Of a stretch of 59,025 nt of DNA, positions 1 to 59,025 are shown piece after piece (within the stretch, counting starts at the first letter, position 1; every line of letters starts with the position of its first letter). Where the stretch lies: NCBI GenBank assembly GCA_964446685.1, contig CAYUPO010000002.1, positions 3,606 through 62,630 on the forward strand, read 5' to 3'. The notes beneath the pieces are model-generated. The model saw nothing but the letters and a program-made list of their open reading frames with translations. It did no database searches and had not been told where the DNA came from. Both the position numbers and the translations under genes were made by a program. This DNA is from an uncultured Gammaproteobacteria bacterium (GTDB taxonomy: Bacteria; Patescibacteriota; Microgenomatia; Daviesbacterales; UBA10151).

Positions 1-365
1 TAAAATTTTTGCTTATTCCTTTATTTATCGGCGTCTTTGCTTATACTTCAATAAACTCAGGTGTTGGAGAAGAAAAAGAGATTGAACAAACAATCAGTCT
101 GATTACCATGTTTTCAATTATCTTTGTTTTCATCGCCAAAAATATTAAATTTCGTTTACTTTCATTATTTGGAAATTATTCTTATGAAATATATTTATTG
201 CACTGGCCTTTGCTGGCTCAATATGATCTGTTTTACCGTTATTTACCTGCCGCAGCAGCGACTCTCTGTTATTTAGTCTATTTTCTGATTTTGGCTTTTA
301 TTTTAAGAAAAATAACGGATTTGATTTCATTTACGAAATACAAAAAGCTGGAGAAAACTAGTTAA
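1..365 (+). CDS. Acyltransferase family 3 (OafA/YrhL-like) membrane protein, 5'-truncated by window edge
   Basis: Frame open to the window edge; hydrophobic helices plus the family-typical C-terminal motif GNYSYEIYLLHWPLL; overlaps the convergent gene by 8 nt. Confidence 0.75.
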   Translation, partial: KFLLIPLFIGVFAYTSINSGVGEEKEIEQTISLITMFSIIFVFIAKNIKFRLLSLFGNYSYEIYLLHWPLLAQYDLFYRYLPAAAATLCYLVYFLILAFILRKITDLISFTKYKKLEKTS

Positions 366-1629
366 AAAAGGTATTTCTTAAATCACTCCAAAATGAATAA
401 AATGGACCCGGATTTTGTTTTTTTAAAGTAATATTTTCTCTTCCTTTTGGAGATTTAGAGATAGTAATTTTTTTATCATCATAGCCGGCTTTTTTAAAAG
501 TTACAGTCTGAAAACCATACAAAGGAACCAGATATTCCCCAGGTTCTGCATTGTACTGTTTATTATTTGCTTCGATCAAAACCCCATTAACTTTAAATCC
601 CAACTCATCCTGAATAGATCCATACAGCTGCATCGGCAAAAAATATTTAGTCAAAATAGAAACAGCTTTTTTAGGAGTATTATCATCATTCCAGATAGCG
701 GTACTGCCACCTTTATTTACCCAATAAGAAATACCATATAAATCTTTACTCTTGAGCAACTCACCCATCGCTTCATCAATCCACTCTGCCTGCTGAGTTT
801 CAGTCATTTCACCATTTAGATCCGGAATCGGCGCACCAAATTCACCTAAGACTATTTTAGCTTTTGTTTTTTCAGCTAATTGATTTACATCCCGAGCTAC
901 TCTTTTGGCTTCTCCTACATAATGATCGATCGTCACAAATCCACCAACTCCTTTGGCAGTTGCTTCATCCATGATCAGATCAGCCACATCTTTATTCATC
1001 GACATTAGAGAAGTATTAACAGTTTTACCAATCTGTGAAAATGCAGCCTGACTTTGAACATGCTGATCAATCAGAAATTTTCGGTACTCATCAACCTTAC
1101 CTGTCATTCTAGGATCTCCCTGAGCCCCATTCTCACATTCCGGACAACCTGTAAATGCATCACCATTTTCAAATAAATCCGGATGTTGTTTTATAAAAGT
1201 GGTTGTCTGAGCCAGATGCTGTTCAAAAGTCATTTTTTTATCATATCCAAACCAACCTTCCCAACTAGACCAATTACCCCTAAACCAAACTTTCAGATGA
1301 TTTTTTCGTGCTGCAACTACCCACTTTTTTAAAAATGGTAAGAATTCTTCATCATACGGTGATCCAATCCCAATATGCGTAGCACCTGTATCAGCAATAT
1401 TTTTTACCTGTGTTTCTATCTCTTTATCAAAAGATGGATCATTCAGTTTCTCTCTTGCCAAATCTCTTGATAATTTCATAGTATCAACCGAGCGAAATTG
1501 CCATGGAGTTAATGGCATCGTTTGATGGAAAAAACTTTTTGTTTGAAACCAAAAGAATAGTAAAGCTATAATGCTGATAAAGCTAATCACCAAAACCCAA
1601 AATAATAGATTTGGAATATAAATTTTCAT
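358..1629 (-). CDS. Membrane-anchored clan GH-A (GH5-like) glycoside hydrolase with C-terminal PEGA/carboxypeptidase-regulatory-like beta domain
   Basis: N-terminal TM helix; putative acid/base region CPECENG, TIDHY, nucleophile motif IVLGEFG; C-terminal LYGSIQD...VTFKKAGY. Confidence 0.65.
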   Translation of the reverse strand: MKIYIPNLLFWVLVISFISIIALLFFWFQTKSFFHQTMPLTPWQFRSVDTMKLSRDLAREKLNDPSFDKEIETQVKNIADTGATHIGIGSPYDEEFLPFLKKWVVAARKNHLKVWFRGNWSSWEGWFGYDKKMTFEQHLAQTTTFIKQHPDLFENGDAFTGCPECENGAQGDPRMTGKVDEYRKFLIDQHVQSQAAFSQIGKTVNTSLMSMNKDVADLIMDEATAKGVGGFVTIDHYVGEAKRVARDVNQLAEKTKAKIVLGEFGAPIPDLNGEMTETQQAEWIDEAMGELLKSKDLYGISYWVNKGGSTAIWNDDNTPKKAVSILTKYFLPMQLYGSIQDELGFKVNGVLIEANNKQYNAEPGEYLVPLYGFQTVTFKKAGYDDKKITISKSPKGRENITLKKQNPGPFYSFWSDLRNTFFN

Positions 1630-1667
1630 ACTAGCTCATTGTAACAGTACTTATATAAAGAATTAAA

Positions 1668-3296
1668 TTATTTTTGATTAACAAATATTGCCTCTGTATT
1701 AAGATCATTTAAAAACTCTTCTTTTAATTCATAAATATCTGCAAAAGGATATTTTGCAACCAGACGATATCTTGATAACCCATCACTATTTTTAATTAAT
1801 CTCCAAGTCGAATCATTATCATCGTAAGTTCTAGTCACAATCCATCTGGCCCATCTGTCTGGCGATCCGGTAGCAGCTTTCCAATATTCTCCGGTTCCTT
1901 CATGAATAAACCGATCCATCGGTAATCCAGATGAAAAAATGATTGCATCATGTGAAGCGGCGGAAATCAGAATAAATCCTTTTTGGCCAGTTGCATGTTC
2001 TTTAATATAACCTGATACTTCAGAAACATTTTTTTGACTTGAACCAACTCTAGCATCATCGATTGTAGCTGCGTCAAAACTATTAAACTGAAAAAAGGTA
2101 ACTAAAATTAATAATCCAATTAAAACAATTTTTAAATTATCCAGTTTGTGAACCAGGTAACCGGTAAATACTGCGATAAATGGCATTAACATGACTCCAT
2201 ATCGGACATTAAACCAGGTATCACCATTAATACCTTGAATAAACAAAACTGAAAACCCTAGATAAAGAGCTAAAATATTAAAAAATAAGGGGCCAAGCAA
2301 TGCAATTGAGGCAAGTTTGTTATTTAAACTGACTTTTTTATCTAACCAAAAAACTGCTCCTCCGAAGAAACTTAATAATGAAATGAAAGTATTGCTGTTA
2401 TAAAACAGAGCATAAAAATAGGTCTGAGTAGAAATCCACCAGTTATTCTTTGTAATTAAATTCCCCGCTTGATCAAGTTGTTGTTGTTGAGCATGAGCAG
2501 AATATGGACCGAGTGCAAAATAAAGTGCATCGCCAAAAATTAACTGATTCCACAAAAACCACAGAATTATTCCCAACCCACCTAAAGTACAAAATAAGAA
2601 AAATAGTCCCTCAGCCCCTTTGTATCCTTTTTTGCGATAACCATGAATAACAATTAAAATGGCTGTGATCAAAAATAAAAACCAACCATCATACCTGGTT
2701 AAAGTAGCCATCATTAGCCAAAAAGCAGTTTTTAATAAATCAATAATTCTCTGATTTTCAAACCAAAGAATTAAATAATAAGCACCAGCAGTCGATGTAG
2801 CAATTAGCAGCAACTCAGTCATTGCTGTTGATTGCAAATATAAAATATTTAAGTTTAAGGCAAATACTAAGACACCAATTATTCGACCCAAGAAAGATAC
2901 ATTGAGATGTTTTAATATCAGATAGATTAATACTCCAGTTGCCACATAAGAGATCATCGAAACAATCGCTCCTGAAAGTCCTGTATGCCACATGAAATCG
3001 TTCCAGATTGTCGGAATCATTAGAATATGATTAAGCGGTAACCAGACTGATCCAAGCTGTGCTAAACCGGGTTTTAATCCTTCAACAACCCGTCGACCAA
3101 TATCTAAATGGGATCTGGCATCGTTATATGCTAGAGCTAATCCATCTGAAATAAATACTAGAAAAAATGCTATTGATATTCCAGTCAGAAATAGAGTTAT
3201 AAATAACACAGCTTTTCGCTCAAAAAAATTAAATAAACTTTTTAGAATATTTGTTTTTAAAACAATCTCAATAGTTGTAAATTTTGATATATTCAT
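1668..3296 (-). CDS. GT-C fold (PMT/ArnT-like, GT39/GT83-like) polytopic membrane glycosyltransferase
   Basis: More than 10 TM segments; first external loop YNDARSHL with acidic residue; TRYDGW; soluble C-terminal domain. Confidence 0.7.
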   Translation of the reverse strand: MNISKFTTIEIVLKTNILKSLFNFFERKAVLFITLFLTGISIAFFLVFISDGLALAYNDARSHLDIGRRVVEGLKPGLAQLGSVWLPLNHILMIPTIWNDFMWHTGLSGAIVSMISYVATGVLIYLILKHLNVSFLGRIIGVLVFALNLNILYLQSTAMTELLLIATSTAGAYYLILWFENQRIIDLLKTAFWLMMATLTRYDGWFLFLITAILIVIHGYRKKGYKGAEGLFFLFCTLGGLGIILWFLWNQLIFGDALYFALGPYSAHAQQQQLDQAGNLITKNNWWISTQTYFYALFYNSNTFISLLSFFGGAVFWLDKKVSLNNKLASIALLGPLFFNILALYLGFSVLFIQGINGDTWFNVRYGVMLMPFIAVFTGYLVHKLDNLKIVLIGLLILVTFFQFNSFDAATIDDARVGSSQKNVSEVSGYIKEHATGQKGFILISAASHDAIIFSSGLPMDRFIHEGTGEYWKAATGSPDRWARWIVTRTYDDNDSTWRLIKNSDGLSRYRLVAKYPFADIYELKEEFLNDLNTEAIFVNQK

Positions 3297-4903
3297 TTGT
3301 TACTCCATTTCAACATCAACATTAAAGAAACAGACGGTATTAAAATGATCGCCACTAAAATATAAAGATATTCTTGAGCTGTAATATATTGATGAGCAAT
3401 TGTTTGAAAAACAAAAGATTTTGAATGATTACTGATCAAAAAATCCCAGTTTCTGGCATAGGTATATTTTTGAACCTGGCCCGAAAGTTTTTCCAGTTCC
3501 AAAACCTCAACCTGAGGAGGGTTTGCACTTGAAGTAATAGCCCCTAAAGTATTCACAAAAACTGAGTAAGAAAAGAAAATAAAAAATAAACCAAGAAACC
3601 ACCATTTTTTACGCCAGTAGGTGAGCAGCATACCGATAAAAATTGCTAAGATTGCATATGCTGGAGTAAGATACCTTGAACCAAAAGCCCATCCTCCCCA
3701 ATAATCCCCCCACATTGAATACAGGACTATATTAATCGCCATAACCGATACCAAAAGAGCCATATACATCATTTTTTTACGATAAGCGAGATACAACCCA
3801 ATAAAGCCAAATAAAATAACTGGACAATAATAAATAATTCCCCGATCAGGACTAATCCAGTGAATGTTAAATGCACTGAGCATACTTCTGGTACTAAAAA
3901 ATCCAGCCGCTGAACGACTTTGAGAAGAAGTGTTAGTAAATTTCTGTAAATCCGTAGTAGTATTTCCTTTTGGAACGGTTGGCTTTCCATTATTATCAAT
4001 TTCTTGTACTGAGGCCACAGTTCCGGCCAATTGAAAAGGACTACCATAAGAAACTTGATTAAACCAAAGCAAAAAAGCTAAAGGGAGGACTGCAGCAGCA
4101 AAGGTTAAGAAGCCTAAAATATTTACCTTTATACTCATTTGGTTATTGCTTTGGACAACTCTGATCAATCTTAATAATCCAAAAATACCTAATGGAAGCA
4201 TCATAAATAAATTTGGGTAATCCACCGAAAGAGATAAAGCCGCTAAAAACCAAACTCCAACCAAACTCCAAACAGTTTTAAATCGAACCAGAAAATACAA
4301 GCTCATTAGTAACAAAAAAATAGAAACATGATGTTGAAATAGCGATACAGCATAAACAAATGAGGGTGTCGCAAACAGAAAAGTTAAGGAAGCCAGTAGT
4401 CCGGCAGTTTTGCTACCTCCTAGCAATGACACAATTGATTTGATAAGAAAGGCATTTAATATTGCAAAAATCGCTATTACAGCATAGGCTCCCACCTGAG
4501 AAGCTCCTAATACCTTACCTAACAAATAACCTGGCAACACAACAAAAGAAACTCCTTGAGCAAACAGTGACACAAAGTTTCCATTTTTATATCCCAAGTC
4601 CGGTGTTGCAAAACGAGCCACTGGAACTGAAAAGTGGACACTCTTATCTTCGATCAGTGAATAGGTTAAAGCAAATCTTCCACGTTCTGGAGATAGTTCA
4701 AGGGGACCATTATCTTTCCATACCATCTGATTTAATTCATTTATATTTGGAACTCCAGGCAGACCTCGCAGTGTTAAACTCAAAATAACTACTAAAAAGA
4801 TCAGAAAGACACTATTTCCAATTAGATTACCAAAAAACCCCCATATTTTATGAGATGTAAAAGGTTGCATATTTTTTGTAATTTGATTTAATTTACTATT
4901 CAT
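3293..4903 (-). CDS. Second GT-C fold membrane glycosyltransferase
   Basis: Polytopic; loop acidic residues (ELSPE, TPDLG); SVDYP; late-loop motif WGGWAFGSRYLTP; 4-nt start/stop overlaps with both neighbours. Confidence 0.65.
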   Translation of the reverse strand: MNSKLNQITKNMQPFTSHKIWGFFGNLIGNSVFLIFLVVILSLTLRGLPGVPNINELNQMVWKDNGPLELSPERGRFALTYSLIEDKSVHFSVPVARFATPDLGYKNGNFVSLFAQGVSFVVLPGYLLGKVLGASQVGAYAVIAIFAILNAFLIKSIVSLLGGSKTAGLLASLTFLFATPSFVYAVSLFQHHVSIFLLLMSLYFLVRFKTVWSLVGVWFLAALSLSVDYPNLFMMLPLGIFGLLRLIRVVQSNNQMSIKVNILGFLTFAAAVLPLAFLLWFNQVSYGSPFQLAGTVASVQEIDNNGKPTVPKGNTTTDLQKFTNTSSQSRSAAGFFSTRSMLSAFNIHWISPDRGIIYYCPVILFGFIGLYLAYRKKMMYMALLVSVMAINIVLYSMWGDYWGGWAFGSRYLTPAYAILAIFIGMLLTYWRKKWWFLGLFFIFFSYSVFVNTLGAITSSANPPQVEVLELEKLSGQVQKYTYARNWDFLISNHSKSFVFQTIAHQYITAQEYLYILVAIILIPSVSLMLMLKWSNK

Positions 4904-5592
4904 AGTGATTTTTCCAAAACATGATTAAAAAAACCCATACGATGATGAATATATTTTCTAACAGAACTATTTTGTAATTTCTTTTTAAATTCAACATATT
5001 CTTTAAGCAAAAATTTATTCTTTTCTAAAGCTCGAAAAACTTTCATACTTCTAATATACCCCTTAAACCAGGGATCCACTAAAGTAATTTCAACATTTAT
5101 ATCATCCACTTTAAATACCCATTCCGCAAACATTTTTCTAATTTTTTCAGGCTCACCAAATAAGGCTACAAGTTGAGGAATAAATGTTTCGAATTCACTT
5201 GCTTTTGCTTCAACAAATAGATCTATATCACGTTCTCCCAACACTTTTAACTTCGCTGACCCCACAAAATTCACCTTCAACTCTGGCATCTTTTTTTGAA
5301 TTTGTGCTATTAGTTTATCCGCAATTTTTTGAAGATCATTTTTGTAGGGAACTATATGCACTTTTTTAGTTGCCGGAATAGCCAAAAGATAAATATAGTC
5401 TTTTGGTGTGGTGTAAAATAATTTTAATTCAGAAATTAACCAACTACCCCATTTTGTGATTACTTCAGCTATATCAGATAAAATCAAAAATTCTACCAGA
5501 ATTCCTAAAGCTACTATACACATTAAAAGCCAGATACTCACAGGAATCCATCCAGTTTTTATTAAAAAGTTATTTAACAATAAGTGAATCAT
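4900..5592 (-). CDS. GrpB/UPF0157-like nucleotidyltransferase-fold protein with N-terminal hydrophobic segment
   Basis: HIVPY...FVGSAKLKVLGERDIDLFV (GS + DxD); C-terminal EYVEFKKKL helix typical of GrpB. Confidence 0.65.
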   Translation of the reverse strand: MIHLLLNNFLIKTGWIPVSIWLLMCIVALGILVEFLILSDIAEVITKWGSWLISELKLFYTTPKDYIYLLAIPATKKVHIVPYKNDLQKIADKLIAQIQKKMPELKVNFVGSAKLKVLGERDIDLFVEAKASEFETFIPQLVALFGEPEKIRKMFAEWVFKVDDINVEITLVDPWFKGYIRSMKVFRALEKNKFLLKEYVEFKKKLQNSSVRKYIHHRMGFFNHVLEKSL

Positions 5593-7427
5593 TTAATTGT
5601 ATTAACCTCCAATCCAATTCTTTTTCTTAAATTTATATAAGAAATTGATGACAATAATGTAAACTGGATTTTTTCTTTCAACTTTAAAAGACCCATATAA
5701 AAACTCATCCAAAAAATACCCAGGGGTGACAACATTGCTTCAAATTGTTGCTGACTTATTAAATTTTCCATTGAAATTCGATTATTAAGAAACTTTGAGT
5801 CTTGCAACTTAAAAGCTCCTCCATCAACGGTAAAAGCATTTTTATAACCAGCCTTTTTAACAACTTCGATAATATTATTACTGTAGATTCCTCGTGGATA
5901 GGCAAAATATTTCAATTTAAATCCCAAACTTTTTTCAAGTTTTATCTTACTTATTAAAATTTCTTCCTTAAGCTCTGTTTGAGATAAAAGCCTTAGGTCT
6001 GAATGTGTTTTTGTATGATAGCCAATTTCCCAGCCCTCTTTTTTCAAAAATTTAATTTGTTTTGTGTTTAGTAAAGGTAACTGGTTATCCAGTTCAGATC
6101 TGTTAGCTTCAGCTGCGTTTCCAAGAACAAAAAGAGTAGCCGGTATTCGATACTTTTTTAATATTTTATGAACATCTGTTAAGTTATCCATGTACCCATC
6201 ATCAAAAGTAAGTGCAACACTATTTTTAATACTTTTTCCATTAACCAACTGATCCAATGAAACTAATTTATAATGTTCCATTAAGTACTGAATTTGTTTT
6301 AAAAATTGTTTTTTAGAAACGGAAAATCTCCAGTCTCCATCACTTACTGAGTGATAACACAAAACCACTGAGTTATTTTTACTATTCAAAACCTTAAACA
6401 ATTTATTTACCATATCAACTAAGTTCAAACCAAATAACATAAATCGTTCTGCAACAGAAATAGTTTTAGACTGATTTTTGATAAAAGAGGCCACAAAAAT
6501 TGTTAAAAAATCATAGCTTTCTTTATACTCCGCACTTTTGCTACTAGAAATAGCCATCATTTGAATCGAATAAAAAATAGCCAAAGCTAAGAACTTTTTT
6601 TCGGAGTAACCATTATTAAATTTATCCTCAAGAAAATTATTTAGCTCTTGCCGTAATTCAGCAAATCCTCCCTTAGCCACAATCGCCAAATCTGTTTCTT
6701 TTTCAGCCAAGACCATAACTTCTGGATCTAGAATAGTGAGAGTATTGTTTCGAACAATGATATTCTTCGAATGAATGTCTCTATGACTTAAAACAAATTC
6801 ACTTGAAAAAATGGTCGATAAATAGTTTAAATAAAATAAAAAACTTAATTTTAAATACATCAGTAGATTTTTAAAATCTTTAACTAAAGTGAATAAAAGA
6901 TACACCGGAAAAGTCAATATATTTTGTATTTGACTAATTTTAGGAAATTTTTCAATGATTGGTTTAGATGCGGTATTAGATAGAGTTTGGAAAAAAGAAA
7001 GTATTCGAGAAAAATGGTTAATTTTTTCATCAGCTTTTAAATTAAAAAGAGTCATACCGTGAATGTACTCACTAACATACCCAATTTGACCTTTATTATT
7101 TAATTCACTTAGGACTTGAGGGAACCTAATTTTAAATTGATTATTTTTTCCTACTAATAAATTCAATGCCTTTAAAATCACTATTTCTTGTCTAAGCTGA
7201 AAATATGTTATATCCTTCCATATATAATCCCATGTTTTAACTACAACTTTTTGTTTGTTTAAGGAATATAGTGCAACCAGTGGTTTTATATTAGATACAT
7301 CAGCCAATGGTTTAACAAATTTCATTTTTAATATTTGTTTTTTAAATATTTGATTTTTTCTCTTAAAAAAACCAATTTTTTTAATTAAAACCCCATATAT
7401 AATTTTTTGTATAGTTAGATAATTCAT
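5589..7427 (-). CDS. Fusion: APH/choline-kinase-like phosphotransferase + CE4 polysaccharide deacetylase (IcaB/PgaB-like)
   Basis: Kinase motifs VVVK, HRDIHSKN, DPE; deacetylase motifs LCYHSV, TFDDGY, HTKTH, FAYPRG in one ORF. Confidence 0.8.
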   Translation of the reverse strand: MNYLTIQKIIYGVLIKKIGFFKRKNQIFKKQILKMKFVKPLADVSNIKPLVALYSLNKQKVVVKTWDYIWKDITYFQLRQEIVILKALNLLVGKNNQFKIRFPQVLSELNNKGQIGYVSEYIHGMTLFNLKADEKINHFSRILSFFQTLSNTASKPIIEKFPKISQIQNILTFPVYLLFTLVKDFKNLLMYLKLSFLFYLNYLSTIFSSEFVLSHRDIHSKNIIVRNNTLTILDPEVMVLAEKETDLAIVAKGGFAELRQELNNFLEDKFNNGYSEKKFLALAIFYSIQMMAISSSKSAEYKESYDFLTIFVASFIKNQSKTISVAERFMLFGLNLVDMVNKLFKVLNSKNNSVVLCYHSVSDGDWRFSVSKKQFLKQIQYLMEHYKLVSLDQLVNGKSIKNSVALTFDDGYMDNLTDVHKILKKYRIPATLFVLGNAAEANRSELDNQLPLLNTKQIKFLKKEGWEIGYHTKTHSDLRLLSQTELKEEILISKIKLEKSLGFKLKYFAYPRGIYSNNIIEVVKKAGYKNAFTVDGGAFKLQDSKFLNNRISMENLISQQQFEAMLSPLGIFWMSFYMGLLKLKEKIQFTLLSSISYINLRKRIGLEVNTIK

Positions 7428-7430
7428 AGT

Positions 7431-8336
7431 TTAATTTTTGGTTGAGGTTGCTGTGAACCAAGTTAATTTATAATTTTTACTTATCAGTGAGAAAAATGGG
7501 CGGCAAAGAGAATTAATAAACACAATATATAGTGTTGGAACAGGATACTGGAATAACACTTTGATAATGGTATTGAAATAGAAATTTAATGGTCTTCTAT
7601 ATTCTTTTTCCACTAACCCTTTGAATCTTTTATTTAAACTCACTCTAACCGCTTCAGGATTTGATCGAAACACCTGTTTCAAATAATCGGACAATTTAGT
7701 CGGCAATCTGTAATACACTACTGAGTCACTTACATGAACAAATTTTCGCTTTTGCTTGAGACAACTGAAATAAATAAAATCATCTTCATTCATAACTTTT
7801 GGGAATTTTAAACTTTTAGCAAAACTTTTTCTCATCATCATACAAGCCCCAGTACATCCAAAAATATTATGACCGTTATTCATTTTCTTACGTGATTCAT
7901 CGAATACTAAGAATGTTGAATAGACTGCTTTTTCAAAAAAAGTTATTGGTTTTTTAGGTCTTGTATTTCCTCCTACTAAAGCCACATCTTCATTTTTAAA
8001 TGGTTTAACTAAGTTACTAATAACCTGATTGCTTTTTATTTCAATATCAGCATCTAACATTAAAATAAATTCACCTTCAGCTTGCTTAAATATCTGCCCC
8101 ATTCTCAGAGCTTTTCCTAGTCTTTTACCATCATCAATAACATTCACCAATTTACTTTTCACTTGACGAGCTTTTTCAGCAGTTTGATCATTACAACCAT
8201 CACAAGTTATTAAAATCTCTTTAAGTAACCAGCCTTCTGCTTTTTGTTTTAGAACAGCTTCGATTACTCTTTTAATTGTCTTTTCTTCATTGTAGGCTGA
8301 AATACCAACCGTAATAGTTACATTTTTATTGTTCAT
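7431..8336 (-). CDS. Glycosyltransferase family 2
   Basis: VGISAYNEE, DGCND, LDAD (DxD), EDD. Confidence 0.85.
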   Translation of the reverse strand: MNNKNVTITVGISAYNEEKTIKRVIEAVLKQKAEGWLLKEILITCDGCNDQTAEKARQVKSKLVNVIDDGKRLGKALRMGQIFKQAEGEFILMLDADIEIKSNQVISNLVKPFKNEDVALVGGNTRPKKPITFFEKAVYSTFLVFDESRKKMNNGHNIFGCTGACMMMRKSFAKSLKFPKVMNEDDFIYFSCLKQKRKFVHVSDSVVYYRLPTKLSDYLKQVFRSNPEAVRVSLNKRFKGLVEKEYRRPLNFYFNTIIKVLFQYPVPTLYIVFINSLCRPFFSLISKNYKLTWFTATSTKN

Positions 8337-8340
8337 ATAT

Positions 8341-10407
8341 TTATCTGGATGAAATTACTTTTGTAGTCGTTAATGTTTGCCACATTCCTTCTTTATTTAA
8401 CACATCATTTTGCGGAGCAATTCTGATAATTATGTTTAGAATTACAACCCCTAAACAAACTACTGGATTAAATAATCCCAGTCTAGCCAATTCTTTTAGT
8501 TTGGTTTTAGTTGGAATATGATGAGCCTTCAAACTTTCCGGCCCAAAATACTCAACAATATAATTTCGCTCATTAAGCACTCTTCTTCCATGAACTAAAT
8601 ACTCTCTAAAACTTTGAACTGGTTTAAAGTAAAAACAGGTATTTTTAGCAAATCTAAATCCATCAACTTTTTTTGCTGAAAAATAAAGATACTCTTCATC
8701 CGCAGTAATATTTACTGGATAGACTACTGTTTTAGCAAATGCTCCGTTAACCAACGTAGCTGATCCATACAAATTTGCAATATGATCACCTGAATTTAAA
8801 TCCTGACGCATTTCATTCCATAAAGCATAATTTTGATAGTAGAGTGTTTTAATAAATCCTTTAGGTTTAATTGGTATCAAATTACCACCTACCACCACAC
8901 CATTTTTCCCCATTGCCTTAACCATGATATTAATCTCCTCTTTTGTACCGAGTTTTACATCAGCATCCAAAGTAAGTAACAGCTTACTTTTATTTAACTG
9001 GTAAATTTGATTTAATCTTGATGCTTTACCCATTCTTTTCCCATCATGATGAAGTTTTATAATTGGATACTTTTTAACAAGCTTTTCCACTATTTTATTA
9101 GTACCATCAGTGCATCCATCTGTCACAATAATTATTTCTTCCAATTTATATGCAGTTTGTTTTTGATCAATCACGCCTTCGATAATATATTTAATATTAT
9201 TGGATTCGTTATAAGCTGGGATTCCAACACTAAGAGATGCAATTTTGTCAGTTTGCATTTGCTTTATTTCTTCTAATCCTTTTTTCACCATGTTAATTAC
9301 ATATTTGACCTCTTCTACTGTCATCCCAGCATGTAGAGGCAGTCTCAACAATCTTCCGGCAATACTCTCAGTTACAGGTAAATCTTCAGCTTTATATCCC
9401 ATTTTGCGTCCATATGGAGAGGAGTGAAGAGGAACATAGTGGAAAGTCGCACCTATTCCTTTCTCTTTAAGAAATTTCAGTAAAAAATTTCGATTCTCAT
9501 TATCAGATAATAAAATGTAAAAAATATGAGCGTTATGATTTGAGTATTTTGGCAAAGTTGGTAACTTAATTAATCTTTGATTTTGAAAGCTTTTTAGTAC
9601 GGTACTATATTTATTATAGATCGTCAAACGTTTTTTAATATTTTTACTTACATTCTCAAGCTGTGCATATAAAACAGCGGATAATAAATCCGAGGGAAGA
9701 ATACTGGAACCAATATCAACCCATGTATATTTATCAACTTGTCCGAGCATAAATTCAGTTCGATTAGTTCCTTTTTCGCGAATAATTTCTGCTCTACGAA
9801 TGACTTTTTCATCTTTTGTATTAATAAGTAACAGACCACCTTCACCCGATACTACATTTTTTGTTCCATGAAAACTTAAACATCCAAAATCCCCAATCGT
9901 TCCTAAGTATTTATTTTTATGCTTAGCCTCAATACATTGCGCTGCATCCTCAATAACTTTTAAGTTAAATTTTTTGGCTATTTTCATTATTCTGTCCATA
10001 TCACAAGCCACACCAGCATAATGAACGACCATGATTGCCTTCGTTTTCTTTGTGATTTTTCTTTCAATATCATCCGGATCAATATTTAATGTATCCTCTG
10101 TTACATCTACAAATACTGGTTTAACAAAATTAACCAATATTGCATTAACAGTTGAAGAAAAAGTAAACGAAGGAACCAAAATTTCATCATCTTGTTCTAA
10201 ATTAAGAAGTCTCACTGCAAACTCCAAAGCTGTTGTTGCAGAAGTTGTCATCAAAGCCCTTGCAACACCATACTTTTTTTCAAAATAATTATGAACTTTT
10301 TGAGTATATTCACCATCACCAGCAATATCCTTTTCGTTTTCAATAACATCTTGAAGATACTCCAGCTCCTTACCTGAATAGAATGGTTTTGTAAATTTAA
10401 TATTCAT
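8341..10407 (-). CDS. wecE: Fusion: dTDP-4-amino-4,6-dideoxygalactose transaminase (WecE/RffA, DegT family) + C-terminal GT2
   Basis: EDAAQ, PLP-lysine motif SFHGTKN, NAHIFY, FHYVPLH, RLLRLPL; then VGIPAYNE/DGCTD/LDAD; GGAGG Shine-Dalgarno upstream. Confidence 0.85.
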   Translation of the reverse strand: MNIKFTKPFYSGKELEYLQDVIENEKDIAGDGEYTQKVHNYFEKKYGVARALMTTSATTALEFAVRLLNLEQDDEILVPSFTFSSTVNAILVNFVKPVFVDVTEDTLNIDPDDIERKITKKTKAIMVVHYAGVACDMDRIMKIAKKFNLKVIEDAAQCIEAKHKNKYLGTIGDFGCLSFHGTKNVVSGEGGLLLINTKDEKVIRRAEIIREKGTNRTEFMLGQVDKYTWVDIGSSILPSDLLSAVLYAQLENVSKNIKKRLTIYNKYSTVLKSFQNQRLIKLPTLPKYSNHNAHIFYILLSDNENRNFLLKFLKEKGIGATFHYVPLHSSPYGRKMGYKAEDLPVTESIAGRLLRLPLHAGMTVEEVKYVINMVKKGLEEIKQMQTDKIASLSVGIPAYNESNNIKYIIEGVIDQKQTAYKLEEIIIVTDGCTDGTNKIVEKLVKKYPIIKLHHDGKRMGKASRLNQIYQLNKSKLLLTLDADVKLGTKEEINIMVKAMGKNGVVVGGNLIPIKPKGFIKTLYYQNYALWNEMRQDLNSGDHIANLYGSATLVNGAFAKTVVYPVNITADEEYLYFSAKKVDGFRFAKNTCFYFKPVQSFREYLVHGRRVLNERNYIVEYFGPESLKAHHIPTKTKLKELARLGLFNPVVCLGVVILNIIIRIAPQNDVLNKEGMWQTLTTTKVISSR

Positions 10408-11513
10408 TAGCTAATTCCTCCTTTGACATCATATAAAAAATCTTCGTAATCAGTGACTACTTTTTCCCACGTATACTTTCTAGCAATTCTTCGTAGAGAA
10501 ATACCTTTACTTATAGTTTTATTTTTATCAGCAGCTTTTAATAATAACTTGGAATATTCATTTACATCAAACATCGGAGCTTTATAAATTGAATCCTTCG
10601 GCAACCATTTCAAACTAGGAATATCAAAGGAAACAAGCAGTAAAGCTGCAGCCATTGCCTCTAATACAAAAAGAGAAAATCCCTCATGTCTTGATGGGAA
10701 AGCCACAAACAAAGCTTTCGATAACAAATCAAATTTCTTTTTTCCATAAGCTGGACCAACTATTTTAACTTTTGAATCCAAGTTTAATTCTTTAATAAGT
10801 TGGCGAATTTTTTCTTCATCTGGTCCTTTTCCAGCCAAGACTAATGGGAAATTTATTTGAGACTGAACCTTAGCATAAGAATGCAGTAACAAATCAATTC
10901 CTTTTTGCCCCATATCAAATCTTCCTAAAAATAAAATAAATTCCGGTTTATTTTTTTTAATTGCAAAATATTCATTACCAACACCTTCTGGGACAATTCT
11001 GGTTTTAATTTTTGGATTTGCTTCTTTAAATTTGGAATCAAAAATATCAGTGTAGGGTAAAGCATATTTGTAGATTTTCAAACCTACTTTTTCTACCAGA
11101 TTGAATGGAAGTTTATAAAGTTTGCTAAATCGATCAGCTTCAAAAGAAGTTGGAATAGCAACAACAGGAATCTTTGTCCACAATGGAGAAAATAGAGTCG
11201 AAATAGGAGCTGTGAAACATTCTAAAAAGACATCAGTTTTAATTGAGGGAACAACAAAAGGAAGTGAGAAAATATAAATTAAATTATTTAATCTAATATT
11301 TGGAGTTGAAATTCCAATATGTCGATAGTATAAGCCATTTTCCATCCGATCCTTATATTGTTGATACTTAGAACTAATAACCTGCACCGTGTGACCTTTT
11401 TTGGCCAAACGACTTCCAACTTCCAGAGTCGCCCTTGCTTGTCCGGCATTTAATAGCGGATTTTTGATATCATCAAAATCTAAAAAAGTAATATTTAATT
11501 TTGTGTTTTTCAT
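10407..11513 (-). CDS. Glycosyltransferase family 4
   Basis: FLGRFD..QKG, PSRHEGFSLFVLEAMA; start moved to ATG 11513 because GGAGG lies just upstream. Confidence 0.85.
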   Translation of the reverse strand: MKNTKLNITFLDFDDIKNPLLNAGQARATLEVGSRLAKKGHTVQVISSKYQQYKDRMENGLYYRHIGISTPNIRLNNLIYIFSLPFVVPSIKTDVFLECFTAPISTLFSPLWTKIPVVAIPTSFEADRFSKLYKLPFNLVEKVGLKIYKYALPYTDIFDSKFKEANPKIKTRIVPEGVGNEYFAIKKNKPEFILFLGRFDMGQKGIDLLLHSYAKVQSQINFPLVLAGKGPDEEKIRQLIKELNLDSKVKIVGPAYGKKKFDLLSKALFVAFPSRHEGFSLFVLEAMAAALLLVSFDIPSLKWLPKDSIYKAPMFDVNEYSKLLLKAADKNKTISKGISLRRIARKYTWEKVVTDYEDFLYDVKGGIS

Positions 11514-11570
11514 AATTGTATCCTCCAATACGGTATTATAGGACATAAATACCAAAAAAACTATAGGTAT

Positions 11571-14500
11571 TTATTTTACAGTACCCCAAACTACTTTCCG
11601 TATAAATTGAGTCTCTTTTTTACTTAAATTACGCTGAATAATATTTGCAAAATTATCTGCTGATATATCCCAATCAAACTTTTTAGCCCAGGACACTGAT
11701 TGTTTACTCATTTTATTACGCATTCTGGTATCTGAAATTAACAGCATCATTGTTTCAGAAAAACCATTTGTATCTCTTGGATTTACTAAGAATCCGGAAA
11801 ATTTATCAGAAACTGAATCCTTTAAACCATTTACATTAGAAGCTATCACAGGTGTTCCAACAGCATTGGCTTCTATGACTGTTATCCCCCAACCCTCTAA
11901 CATTGAAGGCTGGATAAAGACCCAATGCGATGACATTAAAATTATTTTTTCCTCATCACTAACTTTCCCAACAAACTCCACTTTTTCATTCAACTCCAAA
12001 GATGAAACCAAATTTTTAAGTGATTTGAGACTTTCACCAAATCCTGCGATTGTGAAACGAGCTTCAGGATATTTTTCACTAACCGTTTTAAAAGCCTTAA
12101 TTGCTATATCAATATTTTTGTATGTCTGTAAACGACCTAAATACAAAAAAGACGGATATGTTGTTTTATTTACTTTACTTAATTTCTTATGAGTAAATCC
12201 GGGATTAACTACCTGTATAGTATTTTCATTCCCTAATTTTATTTTAAGTATCTCTTTCTTCGATGATTCAGAAACTGTAATAACTGCCGATTTTTTATAC
12301 ACTAGCGGCATGATTACTGCCTCTAAAAACATTGCTATATAAGAGAATGGAAAAAGCAGCTGTCTTCTAAAAACTTCTTGATGAATATGATGAATTAGTA
12401 GATATTTAGGAATTCTAACAAATAGTGGAGTAAAAAACGGTAAACCGTTTTCTGAATCAATAACTACATCAAACAAACCTCTAAATCTCAAAACATAATA
12501 TACAGCCGCCCAAAAATAAACAGTGTAAAAACCTCCCCGTCTGACCATTTGAACACCGTCAATTACTTCATTTCGTGGATTTTTACTATCATTTCCGCAA
12601 AAGATTGTCACTCGGTGTCCTTGAGATACCCATCTTTTAGCTAGTTCATGAATATATACTTCAGCACCCCCAGCCCATACATGTTTTGTATCGCGCCAAT
12701 TAAAAATTAATATCCGTTGTCCATCAAAATTATCACTACTTTTAAAACTTTTTTTATAAAGAGGTTTAAATATCCCAATCAAATCAACCAGATTTTTTGA
12801 AACCAACCATAATGAGTTTCTAAAAATAAATAACACAGTCAGTAAAATTAGATTAATCGCACTTACCCCAAACATCACCATTATTACTTCTAATAAGTTT
12901 TGATGTAGAAGGCTGATTAGAACAATCTGACAAATTGAAACAATAAATCCAACGGTTACAAAAAAATAATTTTCCCTAGCTTGAAAATAAGAAACTATAG
13001 TTTGTGACATACTAAACATCAACATGGTTAGTAAATAGAATGGGAGATAACTCAATATGGCATATGCTTTATCTCCAAATAACATTGGCATCAAATAGTT
13101 GCCAAATAGTAGAAGTGGAGCAGCCGCGCAAAGAGTCATAATACAAGTCAGGGAAAATAGCCAGATAAATATTTTTTCACTATCTTTTTTGGCTCCCTGA
13201 CTATGTGCTACAAGTGGTAGCATTAATGTTCCTGTTAAAGTTCCAAAGAAAAAAACTATCTTTCCTGCCAAACTTAGAAGGGCATATTGACCAGCTTCTA
13301 CCGGATTCAAAAAATGCTTGACTAACACAATATCTAAGCCCAAAAATGCAATATTGGCTAATCCATATAAGACTGCAGAAAAATAAAATGAAGTATTAAA
13401 TTTTGCATCAGATGGTTCAACTTTAACTGAACTTTGTTTGAAAACGTAAATAAAACTAAGCAAAAGTGGCATAGCTGTAGATATTAAAATTGATAGATAA
13501 ACCAAATCATGACGACCTGACTGAATAATTATGAAGGCCAGCAGAAATTTCACTAAAGGTTCAAAAATCGCAATAATAGCTAACACTGCAAACGCCAATG
13601 TTCCTTTTAAATATCCACCATAGACAGCGCTACTTAAACTAATCAACCAAACAGGTGTAAAAAGTAAAAATAACCATATAGAATTAGTATTAAAAAAAGT
13701 CGGTAAATATGGAGTTAATAAAAGCCAGGTAACTGTTAACAAACCACCACCAATTAAAACTCTTTTCCATAAATGACTTAAATAACCCCTTGAAGCTTCC
13801 TGAGAATGTTTACCAAATAAATAGGCTACTTTTTGAGTGGTTGAGCTAGCCAGTGAATTGATCGGAATAGCTGATAAAAAAAGCAAACTACTAACTAAAG
13901 TTAAATTACCAAAATCTTCAACAGTTAAGACTCGCCCGAGATATGCATTGAAACCAAAGTTGATAAAGTTTGCAGTCGCATTTGCCAAAACAAATACAGA
14001 CCCAGCAAAAACTATCTTTTTATCTCCTATTAAATTTCGAATTTTATTTTTAAACTTTGATCCAAAATGAACATGCTCCCGTTGTTCAACACTTTCTATA
14101 GCAATTGGTGCAATATTTTCTTCAGCAATCAGATCTTTAACTTTTTCTAAATGAAGACCATGAATTGTTTTTTCCCAATAATGAGGCTTAACTATTAATT
14201 GATATAACGCCAAAAAGCCTGCCCAGGAAACTAGTAACCAATAAAATGGAACTAATAAAACATACTTTACCAGACTCCATTGTTCTCTCTTGGCCACCCC
14301 AATCATGTAATAGTACATGAAAAGAAAATTCCCAAAGACAAGTGATAAACCTGCCATATAAAAAATATAAACCGGATAAAGGGATTCAATTGCTGGACCA
14401 ACAATTGGTCTTAAAACAAAATACAAAATAGTCATCACCCATAGAAAAGGATTAATGAAAATAAAAGCAATCTTCCCACCCACAACCATCTGAAAAACTA

Positions 14501-16283
14501 AAGAATGCCAACCTTGTTTCTTTGCAGCTTCAATAGGATTTCGCATATGTACTAAATATGTCTGCATATATCCTTTTATCCATCTTGAACGCTGCCTGAT
14601 CCAATTTCTAACATTTGAATTCGCTTCTTCTAAAGTTGTTGAATCAATAATTGCTGTTTTATAGCCATGAAGGAAAAGCCTTAAACCTAAATCACAATCC
14701 TCTGTTACATTAAATGGATCCCACCCCTCCAAAGATCTTAATGTTTCAGTTTTAAAATGATTACTGGTTCCTCCTAAAGGAATTGTTGTCGCAATTGACT
14801 GTAGCCCTGTTAGAGTCACATCAAACCACAATGAATATTCCGCAGTAAAAAGTCGGGTTAATAAGTTTTGATACGGATTGTGATAATTAAGTTTCGCCTG
14901 CAAACAGATTACATTTGAATCAATCGTTTGAAATGCCGCAAACGCTTTCTTCAACTGCAGTGGATCCGGAATATCTTCAGCATCATAGATAACTAAATAC
15001 TCACCAGTTGCTTGAGTTAATCCATAATTACAAGCTTTTGGTTTTGTTTTAGGTTGTGAATCTGGAACTACTACTACTTTTACATAAGAAGGTAATTTTA
15101 AATTCTTAGCTGCAAGTTGTGTTTCTTGATCATCCTCTTCCAGTAATAACATTACCTCTAGCTTCTTTTTTGGCCAATCCATTTTTGAAATTGAATCTAA
15201 AAATATCGGCAGAACAGATGCTTCTTTATACAATGGACATAAAACAGTATAAATTGGTAAATCTTTATCTTTTATTTTTGATACTTCTGCAGTTGAAATA
15301 GTTATTTCTGGAGGGTTGTGTAAACTTTTATAAATTAGATAAAAATTAAATATAACGTCTACAAAATAAATAAATGACAGCACTGCTACCACCATTTGCA
15401 ATCCAAGTAAAAAATTCCAAATTAATATAGCAATCAAACTAACAGCCAAAAACCATAACCAAATTTTTTGATTAAAACTTAGTACTTTAATTGCAGATTT
15501 ATCTGAATGTAATGTTGTATGGGTTACATATTTTTTCTTGTTGTAGGCGACTCCAGCGTCTTTCATTTGTCTTTTTAAAGAATGGAGTGGATATACTTTT
15601 TGTGGTCTTAATTTATAAACTAGAGTTTGTGTACCGATTTCAAAGGAAGTTTTTAAGGTGTTTACTTTTGAAAGACCATTTTTTCTTGGGGCAAATTCAA
15701 TTTCAACTTCTCCAATTGAATGTCCAAGATCTGTAGCAGTGTGCAATAGAGGAACATCCAATGACCAGGCACTTATTTCTTTTTCATCAATTGCTTCAAT
15801 GATCTCTCTTTTGAATAATTTTAATCCAGATTGGACATCACAATTAAAATCAAAAAGCAGTTTACCAAATAAATATTTAAAACTATCGCTGACAAATTTT
15901 CTTAATTTTGTTCCACCGTATTTTTTCCGGCTTGCAACCACAACTCCATGCTCTCCAGCTTTTTCAAACATTTCAGGAATAGCTTCAGGTGGATACTGTA
16001 AATCCCCATCAATCATTACTAACGTATCTGCAGTAGAATAACGAACCCCTTCAATAATTGAAAAAGCTTTTCCTTTTTTACCTTGTTTTGTGTAGACCCG
16101 AACAGGGAAGTCTTTAGCCAGCTGATGGATCATATCAACGGTCGCATCAGTTGATTTATCATCAACAAAGATAATTTCATGCGTAATACCAGCTTGATTC
16201 AGCGAAGAATTAATTCTTCTGACCAAATCGTTAATATTTTCTGCTTCATTTTTTACCGGAACAATTACATCTAGGTATTTCAT
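11571..16283 (-). CDS. 1570-aa four-module fusion: DPM1-like GT2 + processive membrane GT2 synthase + Wzx/MOP-like flippase + GT4
   Basis: VDDKSTD/IDGDLQYPP; PLYKE, YDAED, TED, QRSRW, YWEKTIHG; ~12-TM block starting ANFINFGFNAYLGRVL; NWRD..AGGAE...EGWGITVIEA. Confidence 0.85.
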   Translation of the reverse strand: MKYLDVIVPVKNEAENINDLVRRINSSLNQAGITHEIIFVDDKSTDATVDMIHQLAKDFPVRVYTKQGKKGKAFSIIEGVRYSTADTLVMIDGDLQYPPEAIPEMFEKAGEHGVVVASRKKYGGTKLRKFVSDSFKYLFGKLLFDFNCDVQSGLKLFKREIIEAIDEKEISAWSLDVPLLHTATDLGHSIGEVEIEFAPRKNGLSKVNTLKTSFEIGTQTLVYKLRPQKVYPLHSLKRQMKDAGVAYNKKKYVTHTTLHSDKSAIKVLSFNQKIWLWFLAVSLIAILIWNFLLGLQMVVAVLSFIYFVDVIFNFYLIYKSLHNPPEITISTAEVSKIKDKDLPIYTVLCPLYKEASVLPIFLDSISKMDWPKKKLEVMLLLEEDDQETQLAAKNLKLPSYVKVVVVPDSQPKTKPKACNYGLTQATGEYLVIYDAEDIPDPLQLKKAFAAFQTIDSNVICLQAKLNYHNPYQNLLTRLFTAEYSLWFDVTLTGLQSIATTIPLGGTSNHFKTETLRSLEGWDPFNVTEDCDLGLRLFLHGYKTAIIDSTTLEEANSNVRNWIRQRSRWIKGYMQTYLVHMRNPIEAAKKQGWHSLVFQMVVGGKIAFIFINPFLWVMTILYFVLRPIVGPAIESLYPVYIFYMAGLSLVFGNFLFMYYYMIGVAKREQWSLVKYVLLVPFYWLLVSWAGFLALYQLIVKPHYWEKTIHGLHLEKVKDLIAEENIAPIAIESVEQREHVHFGSKFKNKIRNLIGDKKIVFAGSVFVLANATANFINFGFNAYLGRVLTVEDFGNLTLVSSLLFLSAIPINSLASSTTQKVAYLFGKHSQEASRGYLSHLWKRVLIGGGLLTVTWLLLTPYLPTFFNTNSIWLFLLFTPVWLISLSSAVYGGYLKGTLAFAVLAIIAIFEPLVKFLLAFIIIQSGRHDLVYLSILISTAMPLLLSFIYVFKQSSVKVEPSDAKFNTSFYFSAVLYGLANIAFLGLDIVLVKHFLNPVEAGQYALLSLAGKIVFFFGTLTGTLMLPLVAHSQGAKKDSEKIFIWLFSLTCIMTLCAAAPLLLFGNYLMPMLFGDKAYAILSYLPFYLLTMLMFSMSQTIVSYFQARENYFFVTVGFIVSICQIVLISLLHQNLLEVIMVMFGVSAINLILLTVLFIFRNSLWLVSKNLVDLIGIFKPLYKKSFKSSDNFDGQRILIFNWRDTKHVWAGGAEVYIHELAKRWVSQGHRVTIFCGNDSKNPRNEVIDGVQMVRRGGFYTVYFWAAVYYVLRFRGLFDVVIDSENGLPFFTPLFVRIPKYLLIHHIHQEVFRRQLLFPFSYIAMFLEAVIMPLVYKKSAVITVSESSKKEILKIKLGNENTIQVVNPGFTHKKLSKVNKTTYPSFLYLGRLQTYKNIDIAIKAFKTVSEKYPEARFTIAGFGESLKSLKNLVSSLELNEKVEFVGKVSDEEKIILMSSHWVFIQPSMLEGWGITVIEANAVGTPVIASNVNGLKDSVSDKFSGFLVNPRDTNGFSETMMLLISDTRMRNKMSKQSVSWAKKFDWDISADNFANIIQRNLSKKETQFIRKVVWGTVK

Positions 16284-16494
16284 ATATAAGTCTCATAGTA
16301 AAATACTACTAAGTATAACTTTAAATCACAAAAAAACAGCCTTTTTTATGTGCTACATAGTTATCCTTTAATATATTACTACTGAAGCCTTAATAGTATC
16401 ATAGAGGCAAAAAGAAATCTATCCCCTAAACTTATAGTATGTAAGAACAGTTTAAAGATTTAGTAAATATTTCAGACCAATAGGTTTATAGATC

Positions 16495-16523
16495 TTGACT
16501 ATCGGCCTATATTGATTTACAAT
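16495..16523 (+). promoter_or_regulatory. sigma70-type promoter for sortase substrate/sortase pair
   Basis: TTGACT-17 nt-TACAAT. Confidence 0.7.
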
Positions 16524-16550
16524 TCGCCACACAGGAAAAACTATAAGCAT

Positions 16551-17171
16551 ATGAGACACTTTTTTTTAAGTTTACTAATAACGATAACCATTTACTTAAT
16601 CTCAACGACACCTGCTTCGGCAGAATATCAATTACCAGCCTTTGATTCCTGCCATAACCCAGTAGGCACGGTCAAAGAAAACTACCTTACCGGACTTCAT
16701 GCAATAGTCGGAGTTACCGGATTACAAAGCGGTTCTGATAAAGTTTTTTCAAATAGCAACAACAATTTTACTCAGTGCTATTGCCCACCAAATGGAAATA
16801 CTGGTGTAAAAACTAACTGGCTGGCAGCACGTGTTATCAGCAAAGAAGACCAAAACGTTTTGATGACTCAAGGATGGGTTTATATCGCCAACGGAGCTGA
16901 CTGGGGACTCACCAATCAACCGTACCTGGCCAAGAATATTGAGTTTAGCTGTGGCGGTAATGGTGGTGACAATGGAGGAGGTGGAGGTACTGATAGCGGA
17001 AGTGGTGGTAGTCAGTCATCAAGCAATGGCGCCGGAGGAGGAGAGGTTTTAGGTATATCAACTTTAGCAGCTACCAGTAGTAATTTCACTAAATATCAGG
17101 TGTTACTAACTTTCATAATTGCTTTATCTCTTATTGTGTATGGCTACAAAATCCAAAAAAACTCACACTAA
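16551..17171 (+). CDS. Secreted 4-Cys protein with Gly/Ser linker and sortase-type C-terminal sorting signal (LAATS + TM + basic tail)
   Basis: Signal peptide ending ASA-E; GGNGGDNGGGG linker; GEVLGISTLAATSS followed by hydrophobic helix and KIQK; overlaps sortase gene. Confidence 0.7.
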   Translation: MRHFFLSLLITITIYLISTTPASAEYQLPAFDSCHNPVGTVKENYLTGLHAIVGVTGLQSGSDKVFSNSNNNFTQCYCPPNGNTGVKTNWLAARVISKEDQNVLMTQGWVYIANGADWGLTNQPYLAKNIEFSCGGNGGDNGGGGGTDSGSGGSQSSSNGAGGGEVLGISTLAATSSNFTKYQVLLTFIIALSLIVYGYKIQKNSH

Positions 17172-17736
17172 TCAAATCTATCCTGTCGCTCAGCTTTTTA
17201 AACCTTTATTCAATTGGCAGAAAATTTTTGGACAGACTCTGATGGGTCTGGGAGCTTTCATATTAGTTGGTACTATCTTTCTCACTCAGATGGCCTATCT
17301 GGCTCCAGATAAAGAAATGGTGGTATTGAGTAAAGAAACAACTAACACCTCCTACCCCACCTCACTTCAGTTTTTAAATAATAATTACGAAATAGAAAAA
17401 GGCACTTTCAAATATGGTTTATGGCCTCTTTCAGATTCCCAACCTGTCTATCTTGAATCATCTGGTACACCCGGGCAAATTGGAAATATTATTATCTATG
17501 GCCATAATACTGCAAAAGTTTTCGGTAATTTAGATGCCTTACAGCAGGGGAGTGAGGTCACACTTAATACAAATTCCAGTGAAATATTTATTTACAAAAT
17601 TGATTCAATAAAAAAAGTTTTCCCGCAGGATGTCGAAATTTTACAGCAGGGGAGTGAAGAGAGGATTACTCTATTTACCTGCACCGGCCTGTTTGATTCA
17701 ATGCGCTTAGTTGTCTCAGGAATCAGAATTCATTAA
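17140..17736 (+). CDS. Sortase
   Basis: TM anchor; catalytic His (YGHN), Cys (ITLFTC), Arg (MRLVV). Confidence 0.85.
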   Translation: MATKSKKTHTNQIYPVAQLFKPLFNWQKIFGQTLMGLGAFILVGTIFLTQMAYLAPDKEMVVLSKETTNTSYPTSLQFLNNNYEIEKGTFKYGLWPLSDSQPVYLESSGTPGQIGNIIIYGHNTAKVFGNLDALQQGSEVTLNTNSSEIFIYKIDSIKKVFPQDVEILQQGSEERITLFTCTGLFDSMRLVVSGIRIH

Positions 17737-17814
17737 CAAGAGGGGAGTGATAACCACTCCTCCACTACCCTATTTATTTCTAACTACTGAATAATTTTTC
17801 TTTCTTAGGATTTG

Positions 17815-17849
17815 TATATTTGATATTGGATATTTGGCATTTGATATTT
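17815..17849. repeat. Five degenerate tandem heptamers (GATATTT-like)
   Basis: TATATTT GATATTG GATATTT GGCATTT GATATTT between convergent genes. Confidence 0.7.
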
Positions 17850-17862
17850 TTCTTGCGGGGGA

Positions 17863-26586: not shown

Positions 26587-27318
26587 ATGAAAATATTACT
26601 CTACGGAAAAAATTCTGAAGATATTAAACCTCTCTGTGAAGAGATGGGATTTGAAATTGTTGAAGAAAATCCGGATGTGATTATTACTTATGGAGGTGAT
26701 GGAACTCTACTGGCTTCAGAAAGAAAATTCCCTGAGATACCCAAACTCCCCATCCGTGATAGCAAAGTCTGCCGGAAATGCTCCGAACATGAAACAGAGC
26801 ACCTGTTAACTCTTCTGAAAGAAGACAAATTACTGATCACTCAACAGCCAAAGCTGGAAACTGAATTTGAAGGCAACAAGTTAGTCGCGCTCAATGACAT
26901 CGTCGTTCGCAACGCTTCCGCTTATCACGCCATCCGTTTTTATATCTCAGTCAATGGCACAAGATATACCAAAGAGTTAGTCATTGGTGATGGTATTGTT
27001 GTCTCTACTGCATTTGGATCAACCGGCTATTACCAAAGTATTACCCGCACCACCTTTGAAAAAAATTTCCGGATCGTTTTTAACAACGCCGTCACAGAGC
27101 TTTCTCCTTTAGAATTCACTGCCGAGGATGAAATTACCATGGATATTGTTCGTGGTCCAGGAGAACTAACCTGTGACAACAACCCTGAAACCATCGAACT
27201 TGAAGCCGGTAATCAACTCCATATAAAAGTATCAACCAACACTGCCAGTATCTACTCACCTGAAACATTAAGATGCAACAAATGCCAAATCAGACGTGAC
27301 CAAAGACTTCATGACTAA
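26587..27318 (+). CDS. nadK: NAD(+) kinase
   Basis: GGDGTLL, NDIVV, GDGIVVSTAFGSTGY; start moved because ATG 26554 lies in a REP. Confidence 0.88.
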   Translation: MKILLYGKNSEDIKPLCEEMGFEIVEENPDVIITYGGDGTLLASERKFPEIPKLPIRDSKVCRKCSEHETEHLLTLLKEDKLLITQQPKLETEFEGNKLVALNDIVVRNASAYHAIRFYISVNGTRYTKELVIGDGIVVSTAFGSTGYYQSITRTTFEKNFRIVFNNAVTELSPLEFTAEDEITMDIVRGPGELTCDNNPETIELEAGNQLHIKVSTNTASIYSPETLRCNKCQIRRDQRLHD

Positions 27319-27339
27319 GTAAAAAACTTGAAGAATAAC

Positions 27340-28338
27340 TCAGCGATACTTTTCCGTATTTCTCACATGTTCATCTAAAGTTTTGGCATAATACGAATTC
27401 CCCTCAGAATCATGGTAATAATATACATATGGAGTGCTTGGATCAGCGTTGGCAATTGCTTTCAGTGAAGACAGTGATGGATTACAAATTGGTGCCGGAG
27501 GAAGAGTACTGTTAAGGTAAGTATTATACGGAGACTTCACACTGGAATAATCTTCCTGACTGATCGCTCCCCACCATTTATCCAGCTTCGGATTAGCTTT
27601 ATAAAGAGTAGTATCCATCGCATATCTGACTGTTGCATCGATATCCAGTTTCATCCCCATTTTCATCCGCTTTAGCATAATACTAGCCACTTCCTGTCTG
27701 ACTTTATCACTCCGACCTTCCCTTTCAACCAGTGAAGCCAATATCACAGCCTGGGATTCAGTTAGCCCCTGAGCTTTTACTTTCGACTTTAAATCTGCAT
27801 CAAATTTTTTATCAAAAGTATTGGTTAATGTTCCAATAATTGTAGCCACACTTGCATCCGGATTGAAAAAATATGTATCAGGAAACATATACCCCTCTTT
27901 AGCCGATTTTAAAAACTCCGTTTGAGATATCCCCATCTCTTTTTCCAGCTTTTGGGCTATTTGCTCAGCTCTCCAACCTTCAAGTAAAGTCACCCTTACA
28001 TCAACTGAACCTTTCTGTAACTGCTCAATTATTTCCTGCGGCGTCATTGCAGCTGATATTTTAAAGTCCCCTGGCTGGATCACCTGATCTTCATTTTTTA
28101 TAAAAACTTTCAGAAAAGCTTTGGCGGAGCGAATATATTTTTCTTCTTCCAGTCTGATTGCCACATCAGTTGGGGTTTCACCATTTTTGACAATAAACAT
28201 TTTTGCTTCAGCTTTTGCATCAAGCGGAGAAATTAAATAGGAGTTTTGATACCAGTGATAAGTGCCTATTCCAACAAAGGTCAGTAAAACCACCACAAAA
28301 ATGAAAAAAAATATTGGATTTTTCTTTTTAACAGCCAT
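27340..28338 (-). CDS. mltG: Endolytic transglycosylase MltG
   Basis: TLLEG, EGYMFPDTY, LASLVERE, DATVRY, SPYNTY...LPPAPICNP. Confidence 0.92.
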   Translation of the reverse strand: MAVKKKNPIFFFIFVVVLLTFVGIGTYHWYQNSYLISPLDAKAEAKMFIVKNGETPTDVAIRLEEEKYIRSAKAFLKVFIKNEDQVIQPGDFKISAAMTPQEIIEQLQKGSVDVRVTLLEGWRAEQIAQKLEKEMGISQTEFLKSAKEGYMFPDTYFFNPDASVATIIGTLTNTFDKKFDADLKSKVKAQGLTESQAVILASLVEREGRSDKVRQEVASIMLKRMKMGMKLDIDATVRYAMDTTLYKANPKLDKWWGAISQEDYSSVKSPYNTYLNSTLPPAPICNPSLSSLKAIANADPSTPYVYYYHDSEGNSYYAKTLDEHVRNTEKYR

Positions 28339-28357
28339 AGTCTTAAGAGTAACGAAC

Positions 28358-28750
28358 TTAGCTCAGGGAATCAAGAAACTGCTGCAAAATAAGCATCGCT
28401 GAATAAGCATCTTCCTGCTGACGGTCTTTTTGGCCTACACCCAAAGTTATCATCAAATTTTGTGCGTCCTTAGTACTTAAAGTCTCATCAGTCTCAATTA
28501 TCTGCACCTGTTCATCTTTATACTTATTCCTTAATTCACTGGCAAATCCTTTGGCGATTTTTCCCATTTTACCCTCAGGAACACCTATTACAACCCGGTT
28601 TATCTCTTCCCTTTTAATCTCATGCCCAACCTTCTCCAGCCCGTCTTTCAGACTGGATATCGCAATAACTTTCAAAGGTGAAGCTACCTGTCCCTCAGAC
28701 ACAGCCAACCCAACTTTTTTCAAACCGTAATCGATACCGAGATACTTCAT
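28358..28750 (-). CDS. ruvX: YqgF/RuvX family nuclease
   Basis: LGIDYGLKKVGLA, DETLST, EDAYSA. Confidence 0.9.
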   Translation of the reverse strand: MKYLGIDYGLKKVGLAVSEGQVASPLKVIAISSLKDGLEKVGHEIKREEINRVVIGVPEGKMGKIAKGFASELRNKYKDEQVQIIETDETLSTKDAQNLMITLGVGQKDRQQEDAYSAMLILQQFLDSLS

Positions 28751-28770
28751 AAAAGAATTATACTGAATCA

Positions 28771-28872
28771 AATTTCTAATTACGAATTTCTAATGACTAA
28801 ACAATGTCTAAAAAATAAATGACTAAGCAGTTTAGTCATTAGGATTTGGAAATTATTTAGGAATTAGAAATT
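28771..28872. repeat. AT-rich long imperfect palindrome (AATTTCTAATT family)
   Basis: AATTTCTAATT/AATTAGAAATT outer arms; inner CTAATGACTAAAC/GTTTAGTCATTAG. Confidence 0.7.
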
Positions 28873-28894
28873 AGGTTACTTAGAAATTTCTACT

Positions 28895-29536
28895 CTAGCT
28901 TTTAAGCTTCGCCAGCACTACTAGCCTCTTGGTATTAAATCCGGGTGGTACACAGGTCATTAAAGTTAAATACCGGCCTCTGTTATCAGGCGGATTAAGC
29001 ACTGTGGTGTCTTTTGGATCAACAATTTTCATTCCCTCTACTATATATTCAAATTGCTGACCAGCTGCCGCAATATAAATATTGTCACCTTTTTTAATAC
29101 TAGGCAGATTGGCAAATAAGGCTTTTTTTATACCAGTTGGTAAAGATGAATGACCGGTAACAAAAATATTTCCTCTTTCTCCTGGAAGTGCACTACCAGG
29201 CAGCTGAGCCAAAGTTGACTCAAAATCATTACTCCACACTTTTGTAACTAGATTTTCCATTTTGAGCTTAGGAATACTAACTTTAAATTCTTTATAAGGC
29301 AGATTGGAGGGATTAGCATAATTTGCTACAAATGCCGGGAAATTTTCAAAGTCCTGAATACTGACTCCGGAAACAAGTCCTCCATTACCATCACTCGCCA
29401 GAGGATTTGCCAAAATAGTCTCCTGTTCAAAAGCAAACAACTCCCAGGATTTAAATTCTAAAAAGGGCAAAACAACCTGCATGAGGACGAAAACACCAAC
29501 TCCTAAAAATAGTAGCGATAGACCTTTAATAAACAT
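28895..29536 (-). CDS. Second sortase
   Basis: TM anchor; GHSS, LTLMTCVPPG, RLVV. Confidence 0.85.
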   Translation of the reverse strand: MFIKGLSLLFLGVGVFVLMQVVLPFLEFKSWELFAFEQETILANPLASDGNGGLVSGVSIQDFENFPAFVANYANPSNLPYKEFKVSIPKLKMENLVTKVWSNDFESTLAQLPGSALPGERGNIFVTGHSSLPTGIKKALFANLPSIKKGDNIYIAAAGQQFEYIVEGMKIVDPKDTTVLNPPDNRGRYLTLMTCVPPGFNTKRLVVLAKLKS

Positions 29537-29593
29537 AGGACATGTGCCCTCCAGCGTTCCGTCTATCGCCTGAGGAAATTTAAAAAGTTAATG

Positions 29594-29658
29594 AGTAAAC
29601 CAGTTAATTAGTAAATCAGGTAACCCTCCTAATTAACTAATCTCTGGTTTACTAATTA
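29594..29658. repeat. AT-rich palindromic element (GTTAATTAG family)
   Basis: AGTAAACCAG/CTGGTTTACT and GTTAATTAG/CTAATTAAC inverted pairs; related copy at 55327-55391. Confidence 0.65.
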
Positions 29659-29662
29659 TCTA

Positions 29663-31876
29663 TTATTTAGCCATAACTTCAATAGTAATATTCTTTGTTA
29701 AAAATGGTAGCCGCTGTAGCGGACCAATCGGAACATTTGGTGAATAGTCGATCTGTGAACCAATCACATTTTCAATCTGTTTCAGTCTATCCGATGCCTG
29801 AGCAGTGGACTTGAAAGCAATATCTTTTTTCAACTGTTCCATATCAAATTTTGGCATCAGCTTGGCTTTAAATTTAGCAGTAAATACCAATAGGCCGTCT
29901 TTTTCCGCTTTAGCCACATCAGCCTGTGTTTCAGTCTGAGACAAGTCCAGTTCATATCCCTCGGGAGCTGTGACCTGAACTAATTTGGAAACAATTGATT
30001 TCAAATCAGCATCTTTATATGCCGTACCGGTTAGTTTAACTGTCAGATTTAAAGTCACATCAGCTGCCTGATCTCCGACATTTTTCGAAAAAGTTTTCTT
30101 AATCACCTGATCGGTCAAAGCTTCTTCCAGAATTTTAAGATCACCTGTCATCTTACCTTGCAGCTCTTCTCTGGCTTTCTTTTTTAGATCAGACAATACC
30201 TGAGCCAACAGTTTATTCTGATCATCAGCTGTTACCACAGTTACATCTTTGGAAATTCCTCCTGAGAAAGCCGCATCTACCTTGGCAACCACATCAGATT
30301 TAGAAAATCCTCCGACACTCAAATCCCCACCTGCCGCAATATTTCCATCCGGACCAATCACTGCCGCTGTTGCATCAGCTGGACTGGATTTGGTTGGCGG
30401 ATCTGCCGCACTGGCTGATTTTGAAGCTACTTCAACACCGCTATCTAAAATAAATTTTTGTCCTTTACCATCCGTCAAAGTGGTCCCCTTACTAATGGTC
30501 AGAGTTTTATCAGTTGCGTTATAAACAATAACTTTTCCTTTTGCCGGCTCACCGATCTGTTTTTTACCGGTTGCCTGAATCTTATCACTACCTGTGACCT
30601 CAGTCCCTACGACTTCACCAGGAATAACCTTAGCCGATTCATCAATTGCAGTAGCTTTTGGATCCGCTGTTACAGTAGTCTGATTTTCCAGTGTTTTAAG
30701 ATCAACAAAAACACTGACTTTGGCTTTCTGTAAATACAAAAATCCACCAACCAAAAGCAGTAAAACCAATGGGATTATCAGCAGTTTGGCACTACCTCCA
30801 AGTAAACCCCCAATGCCAACAGGCAGACCAACTGATGGAAGTGATGGCAAAAGTGGCTTACTTTCCTGAACATGATGTGCATTTCGTCTCATAGGCACAG
30901 CCCTACCATACACATCAACATCCCCTTCATCTCCCATTTCCTCATCCAAAGCCATCTCCTGATCATTTACTGCCTGAACATTTTCAATATCTCCAGCTAC
31001 AAATCCCACATTCTCCAGTTCAGATTCAGCTTTATGTCCCCTGTGTTTACCATGATGTTCCTCAACCGGAAGTGGTTTACCTACTTTATGACTGGATTTA
31101 ACATCCTCCACCATAGTCCCTGAAGCTACATGGACATCGGGATCAATCTCAGAAGCTCCGGCATAACCAACAGCCTGAATAATTGTTGTCGGATCAAGAT
31201 CCTCTATTTTAGGTAAATGAAGAAATGGCAACTGCGACATCCAGGGATGTGATGTCACCTCTTCTTTAAATTTACCAACTTTATCTTCACCAAACAGAAT
31301 AATTTTTGAAGGAAGAACCTCTACATCAGTAAATGTCACCAGTGCTTTTTCAATATCTTTTGGCAGGTTATCACTTCTTTTTACCTGTTTACTCTCCATG
31401 ATCTTCCCACCCTTAACAACTGAAACAGTCACCGGATCGCCGACATGCACCAATACCGCAGTCAGTGGAACACCTGTTTGTCTGGCCACCAAATGTGATA
31501 CAGCCTGTGTCGTTGCCACATATGCCATTGGCACCACATCCAACTCTTTAACAAGTTGTTTCAGGATTTTCAGATACTCGGGTTTTAGATCTTCATCTGC
31601 CAGCCAGTCATCAGGCACACCAAACAGGATTTTAGAAGGTTCAGGTTGAAAATCAGCTAATGCTTCATCCAGCACAAAGTTAGCAGCTTCTATCAGATCT
31701 TTTTCCGATTCATAAGCTGTTTTAGAAGAACTGATAATATGAAGCTTGCCGCTTCTTATCCCCCAGACACAACCATAGACTATGGTGGATCCGATATTTA
31801 AACCAAAGTAATATTCTCCGGTTTCTTCTTTCTTGGGAAATGGTAAGTATTTGCTTAAAGAGTCAAAAAATTTCAT
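29663..31876 (-). CDS. Bitopic protein: degenerate FtsA/PilM-like actin-fold N-domain + TM + Baseplate-J-like extracellular region
   Basis: FGLNIGS and LVHVG resemble actin phosphate loops; single TM; ATGKKQIGEPAKGKVIVYN...GTTLT pattern. Confidence 0.55.
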   Translation of the reverse strand: MKFFDSLSKYLPFPKKEETGEYYFGLNIGSTIVYGCVWGIRSGKLHIISSSKTAYESEKDLIEAANFVLDEALADFQPEPSKILFGVPDDWLADEDLKPEYLKILKQLVKELDVVPMAYVATTQAVSHLVARQTGVPLTAVLVHVGDPVTVSVVKGGKIMESKQVKRSDNLPKDIEKALVTFTDVEVLPSKIILFGEDKVGKFKEEVTSHPWMSQLPFLHLPKIEDLDPTTIIQAVGYAGASEIDPDVHVASGTMVEDVKSSHKVGKPLPVEEHHGKHRGHKAESELENVGFVAGDIENVQAVNDQEMALDEEMGDEGDVDVYGRAVPMRRNAHHVQESKPLLPSLPSVGLPVGIGGLLGGSAKLLIIPLVLLLLVGGFLYLQKAKVSVFVDLKTLENQTTVTADPKATAIDESAKVIPGEVVGTEVTGSDKIQATGKKQIGEPAKGKVIVYNATDKTLTISKGTTLTDGKGQKFILDSGVEVASKSASAADPPTKSSPADATAAVIGPDGNIAAGGDLSVGGFSKSDVVAKVDAAFSGGISKDVTVVTADDQNKLLAQVLSDLKKKAREELQGKMTGDLKILEEALTDQVIKKTFSKNVGDQAADVTLNLTVKLTGTAYKDADLKSIVSKLVQVTAPEGYELDLSQTETQADVAKAEKDGLLVFTAKFKAKLMPKFDMEQLKKDIAFKSTAQASDRLKQIENVIGSQIDYSPNVPIGPLQRLPFLTKNITIEVMAK

Positions 31877-32047
31877 ACTGGCGTATCAATCATACTGCCA
31901 ACGGGCAGGCAGAACTTAAAAGTAACTAAATAATCATACCACGGCTGTGAAAAGAAAAAAAGTAAATTAATAATATCTCAGTTAAAATTAGTTCCTATTC
32001 GCCTCTATTCCGTGATTTATAGGTTTAAATCTGATAAAATTATTCCT

Positions 32048-32269
32048 ATGGCAACTCCTGAAAAACCAAATTTTAAATTATTAATAGGTGGCAGAAGTAG
32101 TACATTAGCGCCTGCCAGTTACCGTCCGGATTTATACTGGAATAGAAAAACTTTGAAAAAATTGGAAGAAGATGCAAAGACCCGGGCAATGGAAAAGTTA
32201 AAAATAAACAGCGGCTTAAATATTAAACCAACTAAACCGCCTCAACCTGATCCAGACTCTGCAGCTTAG
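32048..32269 (+). CDS. Small basic hypothetical protein
   Basis: Extended -10 TGaTAAAAT 7 nt before ATG; converges on alaS with 4-nt overlap. Confidence 0.5.
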   Translation: MATPEKPNFKLLIGGRSSTLAPASYRPDLYWNRKTLKKLEEDAKTRAMEKLKINSGLNIKPTKPPQPDPDSAA

Positions 32270-34104
32270 GCTAGTTCGGCTCTGATCCTTCTGACTCCAG
32301 CTGATACAGCTTCTTCTTTGGTTATTTTAATCCTGCCCACCAGATTTGTATGTTCAACATGCGGACCTCCGCAAAATTCCAGTGAATAATACCCACCTCG
32401 CTCCCGTTGATCCTGAGAGTCACTATCAAAAACAAATTTTGGACCCATGGCATAAATACTGACTTCTTTGGCATATTTTTCATTAAACAAACCGATCGCA
32501 TTCAGCCTTCGCGCCTCATCAATATCGATTGTAAAATGCTCCACTTTCAGATCATCCTGAATCCTTTGATTAACAATCTCTTCAACTTTTTTTAACTCTT
32601 CATCAGTCACTTTCCGGTCAAAAGAAAAATCAAACCGCAGTCTTTCAGGAGTAATATTGGATCCTTTCTGAAAAACTGATTGTCCCAAAACATCCCTTAA
32701 GGCCTGATGCAGCAGATGAGTTGCTGTATGATATTTAATTTCAGTCTCCGAGTGCCCAGCCAATCCTCCGGCAAATTTTCCGGCTGATGCATTCCGGGAC
32801 AGCTCTTTATGCGATTCAAACTCAGTCTGAAACTCCATCATATTGATCTGCTGACCTTTTTGCTGAAAAAGTTCAGCTGTGATCTCAACCGGAAATCCAA
32901 ATGTCTGATATAGATCAAAGGCTTTTTTACCATCAATTTGGTCAATTTTTTCGATCTCTTTCAATCCTATATCCAGTGTCTTAGCAAACTTGGTCATTTC
33001 ATCAGACACTACTTTTTGGATCAGCCCTCTCTGGTCACTCCGATTTACTCCAAAAAGCCCCTCATACATTCCCAAAATAACATCGCCAGCGACAGCTTCA
33101 AAAGTTTGAGCCGGCATTATTTTGTGATTTAGCTGATGAATTTTGACAGCGGAACGGCGCAGCAACCTACGCAACACATATCCATGCATTTTATTGGTAG
33201 GAACCACTCCGGATAAAATTAAAAAAGTAGCTGCTTTCAGATGATCGGCAATAATCCGCATCGAATACTCATTTTCACCCTCATATTTCTTTTCTGAATA
33301 CTTTTCAATGGTGCCAATTACTTCTGCATATAAATCTGTTTTAAACACATCCGCCTGATCCTCTACTGCTGCCAACATCCGCTCTAAACCTCCTCCAAAA
33401 TCAACATTCTGCTGCGGCAATTTTTCAAATTCACCATCTCCGGTTTTTTTATATTGAATAAACACTGAATTTCCAATCTCCATAAACCGACCGCAATCAC
33501 AGTTTGGATGGCATACTTCACCAAAAGAAGGATTATGGGCAACACTACTAAATTCATAAAAAATCTCACTGTCGACTCCGCCAATTTCTCCAACCGGCAT
33601 TTTATCTGGTGTTCCTGAGCGCGACCACCAGTTTTTTTCAACACCATATTGATGAATATGAGATGGGTCAACTCCAATCTCCTGCCAAATTTTTAAAGTC
33701 TCTTCATCTTTTGGAATCAGATCATTACCTTCAAATAAAGTTACATGTAATTTATCCTGTGGTAACCCAATCTCTTTGGTTAAAAATTCCCAGATCCAAC
33801 CCAACTGCTCTTTTTTAAAGTAACTTCCCAATCCCCAGTTGCCCAGCATTTCAAAAAAAGTAGTATGTCTGTTATCCCCTACTTCTTCAATATCTTCTGA
33901 TCTAAAACAAGGTTGTGAGTCTACTAACATATCCCCTGCCAGATGAATTTTCCCCATCAGATAAGGCACAAGTGGCTGCATACCTGAGGAAGTAAACAGA
34001 GTCGTCGGATCATCCTGCAATACCAGCTTGGCTGGAATAATCTGCACATGTCCCCTACTCACAAAAAACTGAATATATTTTTCACGAAGTTCACGGCTAG
34101 TCAT
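32266..34104 (-). CDS. alaS: Alanine-tRNA ligase lacking the C-Ala domain
   Basis: LFTSSGMQP, HTTFFEMLGNW, DFGGGLER, editing HTATH...CGGPH; ends at RRIRAELA. Confidence 0.95.
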   Translation of the reverse strand: MTSRELREKYIQFFVSRGHVQIIPAKLVLQDDPTTLFTSSGMQPLVPYLMGKIHLAGDMLVDSQPCFRSEDIEEVGDNRHTTFFEMLGNWGLGSYFKKEQLGWIWEFLTKEIGLPQDKLHVTLFEGNDLIPKDEETLKIWQEIGVDPSHIHQYGVEKNWWSRSGTPDKMPVGEIGGVDSEIFYEFSSVAHNPSFGEVCHPNCDCGRFMEIGNSVFIQYKKTGDGEFEKLPQQNVDFGGGLERMLAAVEDQADVFKTDLYAEVIGTIEKYSEKKYEGENEYSMRIIADHLKAATFLILSGVVPTNKMHGYVLRRLLRRSAVKIHQLNHKIMPAQTFEAVAGDVILGMYEGLFGVNRSDQRGLIQKVVSDEMTKFAKTLDIGLKEIEKIDQIDGKKAFDLYQTFGFPVEITAELFQQKGQQINMMEFQTEFESHKELSRNASAGKFAGGLAGHSETEIKYHTATHLLHQALRDVLGQSVFQKGSNITPERLRFDFSFDRKVTDEELKKVEEIVNQRIQDDLKVEHFTIDIDEARRLNAIGLFNEKYAKEVSIYAMGPKFVFDSDSQDQRERGGYYSLEFCGGPHVEHTNLVGRIKITKEEAVSAGVRRIRAELA

Positions 34105-34340
34105 CTTGCAAATCATACCAGAGTTATTTCTAATTGAGAAGTAAATGAAATAAGAAGTTTACTTGTATTATCTGACAGTTCTGGATCTTTTACGATATAA
34201 ATTCCTGGAAATATCACTAAGATACCATGTTCCAAATCCATATCTTGCAGCTTTTATCTCATCTTCAGGGGGTAATCTACGAGTTGCTTCAATTGCTAGT
34301 GAAAGTTCTTTTCGGGAGTTCAACATCTATCTCTTCCAAA

Positions 34341-34610
34341 CTATTTTTTTAATGCCATTAATGTTTTCAGTATTTTTTTAATAGTTCCAAAGCCATTTTT
34401 AGCCATAAATCCAACAATTGAGGCTGTTACTAGTTTGGAAGGCAAATCGGCTTTATTGGCAATTTCCTCAGTCCGGTCAAGCAGCCGATCAACTTTCGTT
34501 AAGGCTCTTTTAACTGTCAAGAAAACAATTAAAACAGCGATTCCTATTACTATGAAAATAACAGACCAGATAGTTATTAAAACAATTAATGCAATTTCTA
34601 TAGCAGTCAT
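34341..34610 (-). CDS. Small membrane protein (DUF948/YtxG-like)
   Basis: Long N-terminal TM followed by coiled segment; -10 box 6 nt upstream. Confidence 0.65.
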   Translation of the reverse strand: MTAIEIALIVLITIWSVIFIVIGIAVLIVFLTVKRALTKVDRLLDRTEEIANKADLPSKLVTASIVGFMAKNGFGTIKKILKTLMALKK

Positions 34611-34670
34611 GCGTCAAGTATATAGTATTTAGAAGCTAGTATCCAGTATTAAGAAGGTAATAGAACAAAG

Positions 34671-35309
34671 CTATTTTTTAACAAAAACAGTTCTTTTCTC
34701 TTCAGTTGTCTGACCAAATTTTGAAGTAGATTTAATAACTACTTCATTTGAGGAAGATGAAAGTTTAATCTCTTCTTTAAAATTACCATCCTGGTCAACC
34801 CCTACTTCCTGGTCATTAATTTTTACTTTCGCATCAGGATCAGTTTTTCCTTCAACAATCACAGCTGGAATCTCTACCGTCTGCCCTTCCGAAGGACTAT
34901 TTAAAGCCAGATCAGGCGATCCAACAAACTGGCGGTATTCAACCCAAAGATATGCAAAGAAACAAAGAATAATTAAAACAACAGTTAAACCAATCAGATG
35001 ACTGGGCTGCAAAGAAAACCGATTTTTCCCTACCGGCCTTTTCAGACTTTCCATTACCAAAGGTGGATGTTTTTTTGACTCAAAGTCTCTCCTGAATATC
35101 GCCAATAATTTTGATGCATCCAGCCCTAAAAAAGTCCCGTAGTTTTTGATAAATCCCTGAATAAAAGTTAAAGGAGGCAGCTTGTCAAAATCGTTATTTT
35201 CCAAAGCTTCCAGCATCTCTTTTCGAATTTTAATATGTTTCTCCACATCCTCCAGGGAGTAAAGCTTGCTCTCACGCGCTTCTTTCAATATCTGACCGAC
35301 AGTCCGCAT
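34671..35309 (-). CDS. RodZ-like protein: HTH_25 + TM + Ig-like domain
   Basis: GQILKEARE, IRKEMLEALENNDF...FIQGFIKNYGTFLGLD; TM; C-terminal VEGKTDPDAKVKIN. Confidence 0.8.
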   Translation of the reverse strand: MRTVGQILKEARESKLYSLEDVEKHIKIRKEMLEALENNDFDKLPPLTFIQGFIKNYGTFLGLDASKLLAIFRRDFESKKHPPLVMESLKRPVGKNRFSLQPSHLIGLTVVLIILCFFAYLWVEYRQFVGSPDLALNSPSEGQTVEIPAVIVEGKTDPDAKVKINDQEVGVDQDGNFKEEIKLSSSSNEVVIKSTSKFGQTTEEKRTVFVKK

Positions 35310-35317
35310 GGGGATAT

Positions 35318-35498
35318 TATAGCGAAGCTAATTGAAAAGTACCAATGAATACTCTAAGTTAACTTTTCAATATACCGGAGGTAATCAAAAAGTGCCATGA
35401 ACTATCCAAGCTAGCTTTTTGATATAGCGAAGCTAATTGAAAAGTACCAATGAATACTCTAAGTTAACTTTTCAATATACCGGAGGTAATCAAAAAGT
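35318..35498. repeat. Two identical 76-bp direct repeats, 105-bp period
   Basis: 35318-35393 = 35423-35498; each contains the IR ATTGAAAAGT/ACTTTTCAAT. Confidence 0.85.
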
Positions 35499-35509
35499 AC
35501 CAATGAAAA

Positions 35510-35628
35510 CAGATAGATCAGATTCATCGGCGTTATCAGCAACTCAGATAACAGAAAATTCAGAAAATCAGACTGGTTTATCTGTTATCTGATCTTAACC
35601 GATTCTAACTGATACGCTGATCTATCTG
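35510..35628. repeat. ~120-bp nested imperfect palindrome
   Basis: CAGATAGATCAG/CTGATCTATCTG and TCAGATAACAGA/TCTGTTATCTGA perfect 12-bp IRs. Confidence 0.8.
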
Positions 35629-35644
35629 CTACTGATTGTCCTAG

Positions 35645-35673
35645 TTGACACCAAAATTTTCACATTATACAGT
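35645..35673 (+). promoter_or_regulatory. sigma70-type promoter
   Basis: TTGACA-17 nt-TACAGT; the ORF-track TTG start is actually the -35 box. Confidence 0.65.
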
Positions 35674-35683
35674 TGGAACATCT

Positions 35684-36280
35684 ATGGATACTGCCAATTC
35701 AACTCCTCCGCGTGGTGACTATCAAAAAGCCGAAAAATACATCACCCAGCTTTGCACCCTGATTGAGCAAAACAAAATTGAAGTTATTCATACAGACTTG
35801 AAAAAATTTGACCCTAACTCTATTCAAGATCATTACCGTGTAGCGCTTGAGGACTATCACATTGAGATTAGTCATAGTAAATTACCAAACTCCGGAGCTG
35901 ATTCATATGTCATGCTATTTACCAATTTGAAAAATGTTGCAGCAGGCAGTGCTGATAAAACAATATTAGCCTATACCCAACTTTCTGACTCTCAATTTCA
36001 GACATTTAAAGAAGCAGCAGAAGCACAAATTGAAGAAAGACGCCGAAAAGAAGAGGAAAAAAGATTTAATGATGCCCTCTCACCAATTGATAATTTATTA
36101 AGCCAAGCTAAAAGTTCTGCTGCGGAAGAAACAGCAGTGGAAAAGCCAGCCGCGGAAGATAAACTACCTTCCTACAGTACGATCGCTTCTTCCTCTCCTG
36201 CCACCAATTTCTTTACCCCTGACAACAAAGCCAATTCTGAAACACCAGAAACAACCTCTTCCTCAAATCCATATATTTAA
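35684..36280 (+). CDS. Hypothetical protein with low-complexity tail
   Basis: Long ORF, globular-looking N-half, Ser/Thr/Ala/Glu-rich tail. Confidence 0.7.
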   Translation: MDTANSTPPRGDYQKAEKYITQLCTLIEQNKIEVIHTDLKKFDPNSIQDHYRVALEDYHIEISHSKLPNSGADSYVMLFTNLKNVAAGSADKTILAYTQLSDSQFQTFKEAAEAQIEERRRKEEEKRFNDALSPIDNLLSQAKSSAAEETAVEKPAAEDKLPSYSTIASSSPATNFFTPDNKANSETPETTSSSNPYI

Positions 36281-36364
36281 AAACCCTAAACCATCAAAAT
36301 TAACAAAAGAGACTTCAAACGGAAATATTTTTAAAAATTAAGAGAAACTTAGACCAAAAGAAGA

Positions 36365-36844
36365 TTATTTAACTGTTAGCGTGCCCTTCATACCCATACC
36401 ACGATGATTACCTACAGAACAGTAATACTCAAAACTGCCTGTTTTATCTGCCACAAATTCGATTGTTTCAGAAGCATTAGCCCCTATTTGCTTAGTCTTT
36501 GCTCCTTCAAATTCATCAATCACAAAATCATGAAATCCACCAGTGTTTTTAAAAGTAATTTTGACTTTATCACCTTTATTTACAGTCATTACTGATGGTT
36601 CGAATTTAAAGTTACTTCCATTAACGGTAAATTCTTTCACACCCGCTTCCATCGCTCCTTCACCCGAAGCCATCATAGTATCATCTGCCGTCATTGCAGC
36701 TGGAGAAGTAGCAGGTTCAGCCGACTGCATCATTTGAGCATCATCACCATCCATATCATTTTCATTATTTTGGAAATAAAAATAAGCACCACCGCCAAGG
36801 AGAAGAAGGATCACAACCGCAATAATAACTTTGCTTGTCTCCAT
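36365..36844 (-). CDS. Membrane-anchored cupredoxin (type-1 copper site)
   Basis: His (GFHDF) and C-x4-H-x4-M (YYCSVGNHRGMGM); Met-rich linker. Confidence 0.88.
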   Translation of the reverse strand: METSKVIIAVVILLLLGGGAYFYFQNNENDMDGDDAQMMQSAEPATSPAAMTADDTMMASGEGAMEAGVKEFTVNGSNFKFEPSVMTVNKGDKVKITFKNTGGFHDFVIDEFEGAKTKQIGANASETIEFVADKTGSFEYYCSVGNHRGMGMKGTLTVK

Positions 36845-36942
36845 AAGATTGAGTTAGAATACCTAAATTTTGCCAAATTGTCCACCCCTAGTATTTTATA
36901 TAGTAACTATATTTTAGAAAGCAGTAGGTGTATAATTACATC

Positions 36943-37266
36943 ATGGAGTTACATAACACCACATCCGGACAGGATAACTGTGCAGTCGCGAAAACACTAA
37001 AAATCATCGGCAGCAAATGGACCATGATGATTCTGCACAATCTATTTGACGGCAAAAAAAGATTTGGCGAACTACAAAGGGCACTTGAAACAATCAGTCC
37101 CAAAACTCTTTCCCAAAGACTTCAGGAATTGGAAAAAGATGGGATCATCACCCGGCATGTTTTTACCGAAATTCCACTCCATGTTGAATACAATCTGACA
37201 GAAAAAGGCAAATCCCTCAAAAAACTCTTCAAAGACATGGCCGAATGGGGAGAGAAAATAAGTTAA
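36943..37266 (+). CDS. HxlR-family winged-helix transcription regulator
   Basis: CAVAKTLKIIGSKWT, KRFGELQ, ISPKTLSQRL, VEYNLTEKG. Confidence 0.92.
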   Translation: MELHNTTSGQDNCAVAKTLKIIGSKWTMMILHNLFDGKKRFGELQRALETISPKTLSQRLQELEKDGIITRHVFTEIPLHVEYNLTEKGKSLKKLFKDMAEWGEKIS

Positions 37267-37269
37267 TTT

Positions 37270-37391
37270 AATTTCTAATTAACCTAATTTCTAATTGCTC
37301 TAAACAAATCATAACTTCTAATGACTAGAGTGTTTAGAAATTTATACTTTAGATCTTGTTTAGAATTTAGAGTACTTAGAAATTAGAAATT
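37270..37391. repeat. AT-rich long palindrome (AATTTCTAATT family, second copy)
   Basis: AATTTCTAATT x2, TTCTAATGACTA shared with 28788-28799, AATTAGAAATT right arm. Confidence 0.7.
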
Positions 37392-37437
37392 TTCTTCTTA
37401 AGTTGTTTTACCCTCAGTTTTGCAGTACAATTCGCCC

Positions 37438-38727
37438 ATGGAAGAGCATATTCTGGAAACGCTTTACCCTTTGTATTTCCGAAAAAATGACGCCACTTTA
37501 CTCGGTAAAGATATTCAAACTGGCCATTCTATTATTTTGGTCGGGATGAAACGCGTTGGTATTTCCAATTTTTTACGTTTTTTTCTTTACCACGAACAGA
37601 TCACTCCAACCTATATTAATGACAAAAAAAATCACGTTTTTATACCGGTCAATTTAAACGATCTGGTTGAAAGAGAGCTCTTTCCTTTTTGGATTCTGCT
37701 TTTTAAAAGAATAGTCGATGCCACCGAACCGCTGAATTTAAAAACTGAAACAAAAAAAGAAATTGAAAACTTGTTCCTTCAAAGTATTCAGTTAAATGAC
37801 CAGTTTCTGCTAATTGAAAATATCCGAAAATCATTATCAAAAATAATAGAACAAAATATTATTCCAACCATTTTTCTGATTCGTTTTGATAGAATGCAAA
37901 ATACAGCCAGCGACAACTTATTTGCCAATTTACGGGGACTGCAGGATTTTTTACACAATCAGGTTTCTTTTGTAATTACCTGTTATCGCCCACTACAAAA
38001 CCTGCTACCGGATCTGGACAAAACAACTCTAAATGGCTTTACCAAAACTTTTTTCCTGCAACCATCTACCCATGCTGATCAAAAAATATTACTTGAAACG
38101 TACGCTTTAAGGTATAGCCTGTCTTTAAATGAAACAGAAAAAAACACCTTAGTTGATCTCTCAGGCGGCCATATCAGACTACTTCAATTAATGCTGATCC
38201 TGCTGCATGAGAAACCACTACTCAAAAAAGCAGATCTCTTGTCACATTTTTTGAAAGATGAAAGGATTCAGCTCCAGTGTGAAGAGCTGTGGGAAAGTCT
38301 GACTGCAAAAGAGCAGCAATTACTGAAAACAATCGCTGAAGAAGCAACTAAACCTTTGAAAGTCGAAACACCCAACTACTTACTAGACACAGGATTTATC
38401 ATAAATAAAGATTCGGGATATCAGATCTTCAGTCCACTTTTTGAAAATTATGTCAAAAGCAAATCTGAATCAGTTCCCCTGGTAGAAACAACTATCGAAT
38501 TTACCAAAAAAGAGCTGGCACTATTTAAATTTCTTCAAAAAAATATCAACCAGGTTTGCGAAAGAGATCAGATCATTGAGGCCGTATGGACTGATGAAGA
38601 AGAAGCGTTGGAAGTATCTGACTGGGCCATGGATCGCCTGGTAGCCAGAGTCCGAGCCAAACTAAAAAAACAAAACTCACCTCAGGAAATTCTAACCATC
38701 AGAACCCGCGGCTACAAACTAATTTAA
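37438..38727 (+). CDS. Degenerate P-loop NTPase domain + C-terminal OmpR/PhoB-type winged helix
   Basis: VGMKRVGISNF (Walker-A-like); FTKKE...ERDQIIEAVW...DRLVARVRAKL...TIRTRGYKL. Confidence 0.75.
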   Translation: MEEHILETLYPLYFRKNDATLLGKDIQTGHSIILVGMKRVGISNFLRFFLYHEQITPTYINDKKNHVFIPVNLNDLVERELFPFWILLFKRIVDATEPLNLKTETKKEIENLFLQSIQLNDQFLLIENIRKSLSKIIEQNIIPTIFLIRFDRMQNTASDNLFANLRGLQDFLHNQVSFVITCYRPLQNLLPDLDKTTLNGFTKTFFLQPSTHADQKILLETYALRYSLSLNETEKNTLVDLSGGHIRLLQLMLILLHEKPLLKKADLLSHFLKDERIQLQCEELWESLTAKEQQLLKTIAEEATKPLKVETPNYLLDTGFIINKDSGYQIFSPLFENYVKSKSESVPLVETTIEFTKKELALFKFLQKNINQVCERDQIIEAVWTDEEEALEVSDWAMDRLVARVRAKLKKQNSPQEILTIRTRGYKLI

Positions 38728-38796
38728 CCAACCATAGGCTAACTTCAAAACTGTAACTTGTATATATTTTAAGTCCAAAATCTTAAATCTTAAATC

Positions 38797-40956
38797 TTAA
38801 AATTGCGGCATTTGATCTGGATCTGCAGGGGCAGCTGTTGCGCCGCCACTTAAGAATTCATTAGCATTTCTGACAATCACCTCTCTCGGTTTTGATCCTT
38901 CACCAACACCAATCACACCGGCTACTTCCAATTCATCAATAATTCGTGCCGCTCTGGCATAACCGACTTTTAGACGCCTTTGCAGAAGGGATGCTGAAGC
39001 TCTATCGTACTGACAAACTGTTTTAACTGCTTCATCAAATAATGGATCTCTGTCACCGTCCCCATCATCCATGCCACCAATAGCTTTACCTTTTACAGTC
39101 ACTTTTTGATTAACAATCTCCTCAGCATAATTTGGATCAACACCCTGACTTTTAAGGTATTCAACTAAAGCTTTAATCTCCTGATCTGTTACATATACAC
39201 CTTGAATACGCATCGGTTTGGAAGCATCCGGCGGCATATACAACATGTCTCCCCGTCCAAGTAACTTTTCAGCACCAGGGCCATCAATAATAACTCGTGA
39301 ATCAATCATCGATGACACATTAAATGCAATTCGGCAAGGAATATTAGCTTTCATCAGACCGGTAATAACATCCACTGAAGGTCTCTGTGTTGCGATAACT
39401 AAATGAATACCAACCGCACGAGCCAACTGGGCTAAACGGGTAATCGCATCTTCCACTTCAACCGGAGCAAACATCATCAAGTCCGCCAATTCATCAATAA
39501 AAATCACAATATATGGCAAAGCCTGAAAACCAGACATTTCGTTATAACCCTGAATATTTCTGACACCCACCTGCTGGAACAATTTATATCGTCTGTCCAT
39601 CTCCGCAGTTGCCCATTTTAAAGCTGACAGAATTTTCTCAGGTTCGACAATAACTGGTGTTAGAAGATGCGGAATATTATTGTAATTTGCCATTTCCACG
39701 CGTTTTGGATCGATCAAAATTAGCTTAAGTTCATCAGGTGAATTTCTAAAAAGCAAAGAGGTTAAAAGCGCATGCATCAACACCGATTTACCTGAACCAG
39801 TCGTACCAGCAATCAACATATGTGGCATCCGATCAATATCAACAATAATCGGATTGGATCCGGTATCTTTGCCCAGAGTAACAGCCAATTTAGATTTATG
39901 TTTTTTCATCTCATCTGAAGCAACTACTGTCTTTAACATCACCACTTCAAGTGACGCGTTTGGCACTTCAATACCTACCAAAGACTTACCTGGAATTGGC
40001 GCTTCAATACGGACAGTTCCGGTCCTGGTAGCCAAAGACAAAGCTATATCATGCTGTAAATTAGCGATTTTGGTAATTTTAGTACCGGCGGCAATATCCA
40101 GCGCATATTGAGTAACAGCCGGACCACCATTTACTTCAGCCACTCTCGCCTGAATACCAAATGATTCCAACATCCGTTCAATAATCGAAGCGTTCTTTTT
40201 AACATCTCCCCGGTCAGCCGGAGCGCCACCCTTATCTGACAAAAGTGACAGCGGCGGATAACGCCAAACCTTACTCTGGCCAGCTACATTCTGAACCAAT
40301 GTTTCAGCCATAATGGCCTCTTTTGGAGCCTGCCTTGGAGCCATTTTTACTGGAGCATTATCATCAATTCCTCGCAGTTTAATCTCACCAATTCGGGGAA
40401 TAAACTGATCAGCTTTTTTCAAAGCCCCCATTCCTTTACCAGCAACAGAACCAACTGATTTAGTAATACCAAATAACGCTCCTAAAAAGTCAGTAATCTG
40501 ATTAAAACTAAGCTGCAGCATAGTCACAATCCCAACCACCAATATACAAACCAGTACCACCACACTCACCGGAGCACTCAGTATCTCCTGCAGTTGAGCC
40601 CAGATAAATGTCCCCAGCATCCCACCGACTCTTTCATTTACAGCACCTAAAAGCCCCATCATCGAAACCATGATCACAATCAAACCCAAAATAACATTCA
40701 TCTGGCCAATTCTCCATTTAACTTTATGAAGCACCAAACCAGACAGGAAAAATACCGCCGGTGTTAAAACAGCGGTTGTACCGAGACTTTGAAACAAATA
40801 ATCTTTCCAGAATGACAAAGCAGAAGAAGGCGCCACAAATGAAGCTAAAGTAATAAGAGCTAAAATAACTGAACCAAAAGTAGAAATAGCCAAAATTGTT
40901 TTTGGCTTTAGTTTTAACTTTGGCATTGAATAAATTGATGATTTTCGTCTAGCCAT
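38797..40956 (-). CDS. ftsK: DNA translocase FtsK/SpoIIIE
   Basis: N-terminal TMs; AGTTGSGKS, IDELADLM, ATQRPS; gamma domain SLLQRRLKVGYARAA. Confidence 0.95.
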   Translation of the reverse strand: MARRKSSIYSMPKLKLKPKTILAISTFGSVILALITLASFVAPSSALSFWKDYLFQSLGTTAVLTPAVFFLSGLVLHKVKWRIGQMNVILGLIVIMVSMMGLLGAVNERVGGMLGTFIWAQLQEILSAPVSVVVLVCILVVGIVTMLQLSFNQITDFLGALFGITKSVGSVAGKGMGALKKADQFIPRIGEIKLRGIDDNAPVKMAPRQAPKEAIMAETLVQNVAGQSKVWRYPPLSLLSDKGGAPADRGDVKKNASIIERMLESFGIQARVAEVNGGPAVTQYALDIAAGTKITKIANLQHDIALSLATRTGTVRIEAPIPGKSLVGIEVPNASLEVVMLKTVVASDEMKKHKSKLAVTLGKDTGSNPIIVDIDRMPHMLIAGTTGSGKSVLMHALLTSLLFRNSPDELKLILIDPKRVEMANYNNIPHLLTPVIVEPEKILSALKWATAEMDRRYKLFQQVGVRNIQGYNEMSGFQALPYIVIFIDELADLMMFAPVEVEDAITRLAQLARAVGIHLVIATQRPSVDVITGLMKANIPCRIAFNVSSMIDSRVIIDGPGAEKLLGRGDMLYMPPDASKPMRIQGVYVTDQEIKALVEYLKSQGVDPNYAEEIVNQKVTVKGKAIGGMDDGDGDRDPLFDEAVKTVCQYDRASASLLQRRLKVGYARAARIIDELEVAGVIGVGEGSKPREVIVRNANEFLSGGATAAPADPDQMPQF

Positions 40957-41003
40957 AGAATTTAATATTACTCCAAATTAACGTTGCTGTCATCTAAATC
41001 CCC

Positions 41004-41107
41004 TGTCATGTTGAGCGCAGCGAAACATCTTTTAAATCTTTTGAGATCCATTGGAACAAGTAATGTCGCATTCGCGACAGATTCTTCGCCTTTGGCTCAG
41101 AATGACA
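41004..41107. repeat. TGTC-tagged REP doublet
   Basis: TGTCATGTTGAGCGCAGCGAAACATCT ... AGATTCTTCGCCTTTGGCTCAGAATGACA. Confidence 0.8.
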
Positions 41108-41270
41108 GTGTAATTTGTGAAAGAATAAATACAGTAGCGGGCAGCTAACATAGAGTAAATATATTATACCACATTGGTTATAGGATATTTAGAGAATGGA
41201 GTACTACTGAAACAGCAATTTCAGTAGTAGCGCAGTTCTCGCAAGGACGTTAGTCCTTATACCACATGAA

Positions 41271-41744
41271 CTATGGAGCTAAGCCAAGTATTTTGAGGCT
41301 ATTTAGAAGTTGGGAATTATTTTGATAATGTATTACTTCTAAACCTGCTTCTCTGGCTGCTTCAATATTTACTAAAGAATCATCTACAAAGATAATTTCC
41401 TTCTCAATAACTCCAATATCAGCCGCAATTTTTTTATAAGAAGCAACATCTTTTTTATTCAGATTCATCCGCAAACCAGAGTATATTTTCTGAAATATCT
41501 GCAGACTTTCTGCTAACTCTGGAGCTTCCTGAACTGTTTCACTGGTAAATATAAACAACGGATATTGAGACTGCAGTTTCTGAAGTACCTCCATCAGCTC
41601 CTCATTCAATCTAAAATGATCAAAGAATTTATAATCAGCATTTAGACTAAGCTTGCGATGAAGCCCATTAATCGACTCCACTGGCTCTTCGGTTTTCGGA
41701 AACAACAACACCCGCGAGAAATCAAAAAGTAACGCTTTAATCAT
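41271..41744 (-). CDS. HAD-superfamily hydrolase
   Basis: LLFDFSRVL, FTS, K, FVDDS. Confidence 0.85.
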   Translation of the reverse strand: MIKALLFDFSRVLLFPKTEEPVESINGLHRKLSLNADYKFFDHFRLNEELMEVLQKLQSQYPLFIFTSETVQEAPELAESLQIFQKIYSGLRMNLNKKDVASYKKIAADIGVIEKEIIFVDDSLVNIEAAREAGLEVIHYQNNSQLLNSLKILGLAP

Positions 41745-43574
41745 TTAGATCTCAACAACAGTAGTTAAAATAAGTGGTTTTCTTTTGGTTTCTTCGTAAT
41801 AAAATTTACCTAAATTATTTTCTACTTCATGACGGATATATCTAAAATCTGTCGGCCCTCCATGCATGCTGGAAAAAATACTTTTAACTATTTCTCTGGA
41901 CGCGCCTGTAATGTCCTCACCACTTTCTCCAAAGACAAATCCTCGGGATATCACATCAGGCTCACCCACCAGCTTGCCTGTTTTCATATCCACTCTGGCA
42001 ACGACCACCACCACGCCCTCTTCACTCATCAGCTGTCTATCCCGCAAAATAATCTGCCCCACATCTCCAACTCCCAAACCATCGACATAAACATTTTCCA
42101 CCCGTAGCCGTTCGGCAAATCTGGCTCCGTCTTTGCCAATTTCAATGACAGTAGCTTCATTGGCAGCAAAGACTTCGTTGTCTTTATAACCCATATCTTT
42201 CACCATATCGACAAACGCCCGCATATGACGGAAATTACCACCCATTGGCATCAGGTATTTCGGTTTAGCCAGATTAATCATCAGCTTTAACTCTTCCTGT
42301 GCTGCGTGTCCGGACACATGCAGATCTTCTGTCAATCTGGAGTAATACACTTTACAGCCAAGCCTGGCTAAAGCATCAATCAATACTCCTTGAGACATCT
42401 CCGCTGAAGGCATTGGATCAGCGCTAAAAACAACCGTATCTTTTTGACCAATTCTGATATGTTTATGATCTCCATGAGCTGCTCTGGCCAGAGCTGAACT
42501 CGCCTGTCCCAAAGATCCGGCAATCAAAATCATCAGCTTATCATCACTAAACTTTTTCACCTCTTCCTGAGCAATAACCAGTCCAGGAGGAACATCTATA
42601 TATCCCAGATCTCTAGCTGTCTGAAAATTATTTTCCATACTTCGCCCTGAGAAAGCCACTTTACGTCCGGAAGCCACAGCTACATTTAGTGCCTGCTGAA
42701 TCCGGGTGATATTGGAAGTAATTGTACTGATAATTAATTTTCCTTTAGTTTCTTTTTCAATTTTTTCAAATGTCGGCTGAATTGTTTTTTCAGAAACTGT
42801 ATAACCAGCTTTTTCACTTCTCAGACAATCAATTGTCATCATCACAACTCCCTGAGAACCAAGCTGCGCTACTCTACCAACATCAGGAATCTGACCGTTA
42901 ACCGGTGTCCAGTCAATTTTAAAATCAGACTGATGGATAATGGTTCCAACCGGAGTTTCCAGCACAATTCCGGTTGAATCCGGAACAGAATGTGATACCT
43001 GGTACACAGATACTTTAAAAGCACCCAGCTGCACTGTGTCTGTAATTTTCATTTCATGAATCATATTCATTGGCAATTTGTGTTCAGTGAACTTAGAACG
43101 GATCAGACCACAGGTCAGTTTTTGAGAATAGATGGGGACATTAAGCTCCGGCCAGATATAAGGCAGTGCTCCATAATGATCATCATGTCCATGAGAAATA
43201 ACTATCCCTCGGATTTTGCTTATTTTGTCTCGTAAGTAACTAATATCTGGAATAACCAGATCAACCCCCAGCATCCCCTCTTCCGGAAATGACACACCGC
43301 AATCAACAATAATAATGTCGTCTTTGTATTCATAGACATACATATTCTTAGTCACATCCCCAACGCCCCCCATTGGAATCAATCTGACGACGTCTCCCCT
43401 AGGACCTTTAACAGACTGCTGTGGAAGCGAATCAGCTGGTCGGCGATTCGGCTGATCAGATCGTAAATTTTTCTGCGCGTTAAACTGCTGTGGATTATTC
43501 CTCACTGCCTGATTAGCTGATCCGCTTACTTGCTGATTCGCTTGATTATTTGGTTTTGGTTTAAATGATTTCAT
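41745..43574 (-). CDS. rnj: Ribonuclease J
   Basis: SHGHDDH, HSVPD, SDFKID, HVSGHA. Confidence 0.95.
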   Translation of the reverse strand: MKSFKPKPNNQANQQVSGSANQAVRNNPQQFNAQKNLRSDQPNRRPADSLPQQSVKGPRGDVVRLIPMGGVGDVTKNMYVYEYKDDIIIVDCGVSFPEEGMLGVDLVIPDISYLRDKISKIRGIVISHGHDDHYGALPYIWPELNVPIYSQKLTCGLIRSKFTEHKLPMNMIHEMKITDTVQLGAFKVSVYQVSHSVPDSTGIVLETPVGTIIHQSDFKIDWTPVNGQIPDVGRVAQLGSQGVVMMTIDCLRSEKAGYTVSEKTIQPTFEKIEKETKGKLIISTITSNITRIQQALNVAVASGRKVAFSGRSMENNFQTARDLGYIDVPPGLVIAQEEVKKFSDDKLMILIAGSLGQASSALARAAHGDHKHIRIGQKDTVVFSADPMPSAEMSQGVLIDALARLGCKVYYSRLTEDLHVSGHAAQEELKLMINLAKPKYLMPMGGNFRHMRAFVDMVKDMGYKDNEVFAANEATVIEIGKDGARFAERLRVENVYVDGLGVGDVGQIILRDRQLMSEEGVVVVVARVDMKTGKLVGEPDVISRGFVFGESGEDITGASREIVKSIFSSMHGGPTDFRYIRHEVENNLGKFYYEETKRKPLILTTVVEI

Positions 43575-43586
43575 TTGTTAATTCCT

Positions 43587-43674
43587 TAAATTGTTAAACT
43601 GTTAAATGGTTAAATTGTTATTGGCATAGTTTACCTTTTTTAAAGCCACCTAACAATCCAACAATTAAACAATT
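43587..43674. repeat. Inverted octamer tandem array
   Basis: TAAATTGT TAAACTGT TAAATGGT TAAATTGT ... TAACAATC CAACAATT AAACAATT. Confidence 0.75.
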
Positions 43675-43679
43675 TTTCT

Positions 43680-44759
43680 TTAAATATTCAAATATTGAGC
43701 TAAGTTCTGTTGATTTATTATAAAAGGACCCTTGTTTCCCATTACTACCATCTTGGCAATTTTTCCTGTCATATTTGTAATATTTCTCTTTAAGGATCTA
43801 ATACCCCCATCAAAACCTAACGGCCTGACTATCTGACTCCACATCTCCGGGCTAATCTGCACCAGATTTGGATCGAGTCCGGCATTCTTTAATGCTCCAG
43901 GCAATAGATAATCTCTTCCTATAACTGTTTTTTGTTCATCAGTATAAAAAGGCATCTCGATCAGCTCTAAACGATCCATCACCGCAGTTGCAACACTACC
44001 GGTATTATTGGCTGTTGCCACAAATAAAACCTGAGACAGATCAAACGGAAATCCAACATAATGATCTGAAAATGCCATGTTCTGCTCAGGATCCAAAAGC
44101 TCTACCAAAACACCCATAATATCAGTTCGGGCTGATTCAGTAACACGGTCAAGCTCATCAAGCAGTATTACCGGATTTCTAACCTGAGCTTTTCTCAAAG
44201 CCCGGGCAATCATTCCAGGTTCTGCTTCTGACTTGACCCGTGACTCACCACGCAACTGCAGCGCTGAACCCAGTCCACCAAACGGAATCCGGATCAAAGG
44301 CCTTCCCAGAGCTTCAGCAATAGAGATCGCAATCGTTGTCTTACCACTTCCGGCAAGCCCCACAAAAGCCAAAACCGGCTGCTTCGGCTGCTGTCCTTTT
44401 TGCTTGTTTAAAATCAAAATAGACAGGTATTCAAGGATCCTCTCTTTGATCGGTTCTAAACCGTAATGATTTTTTTTCAAAATCTCTGATGCATGTCCCA
44501 AATCTAAAATATCCTGTCCGACTTTATTCCAGGGCAACTCGCAAACAAACTCAATATATTTAATCTGAGCATCCAACTCTGGATTAAATTTTTGGGTTCT
44601 GAAAACCAGCTCTACTCTAGTTAACTCGTCACTAATCTTTTCATGAACATCAGTAGGCAGCTGAGCTGAAGCAACTTTTGCTTTTAATTTCTCCAAAATC
44701 TGCCCCGTAGACTGAGGCTGAGCTGGAGCAACTGGTTGTAATGGCTGGGCAGAATCCAT
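43680..44759 (-). CDS. Lon-type AAA+ module without N-domain or protease domain
   Basis: HYGLEPIKERILEYL, GLAGSGKT, LLDELD, LLDPEQN.AFSDHY, DRLE; stops at NLAQYLNI. Confidence 0.85.
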   Translation of the reverse strand: MDSAQPLQPVAPAQPQSTGQILEKLKAKVASAQLPTDVHEKISDELTRVELVFRTQKFNPELDAQIKYIEFVCELPWNKVGQDILDLGHASEILKKNHYGLEPIKERILEYLSILILNKQKGQQPKQPVLAFVGLAGSGKTTIAISIAEALGRPLIRIPFGGLGSALQLRGESRVKSEAEPGMIARALRKAQVRNPVILLDELDRVTESARTDIMGVLVELLDPEQNMAFSDHYVGFPFDLSQVLFVATANNTGSVATAVMDRLELIEMPFYTDEQKTVIGRDYLLPGALKNAGLDPNLVQISPEMWSQIVRPLGFDGGIRSLKRNITNMTGKIAKMVVMGNKGPFIINQQNLAQYLNI

Positions 44760-44781
44760 AAATTAATTTAACAATGTAATG

Positions 44782-44837
44782 CTTCGACTCCACTTCGTTT
44801 CGCTCAGCAAAAATCATTTTCTCTGAGCTTGTCGAAG
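44782..44837. repeat. CTTCGAC...CTCAG / CTGAG...GTCGAAG palindromic repeat pair
   Basis: CTTCGACTCCACTTCGTTTCGCTCAGC ... CTGAGCTTGTCGAAG. Confidence 0.7.
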
Positions 44838-44847
44838 AGTTACATTC

Positions 44848-45528
44848 TTATTTCAAACGCACTTCTCCGCTAATGCTTTTTCCATTAACTAGCATCTCTA
44901 TTGTACCTACTCTGTCCATTATTGGAAACAGCAGTTGCAGCTTATCTGACATCATTATCTGTCCTGACTCAGTGGCATACTGCAATAAAGGTTGCGGATT
45001 GTCCAGTTTTAGCTGGAATTCACTCTCAGATGATTTAGTAAAACTAAGTTTACCGCCTTCTGTTGCAAACTCTTTGCTGTCTTTTACTAAAGAAGAGACA
45101 AAAGTCGGCAAAATACTACTACCAAAACTTACTTTTTTAGGTTCAATTGTCAGTCCCAGATTCACCGGCAAAAATTCATTTATTTTTTTAATACTTTCTG
45201 GATCCAGCTCCAAAGAAATACCTTCTAAATAATCTTCTTTAACTCCTAAATTGTTGTTAAAACTTTGCATTTTTTGCTTATCATCCTCAGTCAGTATGAA
45301 TTCTATTTTCAGATTATTGCCCTCTGTCCATATCTTAGCCGTACTTTTTTCAGCAAAAACATTTCCCTGATATAGCTGCTGGGCAAAGACACCTAAATGA
45401 TTAAAAACTCCTCCAAATAATTGTGGTCTGAAAAAAGTTGTTAAAACCAAAATACTGGTTAAAAGAATCAGCAAGCTTAAAAGAAAAATTGTCTTATGAG
45501 TAATAAGTAAGGATTTAAATCTGTCCAC
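44848..45528 (-). CDS. Hypothetical membrane-anchored protein
   Basis: 226 aa, N-terminal TM, 5 nt after pnp stop. Confidence 0.7.
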   Translation of the reverse strand: MDRFKSLLITHKTIFLLSLLILLTSILVLTTFFRPQLFGGVFNHLGVFAQQLYQGNVFAEKSTAKIWTEGNNLKIEFILTEDDKQKMQSFNNNLGVKEDYLEGISLELDPESIKKINEFLPVNLGLTIEPKKVSFGSSILPTFVSSLVKDSKEFATEGGKLSFTKSSESEFQLKLDNPQPLLQYATESGQIMMSDKLQLLFPIMDRVGTIEMLVNGKSISGEVRLK

Positions 45529-45533
45529 TATAA

Positions 45534-47795
45534 TTATCTGCGGAATCCACCACGTGAGCCGCCACCACTTCGTCCGCCCCGTGAATCGCCGCCAAAATCT
45601 CGTCTCATACCACCGCCACTACGTCCACCTCTGTCACCACCACGATCTCCACCTCTAAAACCTCCTCCACCTCCACTTGGACGTCTTTCAGTTTCAGGTT
45701 TTCTATCATCTCCAAAAAGCATTGACAAACTTACTTTGCCCATATTATCAACTGAGATAACTCGAACTTTAACCTCTTGTCCCATCGACACTACATCTTC
45801 CGGATTTTCAACTCGTTCAGTCGACATCTGAGAAACATGTACCAATCCGTCTTTTCCTGGAAGAATTTCTACAAAAGCGCCAAATGGTTCAATTCGGACT
45901 ACTTTTCCTTCGTATTCTTCTTCAGGCATGATCTTTTTGAACATACTGGTAATCGCTTCCAGAGCTGCTGCAATAGCTTCAGGATCCATTGAGGAAACCA
46001 TCACCATTCCATCATCTTCAATATCGATCTGAGCACCGGTTTTCGCGATAATTCCGTTAATATTTTTTCCGCCTGGACCAATTAACATACCAATCTGGTC
46101 TGGCTGAATATGAGTAATTTCAATTTTTGGTGCATATTTAGAAAGCTCCTGAGCTTTTGGCATTACTTCTTTCATTTTTTCCAAGATAGCTTCCCGAGCC
46201 TGTTTTCCCTGTCTCAAAGCTTCTTTAATAATGTCAAATGTCAGTCCATGCAGTTTAGTATCCATCTGAATACCAGTAACTCCATTTACAGTACCTGCAA
46301 CTTTAAAATCCATCTCTCCGTAAAAATCTTCTGTAGCCTGCATATCAGTAATAACCTGGAATTTTTTATCGTCTTTATGATCAGTGATCAGACCCAAAGC
46401 AATACCAGCCACTGGTTCAATTGGAATACCGGCATTTAACATTGCCAATGTGGATCCACTGATTGCAGCCTGTGAAGTTGAAGCATTTGCTCCCAGGATC
46501 TCAGATACTACCCGGATTGCATAAGGGAACTCTTCTTCAGAAGGAAGAACTCCAACCAAAGAGATCTCACCCAAGTTTCCATGACCAATATCTCGTCTGT
46601 TTGGAGATCCAAGTCTTTTCACTTCACCTGAAGCAAATGGGTTGATACTCATATTGTAATAATGCATAAATCTCTTTTTGCCTTCGCCTTCCATTCCTTC
46701 CAAAGTCTGAGCTTGTGATAAAGGGCCAACAGTGGCAATTGAGAGAGATTGAGATGCACCTCTTTGGAACAATGCTGATCCATGAGCTCTTGGCAAAAGT
46801 CCAACTTCCATCGTAATTTCGCGAATTTCTTCCATCTTCCTTCCATCAACTCTTTTGCCTTTATTTAAAATAGTGTCACTCATGATCTGTTTCGCCACTT
46901 TATCAAATACAGTTGAAATTTGGTTTGAAGTCAGTTGTTCGGAGTATTCTTTGGTAACGTCATCTTTGATCAATGTCGCAGTAGTGTCATGCCAGGTATG
47001 TTCAGTATCAAACAAAGCTTTTTCAATTCTTTCCTGAACATCTTTTTTAACAGTTTCCAATAAAGCTTCATCAACACCGTCAAGATTGGATTTATATGAC
47101 TGTTTTTCTTTACCAGCTTCTTTGGTAAATTCAACTATCAGATCAACGATTGGCTGAGCTGCTTCGTGAGCTTTTTGAATTGCTTCAAATACCACTTCAT
47201 CTTTAGCCTGTTTACCTTTTGCTTCAATCATCGCCACTACTTCTTTGGAAGAGGCCACAACAACTTCAAAATTCAGATCAGGAATAAGTGGCATCTCTGG
47301 ATTTACTACAAATGCGCCTTCTTCTTCTACTCCAACTCTGACTCCAGCCAAAGGACCAGCCCATGGGACTGAAGAGATAGACAAAGCAGCTGATGCAGCA
47401 GTCATAGCCAGCATTACAGGATCATTTATTGAATCAAATGACAAAACAGTGATAATCACCTGAACTTCATTTTCAAAATCTTTAGGGAAAAGTGGTCTGA
47501 TAGACCGATCAATTGCTCTACCGGACAAAATAGATTTTTCAGAAGGTCGTCCTTCTCTTTTGATAAATTTTTGAGGAGTAATTCTACCTGAAGCATAATG
47601 TTTTTCAACATATTCAACGCTTAGTGGGAAATAACCAATTGATTCTTTAAGAGGTTTGGTAGCTACGGTTGCCAAAACAACTGTTTCACCCATAGTAGCC
47701 ATCACAGCAGCATCAGCCTGTAAAGCCAACTTCCCTGTTTGGAGTATTAATTTCTTACCGTTTAAATCTAATTCTTTTGTAATAACTTTTTGCAT
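45534..47795 (-). CDS. pnp: Polyribonucleotide nucleotidyltransferase with RGG-rich tail
   Basis: RAIDRSIRPLF, RRDIGHG, DFKVAG, KH (GPGGKNI) and S1 domains. Confidence 0.95.
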   Translation of the reverse strand: MQKVITKELDLNGKKLILQTGKLALQADAAVMATMGETVVLATVATKPLKESIGYFPLSVEYVEKHYASGRITPQKFIKREGRPSEKSILSGRAIDRSIRPLFPKDFENEVQVIITVLSFDSINDPVMLAMTAASAALSISSVPWAGPLAGVRVGVEEEGAFVVNPEMPLIPDLNFEVVVASSKEVVAMIEAKGKQAKDEVVFEAIQKAHEAAQPIVDLIVEFTKEAGKEKQSYKSNLDGVDEALLETVKKDVQERIEKALFDTEHTWHDTTATLIKDDVTKEYSEQLTSNQISTVFDKVAKQIMSDTILNKGKRVDGRKMEEIREITMEVGLLPRAHGSALFQRGASQSLSIATVGPLSQAQTLEGMEGEGKKRFMHYYNMSINPFASGEVKRLGSPNRRDIGHGNLGEISLVGVLPSEEEFPYAIRVVSEILGANASTSQAAISGSTLAMLNAGIPIEPVAGIALGLITDHKDDKKFQVITDMQATEDFYGEMDFKVAGTVNGVTGIQMDTKLHGLTFDIIKEALRQGKQAREAILEKMKEVMPKAQELSKYAPKIEITHIQPDQIGMLIGPGGKNINGIIAKTGAQIDIEDDGMVMVSSMDPEAIAAALEAITSMFKKIMPEEEYEGKVVRIEPFGAFVEILPGKDGLVHVSQMSTERVENPEDVVSMGQEVKVRVISVDNMGKVSLSMLFGDDRKPETERRPSGGGGGFRGGDRGGDRGGRSGGGMRRDFGGDSRGGRSGGGSRGGFRR

Positions 47796-48018
47796 TTAAA
47801 ATAAATATTCTTCGAGTGAGTCTTCGAAACGAGAAGTACAGTTTATAAATAGCACTTTCGCATAATAATTCAGTAATAAATAGTGTAAAGCAAATAAAAG
47901 CTTAATACTACCTACCAAATACTCACATTTGTAAGCGATGGAGAAACTGTCTAACTGGAGTCAATCTATCCTGATTAACTGCAATTTGCAACTTCCCCTA
48001 TCTGTCTTACTAAAAACC

Positions 48019-48047
48019 ATTATACACACCCATTTCCAATTTTGCAA
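48019..48047 (-). promoter_or_regulatory. pnp promoter with long 5' leader
   Basis: TTGCAA-17 nt-TATAAT on minus strand, ~220 nt before ATG. Confidence 0.65.
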
Positions 48048-48061
48048 CTACAGGATAGTTT

Positions 48062-48685
48062 TTATAGCTTGGCTAAATAAAACTCTGCCTGTTTGCTAGG
48101 TAATCCCATTTGCTCAAATCTATCTAAAATCTCTAAGTCTGTTAACCCGCCAGCTCTCCAGGATGATCCGGCTTCGCTGACAAATTCATTAACTTCATGC
48201 GGAAATACTACCCAGGCATCCGTTTCTGCCCCTGAAAAAGTCGGAGTAAGGGCAGCTGTTTTTGGTTTCCAAAAAAGAGCCGCTGTGTCTACCTGAAGTG
48301 CTTTATATTCCTTTAAAAGTAACTCTTTCGCATATTTATAAGTCTCTCCGCTATCTACCACATCATCAAATAATAAAACTGTTTTTCCACTAACATCCAC
48401 CGATAAAGGTTGAGTTATCTCCGGCTTATCTGACTTGGCATTGATTCCTTTATAAAGCTTAATTCGCAAACTGGCCAGTTCATCCATTCCTAAACCATCA
48501 ACAAAAGCTCTGGCCCAGGTCCATCCCCCTTTAGCCAACGCCACAACAACATCATATTTTTTTTCTGACAAATAAACCTGCTTAATCAGTTCAAAATTGA
48601 GTTCACCCATAGCTTCCCAGCTCGGAGCAATATAAGTATGTGGATCACCAGGAAAAGAAAAAGTTTTAAAACGAAGGGAGGGCAT
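48062..48685 (-). CDS. Type I phosphoribosyltransferase (purine salvage-like)
   Basis: VALAKGG, PRPP loop LLFDDVVDSGETY, WVVFPHE. Confidence 0.85.
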   Translation of the reverse strand: MPSLRFKTFSFPGDPHTYIAPSWEAMGELNFELIKQVYLSEKKYDVVVALAKGGWTWARAFVDGLGMDELASLRIKLYKGINAKSDKPEITQPLSVDVSGKTVLLFDDVVDSGETYKYAKELLLKEYKALQVDTAALFWKPKTAALTPTFSGAETDAWVVFPHEVNEFVSEAGSSWRAGGLTDLEILDRFEQMGLPSKQAEFYLAKL

Positions 48686-48954
48686 TATTTAGATAAACCG
48701 AGTTTAGAAATTACTGACTGATATCTGTCCTGATCTTTTTTGAGCAGGTACTGCAGCAGTCTTCTTCTTTTATTTACCATTGAAAGAAGTCCTCTTCTTG
48801 AGTGGACATCGTGAGTGTGCTGTTTTAAATGATCAGTGAGGTTTTTGATTTGCTCTGTTAAAAGTGCAGCTTGCACTTCAGGAGAACCTGTATCACCTTT
48901 GTGTGTGGCAAATTTTTCTATTATTTGTTCTTTAATTTTTGGATCTAAAGGCAT
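48685..48954 (-). CDS. rpsO: 30S ribosomal protein S15
   Basis: [20 protein letters not shown]. Confidence 0.97.
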
Positions 48955-48955
48955 T

Positions 48956-49030
48956 TTGGCATCTTCCTTTCGTTTTACTAATTCTTATCTATCTACTTAA
49001 TGGTTAAACTTCGGTGCCAAGAAGTAAAAC
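48956..49030 (-). promoter_or_regulatory. Candidate structured rpsO leader (S15 autoregulation)
   Basis: Hairpin ACUUC-UUGGCACC-GAAGU whose loop is complementary to UGCCAA next to AUG; alternative stem GUUUUACU/AGUAAAAC. Confidence 0.55.
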
Positions 49031-49079
49031 CTACAATCAACTTTCAAATTCTAACAGACTAAGCACAAAATAGCAACAA

Positions 49080-49502
49080 CTAACCATTAGGTACGGGATT
49101 TACACCTTCAAAAAGCGGTATCACCTTTGCCGGAACTTCATATTTAGGAGCTATTAACCGTAGATAAGGAGCGCTACATGGGTAGCAACATTCGGAAGGA
49201 TTAACACATCCTTTAAATCTACCTGATACCAGATTACTATCTGAACCTACATAATCCATCGTCATAGCATCGACAACATCTCTTAGCGGATGCTTGGAAC
49301 TAGTTACAACTTCATTAAAACCTTTCACAATACTCACAAAACCAGAGAATACTCTCTTTCTTTTTGAGGGACTACGTAGTATGGAATCAGCAGTCAAAAC
49401 AGCAGCTTTTGATAACTCTAAAACTAAATCTAGATTAGTTAGCGGACGCTCATCTTTTTTTACAATATGCAGACGACGAGATTCAACAAACATAGATGTC
49501 AT
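49080..49502 (-). CDS. Hypothetical protein
   Basis: 140-aa ORF directly after the upstream stop; no motif recognised. Confidence 0.45.
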   Translation of the reverse strand: MTSMFVESRRLHIVKKDERPLTNLDLVLELSKAAVLTADSILRSPSKRKRVFSGFVSIVKGFNEVVTSSKHPLRDVVDAMTMDYVGSDSNLVSGRFKGCVNPSECCYPCSAPYLRLIAPKYEVPAKVIPLFEGVNPVPNG

Positions 49503-49503
49503 T

Positions 49504-51216
49504 TTAACCTAAACTTCCGCCTTTAAATATTTTTGGAACTAACCAATCCGGAGTTGGATTGGCTTCTGCTTCATGATTTGATGAAGTAACAGCTTCACCA
49601 GCTGGTCTTTCTTCAGGTGAAGACTGAGGTTTAGAGTCCTGAACTGGTTGGGGCTGAGTCGTCGCTTGATTTTGTACTTCTGACGGCTGATAACTGCTTT
49701 GTCCTGAGCTTGTCGAAGGAACAACTGATGACTGATTCTGCTGACTACTAATAATATTCTGTGTCCGCTGAACTGCTGAATCAACAGTAGTATTTGCCAT
49801 AGTTGGAGTTTCAGGCATTTGCTGAACCTGGAAAACCTGTTTCAGATCATAAGCATCATCCTGCTGTTTAGCCTGCATAATTGTTGATAAAGCTCCGCTC
49901 ACATCAACTGCATCAGCTTCAGCTTTCTCTTCCGTTGTTTTATCTGCTACTGGTGCAGCTACTGGCTGTTGGCTATCTGCTGCAGATTGATCGATCGGGC
50001 CAAAGTTAAAAGTTGGTCCAGTTGCCGGCGCACTAAAAGCTGAATCTTGCAGCGGAGCTGGAGCTACAGAACTTGCTGCTGACTGAGAGCTGACAGCTGA
50101 AGACTGATCAGAAAAAGCACCACCTGAAAATTGTCCTCCTGGATTTAGAAATGGATTGCTGTATAAATCATTTTGTGGTGCAGCTTCTGGTTGTGGAGCA
50201 ATAGGCTGAGCAGACACAGGCTGTGCTACTGGCTGAGGTTGGGCTGTCTCAACAACTGGCAGTTGAGGCTGTGACACTGGCTCTACCTGCGGAGCTGGAG
50301 CTGCCGAAGTTACTGATGACTGGTTAAATTGAATTTGATTAGTCTGCGGCTGAATAACTTCAGGTTCAACTACAGTTTCGGCATTAACGGCTTCTTGTAC
50401 AGATTGAGTTATTTCAGCAACTTCCTGCGCTACTTCAGCTGATTGTCCCCCTTCAGGCAATTTTCCACCAGCCTGCATTGCAGCAGCTACAGCCGCAAAA
50501 GTATTGGCATTTACTTTTTGAGTTAAATTAGCAGTTGCGTTATAAAGTCCGGCAACAATATTTGAGGCAATATCATTATCCATAGCTAAACCAAGATTTG
50601 GAATTAAAGAAACCATCATTTCAGCAATCGATGAAGACTGGGAGTCAACCACATTTACATTACCAAACTGACTATTTGAAGAATCTGTATCGATATTTAC
50701 TACCGTCGCTTTACTAAAAGCCGAGGCATTTTTCATATAAATTGCACCTAAGTTGTCCAAAGCTGCAGCACCAACAACAAAAACAATATCAAAGCCACTA
50801 GTTTCATGAGCATAATCTACTTTTGTCGGTTCAAATCTCTGACCAGGAACAACATGAAAGACTAGATTTAAAGCTGATCCTTCCGGATACCAATCAAGTT
50901 TTTCCAAAGAAGGCACAGTATTCATCTGTCCTGAAGAATCCACTACCCCATCAAGTTTAATAATGAAGTTACCTTCACCAGAAGTTGGAACAGCTGACTT
51001 AATATCTCCTATTCCATACAAATTTGAATGTGACACTAAAGGAGTTCCTTCACTAACCACAAACACGTTTTTACCCACTTTTTGCAAAGCTAAGGCCAAA
51101 GCCAGCGAAGAAGCTAAAGAATCAACCGAAAAATCACCAGGCAAAGCTACCAAAATACGCTTACTTGAAGCAAGTTTTGAAGGAAAATCACCAAGTTGGG
51201 TTAAATAATCAGCCAT
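49504..51216 (-). CDS. DHH/NrnA-like domain with degenerate catalytic motifs + long Gln/Pro/Ala/Ser-rich tail
   Basis: RILVALP..SVDSLASSLAL, DIVFVVG, NIDTD (instead of IDHH), IVAGLYNAT; position matches nrnA in the infB-rpsO region. Confidence 0.65.
   Translation of the reverse strand: MADYLTQLGDFPSKLASSKRILVALPGDFSVDSLASSLALALALQKVGKNVFVVSEGTPLVSHSNLYGIGDIKSAVPTSGEGNFIIKLDGVVDSSGQMNTVPSLEKLDWYPEGSALNLVFHVVPGQRFEPTKVDYAHETSGFDIVFVVGAAALDNLGAIYMKNASAFSKATVVNIDTDSSNSQFGNVNVVDSQSSSIAEMMVSLIPNLGLAMDNDIASNIVAGLYNATANLTQKVNANTFAAVAAAMQAGGKLPEGGQSAEVAQEVAEITQSVQEAVNAETVVEPEVIQPQTNQIQFNQSSVTSAAPAPQVEPVSQPQLPVVETAQPQPVAQPVSAQPIAPQPEAAPQNDLYSNPFLNPGGQFSGGAFSDQSSAVSSQSAASSVAPAPLQDSAFSAPATGPTFNFGPIDQSAADSQQPVAAPVADKTTEEKAEADAVDVSGALSTIMQAKQQDDAYDLKQVFQVQQMPETPTMANTTVDSAVQRTQNIISSQQNQSSVVPSTSSGQSSYQPSEVQNQATTQPQPVQDSKPQSSPEERPAGEAVTSSNHEAEANPTPDWLVPKIFKGGSLG
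49700..49720. repeat. Intragenic palindromic repeat read as PSTSSGQ
   Basis: TGTCCTGAGCTTGTCGAAGGA; its core CTGAGCTTGTCGAAG is identical to intergenic 44823-44837. Confidence 0.75.
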
Positions 51217-51343
51217 GAGTGTATAGTATACCACTTCCGTGCCCAGAAAACAACTTATAGTAATGCTATACAAGGTTACTTATTTATCAACCTCAGTTTA
51301 GATTAAGCTTTTAAATTAAAATAAATTTTCACAAACTATAATT

Positions 51344-52192
51344 TTAAATTTCTACCCCACTTGCTCGAAGTACATTTATTTGATCTTGACCTTTTTTCCG
51401 CAAATCAACAGGCAGTAATTGCTGCATAATTCTATTTCTAGTATCATTTAGTAACCATGAATTTAGTTTATCTACAGCTGCAGTATCATGTACACTCACT
51501 GAAAAAGAACCAACCTTAAATACTTGAGTACCATGATCAGGAGTACCTAATTTATCCACATAAGAACTACCAATAATGAATGGTGCATACTTACGTATGT
51601 ATGCTTCCCCATCCACTCCGGTCATTCTCTGCACCTGTAAAATTTTATAAGAAGGAGGGAAAAAACCCAAATTAACAGAAAGATGGGTTTCACCAATTCC
51701 CACATAATATTTGTCACCGAAATCAGAATCTCTACTATAAATAGGGACCTTAAACTTATCACTCAAACAATAACCAGTAAGTAAATCACGATCTTTCAAT
51801 TCATCTATTCCAATACTACCCACTTTTACATCACTTTGTTGAGAATAATATGGACTAACCTCTCCTTTTAACCATGATTTTTTACGTATTTCCCTTAATT
51901 TGGAACGAATACCAAACTGATCTAATATTGTTTCCGCCTGAAAACCTAATCTGTCTTGCTCAGCCGCATAAGCTGATTTTAATTCTTCCACCAGTCTCAT
52001 CTCCTGCTGAAGCCTTTTTTGACTGTCCTGTTGAGCCTGCCTTTGATTAAAATCTCTATCGAGGATTGCACCCTCAACAACTTGATCTAAACTTCTTGAA
52101 AATCCAGAATTTTGCCCAAAGCCACTTCGTACTAATTTACGAATCACATGAATTATACCTCTATCTTTACCCGGATTTTGATCAGCAGACAT
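51344..52192 (-). CDS. Hypothetical protein (AT-rich, own leaderless-type promoter)
   Basis: 282-aa ORF; TATACT 6 nt before ATG. Confidence 0.7.
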   Translation of the reverse strand: MSADQNPGKDRGIIHVIRKLVRSGFGQNSGFSRSLDQVVEGAILDRDFNQRQAQQDSQKRLQQEMRLVEELKSAYAAEQDRLGFQAETILDQFGIRSKLREIRKKSWLKGEVSPYYSQQSDVKVGSIGIDELKDRDLLTGYCLSDKFKVPIYSRDSDFGDKYYVGIGETHLSVNLGFFPPSYKILQVQRMTGVDGEAYIRKYAPFIIGSSYVDKLGTPDHGTQVFKVGSFSVSVHDTAAVDKLNSWLLNDTRNRIMQQLLPVDLRKKGQDQINVLRASGVEI

Positions 52193-52227
52193 AAATGAAG
52201 TATAATTTTTAATTTTTTTTTGTCAAA

Positions 52228-53682
52228 TTATAATTTTCTGAAGCTTTGGATGAGATCGCCCACTCTAAAATCGATCTCTGAATCAAACATAATTCCACAT
52301 TCATCACTTTTTTCAACCCGGTTAACCTCATTTTTAACTTTTTTCAGGGATTTGATCTTACCTTCTCCAATAATCTCTTCTCCACGGACTACTTTTACTT
52401 TCGGCCCTTTTGAAATAGTACCATCTAATACTTTACAACCGGCAATCCGGACACTTTTTCCAAATGGAAATTCAGCAATTATCTGAGCTGTTCCAAAGAT
52501 CTCTTCCAAAGCACCTACTTTTAACATCCCCTCAACCACATCTTCCAGCTCTTCAATTAGTTCATAAATAATGTTGTAAGTTCTGACTAAAACTCCTTCA
52601 TTTTCGGCAATTTTAGTAGCAGTTGCACCCACTTTAACTCCAAATCCGATCACAATCGCACCGGTTGAGGCAGCTAAATTAATATCTTTGTCCGAAATAT
52701 CTCCAGTTGCTTTATCGATAACTTTGACAACTTCCCGCTCATCATTAAATCCATCCAAAGCGCCTTCAATAGCCTCAAGTGACCCCTGTTTATCAGCTTT
52801 TACAACTACATTTAACACCGCTTCATCTTTGGATTTGAGCTTAGCCAAAAGAGACTGGATCTGTTCCTGTTTACTTTCTGAAACAACTGATTCATCACCT
52901 AAAATACCACCAACCGGCGGAACGACTTCCAGCCCCAGTAATTCCACTGGCGTTGAAGGAGCCGCACTATCAAGCTGTTTTCCGGTAAAGTCTACCAGAG
53001 TCCGGATCTTACTTGGCAAACCGGCAATTTTAATCTGATCATTTTTCTTAAGTGTTCCGTTTCGGATGATAACGGTGGCAATCGGACCTTTAAATTTATC
53101 AATATTAGCCTCAATTACCACACCCTGAGCTGGCAAAGACGGATCTCCTTTAAATTCATTTACTTCCGCAACCAGCTGAATAATCTCCAGTAATTTATCC
53201 ACTCCTTCACCTGTTTTTGCACTAAGCTGGACAATAGGCACATCTCCGCCATACTCCTCAATCAAAACTTCATGATCTGACAGCTGTTTTTTCAGTTTCT
53301 CCATCTGAGCTATTTTATTAATGCCCTGAATATCGATTTTATTTACAGCCACCACCATCGCCACTTTGGCTCGTTTAATATGCTTAATAGCTTCCAGGGT
53401 CTGTGGCATCAACCCATCATCAATTGCGACTACCAAAACAGCGATATCCGCTACCTGAGCTCCTCTGGAACGCATTTTTTCAAACGCTGCATGTCCGGGA
53501 GTATCTATAAAAGTGATCAATTTCCCTTCATGAGTCACCTGATAAGCACCAATAGCCTGAGTAATACCACCATGCTCTTTTGCCGCAACCGAAGCCTTCC
53601 GGATATAATCCAGCAAAGTCGTCTTTCCATGATCAACATGGCCTAAAATAGTTACAATCGGTGGTCTTGATGTTTCTGCCAT
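52228..53682 (-). CDS. infB: Translation initiation factor IF-2, short form
   Basis: RPPIVTILGHVDHGKT, GGITQ, DTPGHAAF, NKID. Confidence 0.97.
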   Translation of the reverse strand: MAETSRPPIVTILGHVDHGKTTLLDYIRKASVAAKEHGGITQAIGAYQVTHEGKLITFIDTPGHAAFEKMRSRGAQVADIAVLVVAIDDGLMPQTLEAIKHIKRAKVAMVVAVNKIDIQGINKIAQMEKLKKQLSDHEVLIEEYGGDVPIVQLSAKTGEGVDKLLEIIQLVAEVNEFKGDPSLPAQGVVIEANIDKFKGPIATVIIRNGTLKKNDQIKIAGLPSKIRTLVDFTGKQLDSAAPSTPVELLGLEVVPPVGGILGDESVVSESKQEQIQSLLAKLKSKDEAVLNVVVKADKQGSLEAIEGALDGFNDEREVVKVIDKATGDISDKDINLAASTGAIVIGFGVKVGATATKIAENEGVLVRTYNIIYELIEELEDVVEGMLKVGALEEIFGTAQIIAEFPFGKSVRIAGCKVLDGTISKGPKVKVVRGEEIIGEGKIKSLKKVKNEVNRVEKSDECGIMFDSEIDFRVGDLIQSFRKL

Positions 53683-53696
53683 AAATGTTTCCCCAT

Positions 53697-53835
53697 CGTC
53701 ATTCCCCTGAAAAGGGGAATCTATACCAACAACACTTCATTTAATTTGATTGAAGGTTATTTGGCTTAGTACGTTCCTATCATATAAGCTAAGCTTTATG
53801 CTTCGCATTAGATTCCCACTTTCGTGGGAATGACG
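53697..53835. repeat. CGTC-tagged REP doublet, subfamily B
   Basis: CGTCATTCCCCTGAAAAGGGGAATCT ... AGATTCCCACTTTCGTGGGAATGACG. Confidence 0.88.
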
Positions 53836-53856
53836 TATTTTTACGTCCTAAGTGCT

Positions 53857-53880
53857 AAAAAAAACCGCCATTCCGGCGGT
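53857..53880 (-). terminator. Intrinsic terminator after nusA
   Basis: ACCGCC-ggaat-GGCGGT followed by T-tract on minus strand. Confidence 0.75.
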
Positions 53881-53930
53881 TACTGTAGAGAAAAAATTTT
53901 GAAAATGTTTTTTATTTGGTAAACATAATA

Positions 53931-55313
53931 CTATTTCTCTTCAGAATCGCTTTTGGCTTCAGCTTCTTTAGCATTTCTTTCTTCTTCTATTTTATCAAAT
54001 TCACTTTCTTCAGCCACTGCTACTTCTGGATCATTTTTAACAGTTGATTCAGAAACTCCGGTATCGGACTGTTCACCTGAAGCAAATAGATCACCTTCAC
54101 CTTTGTCAGTTGGTTCTTTTTCTGCTGCCATATCTTCTTCAGCATCATCAACTGCTGTAGCAGCTTCTTCAGGAGTTGGTTCTTCCTGAGTTGCGCCATC
54201 AATGCTTTCTTCTTTGGTTGCTTCATCAATTGCAGTTTCAACATTTTCTACAGCTTCAGCTGGAGTTTCACTTTTAACTGCTTCTGTTTCCTTTTCTTTT
54301 TCGGCTGCTGCATCAGCTGCAGCTTTGGCAAATGGATTTTCACTACCTTCTCCTGTTCCTTCAATATCGATTTTCCAGCCAGTTAATTTAGCTGCCAGTC
54401 TCACATTTTGTCCGCCTTTTCCAATTGCCAGAGACAACTGATTGTCAGAAACTTTTACCTTAGCAGTTTTTTCAGCTTCATTTAAGATCACTGTGACATC
54501 TTTCGCCGGAGACAAAGCTGAGGCGATAAATCTTTCAGGATCAGATGAATGAGAGATAATATCGATTTTTTCCTCACCCAATTCATTAATAACAGCCTGG
54601 ACTCTAACACCTTTTTGTCCGACCAGAGAACCAACCGGGTCAACCCCGTCCTGAGTTGAAACAACTGCTACTTTGCATCTGCCCCCTGCTTCGCGAGCAA
54701 TTTCTTTGATTTCAACTGCACCAGACTGAATTTCCGGCACTTCCAAAGCAAAAAGACCTTTAACTAAAGCTGCATCTGAGCGGGAAACAACTACTTCCGG
54801 ACCACGGCCAGTTTCACGGATCTCTTTGATCAAAAACTTCATTCGCTGATTTTGACCGTAGTATTCATCTCTGACCTGTTCGGATGGAGGTAAAATACCT
54901 TCAGCCCGACCTAAATCAACAAAATAAGTGTTTCCTTCCTGTCTCTGAACATTTCCGGAGATAACAGTCCCTACTTTTGCTTCGTATTCTTCAACAATTG
55001 CCCCTTTTTCAGCTTCATGCAGTTTTTGGGTAATCACCTGTTTAGCGGTTTGTGCAGCAATTCGGGCAAATCCTGGAGGGGTGATATTGTCTTCACCACG
55101 GAAAATGGAGATCTCTCCGCTTGCACCGTCTAGTTTGACTTCTAATTCTTCAAAATCATCAGGAATAGGTTCGTTTCGGAAAGATAGGTCTTTTCTGTAA
55201 GCAGCCAAAGCCGCCTGCTTTATCGCATCAATGATAATAGCCGGCTCAACTCCCTTTTCGGAAGCGATCTGATTGATAGCTGCTGCAAATTCTGTTCGTG
55301 CTTGTGTTGCCAT
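53931..55313 (-). CDS. nusA: Transcription factor NusA with acidic tail
   Basis: RIAAQTAKQV, AREAGGRCKVAV, GQKGVRV, AIGKGGQNVRLAAKLTGWKID. Confidence 0.97.
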   Translation of the reverse strand: MATQARTEFAAAINQIASEKGVEPAIIIDAIKQAALAAYRKDLSFRNEPIPDDFEELEVKLDGASGEISIFRGEDNITPPGFARIAAQTAKQVITQKLHEAEKGAIVEEYEAKVGTVISGNVQRQEGNTYFVDLGRAEGILPPSEQVRDEYYGQNQRMKFLIKEIRETGRGPEVVVSRSDAALVKGLFALEVPEIQSGAVEIKEIAREAGGRCKVAVVSTQDGVDPVGSLVGQKGVRVQAVINELGEEKIDIISHSSDPERFIASALSPAKDVTVILNEAEKTAKVKVSDNQLSLAIGKGGQNVRLAAKLTGWKIDIEGTGEGSENPFAKAAADAAAEKEKETEAVKSETPAEAVENVETAIDEATKEESIDGATQEEPTPEEAATAVDDAEEDMAAEKEPTDKGEGDLFASGEQSDTGVSESTVKNDPEVAVAEESEFDKIEEERNAKEAEAKSDSEEK

Positions 55314-55326
55314 AGTTAGTTAATTT

Positions 55327-55391
55327 GTTAATTAGTGAATCGGTTAATCAGAAATAATCTAATTAACTAGTCATCTGGTTTACTAATTAAC
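55327..55391. repeat. AT-rich palindromic element (GTTAATTAG family, second copy)
   Basis: GTTAATTAG/CTAATTAAC; TCTGGTTTACTAATTA shared with 29643-29658. Confidence 0.65.
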
Positions 55392-55409
55392 TTGCTTTAT
55401 CCTCTCATT

Positions 55410-55437
55410 AAAAAAAGAGGCGGACCGCAGGTCCACC
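55410..55437 (-). terminator. Leader terminator/attenuator upstream of nusA
   Basis: GGTGGACC-TGC-GGTCCGCC then TCTTTTTT, between promoter and ATG. Confidence 0.7.
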
Positions 55438-55465
55438 CATCCTCTAAGAGAATTAAGTTAAAGTT

Positions 55466-55494
55466 ATTCTATTCCTTTAGCCTCATAAAGTCAA
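55466..55494 (-). promoter_or_regulatory. nusA promoter
   Basis: TTGACT-17 nt-TAGAAT on minus strand. Confidence 0.7.
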
Positions 55495-55504
55495 GTTGTC
55501 AGGA

Positions 55505-56419
55505 TCAAAACCAACCTTTTTTCTTATTTCCTTTAGCAGATTTTAAGGCAGCCAGCTCTTCATAAAGCCTTTTCTCTTCTCCACTAACAGTTGAAGGTAT
55601 TTCCAATCTGACTCTCACATAATGATCACCAATTCCTCCTCTGGAGAGATTTGGGACACCTTTGCCTTTAATTCTGATCAATGATCCGGCCTGAGTACCT
55701 GAGGGAACTTTAATTGATACTTTTCCTTGAACAGTATCTACTGAAATAGTATCCCCAAGTACAACCTGAGGAATACCCAGCGTTGCCTCGGTAAATATAT
55801 CAGCTCCTTCGCGGATAAATTTTGTACTTCTTGAAACCCGGAAAATAAAATCATTATCACCAAACCGCATCCTTGTGCCATCATCCACACCTGCCGGAAT
55901 CTTGATTTTTAGTCTTTTACGCTCAACTTTACCTTCCCTGGTCCGATTTTCAATCTCAATCTCTTTTTCAGCCCCTTTTATAGCCTCATCAAATGAAATA
56001 CTCAATTGATAGGTTGGTCTTCTTTGGCCACCAAATCCTCCTCCAGCCATACCAAAAATCTGGTTAAACAGATCAAATGGATCAGAAAAATCTACATTTG
56101 GGTTGCCTCCATTTTGTGACCATTCATATTGAAAACCACCTTGTCCAAACGGATTAAACCCTTCTCCAAAAGGATTACCGCCACCGCCAGGCCCTTGGGA
56201 CGCAGCATGGCCAAATTGGTCATAACCTTGTTTCTTTTGGGGATCTGACAGCACTTGGTAAGCCTCAGAGATCTCCTTAAACCGAACATCCGCACCAGGA
56301 GATTTATCAACATCCGGATGATGCTGACGAGCCAGTTTACGGTACGCAGACTTAATCTCCGCTTCAGAAGCACCTTTTTTTAAACCCAATATTTCATAAT
56401 AATCTCTTTTAGCAGCCAT
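55505..56419 (-). CDS. dnaJ: DnaJ class B co-chaperone (no zinc finger)
   Basis: RDYYEILG, HPD, G/F-rich linker, KIPAGVDDG; no CxxCxGxG. Confidence 0.92.
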   Translation of the reverse strand: MAAKRDYYEILGLKKGASEAEIKSAYRKLARQHHPDVDKSPGADVRFKEISEAYQVLSDPQKKQGYDQFGHAASQGPGGGGNPFGEGFNPFGQGGFQYEWSQNGGNPNVDFSDPFDLFNQIFGMAGGGFGGQRRPTYQLSISFDEAIKGAEKEIEIENRTREGKVERKRLKIKIPAGVDDGTRMRFGDNDFIFRVSRSTKFIREGADIFTEATLGIPQVVLGDTISVDTVQGKVSIKVPSGTQAGSLIRIKGKGVPNLSRGGIGDHYVRVRLEIPSTVSGEEKRLYEELAALKSAKGNKKKGWF

Positions 56420-56438
56420 AAATTTATTTTGTGTTTAC

Positions 56439-56498
56439 AGATTCCCCTTTTCAGGGGAATGACGTTTGAGGCCGTCATTCCTGCGAAAGCAGGAATCT
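56439..56498. repeat. Two subfamily-B REP arms 3' of the GIY-YIG gene
   Basis: AGATTCCCCTTTTCAGGGGAATGACG and CGTCATTCCTGCGAAAGCAGGAATCT. Confidence 0.88.
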
Positions 56499-56517
56499 GC
56501 TGTCTTGAGACGAGTCT

Positions 56518-56802
56518 CTATAGTATACCTGCATATAAATCCTCCCAGTCTTTGTTATTCTTCTCTATTAACGCTACTTTCCAATCTCTTTTCCACTTCT
56601 TAATCTGTTTTTCTCTTAATATTGCTCCTTCAATCAAATCGTGTGTTTCAAAGTAAACTAATTTATGCACCCTATATTTACTTGAAAATCCAACCAATTG
56701 ATCATTTTTGTGCTCAAAAACCCTCTTTACTAAATCAGATGTTACTCCAATATATAAAACTCCATTTTTTTTACTAGCCAATATATAAGTATATCCGCCC
56801 AT
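56518..56802 (-). CDS. Stand-alone GIY-YIG nuclease (YhbQ/UPF0213-like)
   Basis: YTYIL, LYIGVT, KRVFEH, REKQIKKWKRDWK. Confidence 0.92.
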   Translation of the reverse strand: MGGYTYILASKKNGVLYIGVTSDLVKRVFEHKNDQLVGFSSKYRVHKLVYFETHDLIEGAILREKQIKKWKRDWKVALIEKNNKDWEDLYAGIL

Positions 56803-56817
56803 GACTATGTTATTTAC

Positions 56818-56843
56818 AGATTCCCACTTTCGTGGGAATGACG
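56818..56843. repeat. Subfamily-B REP arm 5' of the GIY-YIG gene
   Basis: AGATTCCCACTTTCGTGGGAATGACG, identical to 53810-53835. Confidence 0.88.
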
Positions 56844-56881
56844 GACAGAACAAACTCAATTGCTAAAACTTCTTAAATTTT

Positions 56882-56903
56882 AAAAAACCCCGGTCCCCCG
56901 AGG
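56882..56903 (-). terminator. Intrinsic terminator downstream of dnaK
   Basis: CCTCGG-GGGA-CCGGGG followed by T6 on minus strand. Confidence 0.65.
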
Positions 56904-57108
56904 CTAATTCGCTTTCAGTTATTATCTTCCAGCATTCAATTATTTTATCTAACAGCACCAATTCCAATAATTTTTTTACAGTTTGGACAAAAATAAACGG
57001 TATGTTGCTCTCCAATTCCGTGAGTTTTTCTTAAAAGTTCTGTTATTTCTTCTCCACAATAAGGACAAAGCGGCATCTGATCAGAGTCAGTTATTCGAAA
57101 TCCATCCA

Positions 57109-59025
57109 TTATTGTTTCTTCTCTTCTTCGACTACTTCACCTTCAACAGCTTCATCTTTAGCATCAGCTCCTTCAGCTGCAGCTTCTTCTGTTTTTGCAT
57201 CTTCCGGGTTGCTTGTCTCGTTTTGCGTGTTACCTGCAGCATTGGCATCTGCAGCCTGCTGTTTGTACATTTCAGCACCAATTTTCTGCATACTTTCACC
57301 TAGTGCATCTGCTTTTGTTTTTAGTTCATCAACTGGGCCTTCTTTGGCATCTTTTACTGCCTGGATTTTTTCTTCAACTTCTTTTTTCAGATCATCTCCA
57401 ATCTTACCTTCTGCATCTTTTAAGCTCTTTTCAGCTGTATAAACAATCTGATCGGCTGTATTTCTGGTTTCGATCTCTTCTTTTTTCTTTTTATCTTCTT
57501 CAGCATGTGCTTCTGCTTCTTTAGTCATTCGTTCAACTTCATCTTTATCAAGACCTGTTGAACCGGTAATAGTGATCTTTTGCTCTTTGCCGGTAGTTTT
57601 TTCTTTGGCTGACACATGCAAAATACCTGATGCATCAATATCAAAAGTTACTTCAACCTGAGGCACACCTCTAGGAGCTGGTGGAATTCCATCCAGAATA
57701 AACCGGCCCAATGATTTATTATCAGCCGCCATCCCTCTTTCACCCTGCAGCACATTAATCTCTACAGAAGTCTGATTATCTGAAGCTGTGGAAAAAGTTT
57801 CTGATTTAGAAGTTGGAATAGTACTGTTTCGGTTGATCAAAGGAGTACTGACAGCTCCCATCGTCTCAATACCCAGTGTTAATGGTGTCACATCCAGCAA
57901 CAATACATCTTTGACTTCTCCGCCCAGCACACCACCCTGAATTGCAGCGCCTATTGCTACCACTTCGTCAGGATTAATTCCTTTGTGTGGCTCTTTGCCA
58001 AAGAATTTTTCAACCGCAGTTTGTACGGCTGGCATTCTGGTCATACCACCGACCAATACCACTTCATCTACTTTGGAAGCCTCAATTTTAGCGTCTTTTA
58101 AAGCGGCTTTTACTGCATCAAATGTTTTATCAATCAGTCCCTGAACCAATCCTTCCATCTTTGAACGGGAGAGTTTCATCTCAATATGTTTTGGACCACC
58201 TGCATCAGCTGTTATAAATGGAATAGAGATATCAGTTTCCTGAGAAGAAGAAAGCTCAATCTTTGCTTTTTCAGCTACGTCTTTTAGCCTTTGGAGTGCT
58301 TGTTTATCATTTTTAAGATCAATTCCATTTTCCTTTTTAAATTCTTCAGCAATATAGTCAATCAGAACCTGATCAAAATCATCTCCACCCAAATGAGTGT
58401 CACCATTAGTTGATTTAACCTCAAATACCCCTTCACCAAGTTCCAGGATAGAAACATCAAAGGTTCCCCCACCCAGATCATAAACCGCGATAGTATGCGC
58501 ATTTTGCTTGTCCAGACCATAAGCCAAAGCCGCAGCTGTTGGTTCATTGATAATTCTTTGAACATTCAGTCCAGCTATTTCTCCGGCCTGCTTAGTGGCC
58601 TGTCTCTGAGAATCATCAAAATACGCCGGAACGGTGATAACCGCTTCTGTGACTTTATCTCCCAGATAAGCTTCAGCATCAGCTTTAATCTTGCCCAAAA
58701 CCATCGCTGAAATTTCCTGAGGAGTATATTCTTTACCGTTAACTACCACCACAGCCATACCGTTTTTACCAGCTTTTACTTCATATGGCAGCCATTTCAG
58801 GTCTCTTTGCACTTCAGGGTCATCAAATTTACGCCCCATCAGTCTTTTAGCCGAAAAAATAGTTTCTTTTGGGTTAACAATCGCCTGTCTTTTAGCCGGA
58901 GTTCCAACCACATTTTTAACAGGATTAACTACAGAAGGGATTGTATTTGCGCCTTCTGCACTATGAATAACTTTAGGCTGACCGCCCTCCATTACGGCGA
59001 CCGCACTATTTGTTGTTCCTAAATC
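57109..59025 (-). CDS. dnaK: Chaperone DnaK, 5'-truncated by window edge
   Basis: DLGTTNS at window edge, [39 protein letters not shown]. Confidence 0.98.

Follow-up and report, generated by a model that had tools for sequence, protein, structure and literature searches.

The locus analysed here raises the question of whether a single gene of a Patescibacterium really joins a kinase to a CE4 polysaccharide deacetylase and, if so, what such a protein might do and on which side of the membrane. The gene is located at 5589..7427 on the minus strand of the window, i.e. the whole stretch of 59,025 nucleotides that was analysed, and consists of one open frame encoding 612 amino acids (P0001); all features described below lie on the same strand. 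Its ATG is located 3 nt past the stop codon of an upstream GT2 glycosyltransferase gene. The translation contains the kinase motifs VVVK (K64), HRDIHSKN (H215-N222) and DPE (D234-E236) and the CE4 motifs TFDDGY (D409, D410), HTKTH (H471, H475) and YP (Y510, P511), all of which the initial annotation had described as intact. Indeed, the catalytic residues are all present in both halves, and both domains look catalytically intact. Taking our preferred reading as a whole, we regard it as somewhat probable that the gene encodes a genuine bifunctional enzyme with an N-terminal kinase and a C-terminal CE4 domain.

A frameshift or mis-assembly that fused two separate genes, which the initial annotation had named as an objection, was checked. 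Such an event is conceivable in so far as kinase and CE4 protein are encoded separately, adjacent to each other and in the same order in some genomes (in L032, a kinase gene is followed by a CE4 gene, overlapping end to start), and as the closest genome of the same genus carries a stand-alone CE4 gene. However, the frame is uninterrupted, with no internal stop and open across the kinase/CE4 junction, the G+C content is similarly low in both halves (0.265 and 0.292), and 14 full-length kinase-CE4 homologues with an alignable linker (30-47% identity) were found on separate, independent contigs. The same architecture occurs in 33 of the best 150 cluster representatives of the kinase family, and both halves are covered in 16 of 79 loci of species genomes. 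Since the full-length fusion is conserved in these comparative data, which comprise 27 further cluster representatives and 16 species genomes, we consider an artefact effectively refuted and its probability negligible.

The N-terminal half starts with a helix (residues 5-22, 7362..7415; modelled as a helix at 6-21) with a conserved LT....I.GK pattern, which precedes the kinase fold; alignments to solved kinases start at about residue 23-27. The predicted APH/choline-kinase-fold domain (residues 23-320, 6468..7361), which was assigned based on an AlphaFold model and a structure search, contains K64, the ATP-binding Lys of strand beta-3 (VVVK, 7236..7238), the catalytic loop H215-R-D217-x4-N222, representing the Brenner motif HxDxxxxN (6762..6785), and D234-P-E236 (6720..6728) with the metal-binding Asp, which is the DFG equivalent and part of the D-[WF]-E motif of the APH/ChoK family. 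Conservation of these residues was assessed in an alignment of 15 fusion-family sequences (A1) and in one of 98 kinase sequences (A2). K64, E81, H215, D234 and E236 are invariant in A1 (15 of 15), where D217 and N222 are conserved to at least 90%; in A2, D234 is the sole invariant column and E81, H215, D217 and N222 are conserved to at least 90%. From the conservation of all catalytic residues we conclude that the domain is not a pseudokinase.

The APH profile (PF01636) matches the query with 18.1 bits at a cut-off of 23.2, covering residues 208-274 with the C-terminal part of the profile only, and therefore the query alone does not establish a kinase by Pfam. The predicted kinase is instead established by the APH matches of its family (E ≤ 0.01 in 14 of the 15 aligned members, best 2.5e-11), the conserved catalytic residues and the fold predicted by AlphaFold. 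The model of residues 1-345 (pLDDT 91.0, pTM 0.89) adopts an APH-type fold, with APH(4)-Ia as the top structure match (Z 19.8, rmsd 3.7 over 272 residues), so that the absence of a kinase fold from a structure prediction, the second objection raised beforehand, does not apply. Matches 1-47 of the best 50 listed all belong to the APH/choline-kinase-like group (Z 13.4-19.8), with sequence identities to solved members of 8-16% among the matches listed. The fold, the beta-3 Lys, the helix-C Glu, HxDxxxxN and D-x-E are shared with the APH/choline/ethanolamine kinases, to which the fusion protein adds the conserved N-terminal helix and a hydrophobic hairpin. The acceptors of the fold neighbours, which include LicA (Z 17.2), NahK (Z 16.1) and glucosamine kinase (Z 15.7), are as diverse as aminoglycosides, choline, homoserine, GlcNAc, GlcN, macrolides and peptides. 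Since neighbours with such different substrates score within a few Z units, the kinase fold says nothing on the acceptor. WbdD, WaaP and Kdo kinase are absent among the best 50 structure matches listed, which carries no weight either way.

We consider it very improbable that the kinase half acts on proteins or serves as a scaffold without catalytic activity, regulating or recruiting glycan machinery instead of modifying a sugar. Weak Pkinase matches do occur in 6 of the 15 family members, and the fold neighbours YihE, LxmK and TvaE act on peptides or proteins. However, the first classical protein-kinase-type matches (Bud32, lanthipeptide kinase) have a Z of about 11 compared to 19.8 for the top match, among the matches listed, and its recurrent fusions with enzymes from a single sugar pathway, described below, fit a pathway enzyme better. 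A precedent for a scaffold is the non-catalytic C-terminal region of WbdD, which recruits a glycosyltransferase according to the accessible part of PMC3482155, but all catalytic residues of the kinase half are conserved in both A1 and A2.

The C-terminal half contains a CE4 (NodB-homology) domain (residues 352-567, 5727..6374), a predicted deacetylase that belongs to the PgaB/IcaB/PplD subtype based on PF01522 and Foldseek. Polysacc_deac_1 (PF01522) matches residues 398-530 (E 1.5e-29, 102.9 bits, cut-off 23.1) and is matched by 15 of 15 homologues. In the Foldseek search with this half, PplD (6dq3) was the best match (E 2.7e-13, TM 0.80 normalised to the target), followed by BA0330, IcaB (4wcj) and PgaB (3vus/4f9d), in line with a (beta/alpha) barrel fold. 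H359, D409, D410, H471, H475 and R550 are invariant in A1 (n = 15) and align with H105, D167, D168, H223, H227 and R302 of PplD, and include the metal triad D410, H471 and H475 as well as the catalytic D409 and H359; this assignment is based on the residue roles given for the PplD active site in the accessible part of PMC8807736. PplD, IcaB and PgaB, which are the best structural and sequence matches to residues 352-567, share this active-site set, i.e. an N-terminal catalytic His, an Asp-Asp pair, two His ligands and a late Arg for the MT3 Arg. Two marks of the permuted subtype were identified: the catalytic His is located before MT1 (C-Y-H359 ahead of TFDD), and MT3 reads A-Y-P without Arg, with the invariant late R550 corresponding to PplD R302, which holds the catalytic Asp.

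The scores for the IcaB equivalog (NCBIfam TIGR03933, 69.8 vs cut-off 248.35) and the PgaB equivalog (TIGR03938, 65.4 vs 321.9) are far below the respective cut-offs, the NodB model reaches 49.7 bits (cut-off 240), and the 14 NCBIfam matches at E ≤ 0.1 include no family named after ArnD. To our knowledge, IcaB, PgaB and PelA are not kinase fusions, which agrees with the initial annotation, and the word “kinase” occurs 0 times in the main text of a 2024 review of NodB architectures.

The surroundings of the gene place the fusion in a cluster that is predicted to assemble a surface glycan or glycolipid and is conserved throughout its class of Patescibacteria. Downstream, a GrpB-family gene (4900..5592, 230 aa, PF04229 at 1.9e-6) is predicted to be translationally coupled to the fusion gene, as its start overlaps the fusion stop (ATGA); its product has an N-terminal membrane anchor (residues 15-33, KD 2.49; KD, Kyte-Doolittle mean). 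Upstream, the fusion gene is preceded by a GT2 glycosyltransferase (7431..8336, 301 aa, PF00535 at 2.6e-25), a WecE-type sugar aminotransferase fused to a GT2 domain according to profile matches (8341..10407, 688 aa; 518.1 bits with the dTDP-4-amino-4,6-dideoxygalactose transaminase model, cut-off 375), a GT4 glycosyltransferase assigned by Pfam (10407..11555, 382 aa) and a giant protein of 1570 aa (11571..16283), whose profiles indicate a polyprenyl-phosphate-type GT2, a synthase-like GT2, a flippase-like membrane region and a GT4, the flippase (Polysacc_synt) assignment being taken from a split homologue in L011. The conserved cluster end (358..4903) encodes two multi-pass GT-C-like membrane proteins (3293-4903 and 1668-3296), with a weak match to the LA_3751/LA_3752 putative glycosyltransferase family and PMT_2 in a homologue, and an anchored protein of 423 aa (358-1629); the proteins encoded in this part have many hydrophobic segments and are kept in related loci. 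All of the 20 kinase loci examined in other genomes sit in the same cluster type and have a homologue of the giant protein. The genomic context of the fusion gives no sign of an antibiotic-resistance role.

This gene content is partly reminiscent of the Arn pathway, which leads from an aminotransferase via a GT2 acting on undecaprenyl phosphate to a de-acylase, a flippase and a GT-C transferase; the corresponding Arn-like genes here encode the WecE-type aminotransferase-GT2, an ArnC-like GT2 and the GT-C-like proteins. ArnD, described as a membrane-associated NodB-type esterase in the accessible part of PMC10967932, and NodB provide a precedent for a NodB-fold de-acylase on the cytoplasmic side. 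They differ from the protein studied here in that they are not fused to a kinase, and a sequence match at the ArnD/NodB level was not found among the NCBIfam matches.

The kinase is embedded in this cluster, co-varies with it and is combined with it in several ways. Among the 20 kinase loci in other genomes, 3 carry the fusion, 9 harbour this CE4 type within ±8 kb and 8 have none in this range, from which we conclude that the kinase does not strictly need this CE4. A tree of the CE4 domains requires a minimum of 3 transitions between the fused and the unfused state. The kinase is also fused to GT2 (3 cases), to GT4 (3 cases), to DegT and GT2 (1 case, order DegT-kinase-GT2), to GrpB and GT2 (1 case, order kinase-GrpB-GT2), to the C-terminus of the giant synthase (1 case, L044) and to a non-homologous PIG-L de-N-acetylase (1 case, P0172). 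The latter, an independent fusion, suggests that the combination of de-N-acetylation with phosphorylation recurs as a solution rather than being an accident of a single lineage. The initial annotation had proposed a coupled deacetylation and phosphorylation of a sugar or polymer; a functional coupling is supported by the recurrent fusions and neighbours, the repeated fusion and fission and the PIG-L-kinase analogue. Within the class, the kinase was found in no more than 21 of 401 genomes, and none of the 29 further genomes from the same family has it, so that it is an accessory rather than a core supply function.

From these observations we infer, with a modest preference over the possibility that we are mistaken, a tailoring enzyme that is cytoplasmic and membrane-peripheral and acts on a membrane-bound glycan intermediate, a sugar of which it de-N-acetylates and phosphorylates. 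The CE4 domain would de-N-acetylate a HexNAc of an intermediate that is associated with the membrane, being either nascent or linked to polyprenyl phosphate, the kinase would phosphorylate a sugar hydroxyl on the same intermediate before flipping, and the flipped product might then be used by GT-C-type enzymes outside. The fusion protein would remain on the cytoplasmic side, probably attached to the membrane surface, and would represent an optional tailoring module of the cluster. The cytoplasmic location of CE4, the nature of the substrate, the action of both steps on the same molecule and their order are each inferred parts of this reading.

The closest parallels are WbdD of E. coli O9a, which phosphorylates and then methylates the end of the polyprenol-linked O antigen, and the Klebsiella pneumoniae O7 terminator, a methyltransferase-kinase module within a multi-GT protein (accessible parts of PMC3482155 and PMC11231755, respectively). 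By analogy, these cytoplasmic, membrane-associated two-domain tailoring enzymes of glycan clusters resemble the predicted enzyme in combining a eukaryotic-like kinase, which phosphorylates a sugar of a polyprenol-linked glycan, with a second modifying domain, and according to these sources such modules can be fused to glycosyltransferases, as is the kinase here. In contrast, their second domain is a methyltransferase instead of a CE4 de-N-acetylase, the kinase of the fusion groups with APH/choline kinases, and a long coiled-coil ruler is not evident in the fusion. Moreover, WbdD belongs to an ABC-transporter O-antigen system, whereas the organism studied here is a monoderm-like Patescibacterium with a flippase/GT-C cluster. 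Among open-access papers and bioRxiv, none was found that deals with a kinase-CE4 fusion or with the cluster described here; the fusion is thus without a studied counterpart, while bifunctional glycan tailoring itself is already known from WbdD.

An unlikely explanation is a soluble precursor route, in which the kinase would phosphorylate a free amino sugar at the anomeric or another position, as NahK, AmgK or glucosamine kinase do, CE4 would de-acetylate the free sugar or sugar phosphate, and GrpB and the GT2 proteins would activate and transfer the product. NahK and glucosamine kinase are among the structural neighbours, but aminoglycoside or choline kinases score at least as well. The GrpB gene is translationally coupled to the fusion gene here, while GrpB is fused to the kinase in L034 and adjoins it in L041, and the orders kinase-GrpB-GT2 and DegT-kinase-GT2 resemble a precursor line; however, known members of the GrpB fold add nucleotides to hydroxyls and do not make NDP-sugars, and the GrpB protein here is membrane-anchored. 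The small genomes of Patescibacteria are thought to be scavenging-dependent, which would also fit such a route, whereas the patchy distribution of the kinase in class and family and the CE4 subtype, which acts on polymers or linkage units and not on free sugars, argue against it.

Compared to the membrane-peripheral tailoring enzyme that we prefer, the initial annotation had raised a different topology, with the two domains on opposite sides of the membrane. The cytoplasmic side is supported by the N-terminal position of the kinase, the missing signal peptide and the occurrence of this CE4 type in fusions with cytoplasmic GT4 domains; a counterpoint is that the closest solved CE4 relatives, PplD, IcaB and PgaB, are all extracytoplasmic. 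These enzymes are secreted or anchored outside, PplD through a transmembrane helix at its N-terminus, and act on exported polymers (PMC8807736, accessible part). The fusion protein appears to lack their extracytoplasmic marks, since its CE4 domain is C-terminal to the kinase and its linker is amphipathic.

Membrane topology was judged from hydropathy only, using KD over 19-residue windows with a threshold of 1.6. The query has no convincing transmembrane helix (0 windows at KD ≥ 1.6). The initial annotation had noted no signal peptide and only a central hydrophobic stretch, which is consistent with our analysis: residues 161-212 are hydrophobic and contain the highest KD of the whole protein, 1.43, and are modelled with high confidence as a helical hairpin (residues 161-204, 6816..6947), whose helices 166-183 and 185-204 (pLDDT 92-98) are located directly ahead of the catalytic loop in the model. 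We take this hairpin to be the equivalent of the APH “insert” hairpin lining the substrate pocket. An amphipathic linker helix (residues 325-345, 6393..6455) connects kinase and CE4 and has the highest hydrophobic moment of the protein (0.47-0.53; mean 0.22, sd 0.11); its E327 is conserved to at least 90%. A C-terminal helix (residues 568-604, 5616..5726) with conserved G570 and K584 is moderately hydrophobic in the query (KD 1.30) and polar or short in several homologues. The Wimley-White octanol scale was tried as a second hydropathy measure and rejected, as the value for a soluble GT4 (-8.6) overlaps those of true membrane helices (-8 to -20). The full-length model has a pLDDT of 86.9 and a pTM of 0.58, and because of this pTM the mutual orientation of the domains is undefined.

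A split topology, with the kinase in the cytoplasm, a linker helix that spans the membrane, as the post-CE4 helix would also do in the GT4 fusions, and CE4 acting outside on an exported polymer, would place CE4 where all of its characterised close relatives act (PMC8807736, accessible part). CE4 is flanked on both sides by moderately hydrophobic helices, and stand-alone CE4 homologues start with such a helix (KD 1.45 in G002). At least one window at KD ≥ 1.6 is present in 7 of the 15 fusion homologues, at three different positions, including the linker in P0003 and P0007 and the C-terminal helix in P0010, P0012 and P0013. In the three genomes with CE4-GT4 fusions, the GT4 domains joined to this CE4 type depend on nucleotide sugars; in one of these fusions (L031) the post-CE4 helix reaches a KD of 1.73, and if both helices spanned the membrane, kinase-CE4 and CE4-GT4 fusions would be topologically consistent. 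However, 8 of the 15 homologues are without any such window, the linker of the query contains D, K, K, N and N (KD 1.32), P0015 has no linker helix at all, and the C-terminal helix is polar in P0003, P0004 and P0005, where the protein ends soon after it (about 8 residues past the conserved Lys in P0003 and P0004). Likewise, the helices flanking CE4 in the GT4 fusions L011 and L012 carry several charges (KD 0.71-1.56), compared to a KD of 2.2-2.66 for true membrane helices within the cluster. In the analogous kinase fusion, the partner is PIG-L, whose family consists of enzymes of the cytoplasmic face. Opposite sides of the membrane are thus not supported by these data, and we consider this topology improbable.

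Patescibacteria (CPR), which represent a large share of bacterial diversity, live attached to other microbes, and their surface glycans are essentially uncharted. The fusion marks a variable tailoring step in a class-wide cluster, which comprises a flippase and GT-C enzymes besides the giant synthase with its four modules. Should a single intermediate be the target of both activities, the fusion would provide the first PgaB/IcaB-type CE4 on the cytoplasmic side and a new kind of bifunctional glycan-modifying enzyme, and a single protein of 612 aa would offer a tractable soluble biochemical entry to an uncultured system. A more specific and rather speculative extension of the membrane-peripheral reading, to which we assign a low probability, is that phosphorylation is gated by de-acetylation: CE4 would unmask the amine on a lipid-linked HexNAc, the kinase would phosphorylate only the unmasked amino sugar, and the resulting zwitterionic phospho-amino-sugar might be the signal for chain termination or for flipping/export of a Patescibacteria-specific surface glycan or glycolipid. 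If true, this would be a WbdD-like terminator made from different parts and a first handle on the product of the giant-synthase/GT-C cluster in episymbionts. The kinase figures in this scenario as a relative of enzymes recognising amino sugars.

The gene at 5589..7427 (-) consists of one open frame of 612 amino acids, and all motifs from which the initial annotation had read an APH/choline-kinase-type kinase fused to a CE4 polysaccharide deacetylase were found in its translation, i.e. VVVK (K64), HRDIHSKN (H215-N222) and DPE (D234-E236) for the kinase and TFDDGY (D409, D410), HTKTH (H471, H475) and YP (Y510, P511) for the deacetylase. A frameshift or misjoin, which could also bring two such halves together, is unlikely to underlie the fusion: the frame is unbroken across the junction, the kinase-CE4 linker is alignable among homologues, and 14 full-length fusion homologues (30-47% identity, 87-97% coverage), encoded on one contig each, were retrieved from 5.8 billion protein clusters. 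In contigs representing one genome per species, both halves were covered in 16 of 79 related loci, and a 17th is truncated where its contig stops. When only the kinase half served as query, 399 relatives were retrieved from 1.84 billion representatives at E<=1e-3, including 163 at E<=1e-10. Pfam scans of the 46 proteins of at least 480 aa among the best 150 of these relatives revealed that the combination of kinase and Polysacc_deac_1 recurs (33 proteins). The others were kinase-GT2 (three), kinase-GrpB-GT2 (one, the metagenome protein P0091), DegT-kinase-GT2 (one, the metagenome protein P0075 with an aminotransferase, the kinase and a GT2 in 1007 aa), GT4-kinase (two), kinase-GT4 (one), PIG-L-kinase (one, P0172) and tandem kinases (three); for one protein these scans did not find a second domain.

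Regarding the origin of the sequences, the fusion-carrying loci are titled Patescibacteria, Parcubacteria or Roizmanbacteria, and the nearest CE4-only matches carry the titles Levybacteria or Levyibacteriota. Several other fusion-carrying loci (L048, L053-L056, L061, L082, L093, L094 and L096) bear third-party metagenome titles naming Gammaproteobacteria, Pseudomonadales, Bdellovibrionales or Rickettsiales, labels which may be unreliable.

The Pfam APH match of the query itself is weak (18.1 bits against a cut-off of 23.2, residues 208-274), and therefore the kinase assignment required evidence beyond this one protein. K64, E81, H215, D234 and E236 do not vary across the query and its 14 homologues, in which D217 and N222 are conserved to at least 90%. 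In terms of the protein-kinase-like superfamily, these residues represent the lysine of strand beta-3, the glutamate of helix C, the catalytic loop HxDxxxxN and the aspartate that binds the metal. APH was matched at E<=0.01 in 14 of the 15 sequences (best 2.5e-11), and of the set, six also give weak matches to Pkinase and four match Choline_kinase. Structure prediction of residues 1-345, based on 98 sequences, yielded a kinase of APH-like fold (pLDDT 91.0, pTM 0.89). When this model was compared with about 48,000 solved chains, the first 47 matches (Z 19.8 to 13.4) all belonged to the APH/choline-kinase-like group, among them APH(4)-Ia (Z 19.8), type-II homoserine kinase (18.8), APH(9) (17.7), LicA (17.2), the N-acetylhexosamine kinase NahK (16.1) and glucosamine kinase (15.7). 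These 47 include a few peptide- or protein-acting kinases, and chains of the classical protein-kinase type (Bud32, a lanthipeptide kinase domain) appear at Z ~11 among the matches listed. Given this ranking, the modelled fold points to a kinase of the small-molecule type, of which it does not specify the acceptor, and a regulatory protein kinase is an unlikely reading. Residues 161-212, previously regarded as a central hydrophobic stretch, are modelled as two helices (pLDDT above 90) directly before the catalytic loop, and we take them to be the counterpart of the inserted helices that form the wall of the substrate pocket in APH enzymes.

The second half of the protein matches Polysacc_deac_1 with 102.9 bits (cut-off 23.1, E 1.5e-29, residues 398-530), and a Foldseek search with the full-length fusion model (pLDDT 86.9, pTM 0.58) ranked PplD first (6dq3, E 2.7e-13, TM 0.80 on the target), followed by BA0330, IcaB and PgaB. 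According to the PplD report, H105 is catalytic, D167 holds the water, D168, H223 and H227 bind Zn, and R302 stands in for the missing MT3 arginine, with the same deviations in PgaB and IcaB (PMC8807736). A HMMER alignment with 6dq3 and related chains identified H359, D409, D410, H471, H475 and R550 as the equivalents of this set, all of which are invariant in the 15-sequence alignment. With the active site matched and invariant, the C-terminal half is an intact CE4 of the PgaB/IcaB/PplD subtype. An assignment as an IcaB or PgaB orthologue was rejected, since the domain scores 69.8 bits where IcaB requires 248, and 65.4 bits where PgaB requires 322.

Since the kinase needs ATP and is N-terminal, the fusion protein starts in the cytoplasm. 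The initial annotation had also considered that the two domains sit on opposite sides of the membrane, which would require a crossing segment between them. The highest 19-residue Kyte-Doolittle (KD) mean of the query is 1.43, compared to 2.2-2.66 for the membrane helices of neighbouring proteins; 8 of 15 homologues have no window of 1.6 or above, and the other seven have one at three different places. The linker helix 325-345 shows the highest hydrophobic moment of the protein (0.47-0.53, mean 0.22), contains D, K and N residues and is missing from the relative P0015. Furthermore, CE4 domains of the same type are fused to GT4 in three genomes, with KD 0.71-1.56 for the flanking helices of two of these fusions and KD 1.46 and 1.73 for those of the third. 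As far as simple hydropathy scales can indicate, these features favour a common location of kinase and CE4 in the cytoplasm, where amphipathic helices could keep the fusion attached to the surface of the membrane; the split topology is kept as the second rival.

Within a densely packed operon on the minus strand, the fusion gene occupies the fifth position, starting 3 nt past the upstream stop and overlapping the GrpB start with its own stop. The operon begins with the gene for a giant protein of 1570 aa (11571..16283), which combines an ArnC/PgfS-like GT2, a synthase-like GT2, a flippase-like membrane region and a GT4, followed by a GT4, a WecE-type dTDP-4-amino-4,6-dideoxyhexose aminotransferase fused to a GT2 (8341-10407, 518 bits against a cut-off of 375) and a GT2. 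Downstream of the fusion lie a GrpB-family protein of nucleotidyltransferase fold with an N-terminal membrane helix (4900-5592; residues 15-33, KD 2.49), two multi-pass GT-C-like proteins and an anchored 423-aa protein. The aminotransferase-GT2 fusion implies that the product of the cluster contains a 4-amino-6-deoxy sugar. In this 1.45 Mb genome of 64 contigs, the cluster (358-16283) has a G+C content of 0.322 compared to 0.389 in the housekeeping remainder (16284-59025), and the fusion gene is lowest, equally so in both halves (0.265 and 0.292), which also speaks against a misjoin.

The kinase is present in 21 of 401 genomes of the class, the source genome included, and was not found in any of 29 other genomes of the same family. 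Genomes of the same genus have the CE4 only, which in one of them (G002) is a stand-alone protein of 260 aa at the same position of the syntenic cluster. For 19 further kinase matches, flanking DNA of at most about 8 kb per side was fetched; these stretches, together with three earlier loci, were scanned with HMMs built from the two halves and with the cluster proteins themselves. A homologue of the giant protein was detected at all 20 kinase loci of other genomes, and the GT-C pair was also present in the longer stretches. The CE4 of the fusion type is fused to the kinase in three of these 20 loci (L027, L028 and L038) and is a separate gene within the fetched DNA of nine, overlapping the kinase gene end to start in L032; its fusion partner in L011 and L031 is a GT4 instead of the kinase. 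It was not found in the fetched DNA of the remaining eight; three of these stretches stop at the end of a contig, whereas two of the eight, L033 and L034, are whole contigs from the giant gene onward. In L044 (7830-13337 (-)) a giant protein of 1836 aa carries the kinase as its C-terminal domain (residues ~1608-1813). In a quickly built maximum-likelihood tree, which comprised 56 CE4 domains and three outgroups and drew its unfused members solely from loci fetched for other reasons, the domain must have switched at least three times between being fused to the kinase and being unfused; the starred branches likewise force three, and resolution of the backbone is poor, with 23 of 55 inner branches open.

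The glycan-assembly cluster is kept across the class (358-16283 (-) and the related loci L011-L013 and L026-L044), with the giant protein, which L011 and L031 encode as two pieces, at one end, the two GT-C-like membrane proteins and an anchored protein of ~420 aa at the other, and a variable middle of one to six GT2 genes, GT4, DegT, kinase, CE4 and GrpB. This layout resembles a serotype-like variable region, and the low G+C content together with the lack of the kinase in the 29 same-family genomes suggests exchange of this region between lineages. The kinase is an optional module of a conserved cluster, repeatedly fused to enzymes of its pathway and most often to a de-N-acetylase.

P0172 (540 aa) combines a PIG-L/LmbE-type GlcNAc de-N-acetylase (residues 13-178) with a kinase (residues ~247-512) that matches the query kinase at E 1.2e-11, and is an independent, non-homologous version of the same pairing. 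This convergence is the strongest argument for placing de-N-acetylation and phosphorylation in a single step of the pathway. The coupling of both reactions proposed initially is backed by recurrent fusions. GrpB is fused to the kinase in L034 (2877-4334, 486 aa) and adjoins it in L041 (8737-9303), associations that fit the main rival, in which soluble precursors are the substrate and GrpB provides a nucleotidyl-transfer step. The best-supported reading is that the fusion would tailor a membrane-bound glycan intermediate at the cytoplasmic face. The Arn pathway proceeds from an aminotransferase over a GT2 acting on undecaprenyl phosphate to a de-acylase, a flippase and a GT-C, and as a lead the cluster may parallel this order. 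Three systems are analogous to the proposed tailoring of a membrane-bound intermediate: WbdD first phosphorylates and subsequently methylates the terminus of polyprenol-linked O antigen (PMC3482155), a methyltransferase-kinase module is part of the multi-GT protein of Klebsiella O7 (PMC11231755), and ArnD is a membrane-associated NodB-fold esterase (PMC10967932).

A description of the kinase-CE4 architecture was not found in full-text searches of open-access papers and bioRxiv, nor does a review from 2024 on NodB architectures describe it, and the database relatives carry no protein names. The families of both parts are already known, as is the idea of one bifunctional enzyme that tailors glycans in the cytoplasm; new are the combination, the apparent deployment of a PgaB/IcaB-type CE4 in the cytoplasm and the tie to a class-wide Patescibacteria cluster.

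Outside the cluster, the window contains two sortase genes (16512-17736 (+) and 28895-29536 (-)), the first of which overlaps the end of a gene for a secreted-looking Gly/Ser-rich protein of 219 aa with a C-terminal hydrophobic tail, a possible sortase substrate beside the glycan cluster. Finally, a tRNA-guanine transglycosylase homologue of 483 aa (19856-21307 (-)) matches its Pfam family in two stretches, best from residue 196, which points to a probable unusual N-terminal part or insert.

What the first reader, a model, noticed from the sequence alone, without database searches (positions are those of the whole stretch)
11571..16283. 1570-aa four-in-one enzyme: GT2(DPM1-like)-processive synthase-flippase-GT4
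Seen: a single stop-free ORF. Approx. aa 1-225 has DPM1/ArnC-like motifs (VDDKSTD, IDGDLQYPP). Approx. aa 255-715 has the full D,D,D,QxxRW set (YDAED, TED, QRSRW) with flanking TMs. Approx. aa 755-1165 is a ~12-TM Wzx/MOP-like block, and approx. aa 1190-1570 is a GT4 (EGWGITVIEA). The DAED and WEKTxH motifs resemble, from memory, the NfrB-like synthase clade, but no MshEN c-di-GMP domain is visible. A polymer-translocating synthase fused to a separate lipid flippase and two donor enzymes suggests an assembly line that channels substrates.
Basis: partly seen in the sequence, partly recalled or inferred. Interest (0 to 1): 0.85.

Follow-up and report, generated by a model that had tools for sequence, protein, structure and literature searches.

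The report
Four-module glycan synthase-flippase fusion protein
One 1570-residue membrane protein of an uncultivated Patescibacteria (Microgenomates) bacterium really does join a lipid-carrier sugar-charging enzyme, a cellulose/hyaluronan-synthase-like polymerase, a Wzx-type flippase and a fourth glycosyltransferase; relatives carry it in at least 120 sequence clusters, but I found no paper describing it.

Summary
The ORF is real: window 11571-16283, minus strand, 1570 aa. Contigs from four sequencing runs match it with no differences or indels. At least 120 full-length orthologues (48-85% identity) occur in Microgenomates-group Patescibacteria.

All four modules were tested:
- aa 1-225 is a DPM1/ArnC/GtrB-type GT2.
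- aa 271-715 is a membrane GT2 synthase. It has invariant DAED, TED and QRSRW motifs and a BcsA/hyaluronan-synthase-like predicted fold.
- aa 756-1155 is a 12-helix MOP (Wzx/MurJ/MATE) fold. Pfam does not detect it in this sequence. The evidence is an AlphaFold model with Foldseek, plus Polysacc_synt hits in homologues.
- aa 1191-1570 is a GT4.

The NfrB resemblance holds only for motifs (DAED, W[DE]KTxH). NfrB family models do not match and there is no MshEN domain.

Relatives carry the same modules as two adjacent genes, without the flippase block, or as separate genes. The fusion is therefore a "Rosetta stone" for one pathway, not an obligatory channelling device.

The gene leads a conserved operon with two polytopic, weakly GT-C-like proteins.

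The most likely function is a synthase-made surface polymer combined with a lipid-carrier/flippase route. This mechanism is inferred. No description was found in the searchable literature.

The parts
11571..16283 (-). Whole ORF, 1570 aa plus stop; first gene of a co-directional operon
   Evidence: orthologues; contigs of four runs with 0 differences
15609..16283 (-). Module 1 (aa 1-225): GT2 of the polyprenyl-phosphate sugar synthase type (DPM1/ArnC/GtrB-like). Invariant DD41-42, D92xD94, R200xxG203xS205
   Evidence: Pfam PF00535 E 1.4e-40. PDB: Pyrococcus DPMS 5mlz E 9e-21, ArnC, GtrB sll0501. 28% identity to E. coli ArnC over 218 aa, E 8e-24. Invariants
15474..15608 (-). Connector 1 (aa 226-270): conserved, with predicted short beta-strands (G244, T254, H255 invariant); not a floppy linker
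14139..15473 (-). Module 2 (aa 271-715): membrane-embedded GT2 synthase. It has 2 TM helices, a GT-A domain, an interface helix carrying QRSRW, and 3-4 further hydrophobic helices. It is the most conserved module
   Evidence: Pfam PF13641/PF13632. NCBIfam CelA 65.8 bits, PgaC 61.2 bits. AlphaFold model m75c4c00cdf3e; Foldseek hits to hyaluronan synthases, BcsA and PcManGT. Conservation
14973..14984 (-). DAED (aa 434-437), the DxD-type motif; invariant
   Evidence: same tetrapeptide in NfrB
14697..14705 (-). TED (aa 527-529); invariant
14580..14594 (-). QRSRW (aa 564-568), the QxxRW motif; invariant
14160..14177 (-). WEKTIH (aa 703-708), just after the last synthase TM helix. H701/W703/K705/T706/H708/G709 are invariant. 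It matches NfrB WDKTTH and sits where BcsA has the FxVTxK gating loop (that equivalence is inferred)
14019..14138 (-). Linker 2 (aa 716-755): poorly conserved, predicted disordered. Relatives are split into two genes at this point
   Evidence: pLDDT <50 for aa 721-752; conservation 0.39; split loci
12819..14018 (-). Module 3 (aa 756-1155): 12-helix MOP-superfamily (Wzx/PST-like) transporter domain. Conserved polar residues include D984, Y1000 and K1008
   Evidence: No Pfam hit on its own. AlphaFold pLDDT 89.3, pTM 0.87. Foldseek top 50 hits are all MOP (MurJ, MATE, WzxE). 20 of 41 homologues hit PF01943. Orthologues hit PF01943 in the same block
12714..12818 (-). Linker 3 (aa 1156-1190)
   Evidence: conservation 0.40
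11574..12713 (-). Module 4 (aa 1191-1570): GT4 (GT-B) glycosyltransferase. Invariant NWRDxxHxWxGGAE (aa 1195-1208) and E1463-GWG...E1471 (EX7E-type)
   Evidence: Pfam PF13439 and PF00534, E 6.6e-43; NCBIfam Agl16, MshA and others below cut-off; invariants
10407..11555 (-). Next gene: separate GT4 (382 aa)
   Evidence: syntenic in L004, L007, L009, L011, L016
8341..10407 (-). DegT/ArnB-type aminotransferase fused to a GT2 (688 aa)
   Evidence: 30% identity to E. coli ArnB, E 6e-52
7431..8336 (-). Soluble-type GT2 (301 aa)
5589..7427 (-). 612-aa protein: weak APH-kinase-like N-terminal part plus a CE4 polysaccharide deacetylase
3293..4903 (-). 'GTC2': conserved polytopic membrane protein (536 aa), weakly GT-C-like
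   Evidence: No Pfam hit itself. 5 of 36 family members give weak hits to Mannosyl_trans4, Glyco_transf_22 or PMT. Syntenic in 9 loci
1668..3296 (-). 'GTC1': highly conserved polytopic membrane protein (542 aa, about 63% identity across relatives); family unknown
358..1629 (-). Membrane-anchored extracytoplasmic protein (423 aa) with no family match. Syntenic; a glycoside hydrolase is suspected from motifs only

Best explanation
The gene encodes one polytopic cytoplasmic-membrane protein of a Microgenomates-group Patescibacteria bacterium. It strings together four glycan-biosynthesis modules, each with conserved catalytic or polar motifs, and it leads a conserved surface-glycan operon.

Shown here:
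- Module 1 is a DPM1/ArnC/GtrB-type GT2.
- Module 2 is a membrane GT2 with the full D, DxD, TED, QxxRW signature and a predicted cellulose/hyaluronan-synthase-like fold.
- Module 3 has the MOP (Wzx/MurJ/MATE) transporter fold.
- Module 4 is a GT4.
- The catalytic motifs of all three GT domains are invariant in 120 orthologues.

Inferred mechanism:
- Module 2 polymerises a sugar from a nucleotide donor and pushes the chain through its own membrane channel.
- Module 1 loads a sugar onto polyprenyl phosphate at the cytoplasmic face.
- Module 3 flips that, or another lipid-linked glycan, to the outer face.
- The two co-conserved polytopic proteins (1668-4903) then use it outside the cell to decorate, or transfer, the polymer.
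- Module 4 and the operon's soluble GT2/GT4/DegT/CE4 enzymes supply or modify further sugars.
- All GT domains face the cytoplasm. The reasoning is by analogy: the WEKTIH motif corresponds to NfrB's WDKTTH, which precedes NfrB's cytoplasmic c-di-GMP domain, and MOP domains have both termini inside.

The fusion records a functional partnership but is not mechanistically obligatory.
For: - ORF and motifs.
- Not an artefact: four runs, 0 differences; at least 120 full-length orthologues, 98-100% coverage.
- Module 1.
- Module 2; the AlphaFold model (pLDDT 84.7) gives Foldseek hits to HAS 8smn (E 2.6e-10), BcsA 4p00 (rmsd 4.9 over 450 columns) and PcManGT (TMt 0.73).
- Module 3: model pLDDT 89.3, pTM 0.87. 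The top 50 PDB hits are all MOP-superfamily proteins: MurJ TMq 0.73, WzxE TMt 0.71. 20 of 41 homologues hit Polysacc_synt and 11 hit Polysacc_synt_3. Orthologues hit PF01943 across the same block.
- Module 4.
- Invariant catalytic motifs in all three GT domains; the synthase is the most conserved module.
- Synteny with GT4, GT2s, CE4, GTC2, GTC1 and the 423-aa protein in L002, L004, L009-L012, L015, L016 and L018.
- The same modules occur as two adjacent genes (L010, L012-L014) or as separate neighbouring genes (L019, L020), so they belong to one pathway.
- Weak GT-C family hits in the GTC2 family.
- Precedent for GT-A + Wzx-type flippase + GT-C decoration of a wall polymer: GacI/J-GacK-GacL (PMC8035078).
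Against: - There is no biochemical evidence of any kind, and the polymer is unknown.
- The synthase fold is shared by the non-processive PcManGT, so processivity is inferred from motifs only.
- GT-C status of the partners is weak. GTC1 has no Pfam or PDB match, and hhalign against ArnT gives probability 0.2. GTC2 has only scattered sub-threshold hits.
- The flippase block is absent from orthologous loci L009, L011 and L016 and halved in L015, with no other MOP or small GtrA-like ORF within about 10 kb. It is therefore not integral to the synthase's function.
- AlphaFold gives no confident synthase-flippase interface (pTM 0.63, disordered linker).
- The number of membrane crossings after the GT domain (3 or 4) is not settled. 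One 44-residue helix (aa 592-635) is ambiguous.
Confidence: 0.55

Rival explanations
1. A Wzx/Wzy-type lipid-linked repeat-unit pathway. The GT4 module, the synthase-like GT2 (acting non-processively, like PcManGT) and the operon's soluble GTs build an oligosaccharide on a polyprenyl-PP carrier. The MOP module flips it. GTC1 and GTC2 act as polymerase and/or ligase rather than as GT-C decorating enzymes.
For: - MOP+GT4 is the commonest fused pair among relatives of the flippase block: 49 of the 150 best cluster representatives are of MOP+GT4 size, and examples were checked.
- The GT4 aligns full-length with Agl16, a GT that acts on a lipid-linked glycan.
- There are several soluble GT2/GT4 genes in the operon.
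- PcManGT shares the fold.
- GTC1 and GTC2 have no firm family.
Against: - No priming phosphoglycosyltransferase and no recognisable Wzy or WaaL is in the operon (not searched genome-wide).
- The invariant TED and QRSRW set plus a WxKTxH loop shared with the exopolysaccharide synthase NfrB point to processive synthesis (PMC8669469).
- Loci without the MOP block keep GT2a-synthase-GT4.
Confidence: 0.2
2. A protein O-glycosylation machine (Pgf-like). Lipid-P-sugar made by module 1 and flipped by module 3 is used by GTC1 and GTC2 to glycosylate the Gly/Ser-rich sortase substrate encoded next to the operon.
For: - The 219-aa secreted protein and its sortase (16512-17736) stay linked to the operon in L002, L003, L009, L015, L016 and L018.
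- Module 1's best NCBIfam hit among GT2 models is PgfS (80 bits).
Against: - This leaves the most conserved module, the synthase, without a role.
- The PgfS score is far below its cut-off of 500.
- The linkage could simply reflect neighbouring envelope genes.
Confidence: 0.1
3. The MOP block is not a lipid flippase here. It is a scaffold, regulator or exporter of another solute that happens to be fused.
For: - It has no direct Pfam hit and is the least conserved module.
- It is dispensable in cis in L009, L011 and L016.
- The fold alone cannot separate MATE drug exporters from lipid flippases.
Against: - Homologues hit the polysaccharide-flippase families PF01943 and PF13440 far more often than MatE (20 and 11 versus 4 of 41).
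- It sits between glycosyltransferases in every variant.
- Polar intramembrane residues are conserved.
Confidence: 0.08
4. Assembly or sequencing artefact that joins separate genes.
For: Some relatives do have two genes split at linker 2.
Against: Contigs from four runs show identical sequence with no indels across all junctions. At least 120 independent full-length fused orthologues exist, and fused ORFs are present in L002 and L004-L007.
Confidence: 0.01

Closest known systems
Membrane-integrated processive GT2 synthases (BcsA, class I hyaluronan synthases, PgaC/IcaA)
   Same: Module 2 has TM helices on both sides of a GT-A domain. It has D, DxD, TED and QxxRW motifs and a predicted fold that matches HAS and BcsA.
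   Different: No PilZ domain and no BcsB- or PgaD-type partner. Scores are far below all equivalog cut-offs. It is fused N-terminally to a DPM1-like GT2 and C-terminally to a flippase and a GT4.
NfrB, the c-di-GMP-activated exopolysaccharide synthase of E. coli (PMC8669469)
   Same: It shares the exact motif set DAED, TED, Q[RK]SRW and a W[DE]KTxH motif directly after the last TM helix.
   Different: Identity is 21%. The NfrB and PRK15489 NCBIfam models do not match. There is no MshEN domain and no NfrA or YbcH. A linker, a MOP domain and a GT4 stand where NfrB has MshEN.
Multi-component transmembrane glycosylation systems (GtrA/B/C; CsbB-GtcA-YfhO; GacI/J-GacK-GacL) (PMC8035078, PMC11127046)
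   Same: They combine a GtrB/DPM1-like GT2, a flippase (Wzx-type in the Gac system) and polytopic outer-face transferases. This is the logic proposed here for module 1, module 3 and GTC1/GTC2.
   Different: Here the first two parts sit in one polypeptide together with a synthase and a GT4. The backbone would come from a synthase rather than an ABC-transporter or LTA route. The GT-C partners are unconfirmed.
Wzx (PST-family) and MurJ flippases of the MOP superfamily
   Same: A 12-helix domain with a MOP fold. Homologues match Polysacc_synt and Polysacc_synt_3.
   Different: It is embedded in the middle of a multi-enzyme protein. The window's own sequence is too diverged for Pfam. The substrate is unknown.
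Arn pathway (ArnB, ArnC, ArnD, ArnE/F, ArnT)
   Same: The operon holds an ArnB-like aminotransferase (30% identity), an ArnC-like GT2 (28% identity), a CE4 deacetylase-family enzyme, a flippase and polytopic membrane proteins.
   Different: There is no ArnA. The flippase is MOP, not ArnE/F. GTC1 shows no detectable similarity to ArnT. DegT and CE4 are not present at all orthologous loci.

Membership tests
Polyprenyl-phosphate glycosyltransferases of GT2 (DPM1/DPMS, GtrB, ArnC) | GT-A domain with a DxD motif, homologous over the whole catalytic domain to solved members | tested here: met
   PF00535 E 1.4e-40. 5mlz aa 4-215 E 9e-21, ArnC and GtrB E about 1e-15. D92xD94 invariant.
Polyprenyl-phosphate glycosyltransferases of GT2 (DPM1/DPMS, GtrB, ArnC) | Conserved RxxGxSK stretch after the catalytic core, and attachment to the membrane | tested here: met
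   R200/G203/S205 are invariant and align with ArnC EREFGESK. The domain is followed by TM helices at aa 270-322. That this stretch binds the lipid phosphate is from memory.
Polyprenyl-phosphate glycosyltransferases of GT2 (DPM1/DPMS, GtrB, ArnC) | Reaches a curated equivalog score (ArnC, PgfS, AglJ) | tested here: not met
   70.8 bits against 529; 80.4 against 500; 53.2 against 325. It is a family-level relative, not an orthologue of any named enzyme.
Polyprenyl-phosphate glycosyltransferases of GT2 (DPM1/DPMS, GtrB, ArnC) | Transfers a sugar to polyprenyl phosphate | not testable with these tools
   Needs an enzyme assay.
Processive membrane GT2 synthases (BcsA/HAS/PgaC type) | D, DxD, TED and QxxRW motifs | tested here: met
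   DAED 434-437, TED 527-529 and QRSRW 564-568 are all invariant in 120 orthologues.
Processive membrane GT2 synthases (BcsA/HAS/PgaC type) | GT-A domain flanked by TM helices, with a fold like solved synthases | tested here: met
   AlphaFold pLDDT 84.7. Foldseek hits HAS, BcsA (rmsd 4.8-5.3 over about 450 columns) and PcManGT.
Processive membrane GT2 synthases (BcsA/HAS/PgaC type) | Processive polymerisation coupled to translocation through its own channel | not testable with these tools
The non-processive PcManGT shares the fold.
NfrB family | C-terminal MshEN c-di-GMP-binding domain | tested here: not met
   NF053729 hits NfrB but not the window's module. The sequence after WEKTIH is a linker followed by the MOP domain.
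NfrB family | Match to the NfrB/PRK15489 models | tested here: not met
   Only PRK14716.1-3 matches, at 29.9 bits against a cut-off of 409. The CelA and PgaC models score higher. Identity is 21%.
NfrB family | Shared motif signature (DAED, TED, QxSRW, W[DE]KTxH) | tested here: met
   PgaC and BcsA lack DAED and WxKTxH.
MOP superfamily, Wzx/PST-type flippases | 12 TM helices arranged in the MOP fold | tested here: met
   Model pLDDT 89.3, pTM 0.87. The top 50 Foldseek PDB hits are all MATE, MurJ or WzxE, with TM-scores of 0.6-0.76.
MOP superfamily, Wzx/PST-type flippases | Sequence match to PF01943, PF13440 or PF03023 | tested here: inconclusive
   The window's own block has no hit even at E 10. 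Orthologues score 25-33 bits against a cut-off of 28.2. 20 of 41 homologues hit PF01943, with a best E of 2.4e-20.
MOP superfamily, Wzx/PST-type flippases | Translocates a lipid-linked glycan | not testable with these tools
   Needs complementation or a flipping assay.
GT4 (GT-B) glycosyltransferases | Both Rossmann halves and the EX7E-type motif | tested here: met
   PF13439 at aa 1205-1362 and PF00534 at aa 1372-1529, E 6.6e-43. E1463 and E1471 are invariant.
Multi-component transmembrane glycosylation system | An outer-face GT-C glycosyltransferase partner | tested here: inconclusive
   GTC2 family: 5 of 36 members give weak hits to three GT-C Pfam families. GTC1 has no hit, and hhalign against ArnT gives probability 0.2. 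Both are syntenic.
Wzx/Wzy-dependent pathway | A priming phosphoglycosyltransferase and a Wzy polymerase | not tested
   None is recognisable in the operon.

The most novel reading that the evidence does not exclude
The fusion and its co-conserved partners (two unannotated polytopic membrane proteins and a membrane-anchored extracytoplasmic protein) form the main secondary cell-wall glycopolymer machine of Microgenomates-group Patescibacteria. In it, two export routes that textbooks treat as alternatives work together in one complex. One is a synthase with its own channel. The other is a polyprenyl-phosphate/Wzx-type flippase route. The complex makes a decorated or lipid-primed polymer. The natural variants (fused, split, or flippase-less) would be ready-made dissection mutants.
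Probability: 0.3. Interest if true: 0.8.

Novelty: new variant of a known kind. Interest (0 to 1): 0.6.

Why it matters
Patescibacteria are ultrasmall, mostly uncultivated bacteria that live attached to other cells, and how they build their envelope is largely unknown. In genomes this small, a 4.7-kb gene whose synthase module is about 75% conserved probably makes a core surface polymer.

The protein links a synthase-dependent route and a flippase/lipid-carrier route in one chain, or in adjacent genes. That makes one question directly testable: do these routes cooperate on a single polymer? The natural split and flippase-less forms offer defined constructs for expression, assay and cryo-EM.

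Public annotation currently calls these proteins only "glycosyltransferase".

Tried and rejected
- Pfam and NCBIfam on the isolated TM block gave no hit.
- A PDB sequence-profile search with the TM-block family returned only orexin and cholecystokinin receptor TM segments. I treat these as compositional artefacts.
- PDB profile searches with the GTC1, GTC2 and 423-aa families found nothing meaningful.
- hhalign of GTC1 against E. coli ArnT gave probability 0.2, so I do not call GTC1 a GT-C enzyme.
- Pfam on the 423-aa family found nothing relevant. The glycoside-hydrolase idea rests only on NE/GEFG-like motifs recalled from memory.
- NfrB-clade membership is rejected.
- A misassembly is rejected.
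- A search for a compensating MOP or small GtrA-like ORF in the flippase-less loci found none within the fetched flanks.
- Seven literature searches found no description of the fusion.
- Model coordinates are not exposed, so I could not examine the channel, the membrane-crossing count or the domain interface.

Full report
**Observation.** The interval 11571-16283 holds one open reading frame on the minus strand. It has an ATG start and 1570 codons. The plus-strand frame is full of stops. Pfam finds a GT2 domain at aa 6-163, a second GT2 of the Glyco_tranf_2_3/Glyco_trans_2_3 type at aa 345-633, and both halves of a GT4 at aa 1205-1529. Hydropathy shows about 12 hydrophobic helices between aa 757 and 1151.

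**Not an artefact.** Contigs from four public metagenome runs (wastewater and freshwater) match 11400-16500 with no differing letters, indels or joints. Pieces from independent samples span the synthase/flippase and flippase/GT4 junctions. A database search returned at least 120 proteins of 1516-1642 aa. They are 48-85% identical over 98-100% of the length. Where a source names them, they are called only "glycosyltransferase", from Gottesman-, Levy-, Woese- and Curtissbacteria and "Microgenomates". Gottesmanbacteria sit in the Microgenomates group of Patescibacteria.

**Module 1 (aa 1-225).** Its nearest solved relatives are Pyrococcus dolichol-phosphate mannose synthase (E 9e-21), ArnC and the GtrB homologue sll0501. 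It is 28% identical to E. coli ArnC over 218 residues. This includes the R-x-x-G-x-S-K stretch, which is invariant in the orthologues. All curated equivalog scores are far below cut-off. It is therefore a family-level relative whose sugar cannot be named.

**Module 2 (aa 271-715).** This is the most conserved part, with a mean consensus frequency of 0.75.
- DAED, TED, QRSRW and H-x-W-x-K-T-x-H-G are invariant.
- NCBIfam's best models are CelA (65.8 bits) and PgaC (61.2 bits), both far below cut-off.
- An AlphaFold model of aa 226-1190 (pLDDT 84.7) gives Foldseek hits to Xenopus and Chlorella-virus hyaluronan synthases and to BcsA (rmsd about 4.9 Å over 450 columns). It also hits the minimal cellulose-synthase-like mannosyltransferase PcManGT.
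- Processivity is inferred from the motif set, not shown. PcManGT shares the fold and, from memory, is non-processive.

**The NfrB lead.** E. coli NfrB carries DAED, TED, QKSRW and WDKTTH at equivalent positions. PgaC and BcsA lack DAED and WxKTxH. BcsA has FNVTAK, its gating-loop motif, in that region. The remembered resemblance is therefore real. However, identity is only 21%, the NfrB models do not match, and there is no MshEN domain. The module is not an NfrB-family member as defined in PMC8669469. The comparison does help with topology. NfrB's WDKTTH is followed by its cytoplasmic c-di-GMP domain. That places WEKTIH, and hence the start of the flippase block, in the cytoplasm. This fits MOP proteins, which have both ends inside, and a cytoplasmic GT4. 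The number of membrane crossings after the GT domain (3 or 4) remains ambiguous, because AlphaFold draws aa 592-635 as one 44-residue helix.

**Module 3 (aa 756-1155).** Pfam and NCBIfam see nothing in this sequence, even when it is scanned alone at E 10. Three lines of evidence assign it.
- A full-library HMMER search found 3142 relatives.
- An alignment of 40 stand-alone relatives gave an AlphaFold model with pLDDT 89.3 and pTM 0.87. Its top 50 PDB matches are all MOP-superfamily transporters: MurJ (TMq 0.73), MATE and WzxE (TMt 0.71).
- Of 41 aligned sequences, 20 hit Polysacc_synt, 11 Polysacc_synt_3, 4 MatE and 1 MurJ. Full-length orthologues hit Polysacc_synt across the same block at 25-33 bits.

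The block is thus a Wzx/PST-like MOP domain. Conserved polar residues (D984, Y1000, K1008) argue that it is functional.

**Module 4 (aa 1191-1570).** This is a GT4 with an invariant E1463...E1471 pair and an invariant N-terminal NWRDxxHxWxGGAE motif.

**Natural variants.** Among loci fetched from species-representative genomes I found these arrangements:
- fully fused: window, L002, L004-L007;
- two abutting genes, GT2a-synthase (about 750 aa) plus flippase-GT4 (about 828 aa): L010, L012, L013, L014;
- no flippase block at all: L009 and L016 as two genes, L011 as a single 1172-aa ORF;
- half a flippase block: L015;
- in distant relatives, separate neighbouring genes for a MOP protein, small GT2s and a GT4 that is 39-40% identical: L019, L020.

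The split point coincides with the linker that AlphaFold predicts as disordered (aa 721-752, pLDDT <50).

Relatives of the flippase block elsewhere are mostly stand-alone (66 of the 150 best cluster representatives) or of flippase+GT4 size (49 of 150). Flippase-GT4, synthase-flippase-GT4, flippase-GT4-GT2 and flippase-GT4-GNAT forms were confirmed by Pfam.

These variants show that the modules belong to one pathway. They also show that covalent linkage, and even the flippase in cis, is not obligatory. This weakens the substrate-channelling idea.

**Context.** The gene is the first of a co-directional minus-strand run:
- GT4 (10407-11555);
- DegT/ArnB-like aminotransferase fused to a GT2 (8341-10407; 30% identity to ArnB);
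- GT2 (7431-8336);
- a weak kinase-like region plus a CE4 deacetylase (5589-7427);
- GrpB (4900-5592);
- two polytopic membrane proteins (3293-4903 and 1668-3296);
- a membrane-anchored 423-aa protein (358-1629).

The two polytopic proteins and the 423-aa protein follow the fusion in every related locus with enough flank. GTC1 is about 63% identical across more than 100 relatives, all labelled hypothetical, and has no Pfam, PDB or ArnT similarity. In the GTC2 family, 5 of 36 members give weak hits to three different polyprenyl-P-mannose-dependent GT-C families. That is suggestive, not proof.

**Mechanism.** The best-supported reading has three parts.
- Module 2 makes and exports a backbone polymer.
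- Module 1 charges polyprenyl phosphate. Module 3 flips that, or another lipid-linked glycan. The polytopic partners use it outside the cell.
- The GT4 and the operon enzymes add or tailor sugars.

The nearest precedent for the second part is the multi-component transmembrane glycosylation systems. Among these, the streptococcal GacI/J-GacK-GacL set uses a Wzx-type flippase (PMC8035078; PMC11127046).

I hold the domain assignments at about 0.9 and this mechanism at about 0.45. The rivals are a Wzx/Wzy-type repeat-unit pathway (0.2), glycosylation of the neighbouring sortase substrate (0.1), and a non-flippase role for the MOP block (0.08).

**Novelty.** Every module belongs to a known family. 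The combination, and its split and flippase-less variants, were not described in any paper I could find. Earlier notes of this scan on other genomes reached the same reading. They are not independent evidence, but I re-derived their main points here. I rate it a new variant of a known kind, interest 0.6.

Noticed in passing
window 1-16000 versus 16000-59025: The glycan operon has a lower G+C content (0.28-0.34) than the rest of the window (0.36-0.41). This is often seen for surface-polysaccharide loci.
   Followed up: no
window 16512-17736 (+): A 219-aa secreted protein with a Gly/Ser-rich linker and an overlapping sortase stay linked to the glycan operon in L002, L003, L009, L015, L016 and L018, on either side of it.
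   Followed up: partly
L009 4976-7417; L010 696-2939; L012, L013, L014; P0029 linker: The separate GT2a-synthase proteins end in a shared ...K(Y/F)AxSxx(F/I) tail. A vestige (SPLSYAISIFF) survives inside the synthase-flippase linker of the fused orthologue P0029. Several GT4 ends carry ...(I/V)TSLF. This may be a membrane-docking peptide.
   Followed up: no
window 15474-15608 (aa 226-270): The connector between module 1 and the first TM helix is conserved (G244, T254, H255 invariant). It is predicted as short beta-strands at pLDDT 73-90, so it is more than a linker.
   Followed up: no
L002-L006, L009, L010, L012-L014, L016, L019: The TPA metagenome-assembled genomes that hold this Patescibacteria-type locus are titled 'uncultured Gammaproteobacteria/Pseudomonadales bacterium'. 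The labels look wrong or are placeholders.
   Followed up: no
L020 8945-15611: A contig labelled Woesearchaeota archaeon encodes the MOP protein, two small GT2s, a 609-aa membrane protein and a GT4 that is 40% identical to module 4, all as separate adjacent genes.
   Followed up: partly
L009 9769-10521; L016 9201-9953: In the flippase-less loci, a 250-aa gene with a PIG-L/LmbE-like 'SPHLDDA' motif follows the GT4 genes. The family was judged from the motif only.
   Followed up: no
window 358-1629 (-): The syntenic 423-aa membrane-anchored protein has invariant CPECENG and LGEFGAP stretches. These are reminiscent of clan GH-A acid/base and nucleophile motifs. No family or PDB match was found.
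   Followed up: partly
window 5589-7427 (-): The N-terminal 350 aa of the CE4 deacetylase protein gives only a weak APH phosphotransferase hit (E 0.0011, below cut-off). The CE4 part matches many solved deacetylases.
   Followed up: partly

What the first reader, a model, noticed from the sequence alone, without database searches (positions are those of the whole stretch)
56434..56843. GIY-YIG gene sits inside a CGTC-REP doublet and interrupts dnaK-dnaJ: candidate autonomous element
Seen: arm CGTC...GGAATCT (56473-56498) and arm AGATTCCC...GACG (56818-56843) enclose the 94-aa nuclease exactly as they enclose 50-90-bp non-coding spacers in same-family doublets at 25324-25430 and 53697-53835. 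Arms are identical between loci (56818-56843 = 53810-53835; 56439-56464 = 25405-25430). TTTACAGATTCCC is duplicated on both sides of the gene, and the cassette lies between dnaK and dnaJ. Known: GTAG-type REPs are mobilised by RAYT HUH transposases; as I recall, CGTC-type REPs were reported without a dedicated transposase (verify). Inference: small GIY-YIG nucleases may be the cognate enzyme, forming an autonomous/MITE pair.
Basis: partly seen in the sequence, partly recalled or inferred. Interest (0 to 1): 0.8.

Follow-up and report, generated by a model that had tools for sequence, protein, structure and literature searches.

The report
Ssn nuclease gene between its hairpins
A 94-residue DNA-cutting enzyme gene flanked by two matching DNA hairpins really does sit between dnaK and dnaJ in this Daviesbacteria-like (ultra-small) bacterium, but this enzyme-hairpin pairing was published in 2025 as the Ssn single-strand nuclease family, so it is a new example of a known kind; whether the unit moves by itself is still unproven.

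Summary
Three CGTC-tagged 8-bp-stem/4-nt-loop hairpins (56438-56464, 56473-56499, 56817-56843) surround an intact 94-aa GIY-YIG gene (56518-56802, minus strand) between dnaK and dnaJ. The same hairpins form gene-less, tags-outward doublets at 25324-25430 and 53697-53835.

It was published by Chenal et al. (Nat Commun 2025, PMC11893778) as the Ssn family with NTS/SRM hairpins. The window's hairpins match the Neisseria NTS consensus at 25 of 28 positions. The protein is 53% identical, without gaps, to the 94-aa Neisseria gonorrhoeae homologue (E 8e-39).

In 73 distinct metagenomic relatives, 75% have a tags-outward hairpin about 15 nt before the start codon, 76% have one about 7 nt after the stop, and 64% have both. 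About 1.6% is expected per side.

The "autonomous element/MITE" part is not shown. There is no target-site duplication, no second copy of the gene was seen, and a hydrolytic nuclease has no transposase chemistry. However, the cassette is absent from dnaK-dnaJ in 15 of 18 relatives, lies at another site in 2, and is less diverged than its flanks elsewhere.

The parts
56518..56802 (-). ssn gene: 94-aa single-domain GIY-YIG nuclease of the Ssn (SsnA-like) family
   Evidence: PF01541 E 3.6e-14. It is 53% identical over all 94 residues, without gaps, to the 94-aa N. gonorrhoeae homologue, E 8e-39. All family-invariant residues are present: Y6, Y17, G19, R27, H31, E64, N83. It is only 23% identical to E. 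coli YhbQ over a partial alignment.
56817..56843 (-). Unit C: the upstream NTS/CGTC-1 hairpin of the cassette (CGTCATTCCCACGAAAGTGGGAATCTG). Its tag faces away from the gene and its stem ends 17 nt before the ATG.
   Evidence: 3 mismatches to the Neisseria NTS consensus. DNA fold -7.5 kcal/mol with an 8-bp stem and 4-nt loop. Identical to 53810-53835.
56473..56499 (+). Unit B: the downstream NTS hairpin of the cassette (CGTCATTCCTGCGAAAGCAGGAATCTG). Its tag faces away from the gene and it lies 18 nt after the stop codon.
   Evidence: The stem changes relative to unit C are compensatory (CCTGCG/CGCAGG versus CCCACG/CGTGGG).
56438..56464 (-). Unit A: a third hairpin, tag-to-tag with B across an 8-nt spacer, in direct orientation with C, 18 nt upstream of the dnaJ start.
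   Evidence: D1, I2; fits the published SRM search pattern. A third unit in this position is seen in 11 of 52 related cassettes.
56873..56903 (-). Conserved terminator-like GC hairpin plus T-run after dnaK and the zinc-ribbon ORF. It is the left landmark of the insertion interval.
   Evidence: 90-94% identical to L006 3029-3059 and L007 3400-3429. Not flagged by the simple terminator scan.
56945..57109 (-). 54-aa zinc-ribbon ORF overlapping the dnaK stop codon. It is lineage-specific filler of the dnaK-dnaJ spacer and not part of the cassette.
   Evidence: It is replaced by unrelated 71-72-aa ORFs in the nearest relatives.
55505..56419 (-). dnaJ (304 aa), right neighbour
   Evidence: PF00226 and PF01556.
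57109..59025 (-). dnaK (partial, runs off the window), left neighbour
   Evidence: 91-92% identical to DnaK of L006 and L007.
53697..53835 (.). Gene-less tags-outward doublet of the same family, with a 91-nt spacer, in the infB-nusA spacer.
25324..25430 (.). Gene-less tags-outward doublet of the same family, with a 59-nt spacer.
19312..19860 (-). Second ssn paralogue (95 aa, 19467-19754) surrounded by its own, different hairpin subfamily (TGTCATKCTGGAG...GATAGMATC). This is context for enzyme-repeat pairing.
   Evidence: 54% identical to Ssn1, E 1e-31. In this window the subfamily is confined to this locus apart from two looser matches.

Best explanation
This is a canonical NTS-ssn-NTS cassette. 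It carries a gene for an Ssn-family (SsnA-like, cd10448-type) site-specific single-stranded-DNA endonuclease. The gene is bracketed, tags outward, by two copies of the hairpin that the enzyme recognises. That hairpin is a CGTC-1 / dRS3 / NTS-type REP.

By analogy with the four characterised homologues, the protein would work as follows:
- It binds the hairpin only when the DNA is single-stranded, for example at replication forks or on incoming transforming DNA. It reads the palindrome and the C that follows it.
- It hydrolyses the strand a few nucleotides 5' of the CGTC tag.

The same hairpins are dispersed in the genome as gene-less, tags-outward doublets in operon spacers. These are further substrates.

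The cassette was gained, or exchanged, in the hypervariable dnaK-dnaJ spacer of this Daviesbacteria lineage. It is not an ancestral resident of that spacer.

Status of each step:
- Shown here: the anatomy, family membership by sequence, the enrichment and fixed geometry of the flanking hairpins in relatives, and the patchy distribution.
- Taken from the literature: the ssDNA-specific binding and cleavage, and the effect on transformation in Neisseria.
- Inferred: that this particular protein cuts these particular hairpins, and what that does for a CPR cell. Most likely it limits or reshapes recombination of hairpin-bearing ssDNA.
For: Window anatomy and sequence:
- Pfam GIY-YIG, 94 aa, single domain.
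- 53% identity over 94/94 residues to the N. gonorrhoeae 94-aa homologue, E 8e-39. This is far beyond the paper's E<1e-10 criterion.
- The catalytic and family-invariant residues are intact.
- Four window units match the Neisseria NTS consensus CGTCATTCCCGCGMAVGCGGGAATCYRG with 3 mismatches, against 0 expected. Four units fit the published degenerate SRM pattern, against 0.06 expected.
- All units keep the GTC before the palindrome and the C after it. The paper found these critical for cleavage and binding respectively.

Relatives:
- In 73 distinct metagenomic relatives, a tags-outward hairpin lies within 60 nt upstream in 53/71, downstream in 54/71, and on both sides in 44/69. About 0.016 is expected per side from the loci's own background.
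- The median gaps are 15 nt to the start codon and 7 nt after the stop.
- The orientation is outward in 53 versus 6 upstream and 52 versus 5 downstream.
- Stem positions 10/19, 12/17 and 7/22 covary.
- A second paralogue in the window has its own hairpin subfamily.

Published biochemistry and the association statistics.
Against: - No biochemical test of this protein exists.
- CDD cd10448 assignment could not be run.
- The Neisseria comparison uses the gonococcal homologue, which I presume to be the orthologue of meningococcal SsnA.
- Two of the three local units fail the paper's strict SRM regular expression, although they match the NTS consensus.
- In the gonococcal locus the nearest hairpins have their tags towards the gene. 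This is the opposite of the window and of about 90% of the relatives, so the geometry is not universal.
- The physiological role in a CPR bacterium is inferred only.
Confidence: 0.85

Rival explanations
1. The hairpin-ssn-hairpin unit is an autonomous mobile element and the gene-less doublets are its non-autonomous (MITE/REPIN-like) partners. The nuclease cuts at the hairpins. Spread then occurs either by transposition or, more plausibly for a hydrolytic nuclease, by break-induced gene conversion (homing-like) between hairpin-marked sites.
For: - The architecture is IS-like: a 28-nt, 86% inverted repeat encloses one gene. The gene-less doublets share the same tags-outward geometry.
- The cassette is absent from dnaK-dnaJ in 15 of 18 Daviesbacteria relatives, including the two nearest, which have DnaK 91% identical.
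- It is present in L013 and L018, but at a different site: directly after the dnaK terminator and before a methyltransferase gene. L020 has that methyltransferase without the cassette.
- The closest homologue (72%, also Daviesbacteria) sits in an unrelated locus.
- In same-locus pairs of metagenomic contigs, ssn is far less diverged than its flanks, third codon positions included. Examples are 0/294 versus 7-15%, 4/291 versus 21% and 6/291 versus 19%.
- Contigs from the same samples show further doublets with the same arms. One shares 6 and 3 extra inner-flank bases with the cassette.
- With tags outward, the predicted cuts fall just outside both ends of the cassette, one on each strand (inference).
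Against: - There is no target-site duplication at the window cassette or in 45 related cassettes.
- The exact protein is found only at this one locus.
- No excision or empty-site junction appears in 4 runs, but these are contigs only, which hide rare variants.
- GIY-YIG enzymes are hydrolytic and form no covalent intermediate (established knowledge), so they cannot carry out strand transfer on their own.
- On any one strand only one of the two flanking hairpins is in the cleavable orientation.
- The low-divergence tracts extend variably beyond the tags. They look like ordinary homologous-recombination tracts rather than hairpin-bounded transfers.
- Flanks of such repeats may simply evolve fast. 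This was reported for dRS3-adjacent genes in Neisseria.
- The Ssn tree is unresolved, and a single origin of the three dnaK-dnaJ copies is not rejected (AU p 0.46).
- The doublet spacers show no similarity to the gene (read by eye).
Confidence: 0.2
2. The hairpins are moved or multiplied by another enzyme acting in trans, for example an IS110-family recombinase or a RAYT elsewhere in the genome. On this reading ssn is a passenger or a host-side controller.
For: - An IS110-family transposase gene sits inside the loop of the upstream hairpin of ssn in L155-L158, while L159 has the intact hairpin.
- REP and dRS3 repeats are known targets of IS elements (background of PMC3733652).
Against: - Targeting a hairpin for insertion is not the same as mobilising it.
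- No IS110 or RAYT homologue is present in the window or in the 80 metagenomic loci.
- Di Nocera et al. found no transposase flanked by CGTC units.
Confidence: 0.08
3. Chance juxtaposition. REP-like hairpins fill intergenic gaps everywhere, and an unrelated housekeeping GIY-YIG gene (YhbQ/UPF0213-like) happens to lie between two of them.
For: Hairpins of this family also occupy other operon spacers in the window, such as infB-nusA.
Against: - There is about 45-fold enrichment at both ends of relatives, with fixed spacing and orientation.
- The protein is not YhbQ-like: 23% identity over a partial alignment, E 2e-4.
- The association is published with biochemistry.
Confidence: 0.02

Closest known systems
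Ssn nucleases with NTS / SRM hairpins (SsnA of Neisseria meningitidis; Chenal et al., Nat Commun 2025, PMC11893778)
   Same: - The protein is a 94-aa single-domain GIY-YIG enzyme, 53% identical to the gonococcal homologue.
- The hairpin is nearly the Neisseria NTS, matching 25 of 28 consensus positions with compensatory stem changes.
- The gene is flanked on both sides by the hairpin, and the same hairpins are dispersed in the genome.
   Different: - The host is a candidate-phyla-radiation (Daviesbacteria-like) bacterium. That group is not mentioned in the paper (0 occurrences of Patescibacteria or Candidatus).
- The tags face outward here and in about 90% of relatives, but face the gene at the gonococcal locus.
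- The tail is CTG/CTA rather than CCAG.
- The cassette sits inside the dnaK-dnaJ operon spacer.
- No activity data exist for this protein.
CGTC-1 tagged REPs (Di Nocera, De Gregorio & Rocco 2013, PMC3733652), including Neisseria dRS3 and Rickettsia RPE-6
   Same: - The units carry a CGTC (or TGTC) tag, an 8-bp stem beginning AT, a 4-nt loop and a short unpaired tail.
- They are mostly organised as inverted dimers.
   Different: That paper found no dedicated enzyme for these repeats. Here, and in Chenal 2025, the enzyme gene lies inside a dimer. The host phylum is also new.
REPtrons: RAYT (HUH Y1 transposase) genes flanked by GTAG-type REPs, with REPIN doublets
   Same: One small gene is bracketed by inverted copies of the hairpin repeat that is dispersed as doublets. 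The enzyme recognises a hairpin in single-stranded DNA with a 5' tetranucleotide tag.
   Different: - The enzyme fold and chemistry are entirely different: a hydrolytic GIY-YIG nuclease versus an HUH tyrosine transposase with a covalent intermediate.
- The tag is CGTC, not GTAG.
- No transposition activity is known.
Free-standing GIY-YIG homing endonucleases (for example I-TevI, SegA-E of T4)
   Same: Both have a GIY-YIG catalytic domain, a selfish-looking patchy distribution, and a low-divergence island around the gene that resembles co-conversion tracts.
   Different: - Homing enzymes carry a separate DNA-binding domain and cut double-stranded DNA at one long target.
- Ssn is a single domain that cuts only ssDNA at a short, multi-copy hairpin.
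IS200/IS605 'peel and paste' elements
   Same: Both have subterminal hairpins that are recognised in single-stranded DNA. The analogy is drawn by Chenal et al..
   Different: In IS200/IS605 both ends are cut on the same strand by an HUH enzyme that rejoins them. Here the two hairpins are cleavable on opposite strands, and no rejoining activity is known.

Membership tests
Ssn nuclease family (cd10448-type GIY-YIG; Chenal 2025) | Single-domain GIY-YIG protein of about 94 aa | tested here: met
   94 aa. PF01541 covers residues 3-75 and no other domain is present.
Ssn nuclease family (cd10448-type GIY-YIG; Chenal 2025) | Homology to Neisseria SsnA at E<1e-10 (the paper's operational criterion) | tested here: met
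   53% identity over 94/94 residues, no gaps, E 8e-39 to the only homologue in a N. gonorrhoeae chromosome. The meningococcal protein itself was not available.
Ssn nuclease family (cd10448-type GIY-YIG; Chenal 2025) | Catalytic tyrosines and the metal-binding glutamate are retained | tested here: met
   Y6, Y17, R27, H31, E64 and N83 are invariant in 190 aligned relatives and are present here.
Ssn nuclease family (cd10448-type GIY-YIG; Chenal 2025) | Gene flanked 5' and 3' by NTS/SRM hairpins | tested here: met
   Units C and B, plus A. Both sides are flanked in 44 of 69 relatives.
Ssn nuclease family (cd10448-type GIY-YIG; Chenal 2025) | CDD assignment to cd10448 / placement in the Ssn clade | not testable with these tools
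   No CDD library is available. NCBIfam has no specific model; only weak UvrC and intron-endonuclease hits were found. The protein is distinct from UPF0213/YhbQ.
Ssn nuclease family (cd10448-type GIY-YIG; Chenal 2025) | Binds and cuts only ssDNA, a few nt 5' of the hairpin tag | not testable with these tools
   This needs protein biochemistry. It has been shown for four homologues.
CGTC-1 REP / dRS3 / NTS repeat | CGTC or TGTC tag, 8-bp stem starting AT, 4-nt loop, C after the palindrome | tested here: met
   All three local units and the four units of the two doublets meet this.
CGTC-1 REP / dRS3 / NTS repeat | Dispersed multi-copy family in the genome | tested here: met
   Seven units in 59 kb against 0.27 expected. 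Further doublets with other spacers appear in contigs of the same samples.
Autonomous transposable element (IS) with MITE partners | Terminal inverted repeats enclosing the enzyme gene | tested here: met
   28-nt arms, 86% complementary.
Autonomous transposable element (IS) with MITE partners | Target-site duplication or another insertion footprint outside the ends | tested here: not met
   The outer flanks TTTGAGGC and GACAGAAC are unrelated. None was seen in 45 related cassettes.
Autonomous transposable element (IS) with MITE partners | Several near-identical copies of the gene-bearing element at different sites of one genome | tested here: inconclusive
   The exact protein was found only at this locus, on 5 contigs.
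Autonomous transposable element (IS) with MITE partners | Empty orthologous sites in relatives | tested here: met
   The cassette is absent in 15 of 18 relatives, and L020 is empty where L013 and L018 are filled. The boundaries cannot be mapped to the nucleotide because the spacers are too diverged.
REPtron (RAYT + GTAG REP) | HUH Y1 transposase gene and GTAG tag | tested here: not met
   The enzyme is GIY-YIG and the tag is CGTC.
UPF0213 / YhbQ GIY-YIG proteins | Full-length similarity to E. coli YhbQ | tested here: not met
   23% identity over 80 aligned positions with 30% gaps, E 2e-4.

The most novel reading that the evidence does not exclude
NTS-ssn-NTS cassettes are genuinely mobile, and they spread without a transposase.

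Proposed mechanism:
- The nuclease nicks hairpin-marked sites in single-stranded DNA, at forks or on incoming DNA.
- Repair by recombination with a cassette-bearing copy then converts empty hairpin doublets into cassettes, or homogenises cassettes between lineages.
- This would be a homing-like drive whose 'homing site' is a dispersed REP. The gene-less doublets would be its landing pads or deletion derivatives.

Evidence that fits but does not prove it:
- The cassette occupies two different sites of the dnaK-dnaJ spacer in three of nineteen Daviesbacteria genomes.
- ssn is markedly less diverged than its flanks in same-locus pairs.
- About 90% of cassettes have their tags outward, which puts the predicted cuts just outside the cassette.
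Probability: 0.2. Interest if true: 0.75.

Novelty: new member of a known kind. Interest (0 to 1): 0.3.

Why it matters
That pairing answers the 2013 question of which enzyme goes with CGTC-type REPs. The answer was published in 2025, so the finding mainly extends the Ssn/NTS system to a new host and context:
- an ultra-small candidate-phyla-radiation bacterium;
- the inside of a core chaperone operon.

What remains open, and what these data bear on, is whether the cassette is selfish and mobile or a domesticated regulator of recombination.
- the patchy dnaK-dnaJ distribution;
- the strict tags-outward geometry in about 90% of relatives;
- the low divergence of ssn relative to its flanks.

Ssn enzymes are also being developed as ssDNA tools. 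A second paralogue with a clearly different hairpin in the same genome is a natural pair for studying specificity.

Tried and rejected
2. I built a maximum-likelihood tree of 190 Ssn proteins to ask whether the three dnaK-dnaJ copies share one origin. It was unresolved with 97 columns, and the AU test did not reject monophyly (p 0.46).
3. The upstream and downstream hairpins looked different (stem position 10 C versus T, Fisher p 4e-5). This suggested left and right ends, but it shrank to 10 versus 3 clusters at 90% identity and 2 versus 1 at 80%. I rejected it as not robust.
4. I found no target-site duplications outside the tags.
5. The doublet spacers are not recognisable remnants of the gene. 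Only a shared GTTATTT was seen by eye.
6. The viral contig scan found no relatives.
7. Linkage to competence genes is not general. ComEC lies convergent with ssn in one lineage, but it is absent from the 80 metagenomic loci and from the window.
8. I looked for excision or empty-site junctions in four public runs. Only junctions from paralogous doublets and from a distant relative appeared. These runs are kept as contigs, which cannot show rare variants.
9. The low-divergence blocks around ssn are not bounded by the hairpin tags, so they are not evidence of hairpin-specific cutting and joining.
10. PDB sequence search gave no hit and NCBIfam has no specific model. The simple terminator scan did not flag the conserved GC hairpin at 56873-56903.
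Full report
**Observation**

The region reads, in gene orientation (minus strand):
- dnaK (57109-59025, runs off the window);
- a 54-aa zinc-ribbon ORF overlapping the dnaK stop (56945-57109);
- a conserved terminator-like hairpin (56903-56873);
- 29 nt of spacer;
- hairpin unit C (56843-56817);
- 14 nt of leader after the unit (17 nt after the stem);
- a 94-aa ORF (56802-56518);
- 18 nt of spacer;
- hairpin unit B (56499-56473);
- 8 nt of spacer;
- hairpin unit A (56464-56438);
- 18 nt of spacer;
- dnaJ (56419-55505).

Each unit is CGTC + ATTCCnnn + GAAA + nnnGGAAT + CTG, an 8-bp stem with a 4-nt loop, folding at -7.3 to -7.8 kcal/mol as DNA. The pattern CGTCATTCC-N10-GGAAT finds 8 sites in the window against 0.27 expected.

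B and C form a 28-nt, 86% inverted repeat around the gene. Their CGTC tags point outward. This is the same geometry as the two gene-less doublets at 25324-25430 and 53697-53835.

The 'duplicated TTTACAGATTCCC' is part of a 31-nt direct repeat between units A and C. It is not a target-site duplication: it lies on the non-tag side of the hairpins, and the bases outside the tags are unrelated.

**What the gene is**

The ORF matches Pfam GIY-YIG (E 3.6e-14) and has no other domain. It has thousands of relatives of 94-97 aa at 60-73% identity in many phyla. It keeps every residue that is invariant in 190 aligned relatives: Y6, Y17, G19, R27, H31, E64 and N83.

It is not the YhbQ/UPF0213 type. Identity to E. 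coli YhbQ is 23% over a gapped partial alignment.

**What is known**

Di Nocera et al. 2013 defined CGTC-tagged REPs. Their family CGTC-1 has an 8-bp stem beginning AT and a 4-nt loop, and it includes the Neisseria dRS3 repeats. They stated that these repeats "apparently lack a dedicated transposase".

Earlier notes of this scan pointed to Chenal et al. 2025, which I read. That paper reports the following:
- About half of dRS3 copies are a longer oriented motif, NTS (CGTCATTCCCGCGMAVGCGGGAATCYRG).
- Across bacteria this motif is associated with one gene, ssnA, a 94-aa single-domain GIY-YIG protein of the cd10448 type.
- 71% of homologues have at least one flanking motif and 42% have motifs on both sides.
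- SsnA from N. meningitidis and three homologues bind the hairpin only as ssDNA and cut a few nucleotides upstream of it.
- Binding depends most on the C after the palindrome. Cleavage depends on the three bases before it.
- In meningococci the enzyme lowers transformation by NTS-bearing DNA.
- The authors note that NTS-ssnA-NTS looks like an insertion sequence. They raise mobility or domestication only as a hypothesis.

**Membership tested here**

Four window units match the Neisseria NTS consensus with 3 mismatches, against 0 expected. The stem differences are compensatory. Four units fit the paper's degenerate SRM pattern, against 0.06 expected. All units keep the GTC and the following C.

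By luck, the plasmid collection holds two 2.17-Mb N. gonorrhoeae chromosomes filed as plasmids. Each carries a single Ssn-like gene of 94 codons, next to NTS units. The window protein aligns with it over all 94 residues without gaps, at 53% identity and E 8e-39. This passes the paper's own E<1e-10 criterion.

A CDD assignment and enzyme activity could not be tested.

**Association re-tested**

I examined 80 metagenomic loci found with the window protein, giving 73 distinct genes.
- A GTCA-tagged hairpin in the outward orientation lies within 60 nt of the start in 53 of 71.
- One lies within 60 nt of the stop in 54 of 71.
- Both are present in 44 of 69.
- About 0.016 per side is expected from the density of such hairpins elsewhere in the same loci.
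- The median gaps are 15 nt upstream and 7 nt downstream.
- The nearest hairpin points outward in 53 versus 6 cases upstream and 52 versus 5 downstream. A third unit, like unit A here, follows in 11 of 52.
- Stem positions covary: 10/19, 12/17 and 7/22.

A second paralogue in the window (19467-19754, 54% identical) is surrounded by a different hairpin subfamily that is largely confined to its own locus. This fits enzyme-specific repeats.

**Is the position stable?**

A scan with DnaJ returned 18 Daviesbacteria-like genomes with dnaK next to dnaJ.
- The spacer ranges from 10 to about 2700 nt and holds unrelated small ORFs.
- 15 of the 18 have no ssn there. This includes the two nearest relatives, L006 and L007, whose DnaK is 91-92% identical.
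- L006 and L007 share with the window only the dnaK end, the terminator-like hairpin and the dnaJ start. L007 has 71 hairpin-free nt where the window has 453 nt.
- L013 and L018 do carry a tags-outward cassette, frameshifted in L018. It lies at another site: 12-30 nt after the dnaK terminator and in front of a methyltransferase gene.
- L020 has the same terminator and methyltransferase without the cassette.
- The closest homologue (72%, another Daviesbacteria MAG) lies in an unrelated neighbourhood.

The gene is therefore not a stable orthologous resident.

The protein tree is too short to tell one origin from three.

**Evidence bearing on mobility**

Against mobility:
- There are no target-site duplications.
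- The exact protein is seen only at this locus.
- No excision junction appears in four runs, which are kept only as contigs.
- The hydrolytic chemistry of GIY-YIG enzymes allows no strand transfer (established knowledge).
- Only one of the two flanking hairpins is cleavable on a given strand.

For mobility:
- The patchy distribution described above.
- The tags-outward geometry. It puts the predicted cut just outside each end of the cassette, one on each strand (inference).
- Further doublets with the same arms in the same samples. One shares a few extra inner-flank bases with the cassette.
- A consistent pattern in same-locus pairs of contigs, where ssn is much less diverged than its flanks, third codon positions included. 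Examples: 0/294 differences against 7-15% in four diverged backgrounds that carry an identical gene; 4/291 against 21%; 6/291 against 19%.

The low-divergence tracts extend for variable distances beyond the tags. They look like homologous-recombination or co-conversion tracts, not hairpin-bounded transfers. Fast-evolving flanks, such as the pilin genes downstream of several of these cassettes, are an alternative explanation.

I put the homing-like or mobile reading at about 0.2.

**Verdict**

- The identification of the enzyme-repeat pair is correct but already published.
- The 'autonomous element' claim is open.
- The locus is a new member of the Ssn/NTS kind, in a new host lineage and inside the dnaK-dnaJ spacer.

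Noticed in passing
window 19312-19860: A second Ssn-like gene (95 aa, 19467-19754, minus strand) is 54% identical to the first. It is surrounded by five units of a different, longer-loop hairpin subfamily (TGTCATKCTGGAG...GATAGMATC). Its stop codon lies inside one unit.
   Followed up: partly
window 20885-20907 and 26407-26559: There is a third hairpin subfamily with a CTTG loop (TGTCATTCTGGCTTGTCCAGAAT and TGTCATGCTGAACTTGTTTCAGCAT). The copy at 20885 lies in frame inside the tgt-like ORF (19856-21307), where it reads DSGQARMTG within a large insertion. No cognate nuclease gene for this subfamily is in the window.
   Followed up: partly
L018 1003-1320: In this Daviesbacteria relative the ssn gene in dnaK-dnaJ is frameshifted. 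The downstream methyltransferase ORF now starts inside the end of ssn and reads through the 3' hairpin (MKKSDIWIPGQARND...). The hairpin has been co-opted as coding sequence.
   Followed up: partly
L155 2360-2510, L158 1440-1590 versus L159 380-520: An IS110-family transposase gene (DEDD_Tnp_IS110 + Transposase_20) is inserted in the loop of the hairpin upstream of ssn, with a second copy downstream in L158. L159 carries the intact hairpin at the same locus. These hairpins are therefore insertion targets for IS110-type elements, as reported for dRS3 and REPs.
   Followed up: partly
L072, L077, L087, L091, L094, L098, L102, L107, L125, L140, L146 (downstream of ssn): In at least 11 of 73 distinct metagenomic loci the cassette lies 38-157 nt upstream of, and co-directional with, one or two type IV pilin-like genes (N-terminal GFTLIE motif). 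In another lineage (L167) ssn is convergent with ComEC, 36 nt away. This may be one or two lineages only, but it echoes the link of SsnA to natural transformation.
   Followed up: partly
L165/L166/L169/L171, L130/L136, L103/L121, L102/L127: At orthologous loci the ssn gene is far less diverged than its flanks, third codon positions included. The cassette forms a low-divergence island of about 400-700 nt whose ends do not coincide with the hairpin tags.
   Followed up: partly
L172 (N. gonorrhoeae NZ_CP119140.1 1881875-1882956): Two complete gonococcal chromosomes are filed as plasmids in PLSDB. At the gonococcal ssn locus the nearest NTS units have their tags towards the gene, the opposite of about 90% of the relatives examined. 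The upstream units are degenerate half-copies.
   Followed up: no
L006-L022, L037 (dnaK-dnaJ spacers): The dnaK-dnaJ spacer of Daviesbacteria is hypervariable, from 10 to about 2700 nt. It holds unrelated lineage-specific small ORFs, including zinc ribbons, 71-72-aa ORFs, a methyltransferase and a PHP-like gene. A terminator-like GC hairpin after dnaK is conserved.
   Followed up: partly
L013 1556-1630; L093, L144, L155 downstream of ssn: Short tandem arrays of degenerate half-units (for example GAGGTGGGAATGACA repeated three times) follow the downstream hairpin in several cassettes. This suggests slippage or repeated partial duplication at the tag end.
   Followed up: no
window 56465-56472: Units A and B are tag-to-tag across 8 nt. 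The predicted Ssn cuts on the two strands would therefore fall within the same 8-bp spacer just upstream of dnaJ.
   Followed up: no
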